From NCBI GenBank assembly GCA_038877255.1, contig JAVYWZ010000016.1, positions 1-17,188 of the forward strand: a stretch of DNA of 17,188 nt, given 5' to 3'. Position numbers and translations under genes: made by a program. The notes beneath the pieces were generated by a model. It worked only from the letters and a program-made list of their open reading frames with translations, did no database searches and was not told where the DNA came from. The DNA is from Candidatus Micrarchaeaceae archaeon (GTDB lineage Archaea; Micrarchaeota; Micrarchaeia; Micrarchaeales; CABMGC01). Of the stretch, positions 1-17,188 are shown piece after piece (position 1 is the first letter of the stretch; each line of letters begins with the position of its first letter).

Positions 1-2
1 CG

Positions 3-1739
3 GTGCTTTATAATAACATGCTTATATATGCAAACACTACGAATATTACAGCAGTAAATCCTATTAATGGCAAAACTGCGTTTACAACAAATTCAATAGG
101 AGGAACCTTGATATCAGGCTTGCTCATAACAACGCCACTGCTTGCTTATGATGGCAAGATAGTTTTTGGAACAAGCTCAGATAATGTATATGCGATTTAT
201 TCAGGCAACGGCACAGAGGCATGGAGTGTAAGTCTTGGCGCTGGCGAGCAGCCTCAGTTCCTAGCAGTTGCTGGTGGCAATCTTGCCGCAAAAACAACAT
301 CGGGAGAGCTTGCGCTGATTGGCACGCAAGGCACTGCTGCAGGCATCCTCTGGTCTAAGCCTTCACTTGGAACCAGCTCTGCAGTTTCAAGCATGCAAGA
401 CATTCTTTACTTCGGCAACGGCGATAATGTAAATGCTACATATACTAACGGAACCTCTGTGCCAGGGTTTCCTGGAGGAACGAGCCAAATAGTATACGCT
501 GTTGCACCTTATGGCTCTGTGATTTATTACCAACTGCAAAATGGCGTAATAGCAGTATCTACTACTGGCAGCGAGCGTTGGAGCATTTCTGTTCCCGGCT
601 CGTTTGGCAACGCAGTTACAGGCTCTTCTTCGCTCATTGCATCAAATAACTATTTGTATGCACTTTGGCAGAATGGCCTTGCCATAATAAACACAACAAC
701 GCACGGCTTCACGTTTGCGCGCCTGCCGTACTCGCCGATAAGCAATGAAAGCCTTGCTTATGGCAGACTTTACGTTGTAGCAAACAACAAAATAATAGCG
801 TTTGGCTCATGTCCTGCAAGTTCCGGCGAAAACGCATTTTATGCAAGTGCCACAATGTTTGCAAATGGCTACGCCAGCTGCGCTGATTCATTGCTAAACA
901 GCATTAAGACAACAGAAAATTATGACGTGTTTGTAAATAATACCTTCGGGCCTTCGATGTCAATTGCCAAGTTTAATGGCAACGACGCGTATGCAAAGGC
1001 GCAAAATGAGGCATGGCTAAATACGACACTTGTTACAGCTTCATTCTGGATTAACATAAGCGCATACCCTAGCGGCGCGGTAAGGGTACTAAGTTATGGC
1101 GACAACGACACTGCAACAGGCCATTACTCGGGCTGGTTCTTTGCGCTCAACTCCAGTGGCGTATTGCGGTTCTACATAATGAACGGAACTGCTCAGACTG
1201 CAGTTCCTACAGCGATGAAGCTTGCACTTAACAAATGGTACAACATAGTTGGACTTTATAACGGCTCATATCTAGGGCTTTATGTCAATGGCGTTATTGC
1301 ATCGCAAGTAGGCCAAAGAGTAGCGCCAAAGAAGATATCAACGTCTATTGTGCCCCCTGGCCCTCAAATAAACCTTACAATAGGCAGTGGCACACCAATA
1401 AGCAACGTATTCTTTAACGGCTACATTAGCAACGTTCAGATATATGCAAAGCCGTTGCCGCCTGTAAGCATTTCAGAACTTAACAATGAAGGCCTGCAGT
1501 CAGGGCCCGTTTCTAATTACTTAGTTTCCTGGTATCCACTGCAAGGAGATACTAATGATTACAGCAACTACAGCAATGCGGCATATCCTTATTACATTTC
1601 TTTTGTAAAGAATGGATACGTACCTGCTAGCTACGCTAGCGCTTATGAGATAAGCAGAGCCAGCATACCAATAGCAATTCTCAACTACACAACAGGCAAT
1701 GTAATGGTAGAAAGTGCGGGTGTATTTGCATGGCACTGA
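3..1739 (+). CDS. Secreted surface glycoprotein with PQQ-like (BamB-type) beta-propeller repeats and a LamG-like jellyroll domain; 5'-truncated by the window edge
   Basis: Propeller-blade repeats (GKIVFGTSSDNVYAIYSGNGTEAWS; GVIAVSTTGSERWS; LAYGRLYVVANNKIIAFG). LamG motifs (AKFNG, TASFWINI, NKWYNIVGLYNGSYLGLYVNG, FNGYISNVQIY, LVSWYPLQGDTNDYS). About 17 N-x-S/T sequons. The frame is open from the window start. Confidence 0.85.
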   Translation: MLYNNMLIYANTTNITAVNPINGKTAFTTNSIGGTLISGLLITTPLLAYDGKIVFGTSSDNVYAIYSGNGTEAWSVSLGAGEQPQFLAVAGGNLAAKTTSGELALIGTQGTAAGILWSKPSLGTSSAVSSMQDILYFGNGDNVNATYTNGTSVPGFPGGTSQIVYAVAPYGSVIYYQLQNGVIAVSTTGSERWSISVPGSFGNAVTGSSSLIASNNYLYALWQNGLAIINTTTHGFTFARLPYSPISNESLAYGRLYVVANNKIIAFGSCPASSGENAFYASATMFANGYASCADSLLNSIKTTENYDVFVNNTFGPSMSIAKFNGNDAYAKAQNEAWLNTTLVTASFWINISAYPSGAVRVLSYGDNDTATGHYSGWFFALNSSGVLRFYIMNGTAQTAVPTAMKLALNKWYNIVGLYNGSYLGLYVNGVIASQVGQRVAPKKISTSIVPPGPQINLTIGSGTPISNVFFNGYISNVQIYAKPLPPVSISELNNEGLQSGPVSNYLVSWYPLQGDTNDYSNYSNAAYPYYISFVKNGYVPASYASAYEISRASIPIAILNYTTGNVMVESAGVFAWH

Positions 1740-1756
1740 AACTCTTTACTATAAGT

Positions 1757-4318
1757 ATGAAAGCGCAGATGATGAGCATACTTGTATTGCTAATGTTCCT
1801 TCTTATGCTCGCTACGCTCTTCACATTTGCAATGCTAAATGTAAGCAACAACAACATAGAGCAATCGCTTTCCCTTGCAAGCGGAACAAGTGGCTACTCA
1901 TCGCTGCTTAAGCTAAGCGCCAACAACTTTGCAGAGGCAAGCGCTGCCAAGGCGTTGCAGGTGCTTGCCAATTACGAACTAACACCAAGCATGAGAAAGG
2001 ACAATTTCATAACAAACATGAGCCTTTATCTTTCTCAGCTCATGGAAAACGGCACTGTGCCCAACGAAACCCAGGCGGCAGCTGCCAACACTATAGGCGC
2101 GATGGGCAACTTGACCTTTAAAGGCTACAATTCAATAGTTTCAGGAACGCTGGGCTTCTCTGTTTCAAACCTGTCTATTAATGAAACAGTGCCAAGAGTA
2201 TTTCAAACGAGCCCATACGCGATAAACATAGCATATGTTGAAAATATAGCGTTTACGGCCTCGCATAGCAGATACAAATATAGCATACCAGTAAACGTAA
2301 GCCTGCAACTAAACGGCACGCCTGATTTGATGTACGCGCAGCGAGGCATAGCAAGAAACATAAGGTTTGCAAGCCTAAACAACATAACAAGTACAATAGC
2401 GGATGCGCACGCGACAACAGGCAACTACATAGGCATTGCATACGGCACTGTTCTGGCCTTGCCAAGCAACTCGATAAGCGGAGCAAGCTGCCCGAGCTCG
2501 ACGCCGCTTCCGGCAAACGATATTATAATAGCTACATACAACGCCATAGGATTAGAAAGTTGCATGAACAGCTATGCGGGGCTTGTCTCATATATAGCGC
2601 CGACAAGCACGCCAACGGTGCCATATCTAATATACAGCTCAGGCACAAACATACTGCAGCAATTGCCTACAGGGAAAAAGGTGCTTATCTATGGCCCTGA
2701 GCTTGCTGTTATGAACATAGAAAACCTAAAGAACGCGATAAGCAACGGCTATTACTTTGCATCCCCATTCACTCCAAGTTACATAGACAGGGCGTCATGG
2801 AATTTAATGAAAAGCTCGCCAAATGGCATATTCACTTTTTCTAACTACAATACGCACGTGGCGCAGTTCAACGGCGTAAGCAGCTACATACAAATTCCAA
2901 ATGCCAATTCCTTACAACTTTCTACGACGACGTTTGGTGGTTGGGTCAATTATAAAGGTCCAACAAGTGGCAATTGGGATTGGCTTATTGCTAAACAGAA
3001 TGCTTATGGCGTTGGTGTTTGTGGTTCTTCACTAGATGTCTGTTTTTATAATTGGGGTACAGGTACCACTTATCAATCTTCATATGCACTTACCAAAAAT
3101 ACATGGTATTATCTCATAGCAGAAGTTGTAAATGGAAACGAAACTGTTTATGTAAATGGAAATAAGGTAATTGCAGACCCGCTTTCGGTTTCAAGCCAGT
3201 CTACTGTTGGATGGCAGATAGGATATGGTAATGCGGGCGGCCAACTTCTAAACGGCAGTGCAGGCAATATACAAATCTACAATACATCCCTCTCGGTAAA
3301 TGAGATACAGCAGCTTTACCAAGAAGGTATAGGTGGCGCGCCGCTCGCGAACGCAGGGCTCGTGGGCTGGTGGCCGCTGAACGGCAATGCCAACGACTAC
3401 TCTGGAAATGGAAACAACGGCACTGCAACTAACATAGCATATGTCAGTCCTGCAAATTATACAAGAGACAGCATCCTTGTTACTACAACGCCAAAAACAC
3501 AGCCGTTGCCTGGTATAGGCTCGTGCACTAGCAACGCAAACTGCAACTCTAATACAATGGCTAACTTGTTTATAAGCAATCTGCCACTAGAAAATAAACC
3601 GCAGTATGTCTCCTATTCAACAACTGCGTCGCAACAGATAATTGTGAATAAGGAATTTTTCCAAAACAATAGTTTTACAATTTTGGGATGGGAGTATTGG
3701 CCAAGCGGAGTAAATCTTGCAAACCCTGGAACATCAAATGGTGATTTGGGTTATGCATGGAGCGGTCCTACTGTTGGTGACGAGGGCTTTGGAATATTCT
3801 CCAGAAGCGATCATTGGTACTTAAATTTTTATGCGGATGATTTGGAGTGCTCAGCCGGACCTACAGCAGGCAGATGGTATCAATTCGGAGCGACATGGAA
3901 CAATAAAACAAAGCTGCAAACGATATGGGTGAACGGAGTTGCAAACTGCACGAGAACCAGTACAGGCTATTTAACTACAAACTCACCGCTTGATCTGCTT
4001 AGTGCTTCTGGAACATGGGATGGTAATGCCTACGCCAATGGATATGTCAGCAACATACAAATTTACAATACATTCCTCTCAGCAAGTCAAATTCAGGCCC
4101 TCTACAGCGAAGGCATATACGGCGCGCCGATAGACCTGCAGAATCTTGTTGGTTGGTGGCCGCTAAACGGCAATGCAAACGACTACAGCGGCAACGGCAA
4201 TAATGGCACTGCAACCAATGTTGTTTATTATCCAATCAATGGCACGTACACGGCGCAAGGACTTTCATCGCTTAATGGAATTGAAGATGAACTTGAATCG
4301 CTCGGCTTTGTAGGCTGA
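1757..4318 (+). CDS. Large type IV pilin-like (class III signal peptide) surface protein/adhesin with two LamG-like domains
   Basis: The ORF is open from ATG 1730. ATG 1757 gives MKAQ followed by a hydrophobic helix (MMSILVLLMFLLMLATLFTFAML), matching the archaeal [KR][GA]|Q prepilin pattern. Two LamG units each end in NIQIYNT.LS...IQ.LY.EGI.GAP...LVGWWPLNGNANDYSGNGNNGTATN. Many sequons and paired Cys. The start could be 1730. Confidence 0.85.
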   Translation: MKAQMMSILVLLMFLLMLATLFTFAMLNVSNNNIEQSLSLASGTSGYSSLLKLSANNFAEASAAKALQVLANYELTPSMRKDNFITNMSLYLSQLMENGTVPNETQAAAANTIGAMGNLTFKGYNSIVSGTLGFSVSNLSINETVPRVFQTSPYAINIAYVENIAFTASHSRYKYSIPVNVSLQLNGTPDLMYAQRGIARNIRFASLNNITSTIADAHATTGNYIGIAYGTVLALPSNSISGASCPSSTPLPANDIIIATYNAIGLESCMNSYAGLVSYIAPTSTPTVPYLIYSSGTNILQQLPTGKKVLIYGPELAVMNIENLKNAISNGYYFASPFTPSYIDRASWNLMKSSPNGIFTFSNYNTHVAQFNGVSSYIQIPNANSLQLSTTTFGGWVNYKGPTSGNWDWLIAKQNAYGVGVCGSSLDVCFYNWGTGTTYQSSYALTKNTWYYLIAEVVNGNETVYVNGNKVIADPLSVSSQSTVGWQIGYGNAGGQLLNGSAGNIQIYNTSLSVNEIQQLYQEGIGGAPLANAGLVGWWPLNGNANDYSGNGNNGTATNIAYVSPANYTRDSILVTTTPKTQPLPGIGSCTSNANCNSNTMANLFISNLPLENKPQYVSYSTTASQQIIVNKEFFQNNSFTILGWEYWPSGVNLANPGTSNGDLGYAWSGPTVGDEGFGIFSRSDHWYLNFYADDLECSAGPTAGRWYQFGATWNNKTKLQTIWVNGVANCTRTSTGYLTTNSPLDLLSASGTWDGNAYANGYVSNIQIYNTFLSASQIQALYSEGIYGAPIDLQNLVGWWPLNGNANDYSGNGNNGTATNVVYYPINGTYTAQGLSSLNGIEDELESLGFVG
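3359..3433 (+). repeat. Intragenic repeat copy 1 encoding LVGWWPLNGNANDYSGNGNNGTATN
   Basis: 25 codons with translation identical to 4145..4219; 15 of 75 nt differ, all synonymous. Confidence 0.9.
4145..4219 (+). repeat. Intragenic repeat copy 2 encoding LVGWWPLNGNANDYSGNGNNGTATN
   Basis: Matches 3359..3433 at the protein level; a degenerate third copy (LVSWYPLQGDTNDYSNYSNA) lies at ~1521..1580 in the upstream gene. Confidence 0.9.
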
Positions 4319-4337
4319 CACCAACTGCGCTTGGTGT
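4318..4337 (+). other. Stem-loop at the stop codon of the LamG gene (possible 3'-end/processing signal)
   Basis: ACACCAA-ctgcgc-TTGGTGT, a perfect 7-bp inverted repeat starting at the last base of TGA. Confidence 0.35.
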
Positions 4338-4667
4338 GCTCTTATTGCATGAGAATGTTTAACTCTGCGAGCGGATGTCACTTTGACTCGGCAAGCGCGT
4401 GAAGCGAGCAAATGAATATAAAAATAACAGGGATAAACATATGAGGAATTGCGTAAAATAGATTGGCATTATGTCCAATGCAGAAAAGAACGGCAGAATA
4501 GGAGAAAAAGGCAAGGCAACAATGGCAAAGCAAGCATTGCCGTTGAAGCGAGAAGCTCCAAACAAGCAGACGCGGTGGAAGCCCGGTCTGTAAGATCTGA
4601 GTAGTGCACTAATGTTGAAGCACTTCTCGGAGCGCAACAAAACTAAACCGCCATTCTTGTACTTGCA

Positions 4668-4715
4668 TTTTTGTTTTCTTGTTTCCTGTTTTTTTGTTTT
4701 CTTGTTTCCTTTTTT
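4668..4715 (+). terminator. Duplicated oligo-T tract, putative archaeal + strand terminator
   Basis: TTTTTGTTTTCTTGTTTCCT occurs twice (4668-4687, 4691-4710; period 23), followed by more T's, just before the converging TadC-like stop at 4739. Confidence 0.5.
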
Positions 4716-4738
4716 ACTCGGAACGTTTTAAGGTACTG

Positions 4739-5752
4739 TTATATCGCTGCTGTAGCGCCAGCTGCGCCGCCGCTTATCGAAGCGAATACGCCGCTTATCA
4801 CAAGCGACGTAATAAGAAACACGCCAAAGCCTATGAGCAGGAATAACGGCAAGTACCTTATTCCGCGAAGAATCGAACCTGATGAGATTGCGCTGACTAT
4901 TAAAGCTGCAAAGCCTGTTATCATTAACACCGCTGCAATTGCGAAGTTGTGATACATTGCTATTGTTATCTTTGGCGGACTCGGCCTGAGGAAAGAAACG
5001 CCGACTGTTGGCAAACCGCCTGGATTCGATTTTAGAATGCCAGCCCAAACAGTATCTGTAACGAAAATCATCTGGCTCGTTAGACCGTATAGCACTGGAG
5101 CGCCGACAAGAGCTGCAAACGCTATGAAAATTGTGTAGAGAAACAATTGCCCTGATATTTCCTTCTCTATTGTCTGCTGGGAGCGAAGGTCCTTTGCTAT
5201 CTGATTGAGCAGGTCAGTCATGCCTCCGCCGTATTGAATACCTTCAAGAATCATTCGTATCGTATGCTGCAGTTGCGTTGACCTGTAGCGCCTGCCCAGG
5301 TCCTGCAATGCCTGCTGGAGCGTCAGGCCAGCGTAAAGCGCTTTATCCATGTTTTTCACATCTTCGCTGAAATAACTAAATTCTGGCCTTGCAGCGACTA
5401 CAAGCGCTTTGTCTATTGCTATGCCGCTCCTTATATCAGCAGCCGCTATTTGCAGAAAGTCAGGCATTATCGATTCTACAAAGGTCTTGCGCTGCTCTAT
5501 CTTTGTCTCTAAAAGCGCATATATTATTATTGAAGGCACAGCAGCCGCTATAAGTCCAGCAATAGCAGAAAGCAGCACGTTTAACTTTAGCAACAAGAAT
5601 AGAGCGAAAGGCACAATTATAAGCAGGGCTATGCTGCTTATTATGACCTGTCTTAGGAACTTCTCAAGCGGTGTTTTTACTCCTGCCAACTTGAGCTCGT
5701 TTTCCACCAGTTCTACAACGCGCCTTGAAATAAGCCTTTCAAATTGAACCAT
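4739..5752 (-). CDS. Type IV pilus assembly platform protein, T2SSF family (TadC/ArlJ-like)
   Basis: T2SSF-like core (ESIMPDFLQIAAADIRSGIAIDKAL...GLTLQQALQDLGRRYRS...GGGMTDLLNQIAKDLR), several TM helices, located downstream of the pilus ATPase. Confidence 0.9.
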   Translation of the reverse strand: MVQFERLISRRVVELVENELKLAGVKTPLEKFLRQVIISSIALLIIVPFALFLLLKLNVLLSAIAGLIAAAVPSIIIYALLETKIEQRKTFVESIMPDFLQIAAADIRSGIAIDKALVVAARPEFSYFSEDVKNMDKALYAGLTLQQALQDLGRRYRSTQLQHTIRMILEGIQYGGGMTDLLNQIAKDLRSQQTIEKEISGQLFLYTIFIAFAALVGAPVLYGLTSQMIFVTDTVWAGILKSNPGGLPTVGVSFLRPSPPKITIAMYHNFAIAAVLMITGFAALIVSAISSGSILRGIRYLPLFLLIGFGVFLITSLVISGVFASISGGAAGATAAI

Positions 5753-5756
5753 TCTC

Positions 5757-6845
5757 TCACATTGTAAATACAGGCCTCGAGCTCCTCATTATGTTAAGGA
5801 ATATTATCTGCAGGAAGAAGATGCCTACAAGAGCGAAGAGCAGCAGAGTAGGCGTTACCGAAAAGATGTTTATGAAAGTTGTCAGTATCGCTGCAACTGC
5901 TATTCCCATACTTGGAAATATAACGCCGAAGAGCATGTAGAACATAGCAAGCGCGTTCAGCCTTTGGCCGTATCTTCTAAGCTCTATGACGCGCTCCTGC
6001 GTTACATCTTCTACAACGCCCTGCAGGGCGCCTGCCACATCGGCTCCTGCCTTTATGCTGACACTCGCCTGAAGCATTATTCTCTTGAACGACTTTGACT
6101 GGCTCTCCTCGCTTGCGCGGTCTATCGCCTGTTCTATTGGAACACCGAGCTGGACAAGCTCCACTATCTTTGCAAACTCCTTACTCGCTTCGCCATAGCC
6201 TGTGCTTACCGCAGCTATCGCGTTGAACAATGGCATGCCAGATCTTAAACTAACCACCATGTCTCTTGCTGCAAAGAGTATGTCACGCTCAACGCCCTTG
6301 CCTTGCTGCCTGCTTTTCTGCATAGGGAATTGCAGGAAGCGCTGGAAGAGCGCAGTGTAAATGGCATAGGCGAGCGCGAGGCTTAATACAATCCCTATAG
6401 CGCCGAGCCCGAAATGAATTAGCATAGCTGCTATCGCAACTGCAATTACTATTGTAACTATTATTGTGTTTATCAGCATGCGTTTTACGAACTCATATGC
6501 CGTTTCTTTGTTTCCTATCTCTCTAAGCGCAGGCTCGAGCTCCTTGTGCTTAAGAACAACCTTCGCTATATAAGTCTGAATGCTTGAAGGCTTCTTCTGC
6601 TGTTGCTGCATAATGCTAGGTGCTGCTTTTTGTTTTGTGACCTTATTTACTTGCCTATGAAAACTGCTAAATACGCTTGGCCTTTCAGTCTTTATCTTTA
6701 TTTTTGGAGGCTTTACCTTGACCTCTGAATACTCGTATATCGGTTTAGACCTTATTTTGAAAAAAAGGAAGCGCCTCTGCTTTGTATAGCCTATTGGCTT
6801 AGTGCCATTCGTGTCAATCGCCACAGGCTTCTTTTTAAACAGCAT
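5757..6845 (-). CDS. Type IV pilus assembly platform protein, T2SSF family (TadB/TadC-like), with basic N-terminal extension
   Basis: ERDILFAARDMVVSLRSGMPLFNAI...GYGEASKEFAKIVELVQLGVPIEQAI...GADVAGAL; C-terminal YMLFGVIFPSMG TM region; SD-like GAGGT upstream. Confidence 0.9.
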   Translation of the reverse strand: MLFKKKPVAIDTNGTKPIGYTKQRRFLFFKIRSKPIYEYSEVKVKPPKIKIKTERPSVFSSFHRQVNKVTKQKAAPSIMQQQQKKPSSIQTYIAKVVLKHKELEPALREIGNKETAYEFVKRMLINTIIVTIVIAVAIAAMLIHFGLGAIGIVLSLALAYAIYTALFQRFLQFPMQKSRQQGKGVERDILFAARDMVVSLRSGMPLFNAIAAVSTGYGEASKEFAKIVELVQLGVPIEQAIDRASEESQSKSFKRIMLQASVSIKAGADVAGALQGVVEDVTQERVIELRRYGQRLNALAMFYMLFGVIFPSMGIAVAAILTTFINIFSVTPTLLLFALVGIFFLQIIFLNIMRSSRPVFTM

Positions 6846-7545
6846 ATGTATTTACCTCATCAAAAACCTCTTTGAGCAAAGCATTCCTCAGCTCTGCAAG
6901 GTCGGTAGGTGCGGCATTCTGCTTGCCTTCAGCTATTAGCCTTGATAGCCCGTTAGCTTCTAGCTTTATTATCTTCAATTGCTCAGAGTTGAAAACATGC
7001 TCTTTCAAGCCTTCATCGATCTTTTCAAGGTCGCTTATTTGGTCGTTAAGCGACAGCGTTGGAAGCACCAAGCCCTTAAGCTGCCTTTGCTCACGCGCTT
7101 CGCTGAATGAGCGCCTTAGCGTACTGCCTGCTCCTGCTACGCTCTCGATTCTTTTGGCAGCTTCGTTAAGCTCTTTCTTAAACAGAATAGGCCTAGGCTT
7201 CGTCTGTTTTGCCTCTGCTTTTGCAGCTGCTTGAGCAGTTGCAATAGTTTGAGCCGTTAAAGATGATGGAGCGGGTGCAGAAGGTGTTGCTGACGCTGCT
7301 GCATACGGCGCACCTGTCATTGTTGGTTTTTCCTGTTCAATCGGCTGCGCCTGAGCCTGCGGTTGCTGTTCCTCTGATTTTTCATACTTGGCAAAGCCCA
7401 TAAGCTTAAGCGCTGAGCTATAATCGAGCGTCTTCACTTCAATACCTGGCATTATATCATCAGGGTTAACGACAAAGCTGCCCTGCTGCTGGGCACGGCT
7501 TTCCACGCTCTTTACCATATTCAAGGCTTCTTCATACGTGATCAT
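6835..7545 (-). CDS. Hypothetical cytoplasmic protein within the pilus operon (helical N- and C-domains joined by an Ala/Pro/Gln linker)
   Basis: 236-aa ORF; ATGA overlap with the ATPase stop and 11-nt overlap with the next gene; no TM segment or recognisable family. Confidence 0.8.
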   Translation of the reverse strand: MITYEEALNMVKSVESRAQQQGSFVVNPDDIMPGIEVKTLDYSSALKLMGFAKYEKSEEQQPQAQAQPIEQEKPTMTGAPYAAASATPSAPAPSSLTAQTIATAQAAAKAEAKQTKPRPILFKKELNEAAKRIESVAGAGSTLRRSFSEAREQRQLKGLVLPTLSLNDQISDLEKIDEGLKEHVFNSEQLKIIKLEANGLSRLIAEGKQNAAPTDLAELRNALLKEVFDEVNTYAV

Positions 7546-9074
7546 ATTGCACCCGATTTTAGCTTGTCAAACAGGTCCTGCGTGAACTTGGTGTTGCTGT
7601 TTGCAAAATCCACTATGCGCTCTTTGTTGCTGTAATAGGCAGAGATTATATATCCACAGGTGTCCACATCAGTAATGTTGTTATTTGTCATCCACGACAG
7701 AACTTTGGCCTTTTCCTTTATGTCGTTTTCAATCTCGCTCTGCGTGTAACCCGAATAAAGCGAGAGCACATCTGCAAGCCTAGACATAGCTGAAATTTTA
7801 GGAAAGACATCATTGCGCATATCCCAGCGGTATATTACATTTGCATCGCCGCTTCCGAGCATTTCTGCGAATTCTAGAACGCGCCTTATGCCGAGCCTTC
7901 TGTGCCTGAAAAGCACAACTATGCCACCAAATGCATTCAGCATTATTTTTGGCAGGTTTATAGGCGGATTAGACATGCGCACTATAGTATCTTGCGCATT
8001 ATCCGCATGGATGGTGCCGTATACAGCATGGCCTGTGTGTATTGCCTCGAAGAGCGTCTCGGCGTCTTTCTCAGTTCTTACCTCACCCACAAGCAGGAAA
8101 TCCGGCCTCTGCCTGAGTGCGTTTATCATAAGGTCATAAAGCGTCACTTCTCCTTTTCCTTCGGGGTTCGGCTGCCTTGTGAGCATGGGCACCCATTGCA
8201 GGAAAGAAGGCAGTGAAAGCTCCCTTGTTTCTTCTACAGATATTACTCTTCTGTTCATTGGAATGAAGATGCTCATCGCATTGAGGAAACTTGTCTTGCC
8301 GCTTGCTGTGCCGCCAGAGATGAGCATGCTCACCTCGTTCTGTATGTTAAGCCAAACATACGCGGCTATTTCAGGGGAGAGCGTGCCGTTTGCTATCATT
8401 GCCGGCATCGTCCACGGGTTCTTTCCGAACTTTCTTATTGTTATGGTGTTGCCAGTGTTTGATACAGGATAAAGGGTTGCGTTGACTCTTGATCCGTCAG
8501 GCAGCTCAGCGTCCATAAGCGGCGACAGGCTTGTTATCTGCCTTCCTACGCGCCTTCCTATCTGCTCTGAAATGTTGTATATTTCTTCCTCGTTTTCTAT
8601 GACAAGGTTTGTCTTGCACCAGCCGTACTTTTTATGGAATACCCATATTGGCTCTTTTGAGTTGTTTACTACAACCTCTTCAAGGTTATCATCAGCAAGA
8701 GGCAGCTCAAGGTCACCAAGCCCCAGCATCATGTTCAATATGTATGAAATCAGTATTTTTTTCTGCTCTGGTTGCACCGATGGCAGGTACTTATCAAGCA
8801 GCACAGATGAAGCCTGTATGTACTTGTTTGTCAGCTCGTCCATATATTCCTTGTCCTCTATGCGCGATGGGTCTATTGGGACCATTCCAAGAAGCTCTGA
8901 CCTCAGCGATAGAAGAAGTATGCGCGTGGCTTTGCCAAGGCCTGGCACTTCAACAGCGTAGCTTGGAACCGATCCACCAACGTCTTCAATGCTTACCTTT
9001 ACAGGCAAGCCGTGCGCATCAAGTTCATACTGCGCGTATATTTTTCTGTTTGCTTTCTCATCCTCTTCGGTCAT
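7542..9074 (-). CDS. Type II/IV secretion system ATPase (VirB11/TadA/CpaF family; archaeal pilus assembly ATPase)
   Basis: Walker A GGTASGKT, Asp box SVEETREL, Walker B ALRQRPDFLLVGEVR, His box HTGHAVYGTIHA, and DAELPDGSRVNAT/TITIRKF motifs. Confidence 0.95.
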   Translation of the reverse strand: MTEEDEKANRKIYAQYELDAHGLPVKVSIEDVGGSVPSYAVEVPGLGKATRILLLSLRSELLGMVPIDPSRIEDKEYMDELTNKYIQASSVLLDKYLPSVQPEQKKILISYILNMMLGLGDLELPLADDNLEEVVVNNSKEPIWVFHKKYGWCKTNLVIENEEEIYNISEQIGRRVGRQITSLSPLMDAELPDGSRVNATLYPVSNTGNTITIRKFGKNPWTMPAMIANGTLSPEIAAYVWLNIQNEVSMLISGGTASGKTSFLNAMSIFIPMNRRVISVEETRELSLPSFLQWVPMLTRQPNPEGKGEVTLYDLMINALRQRPDFLLVGEVRTEKDAETLFEAIHTGHAVYGTIHADNAQDTIVRMSNPPINLPKIMLNAFGGIVVLFRHRRLGIRRVLEFAEMLGSGDANVIYRWDMRNDVFPKISAMSRLADVLSLYSGYTQSEIENDIKEKAKVLSWMTNNNITDVDTCGYIISAYYSNKERIVDFANSNTKFTQDLFDKLKSGAI

Positions 9075-9083
9075 GACATCATG

Positions 9084-10307
9084 CTACTTGCCTCCAAGGC
9101 GTTTTGTCTTGTCGCTTATCTCATCACTTTTCTTTTTCAAGTTCTTTGAACGTGTTGCTATGCCTTTCAGCTTTGACTCTATCTCATTGAGCTCGCTGAC
9201 CTTCTTTCCTGTGCTTTCGTCTTTCAATGCGTTGAGCGATTCGAGCTGAAGCGAAAGCTGCTTGAGCTCGTTGGCAAGCTCGTTCTTCTCAGCTTCTGCG
9301 CTTACTATTCCTTTATTTATCTCATCGAGCATGTCGCTGAGCTTTGCTATTTCAGGGAACTTGCTTTTAATATCTAGAAGCGTTGCTGAGAGAGCGTCTG
9401 CTGCCTTCCTGGCTGCGCCGTAAATCGCCTGAGCCTGCTGCTCAGTTTTCGCAGCCTCGTCAATAAGACGCTTGGACTCCGAATCAATATTTCTCTTTAC
9501 CGATTGTGCCTCTTTTGAATAGTTTACCACTGCAGAATTGTAATCTGAAATTTCGTTCTTTAAGTGGCTTACAAACGAGTCAAGCAATTTTGCCTCTCTC
9601 CTTATATCCTCGTCAAGCTCCAGGAAGCGCTTGCGCTGCTCATTAAGCTGCTTTTCGAACGCCGCGTGCATCTCTTCAAGCTCGCGCATGCCCATGACTA
9701 TCTTTGCGTTCATGTCATCTACAAGGCGTTGAGCGTCTGCTGCGCCTGAGCCTTTTACAAGCGAGTCAAGCGCTGCCGCCTTCTCGTTAAGTGAGGCTAT
9801 TCCAGCATCAAGCTCTGATTTAAGCTTCGAAACGAATTCGACGCTTGAGCTTATATTGCCCTGCACCTTGTTAAGCTCATCATTATATGCGTTTATGTTA
9901 TCCATTACCTGCTTTATGTCTCCGGCACGCTCCTTATAAACACGGCTTACCTCACCAATGTATTTCTTGAACTGATCTATCTGCTCAGCAATATCGTTAA
10001 GCTGCCTTGTCTGCGCCACTATGTTATTTTCGACCACGCCCTGCCTTTCGACTACGCTGCTTCTTATTGCTGCTTCTTCTTCAGGAGTAGCGGCCGCCTT
10101 TGAAACATACATGCGGCCTACTTTGTAGCTTATGTGCACTATGTTTGACTTTTCTAGGACGTTTGCCCAAGTCTCAATTATAGGTTCAGTAACGTTTAAA
10201 TCCTTTGCAAGAGTAAGCGAATCTGTTTCACCATGATCTTCGAGATATTTGACTAGGTCATCTATGCTTGTAGTTACTGATTGCCCTGTTGAATGTTGGT
10301 CGGCCAT
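9084..10307 (-). CDS. Protein with N-terminal winged-helix-like domain and a long coiled coil
   Basis: N-terminal TSIDDLVKYLEDHGETDSLTLAKDLNVTEPIIETWANVLEKSNIVHISY fits an HTH+wing pattern; the remaining ~320 aa are charged and heptad-rich; no Walker motifs. Confidence 0.75.
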   Translation of the reverse strand: MADQHSTGQSVTTSIDDLVKYLEDHGETDSLTLAKDLNVTEPIIETWANVLEKSNIVHISYKVGRMYVSKAAATPEEEAAIRSSVVERQGVVENNIVAQTRQLNDIAEQIDQFKKYIGEVSRVYKERAGDIKQVMDNINAYNDELNKVQGNISSSVEFVSKLKSELDAGIASLNEKAAALDSLVKGSGAADAQRLVDDMNAKIVMGMRELEEMHAAFEKQLNEQRKRFLELDEDIRREAKLLDSFVSHLKNEISDYNSAVVNYSKEAQSVKRNIDSESKRLIDEAAKTEQQAQAIYGAARKAADALSATLLDIKSKFPEIAKLSDMLDEINKGIVSAEAEKNELANELKQLSLQLESLNALKDESTGKKVSELNEIESKLKGIATRSKNLKKKSDEISDKTKRLGGK

Positions 10308-10329
10308 CAGGATAAATTAGATTAAAAAG

Positions 10330-10345
10330 TTTATTATGCTTTCGC
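10330..10345 (-). promoter_or_regulatory. Putative BRE/TATA promoter of the pilus operon
   Basis: The - strand reads GCGAAAGC-ATAATAAA, with the AT box ~23-30 nt upstream of ATG 10307, consistent with a leaderless archaeal transcript. Confidence 0.35.
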
Positions 10346-10359
10346 AATGCCGCAGCGTA

Positions 10360-11082
10360 TCAGTATTTCGACACTATGTACGACGCGATTTCGTCGCCTA
10401 TCGCGGCCTCTGGAAGTATTATGCGCCTAGCGCCTGCGCGCTCCAGCTTTGGTATGTCATCTATACGCCTCGCCCTCGAGATCACGCTGCATCTATCATT
10501 TTCGCTCTTTGCAGCGATTGCTATAAAGACGTTTTTAATGTCTTCTTCATAAAGAGAAAAAAGAGTAAAGGCATTGTTTATCTTGGCTTCGCGCAAGGTA
10601 GCGCTTTCAGAGGCATCACCCGCTATCGCTATGTTGCCTGAGTGTATTGCTTGCCTTACCTTCTGTCTGTCATAGTCCACAAGCACATAATCAATTCCAT
10701 TCTCTGAAAGGCGCTTTGCAAGTTCAAGGCTCATGCCATTTATTGGCGTTATTATAACATGCTCGCGCAGGCGCTTCGCCCTCTGCTTTGCCAGCCATTC
10801 TGAAATGCTCTTGTTGCTAAGCACCTGGTAGAAAATCGATGTAAAAAGAATAGTAAGCACTATGCTTCCTATTATGCCAACTACCAGAGAGTAGAATACG
10901 AAGGGGTTTGCCGCATCTATGAGCTTCGGCGAAGGCGGAAACGTTGCGCCTATAATATTTACAAAGCCGAAGATCAATGCATATGCAGCGTTGTGCACGG
11001 CGAAATAGGCAAACAAGGCAGAAATGGCAAACAGCGATAGCAGAATAAGAACAGAAAGCATATGCACTATTCTGAGTCTCAC
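10360..11082 (-). CDS. Two-TM K+-channel-like membrane protein with C-terminal TrkA-N/RCK domain, lacking the GYG filter
   Basis: TM1, a pore-like segment (YALIFGFVNIIGATFPP) and TM2, then an RCK fold (EHVII, YVLVDYD, GDASESATLREAKI, ISRAR...LERAGARRIILPE). GxGxxG is replaced by TPINGMS. Confidence 0.8.
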   Translation of the reverse strand: MRLRIVHMLSVLILLSLFAISALFAYFAVHNAAYALIFGFVNIIGATFPPSPKLIDAANPFVFYSLVVGIIGSIVLTILFTSIFYQVLSNKSISEWLAKQRAKRLREHVIITPINGMSLELAKRLSENGIDYVLVDYDRQKVRQAIHSGNIAIAGDASESATLREAKINNAFTLFSLYEEDIKNVFIAIAAKSENDRCSVISRARRIDDIPKLERAGARRIILPEAAIGDEIASYIVSKY

Positions 11083-11876
11083 TGAACCATGCCTCTTATG
11101 CTTTTCCTTATGAACTCGCCTATCTCTAGGCCAGCTAAGTGCTCTGGTATTACTGCCATATCTGCTCCTGCTATGTAGATCTTCTTCCTTGTGTGCTCGT
11201 CCTTCAGCCTTGAAACAATCTTTATATTAGGGTTAAGTTTCTTTGCCACAAGCGTACCAAGTGCGTTGTCGGCATCGTCTTCGGAAGCAAACACAATCGC
11301 CTTCGCCTTGCCTATGTTTGCACGCAGGAGCGAACGCTCGTCAGTGAAATCAAGAGCAAGATTGACTGTGTGCTTTGCATTGAGCTCGTTGTTTATCTCG
11401 GCTTGCTGAATAATCACAAGAGATTTTACCTTCTTTGAGGCAAGGCGCTCAATCAGTTGTTCTGCGAGCTCGTTGTAGCCGCAAATAATAACATGATTTT
11501 TCAGCAACTTTGCTCTTGTCTCGTTGATCAGCTCTTCTATGTTGGCAGAGCCCAATAGGTCTATTACCGCAGCTAGTATAAAGCTCGTTACAAGTATGCG
11601 GCTTAGGTTGTCAATGACTACAACTATAAAGATTATGCTGAATATCATTGTTCCAGAAGAAAAAGCGATAGTTGCCAGAGCAGATGATGCTGCAGTGTTT
11701 TGTGCATCGAAGAATGCGTCGAGAACAAAATAGGAGTCAAGATATGTATTCTTTGTGATAAACAAAAGAGCAAAAAAAGATATGAGCAAGATTGCAACTA
11801 CTATGAGTACTGAAAGAACCATTATGTTGAATGTGTCAGTGCCAAAGGCAACAGCACTTTTTTTCTCAGAATACAT
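11079..11876 (-). CDS. Two-TM K+-channel-like membrane protein with C-terminal TrkA-N/RCK domain, lacking the GYG filter
   Basis: TM1, a pore-helix-like segment (YLDSYFVLDAFFDAQN) and TM2, then RCK (KNHVIICGYNELAE, DFTDERSLLRANI, DDADN...AKKLNPNIKIVSR, AGADMAVIPE). ATGA overlap with the downstream gene. Confidence 0.8.
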   Translation of the reverse strand: MYSEKKSAVAFGTDTFNIMVLSVLIVVAILLISFFALLFITKNTYLDSYFVLDAFFDAQNTAASSALATIAFSSGTMIFSIIFIVVVIDNLSRILVTSFILAAVIDLLGSANIEELINETRAKLLKNHVIICGYNELAEQLIERLASKKVKSLVIIQQAEINNELNAKHTVNLALDFTDERSLLRANIGKAKAIVFASEDDADNALGTLVAKKLNPNIKIVSRLKDEHTRKKIYIAGADMAVIPEHLAGLEIGEFIRKSIRGMVQ

Positions 11877-12302
11877 TTACATGCCCTTTGTAAGCTCTCT
11901 AAACAGCTCTTCGCTCGCTGACTTGTTTGGCGTAGCTATGAATCCTGCGCCTGCCTCTTTGAGCTTGTTCCTGACAAGCTCTGTGTTTGCCCTTGTTGCA
12001 ATAATTATTTTACTGTTCAGACTTTTTGCTGTTATAAGTATGAATAGATTCTTTGCATCGTCGTCTGTGGCGATTGCAATCGCTTTGGCACGCTCTATTC
12101 CTGCTTCTTTCAGCACCTTTGAGTATGTGGCGTCGCCAAAAACAACGTTAATGCCTTTCTCTTTAAGGGTGTCCGCCTTGACCTTGTCCATTTCTATCAC
12201 TACAAAGTTTATGCCGGATTGCTGAAGCAACTCTACAATCTTCTCGCCTACTAAGCCGTAGCCGCAAACGATGACATGGTTGCTGAGCTGCTGTAATGCC
12301 AT
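11877..12302 (-). CDS. Stand-alone soluble TrkA-N/RCK (KtrA/TrkA-like) nucleotide-binding protein, 141 aa
   Basis: Intact GxGxxG (HVIVCGYGLVG), FVVIE, GDAT...LKEAGIERA, DDAKNL...AKSLN...IIATRA. Start moved from the ORF-track 12443 to ATG 12302, which has a TATA-like box at the expected distance. Confidence 0.9.
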   Translation of the reverse strand: MALQQLSNHVIVCGYGLVGEKIVELLQQSGINFVVIEMDKVKADTLKEKGINVVFGDATYSKVLKEAGIERAKAIAIATDDDAKNLFILITAKSLNSKIIIATRANTELVRNKLKEAGAGFIATPNKSASEELFRELTKGM

Positions 12303-12323
12303 GCTTAGATATGAATAAACAAG

Positions 12324-12338
12324 CATAAAAAGATTATT
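12324..12338 (-). promoter_or_regulatory. Putative TATA box for the RCK cluster
   Basis: The - strand reads AATAATC-TTTTTATG, with the T/A box at -29..-22 from ATG 12302. Confidence 0.5.
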
Positions 12339-12432
12339 AATGAAGTTGCGCGGAAGCAACACGCACATAGCACATAAATGACAAAGCAAAATGCCGAACG
12401 AACGCAGAGCATAAGAAGTGTTGTTTAGAAAT

Positions 12433-12461
12433 TGTGCCTGCACTAGATAGCTTCAGGCACA
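12433..12461 (-). terminator. Stem-loop just after the ABC permease stop (possible terminator or 3' stabiliser)
   Basis: TGTGCCTG-13 nt-CAGGCACA, a perfect 8-bp inverted repeat 17 nt past the stop at 12479. Confidence 0.4.
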
Positions 12462-12478
12462 GCAGAGTCAGATATGCG

Positions 12479-13774
12479 CTATTCTGACCTTAATGCCGCT
12501 ATGGGGTCTATGGTTGAAGCCTTCCATGCAGGGTAGATGCTTGCTACCACGCTTACAATTATGGCTATGGCCAGCGAAGCTATTATCACTGTCGGACTTA
12601 TCACTGGGGTAAAGGAAAGAGAGGAAAGGGAGCTTGATGACGGGCCTGCTGCAACTGCCCCTGGCCCGCCTGCGTAGAAGCTGCCACCCGCATGGCCAGA
12701 TGCTACAGTAGGCGTTACAGACGTGCTTGCTCTGGATCCAACACCAAGCAGACTTGGCAGTGCAAAGGAAACTGCTGAACCTGCGGCTATGCCTATGACG
12801 CCGCCGGCAAGGCCTATTATGACAGCTTCGGAAAGGAAGAGCATCATCACATCGCCCTTCTTGAAGCCTATTGACTTAAGTATGCCTATCTCGTGAGTGC
12901 GCTCAGCTACAGAAACCATCATTATGCTCAGTATGCTTATTCCTGCGACAAGCAGTGAAATTCCGGCAATGCCGCCAAGCAAAAGTCCCAATGAGCCTAC
13001 TATTGACGAAACAGTAGCGGCCATTTCCTGCACAGAGATTATTCTTGCATTGCTGCCATATATGTCTGTGAGCAGGGTATCAAGCGAATTGACGACGCTT
13101 GTGTTCTTTGCCTTTACAAGGAGTGCGCTGTATGAATACTTGCTCGTAAGACTCTCAGCAGCCTGCAACGAAATAAATATAGAAGAGTCTGGAGAAACGA
13201 AAGCAGACGAGCCGTATCTGTCAAGTATGCCCACAGGCACGAGGGTGATAGTTTTGCTCGTTCCAAACATGCGTGCAGTCAGATATATGGGCTGGTCGAC
13301 GCGCACATACTGCTGCGATCCTGAATTCGGGAATGCGACGTCGTATCCTACCAATGCGTAAGGCATGTCTGTGTTGTTGTATGCTGCACCGGCATAGACA
13401 TTTATGCTGCCGATGGCCTCTGCAAGGCTATAGTTTGCAATGCCGTAAACTGTCACTGTTGTCGAGGTTCCTGCTTCTGACATATTTCCGCTGAATGAGA
13501 CTATTGGCGTGACGTTTGAGACATACGGCAGCGAGTCTATCTCTGCTATGTCTGCATCGGTCAGTATGAGTTGCCCGGCTGGTAGCATGTAAAGAGTAGT
13601 AGGCCCTGTCGATTCGAGGGCATTTGATATGCTAGCTGATATGCCTGAAACCAAAGATATCAGCGCCACTATTGCCGATATGCCTATGACTATGGTAAGT
13701 ATGGTGAGCGCGGTCCTAAGCCTGCGCTCCGCAATCCCCTTTATGCCGAGCGAGAAGAGATCCTTTATCTTCAC
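12479..13774 (-). CDS. ABC transporter permease, MacB/FtsX (LolE-like) family
   Basis: RRLRTALTILTIVIGISAIVAL TM1, large extracellular domain, IAGISLLVAGISILSIMMVSVAERTHEIGILKSIG, and YPAWKASTIDPIAALRSE C-terminus; GTGA overlap with the upstream gene. Confidence 0.95.
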   Translation of the reverse strand: MKIKDLFSLGIKGIAERRLRTALTILTIVIGISAIVALISLVSGISASISNALESTGPTTLYMLPAGQLILTDADIAEIDSLPYVSNVTPIVSFSGNMSEAGTSTTVTVYGIANYSLAEAIGSINVYAGAAYNNTDMPYALVGYDVAFPNSGSQQYVRVDQPIYLTARMFGTSKTITLVPVGILDRYGSSAFVSPDSSIFISLQAAESLTSKYSYSALLVKAKNTSVVNSLDTLLTDIYGSNARIISVQEMAATVSSIVGSLGLLLGGIAGISLLVAGISILSIMMVSVAERTHEIGILKSIGFKKGDVMMLFLSEAVIIGLAGGVIGIAAGSAVSFALPSLLGVGSRASTSVTPTVASGHAGGSFYAGGPGAVAAGPSSSSLSSLSFTPVISPTVIIASLAIAIIVSVVASIYPAWKASTIDPIAALRSE

Positions 13775-15423
13775 TTGCGCACCTTGTGCTTCCTTTTTGC
13801 GTAGGCATAGTATGCCACTATGGCAACTACAACAACAATTATTATAGCTATAATAGCCAACGCACTGCCTGAGGACGACTTCCTAACGGGATAGCTGCCA
13901 GTGCCTGTTGTGACATGTGCGCCGCTTCCAGCACCGCCATATGCTGTGGCGTTGCCGCTGCCTACGTCAACGCTGAAAACGAAGCTTGCATTGAGAGGCT
14001 GGTTGAGATTGTTCAGATATGATATCTTTACAGGTATATCATAAATGCCCGGCTTTGCAGACGGCAAAGGCATGAATGTGAGCGTGAATGCTGTAGGCGT
14101 ATCAATAGGTATTGTGCCTATGAAAGAGGTATTCTCGCCAACTATGCTTATGCCCTTTGGTGGATATGAGGTAATGCTTGCAGCAACTGCAGATTCTGAC
14201 CCTATGTTGTCTATAGTAGAAGTAAGCGTGAATATCTCTCCTGCAATGGGCTTTGCAGGCAGTATTGACGTGCTCACGTCTGTAAGATTTATATAGCCCG
14301 GAGTGAGAAAAGCCATGCTGTATGTCGAGGTCTGCACCTGGCCGTTGAGCGTATATGTAAGCGACGCACCTAGAGTGTCGACATCAGAGCTTGACGATGC
14401 CTGGGAATAAAAGCTTGCAGGCAGCTCAACCTTTGAATTGGCAGGTATGAAATTGAGCACATAGCTGCTTTTGCCTATCAGGTCGAGCGGAGACTGCGGA
14501 CTCAGAGTCAGCGATATGTTGTACAGGGGCATATTTCCGCCGTTTGATATTATGATGCTGTCGTTCCACAGCTTTCCTGCGACTATAGTCAGGCTTGATG
14601 GGTATACAGAAACGTTCTGCTGCAGCGGAGAAGTGTACATGCCAATGCTTGTGCTCGTGCTAGTGTTGACGCCGTACGGGCTTATGTAGTTCGAATCAAG
14701 CGTAAGCGTCAGCGGAGCACTGCCACTGCTCGGCGCTAGATAAAGCAGGGCACTTATATTTTGGCTGGTTCCAGGATAAAGCATGCCGACTTTGCCTGGC
14801 TGGCGCAGCACGCTGAACCCCGAAGAGGGCTCTATGTAAGTCGAGACGCCTGAAACAGCGCCACTGCCCGTGTTTGCCAATTTAATTGTTAAGTTGTTGA
14901 GCCCCGGATAAAGCACGCTCTTTTCAGGTGTATAAGTTATGTTTGGCAGGCCGTGCATTGGTATTTCAACATTGACAACCTGGTTGTTCCTGGTAGTACT
15001 GTTGGTGTAGTTATAGTATATGTAAAGGGAATAGCTGCTTGTCGCATTCGGCCCAGCAGAGACATTCTTGGCGACATTCAGATAGAACACCATGTCGAAC
15101 ATTTCTGATGGAGCGATCTGATTCAGATAATCAGTGGCATAGGCAGAGCCGTTGAAATTAGAATAACCCCCGTAAAGCTGCAACTGCCCTTCCACATTTG
15201 TTATACTACATATTGTGCCTGTGATAGTAGGGAAGCTTTCGAGCTGCACAGTCAGCGGCACGTCAGTGCTCCCTGGCCCTACTGAAATCATGTGCGTTGA
15301 ATTGCCCCACATGGCATTAAGCACCTTGAAGCTTATGCCGGATGTGGAGCACGATGACGCGCCTGCAATGCCTATCTGCAGCAGGCCAAATATTATCAAG
15401 ACCGCATATATGCCAATTTTCAT
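13771..15423 (-). CDS. COG1361-like (S-layer domain/CARDB Ig-like repeat) membrane-anchored surface glycoprotein
   Basis: Signal peptide; repeated Ig-like units (LTIKLANTGSG, IIISNGGN, TSTIDNIGSE; PGIYDIPVKISY); many sequons; C-terminal TM plus basic tail (KRKHKVRK). Lies between ABC ATPase and permease, a known archaeal arrangement. Confidence 0.8.
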   Translation of the reverse strand: MKIGIYAVLIIFGLLQIGIAGASSCSTSGISFKVLNAMWGNSTHMISVGPGSTDVPLTVQLESFPTITGTICSITNVEGQLQLYGGYSNFNGSAYATDYLNQIAPSEMFDMVFYLNVAKNVSAGPNATSSYSLYIYYNYTNSTTRNNQVVNVEIPMHGLPNITYTPEKSVLYPGLNNLTIKLANTGSGAVSGVSTYIEPSSGFSVLRQPGKVGMLYPGTSQNISALLYLAPSSGSAPLTLTLDSNYISPYGVNTSTSTSIGMYTSPLQQNVSVYPSSLTIVAGKLWNDSIIISNGGNMPLYNISLTLSPQSPLDLIGKSSYVLNFIPANSKVELPASFYSQASSSSDVDTLGASLTYTLNGQVQTSTYSMAFLTPGYINLTDVSTSILPAKPIAGEIFTLTSTIDNIGSESAVAASITSYPPKGISIVGENTSFIGTIPIDTPTAFTLTFMPLPSAKPGIYDIPVKISYLNNLNQPLNASFVFSVDVGSGNATAYGGAGSGAHVTTGTGSYPVRKSSSGSALAIIAIIIVVVVAIVAYYAYAKRKHKVRK

Positions 15424-15424
15424 A

Positions 15425-16120
15425 TTACTTTACCTCTTTTTCAACAAGGCCGTCCCTTATGTATACGCGCCTATCAGCAAGCTTAGCAAGATCCGGATCA
15501 TGAGTCGCCATCAATATTGTAGTGTTGTTCTCCTTACCAATCCTCATGAGCAGGTTCATTACCTCCTTAGACGTGGCAGAATCCAAGTTTCCTGTGGGCT
15601 CATCAGCAAGCAGTAACGGCGGGTTGTTTATTATGGCCCTGACAATGGCGACGCGCTGCTGCTCTCCGCCGCTCAGCTCCCTCGGCTTCTTCTCGAACTT
15701 GCCGCCCAAACCAACCTCATTAAGGCGCTGTGCAGCAAGCTCCTTGTGCTGCTCATCATCTGCTCCGTAAAGCATAAGCGGAAGCATCACGTTGTCAAGC
15801 ACATTAAGGTAGGGCACGAGATTATATGATTGGAAGACGAAGCCTATCTTCCTGTTCCTTATTTCTGAAAGCTGCCTGTCATTAAGCCGCGAAACCTCGG
15901 TGCCATCTATTAGGACCCTGCCTTTGGTCGGCCTATCCAACGTGCCAATGATGTCAAGCAACGTGGTCTTGCCACTTCCGGAAGGGCCGAGTACTGCAAC
16001 GAACTCGCCGCTTCTCACAGCAAGCGATATGTCTCTTATTGCCACATACTCTACCTCTTTAGACTTGTAAATCTTGCTTATATGCTCGACAAGTATTGGA
16101 TTTTTTGCTTTAGCGCTCAT
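15425..16120 (-). CDS. ABC transporter ATP-binding protein, LolD/MacB-like family
   Basis: Walker A GPSGSGKT, Q-loop IGFVFQSYNL, signature LSGGEQQR, Walker B/D-loop LLADEPTGNLD, H-loop ATHD. ATG 16120 has an SD-like GGTG; the ORF-track start is 16141. Confidence 0.95.
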   Translation of the reverse strand: MSAKAKNPILVEHISKIYKSKEVEYVAIRDISLAVRSGEFVAVLGPSGSGKTTLLDIIGTLDRPTKGRVLIDGTEVSRLNDRQLSEIRNRKIGFVFQSYNLVPYLNVLDNVMLPLMLYGADDEQHKELAAQRLNEVGLGGKFEKKPRELSGGEQQRVAIVRAIINNPPLLLADEPTGNLDSATSKEVMNLLMRIGKENNTTILMATHDPDLAKLADRRVYIRDGLVEKEVK

Positions 16121-16149
16121 TGCCACACCGGAACCAAACACTGCTTAGG

Positions 16150-16160
16150 TATTAAATTTA
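16150..16160 (-). promoter_or_regulatory. Putative TATA box of the ABC operon
   Basis: The - strand reads TAAATTTAATA, ~30-40 nt upstream of ATG 16120. Confidence 0.35.
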
Positions 16161-16337
16161 TGATATATGCTGTGTTAACAGCTTTAAAGATTGCCAAATC
16201 TTTCGCTTTTGCAGAAATAAAGGCATACTGCAAAAATTGGCTCGAAACTGACGGCTCTAAATGAAGGAGCCTGCATAAAGAGGTCAGGCTGCGGCAGGCT
16301 CTATTTTATTTTGCGTCATATATGGAATCCATAATCC

Positions 16338-16544
16338 TCAATGAGCGTCTCGCCTAGGTTCCCTAGGCAAAGCCCTTCTTTTTTTGGCGTACAAAATATC
16401 GAGAAATCTCTTCTGCCCTTTGCTCCAGGTCCTGTTGTCAGTCTTTTTTACATAATTGGAATATGCATCAATATACTCGAAATTATTTCTAAGATTGAGT
16501 TTTTTTGCCTCCTTCAAGCCAGTTAGAATGCTATTTTTTCCCAT
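16338..16544 (-). CDS. Small basic helical protein, probable partner of the adjacent nucleotidyltransferase
   Basis: 68 aa; start overlaps the NTase stop by 14 nt; same low GC. The FEYIDAYSNYVKKTDNRTWSKGQ pattern resembles small archaeal proteins I recall beside such NTases (not verified). Confidence 0.65.
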   Translation of the reverse strand: MGKNSILTGLKEAKKLNLRNNFEYIDAYSNYVKKTDNRTWSKGQKRFLDILYAKKRRALPREPRRDAH

Positions 16545-17151
16545 CTAATTCGCCCAGTACTTTCCTTGCAATTTTTTTTACATGAAATTCTGATAAAAAT
16601 CCATTTAATTTCTTGACATCAATATAGGCCTTAAAAATGTTATAAATGTATCGTGCATCTTCGTAATCCTTATCGCTGCCCAGCCACAATTTGAACGCGA
16701 TTTGTAGTTCTATCGGAGATATGTACATCGAGTATTTGCCGTTAAATATAATTTTTATTTTGTTGTCCATAGTATGCCTGTCAAGAGGTTTCTTGACGAA
16801 TTTTAGCTCAAAATTAGGTGCCCAAGTTCCTTTCTCAGCGTATCTGAGAGAGGATCCTTCAGAAAGTAACTCGTATGCCTCTTTGGCATTTTCTACGTTA
16901 TTTACAGGTTCAAATCCGCTTTTGAGAAGCCTTTCGTGTAAGTCTTTGATTTGTTTCATGTCCATTTTGTTTATTAGTATATCAATGTCTTCCGTGCCTC
17001 TTATCCTTCCAAAAAAGATTGCTATGTAACCGCTAACTATTACGTAATCGACGTTGCCCATAGCCGCAATAAACTTAATGACTAATTTGTCTAAAGTGGT
17101 AATTTCTTTTTGGTTAAGTATTATGTTGCTTTTAGAGAATCTGATTTCCAT
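16531..17151 (-). CDS. Pol-beta-superfamily nucleotidyltransferase (AbiEii/DUF6036-like)
   Basis: YVIVSGYIAIFFGRIRGTEDIDILI (hG...R.T.DxD catalytic motif) and C-terminal SPIELQIAFKL.LGSDKDYEDA (K...KD..D). Confidence 0.8.
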   Translation of the reverse strand: MEIRFSKSNIILNQKEITTLDKLVIKFIAAMGNVDYVIVSGYIAIFFGRIRGTEDIDILINKMDMKQIKDLHERLLKSGFEPVNNVENAKEAYELLSEGSSLRYAEKGTWAPNFELKFVKKPLDRHTMDNKIKIIFNGKYSMYISPIELQIAFKLWLGSDKDYEDARYIYNIFKAYIDVKKLNGFLSEFHVKKIARKVLGELDGKK

Positions 17152-17173
17152 AACTGATTATAGCAATTATAAG

Positions 17174-17181
17174 ATATTAAA
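17174..17181 (-). promoter_or_regulatory. Putative TATA box of the NTase pair
   Basis: The - strand reads TTTAATAT at -30..-23 from ATG 17151. Confidence 0.5.
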
Positions 17182-17188
17182 TACTAGC

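Follow-up and report, generated by a model that had tools for sequence, protein, structure and literature searches.

The locus described here raises the question of what kind of membrane system is formed by two pore-type proteins related to K+ channels, both lacking the K+ filter, and a soluble RCK protein encoded beside them. It lies in a stretch of 17,188 nucleotides (hereafter, the window) from a Candidatus Micrarchaeaceae archaeon (assembly GCA_038877255.1, contig JAVYWZ010000016.1). Prokaryotic relatives of K+ channels are the structural reference for gating and selectivity, and those that have been characterised are, to our knowledge, either homotetramers or single-chain pseudo-tetramers. 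A first-pass annotation of the window had proposed a heteromeric, possibly non-K+-selective channel or membrane sensor, made of two filter-less subunits (A and B) and a separately encoded soluble RCK (C). The three-gene layout and the five motif strings on which that proposal was built were all recovered from the sequence, at the following positions:

12325-12331, minus strand: TTTTTAT box, candidate TATA element of the operon promoter, 23-29 nt upstream of the C ATG.
11877-12302, minus strand: gene C, a soluble RCK with an N-lobe only, 141 aa, ATG start, with an intact GxGxxG and an acidic residue ending strand 2.
12246-12263, minus strand: nucleotide loop of C, GYGLVG (C residues 14-19), conserved in all C orthologues.
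11874-11879, minus strand: stop codon TAA of C directly abutting the ATG start of B, read from the sequence.
11079-11876, minus strand: gene B, 265 aa, a subunit of the pore type in which TM1, a pore helix, a loop, an extra helix and TM2 precede a fused RCK N-lobe without GxGxxG.
11697-11729, minus strand: end of the pore helix and loop of B, FVLDAFFDAQN (B residues 50-60), the loop (56-60) following a predicted pore helix at 44-55.
11463-11483, minus strand: CGYNELA (B residues 132-138), the loop that B has where GxGxxG would be; the B lineage retains CGY(N/S).
11079-11082, minus strand: GTGA overlap of the B stop TGA and the A start GTG, read from the sequence.
10360-11082, minus strand: gene A, 240 aa, GTG start, a paralogue of B, likewise of the pore type, with TM1, a pore helix, a loop and TM2 ahead of a fused RCK N-lobe without GxGxxG.
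10933-10965, minus strand: end of the pore helix and loop of A, FVNIIGATFPP (A residues 40-50), aligned to TxxTVGYG of MthK-like channels.
10729-10749, minus strand: TPINGMS (A residues 112-118), the loop that A has where GxGxxG would be; the A lineage retains (T/V)P(I/Y/F)N.

All three products matched the Pfam domain TrkA_N, with E values of 8.4e-21 for A (residues 114-224), 3.8e-22 for B (residues 129-244) and 4.7e-31 for C, and dozens of orthologues were found for each of them. Together with the paralogy of A and B, these matches indicate that A, B and C are real genes and not chance frames. The HMM searches that had been proposed as a check thus found TrkA_N in all three proteins; Ion_trans_2 matched neither A nor B at E up to 1, and TrkA_C (PF02080) had no match in A, B or C, the alignments stopping where the C-lobes of MthK-like proteins begin. 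A longer, 188-aa frame for C, with a GTG start, was discarded since its N-terminal extension is absent from the orthologues, and the ATG start was fixed by orthologue alignment. When 60-nt stretches upstream of C were read, a TTTTTAT(G/T) box was present in 13 core-clade loci, usually TTTTTATGCTTGC; given the general architecture of archaeal promoters, this box is likely the TATA element of a C-B-A operon promoter.

The order C-B-A was found without exception in the Micrarchaeota loci examined, which span two families (22 of 22 loci from genome contigs, 20 further loci of family f2 and 6 further loci of family f1). In 46 triads the median gap was 0 nt between B and A (at most 5 nt in 40 of the 46) and 6 nt between C and B, and orthologues were 40-75% identical over their full length. 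None of the loci examined had lost A alone or B alone. Neither B-A nor A-C fusions turned up when proteins of 421-2000 aa were searched, the 8 weak matches all being generic RCK proteins. In family f6, a soluble RCK is paired with just one 2TM-RCK protein. The conservation check proposed by the first-pass annotation was therefore borne out in both order and coupling, and these comparisons indicate that C-B-A is a conserved unit, order-wide in Micrarchaeota. No description of such a triad was found within the literature searched, and it has apparently gone unstudied so far.

This conservation speaks to the notion that the operon is a K+ channel operon in decay, of which A and B are remnants. 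The GYG filter and the Gly loops have been lost in both proteins, and broken frames were seen in 3 of the 22 related loci, as decay would have it. However, the frames are intact in the great majority, the full-length identities are as given above, and loops, gene order and coupling are conserved. Since the order is kept across two families, A and B are not decayed copies, and we regard decay, which the conservation data contradict, as extremely improbable. A is followed by a coiled-coil protein in all 22 core loci and by a FlaI-like ATPase in 21 of them, both from a pilus-like neighbour cluster. We considered this cluster as a member of the unit and rejected it, counting it as local synteny because nothing resembling it was found downstream in five f2 genomes and one f6 genome.

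A and B had been described as translationally coupled paralogues, and both parts of this description held. The GTGA overlap couples the two frames, BLASTP aligned the proteins at E 1e-14 with 26% identity across 177 residues, and profile-profile comparison gave probabilities of 99.8% for the full profiles and 95.7% for the TM-only profiles. In the RCK tree, A and B formed sister clades arising from a single duplication (SH-aLRT 96; A clade 99), while C formed a separate clade (98) with far shorter branches. Two rows of this tree (L067 and L060) carry the label "GYG"; these labels are artefacts of a crude string test, the GYG in both cases lying outside the pore region.

The MthK-like layout claimed for the two proteins was likewise seen in their AlphaFold models, which contain TM1, a pore helix, a loop, TM2 and the RCK domain in both (pLDDT 84 for A and 81 for B). 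Full-length MthK and GsuK topped the Foldseek lists of both, the best match being MthK 6oly for A (E 2e-10) and MthK 8djb_A for B (E 3e-10 over 248 columns), with MthK alignments of 230-250 columns, and phmmer aligned residues 21-229 of A to residues 35-236 of MthK. Against MthK-like channels, the full-length profiles of A and B reached 99.7% and 99.9%, and the TM-only profiles 93.9% for B and only 54% for A. An Atlas structure search with A residues 1-105 retrieved Kch-type pores; the same search with the TM part of B retrieved no channel fold. The TM-only profile of B, run against 1.84 billion representatives, matched 41 proteins; these were B-type proteins or fragments, and no canonical channel was among them. 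The names given among these matches were "voltage-gated potassium channel" or "NAD-binding protein", and one carried a Marsarchaeota label.

The lack of the TxGYG filter, noted for the window's two proteins, extends to their relatives: none of the 44 A-lineage and none of the 46 B-lineage proteins has G[YFL]G in its pore region, which indicates that the missing GYG in A and B is ancestral and conserved. In A, the residues N42, G45, A46, F48 and P50 of the pore segment are invariant in 28 orthologues; for B, MAFFT/hhalign and the structure model place the segment in different registers against TVGYG. Within the core clade, to which the window belongs, the pore loop is the most conserved segment (0.72 in A and 0.92 in B, versus 0.63-0.65 for the RCK). 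Between families the pore loops diverge strongly, with an A-lineage loop identity of 0.34 outside the core clade, and the A and B loops shift together from clade to clade. As far as these alignments go, divergence of this kind is unlike that of a conserved selective filter.

With the filter lost and the loops varying this widely between families, the two proteins might conduct nothing at all. The former pore domain would then provide tetramerisation and a membrane anchor, and the RCK ring would sense nucleotides and regulate another protein, for example the CPA-type antiporter encoded on contig 10, the single Na_H_Exchanger gene of the genome and one without an RCK of its own. The lack of an Atlas channel match for the TM part of B is in keeping with this. 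However, in the core clade no segment of A or B is under stronger constraint than the pore loop, and for this an anchor would have no need. The antiporter gene is also unlinked to the triad, being on another contig, and the conserved unit is the triad alone. We consider a non-conducting assembly distinctly unlikely.

The RCK domains divide in the way that the first-pass annotation had read them, with degenerate nucleotide loops in A and B and an intact one in C. GxGxxG is present in 46 of 46 C proteins but in none of the 44 A and 46 B proteins, and an acidic residue (D/E) ends strand 2 in 45 of the 46 triad C proteins. The closest solved relative of C is the second RCK of GsuK (E 1e-20). A degenerate Gly loop is found elsewhere too, as CGYNQLV in MthK-like relatives and in the first RCK of GsuK, which is without the loop; because such loops are common in channel RCKs, those of A and B may still bind other ligands, and the outsourcing of ligand sensing to C that the first-pass annotation envisaged is putative. 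No internal Met is present in the linkers of the window's A and B. This had been considered as an argument that C replaces an internal start of the MthK kind and was dropped, since many orthologues do have a Met there (22 of 44 for A and 18 of 46 for B).

That the paralogues A and B are always linked suggests a heteromer. The A2B2 prediction proposed earlier was carried out with two copies each of A(1-105) and B(1-125), and it passed our mark weakly, with an ipSAE of 0.45 (runs 0.45, 0.28 and 0.59) against 0.00 for the best control, a score that covers the TM parts only and cannot separate hetero- from homotetramers. Contact agreement in these runs was at least 86% and partner pLDDT at least 63. 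Of 157 solved complexes, 116 reached the mark, as did 2 of 215 mismatches; only 18 of the 157 solved complexes did so with a score of 0.60 or under, but both passing mismatches did. As solved K-channel tetramers exist, likeness to these may explain the pass, and the prediction weakly suggests co-assembly of A and B.

The same data bear on whether the two paralogues, co-expressed and unmixed, form separate homotetramers, A4 and B4, each regulated by the shared soluble C. MthK and GsuK, the characterised 2TM-RCK channels among the PDB matches, are homotetrameric, and the f6 pair of a soluble RCK with a single 2TM-RCK argues that a one-subunit version works alone. Against this stand the finding that neither A nor B was ever single in the loci examined, the overlapping or abutting B-A junction in most triads, the co-change of the A and B pore loops between clades and a mixed tetramer scoring, weakly, above the controls; homomers are compatible with every one of these points, and we rate them as unlikely. 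We found none of the three outcomes that had been named as refuting the original proposal, namely models without a pore helix or tetramer, orthologues with GYG, and a triad that is unconserved or belongs to a characterised family.

The window's genome (713 kb, 92% complete) has TrkA_N domains in A, B and C only, and no Ion_trans_2, TrkH (PF02386), Kup or KdpA was found in it; CorA and MgtE were absent as well. TrkH was also missing from 41 of 41 genomes of the family, so the earlier statement that the four-repeat Trk/Ktr membrane subunit is lacking holds beyond the window. Of these 41 genomes, 18 have the triad only, 20 an Ion_trans_2 channel only, 2 both and 1 neither; in this family the triad and canonical GYG channels all but exclude each other. 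A comparison of genome lists placed the triad and an Ion_trans_2 match together in 27 of 56 genomes of the sister family f2 (4 of the matches being weak), and because of this coexistence the triad is not simply a replacement. As the only recognisable K+-channel-like system in its own genome, the triad could plausibly serve cation (K+) uptake or homeostasis. The argument that it is the only K+ candidate is weakened by its frequent coexistence with Ion_trans_2 in f2 and by the absence of CorA and MgtE, which means that it fails to single out K+.

The missing CorA and MgtE would fit an RCK-gated channel selective for divalent cations (Ca2+ or Mg2+), with the Asp of B as its selectivity site. Asp-57 is present in 37 of 46 B-lineage proteins. 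A plant precedent is CASTOR, described in PMC6697748 as an RCK-ring channel without TVGYG that is highly Ca2+-selective; the same paper gives its predicted filter as ADS(A)GNHA and reports that the D265N substitution abolishes current. The B loop F-D-A-Q-N-T-A has D, A, N and A in common with this motif (4 of 7 residues), a likeness to a motif quoted in a paper, unaligned, that may be due to chance. In addition, Castor_Poll_mid (PF06241) gave no match at E up to 1, the Asp would be found in only two of four subunits, and genomes with the triad only would be left with no recognisable K+ pathway. We thus give little credence to a divalent-selective channel.

The reading that we prefer, and to which we assign an even chance, is that C-B-A forms a heteromeric RCK-gated cation channel in which C completes the gating ring; the data show gene structure, homology, predicted fold, conservation, coupling and the distribution of motifs, whereas hetero-oligomerisation, stoichiometry, nucleotide binding and conduction are what we infer. 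The operon would encode a single membrane complex, a tetrameric P-loop cation channel with its ancestry among RCK-gated K+ channels of the MthK/GsuK type. Its pore would consist of the paralogous subunits A and B, probably in a 2:2 ratio, and the separate C would complete the cytoplasmic ring (2 A, 2 B and 4 C, giving 8 RCK domains). As the sole member able to bind nucleotide in a classical Rossmann site, C would couple the energy or redox state to gating through the RCKs tethered to the inner helices. Because the pore loops of A and B are not K+ filters, non-canonical selectivity is expected; the channel may be permeable to K+ but poorly selective, or tuned to another cation.

A heteromeric channel of this kind would offer a compact system, with about 650 residues in each protomer set, in which to study selectivity and gating in asymmetric pores. 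It would also help explain how ligand sensing is divided among the members of an RCK ring, and would show how ultra-small symbiotic archaea without any recognised K+ uptake system handle cations. It would, moreover, be a warning that DPANN genome surveys in which labels such as "trkA" or "potassium channel" are taken to mean K+ uptake (e.g., PMC10134863) rest on proteins of unknown selectivity. A stronger version, which we consider rather unlikely, is that this is the first obligate heterotetrameric prokaryotic P-loop channel, with two different, co-evolving non-K+ filter loops (one with a CASTOR-like Asp) and a ring built from three different RCK paralogues, the free one being the only nucleotide binder. 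If true, it would be a living example of the passage from symmetric 2TM channels to asymmetric pores, a transition from which Trk/Ktr/HKT transporters and four-domain channels are presumed to have arisen, and it would be the only K+-channel-like cation pathway in many Micrarchaeota.

Among known systems, the same size and architecture as A and B, with a degenerate Gly loop and in the same organism family, are found in canonical 2TM-GYG-RCK(N) channels of about 250 aa from sister Micrarchaeota genera (L027-L030). These differ in having TVGYGD and Ion_trans_2 matches at E 1e-18 to 7e-19 and in standing alone, without a paralogue or a soluble RCK; at only 18-21% identity to A and B, they are not orthologues. 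In MthK, the Ca2+-gated K+ channel of Methanothermobacter, extra untethered RCKs are needed for the eight-RCK ring, and the soluble RCK is made from an internal start within the channel gene itself. MthK (PDB 1lnq, 6oly and 8djb) has, like A and B, a 2TM pore whose inner helix carries a C-terminal RCK, but it is a homotetramer with TVGYG and an RCK C-lobe (TrkA_C), whereas the triad has two pore paralogues, no GYG and RCKs with an N-lobe only. The soluble RCK of the triad, C, has a gene of its own, which is much more conserved, and its nucleotide loop is intact.

KtrAB and TrkAH also have a soluble nucleotide-binding RCK encoded beside the membrane subunit, and their pore has degenerate, non-identical P-loops. 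Their separate RCK carries GxGxxG, as does C, for which nucleotide binding is putative. In contrast to A and B, the membrane subunit is a single chain of four M-P-M repeats (TrkH) with no fused RCK, and KtrA and TrkA have C-lobes, which C does not. CASTOR, POLLUX and DMI1 are further RCK-gated P-loop channels without TVGYG (PMC6697748); they are eukaryotic (plant nuclear) and homomeric, and each of their chains has four TM segments and two RCKs, whereas each chain of the triad has one TrkA_N. Finally, the multi-ligand-gated K+ channel GsuK of Geobacter (PDB 4gx0-4gx5 and 4gvl), with solved entries titled as NAD-bound and ADP-bound, combines a pore-proximal RCK without the Gly loop and a second RCK with it, as the triad does. 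GsuK carries both RCKs on one chain and has a homotetrameric pore with Pfam-type K+ channel features, whereas the triad has its second RCK as a protein of its own, and its pore loops are non-canonical.

The triad consists of three minus-strand genes arranged head to tail, a soluble RCK protein (C) preceding two paralogous 2TM-RCK pore-type subunits (B and A):

11877-12302, minus strand: gene C, ATG start, 141 aa
11079-11876, minus strand: gene B, 265 aa
10360-11082, minus strand: gene A, GTG start, 240 aa

The TAA of C directly abuts the ATG of B, and the TGA of B is overlapped by the GTG start of A. A 188-aa frame for C, opening with GTG, is not supported, since orthologues start at the ATG give or take a few residues. 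TrkA_N was the sole Pfam family in each protein (E = 8e-21 for A, 4e-22 for B, and 5e-31 for C), and neither Ion_trans_2, TrkA_C, nor Castor_Poll_mid was found in any of them at E up to 1. The Ion_trans_2 and TrkA_N searches had been proposed in the first-pass annotation, whose quoted pore strings (FVNIIGATFPP in A, FVLDAFFDAQN in B) and Gly-loop stretches (TPINGMS in A, CGYNELA in B, GYGLVG in C) were all found in place. A and B were paralogous by BLASTP (E = 1e-14) and by profile-profile comparison (99.8%, nearly full length).

The MthK-like layout proposed for A and B was borne out by the predicted structures, which showed a pore helix and had full-length MthK and GsuK as their top Foldseek matches in the PDB (E = 2e-10 for A and 3e-10 for B, 230-250 aligned columns). 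AlphaFold modelled A (28-row alignment, pLDDT 84) with helices at 2-29 and 32-44, a loop at 45-51, a short helix at 52-55, a further helix at 60-90, and a linker leading into a Rossmann fold; for B (39 rows, pLDDT 81) it gave helices 6-41 and 44-55, a loop (56-60), an extra helix (61-73), and helix 76-110, then the RCK. By phmmer, MthK 35-236 aligned to A residues 21-229. Full-length profiles aligned to MthK-like channels at 99.7% (A) and 99.9% (B), and the signal dropped once the RCK was removed, to 93.9% for the TM part of B, where a few flanking RCK columns were still included, and to only 54% for that of A; the two TM parts matched each other at 95.7%. An Atlas structure search matched the TM part of A to Kch-type pores and returned no channel fold for that of B, and 1.84 billion representatives, searched with a profile of the B TM part alone, yielded only 41 proteins, all of B type or fragments. 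We conclude that both proteins derived from 2TM K+-channel pores and that B is the more diverged subunit. The exact register of the B loop is uncertain, as MAFFT and hhalign placed TVGYG over residues 63-67 and the model loop spans 56-60.

The absence of a GYG filter extended to the orthologues, none of which had it intact: G[YFL]G occurred in the pore region of 0 of 44 A-lineage and 0 of 46 B-lineage proteins from the loci (broken-frame loci L022, L024, and L025 excluded). A search of 5.8 billion proteins returned 40 proteins of the B type and 28 of the A type (41-100% identity), the named ones from Micrarchaeota, followed by a gap in identity and then MthK-like channels at ~25-35%. Among the window's close relatives (the core clade; 20 sequences per protein), the pore loop was the best-conserved segment of both proteins:

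Segment conservation in the core clade
A: pore loop 0.72; pore helix 0.58; RCK 0.65; TM1 0.50
B: pore loop 0.92; pore helix 0.79; RCK 0.63; TM1 0.57

Decay of A and B would be expected to give the opposite, and was rejected. Outside the core clade, the loop was the least-conserved segment of A (0.34). In the sister family f2, the A-lineage loop reads approximately WNxLxSLxIxY and the B-lineage loop YYTLSALFDAxG, and the loop types of A and B switched together between clades; such joint change would fit a shared structure, and common descent alone would give the same. The most persistent loop residue was Asp at B position 57 (37/46).

Only C retained the nucleotide loop, as the first-pass annotation had it: GxGxxG was present in 46/46 triad C proteins, 0/44 A, and 0/46 B, and 45/46 C proteins had the acidic residue ending strand 2. 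The nearest solved relative of C was the second RCK of GsuK (E = 1e-20), and PDB titles list GsuK entries with NAD and with ADP bound; in our alignment, the pore-adjacent first RCK of GsuK also lacked the Gly loop. We infer that C binds a nucleotide.

Triad conservation held in all loci examined, both in the window's own family (f1) and in f2. The C-B-A order was found in 22/22 loci of the species-representative genome collection (3 with frame breaks), in 20 f2 loci, and in 6 further f1 loci, one of them cut at a contig end; for the f1 genome G200, the third gene was present in a longer stretch of DNA. Across 46 triads, the median gap was 6 nt for C-B and 0 nt for B-A, the latter being ≤5 nt in 40. 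In an RCK tree of 158 domains (quick search, SH-aLRT; short-match rows and the 3 broken loci excluded), A and B came out as sisters (support 96, with 99 for the A clade and 84 for the B clade) and the triad C proteins formed a single clade (98), with a branch length of 0.035 for C versus 0.12-0.14 for the window's A and B. A two-gene form, one soluble RCK plus one 2TM-RCK, was found in a further family, f6 (L034:1310-2487, L052, and L053), and at loci L054 and L055. The f6 2TM-RCK has an intact Gly loop (GxGxxG) and a near-canonical pore helix (LYWTAATIFSVPGF), and the two f6 RCKs were mutually sister and placed near the C clade. The tree and the f6 pair point to a likely history in which the pair came first and channel duplication followed, and the two-gene form is probably the ancestral state. 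The starting point was likely a channel gene accompanied by a free-standing gene copy of its RCK; duplication of the channel gene then likely gave A and B, after which the Gly loop was likely lost in both and the pore loops diverged.

A and B may co-assemble, on indirect evidence: neither occurred without the other in the loci examined, the two genes overlap or directly adjoin, the loops of the two proteins vary in concert, and their divergence is asymmetric. Proteins fusing B to A or A to C were not found. The A2B2 prediction suggested earlier, run on TM parts (two copies each of A 1-105 and B 1-125, purpose-made alignments), scored above controls and so supported the complex weakly, with an ipSAE of 0.45 (0.45, 0.28, 0.59) against 0.00 for the best control. 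The ipSAE mark was reached by 116/157 solved complexes and 2/215 mismatches; only 18 of those 157 complexes reached it with a value ≤0.60, as did both passing mismatches. Runs agreed in at least 86% of contacts, with partner pLDDT of at least 63. Since K-channel tetramers have been solved, the pass may reflect likeness to them, and such a prediction cannot discriminate hetero- from homotetramers.

The flanking genes are not part of the triad unit, and the gene upstream varies between loci:

4739-10307, minus strand: type-IV-pilus/archaellum-like assembly cluster, directly downstream of A
12479-16141, minus strand: MacB/FtsX-type ABC exporter set, upstream of C
3-4318, plus strand: two large LamG/ConA-like lectin-domain proteins, 578 aa (open at the window start) and 862 aa, probably surface adhesins
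within 12303-12360: TTTTTATGCTTGC-like box, 20-50 nt upstream of C, conserved in 13 core loci

The pilus-like cluster encodes a coiled-coil protein (407 aa), a T2SSE/FlaI-like ATPase (510 aa), a protein of 236 aa matching no Pfam family, and a pair of T2SSF-like membrane proteins. Its coiled-coil and ATPase genes were syntenic with the triad in 22/22 and 21/22 core loci, respectively, and nothing similar lay downstream of the triad in 5 f2 genomes or of the pair in 1 f6 genome. The exporter set, comprising an ATPase (15425-16141), a permease (12479-13774, minus), and a Ser/Thr-rich surface protein of 550 aa that matches CARDB weakly, was next to the triad in a single related locus. Stretches upstream of C were compared across L004-L023; an apparent tRNA 3' end lay directly upstream of C in L036, L049, L068, and partly L010 and L016.

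The window's own genome (713 kb, 30 contigs) contained only three TrkA_N domains, those of the triad, and at 92% completeness had no Ion_trans_2, TrkH, Kup, KdpA, CorA, or MgtE. The lack of a Trk/Ktr four-repeat membrane subunit, already remarked on, thus held for this genome and for the family (TrkH in 0/41 genomes). The only Na_H_Exchanger (CPA) of this same genome (G000) was a 416-aa frame without its own RCK (contig 10, 10189-11331; L026).

Triads and canonical channels by genome
f1 (n = 41): triad only 18; Ion_trans_2 only 20; both 2 (one Ion_trans_2 match weak, 23.5 bits); neither 1
f2 (n = 56; counts by comparing genome lists): triad only 24; canonical channel only 4; both 27 (four Ion_trans_2 matches weak); neither 1

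The f1 Ion_trans_2 proteins are stand-alone 2TM-TVGYGD-RCK(N) channels of ~250 aa whose N-lobe RCK has a degenerate Gly loop, present in many genomes as two copies on different contigs (in sister f1 genera, L027:1465-2208 and L030:1438-2187; also L028 and L029). They share only 18-21% identity with A and B and are therefore not intact-filter orthologues of these. Their near mutual exclusion with the triad in f1 fits functional replacement, but relatives are non-independent and the pattern may stem from very few evolutionary events. The distribution in f1 and f2 indicates that the triad provides something kept by most of these cells, the ion not being fixed by distribution, and that it is the sole K+-channel-like protein in about half of them. 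PMC6697748 describes CASTOR as an RCK-ring channel without TVGYG, highly Ca2+-selective via a filter Asp, with a predicted filter ADS(A)GNHA and no current in D265N. FDAQNTA of B has 4/7 residues in common with that filter, and CASTOR-type Ca2+ selectivity may be taken as a lead only.

Further non-canonical 2TM-RCK families were noted (L056-L063, P0060-P0067), none matched by Ion_trans_2; some Micrarchaeota members have Cys-rich or Glu-rich loops, and other archaeal ones have STITTIG(L/I)Y or SFATHIEPG at the TVGYG place. ORFs of 134-164 aa with weak Ion_trans_2 matches (22-25 bits; G197:C27:531-734, and genomes G178, G165, G098, G104, G087, and G072) may constitute a separate minimal pore-like family.

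No description of the C-B-A triad was found in the literature searched, and public annotations label its proteins 'NAD-binding protein', 'potassium channel family protein', or 'voltage-gated potassium channel'. Published work has read trkA matches in DPANN archaea as Trk/Ktr K+ uptake (PMC10134863), mentioned a potassium channel for two MAGs (PMC8561730), and treated archaeal RCK proteins (PMC12699388).

We consider the chances about even that the triad forms a heteromeric RCK-gated cation channel in which C completes the gating ring. It lacks the filter and HMM matches defining the canonical K+ channel family and the TrkH-type subunit defining Ktr/Trk, and we would class it as a new variant inside the RCK-gated P-loop channel superfamily. 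It is distinguished by two obligatorily linked pore paralogues, by non-canonical loops that are clade-specific yet locally highly constrained, by N-lobe-only RCKs, and by a strongly conserved RCK, putatively nucleotide-binding, on a separate gene. In function, it would be most like an MthK/GsuK-type RCK-gated channel. The free RCK of MthK arises from an internal start; the triad resembles MthK with that free RCK on a separate gene, or a GsuK whose second RCK has become a protein of its own.
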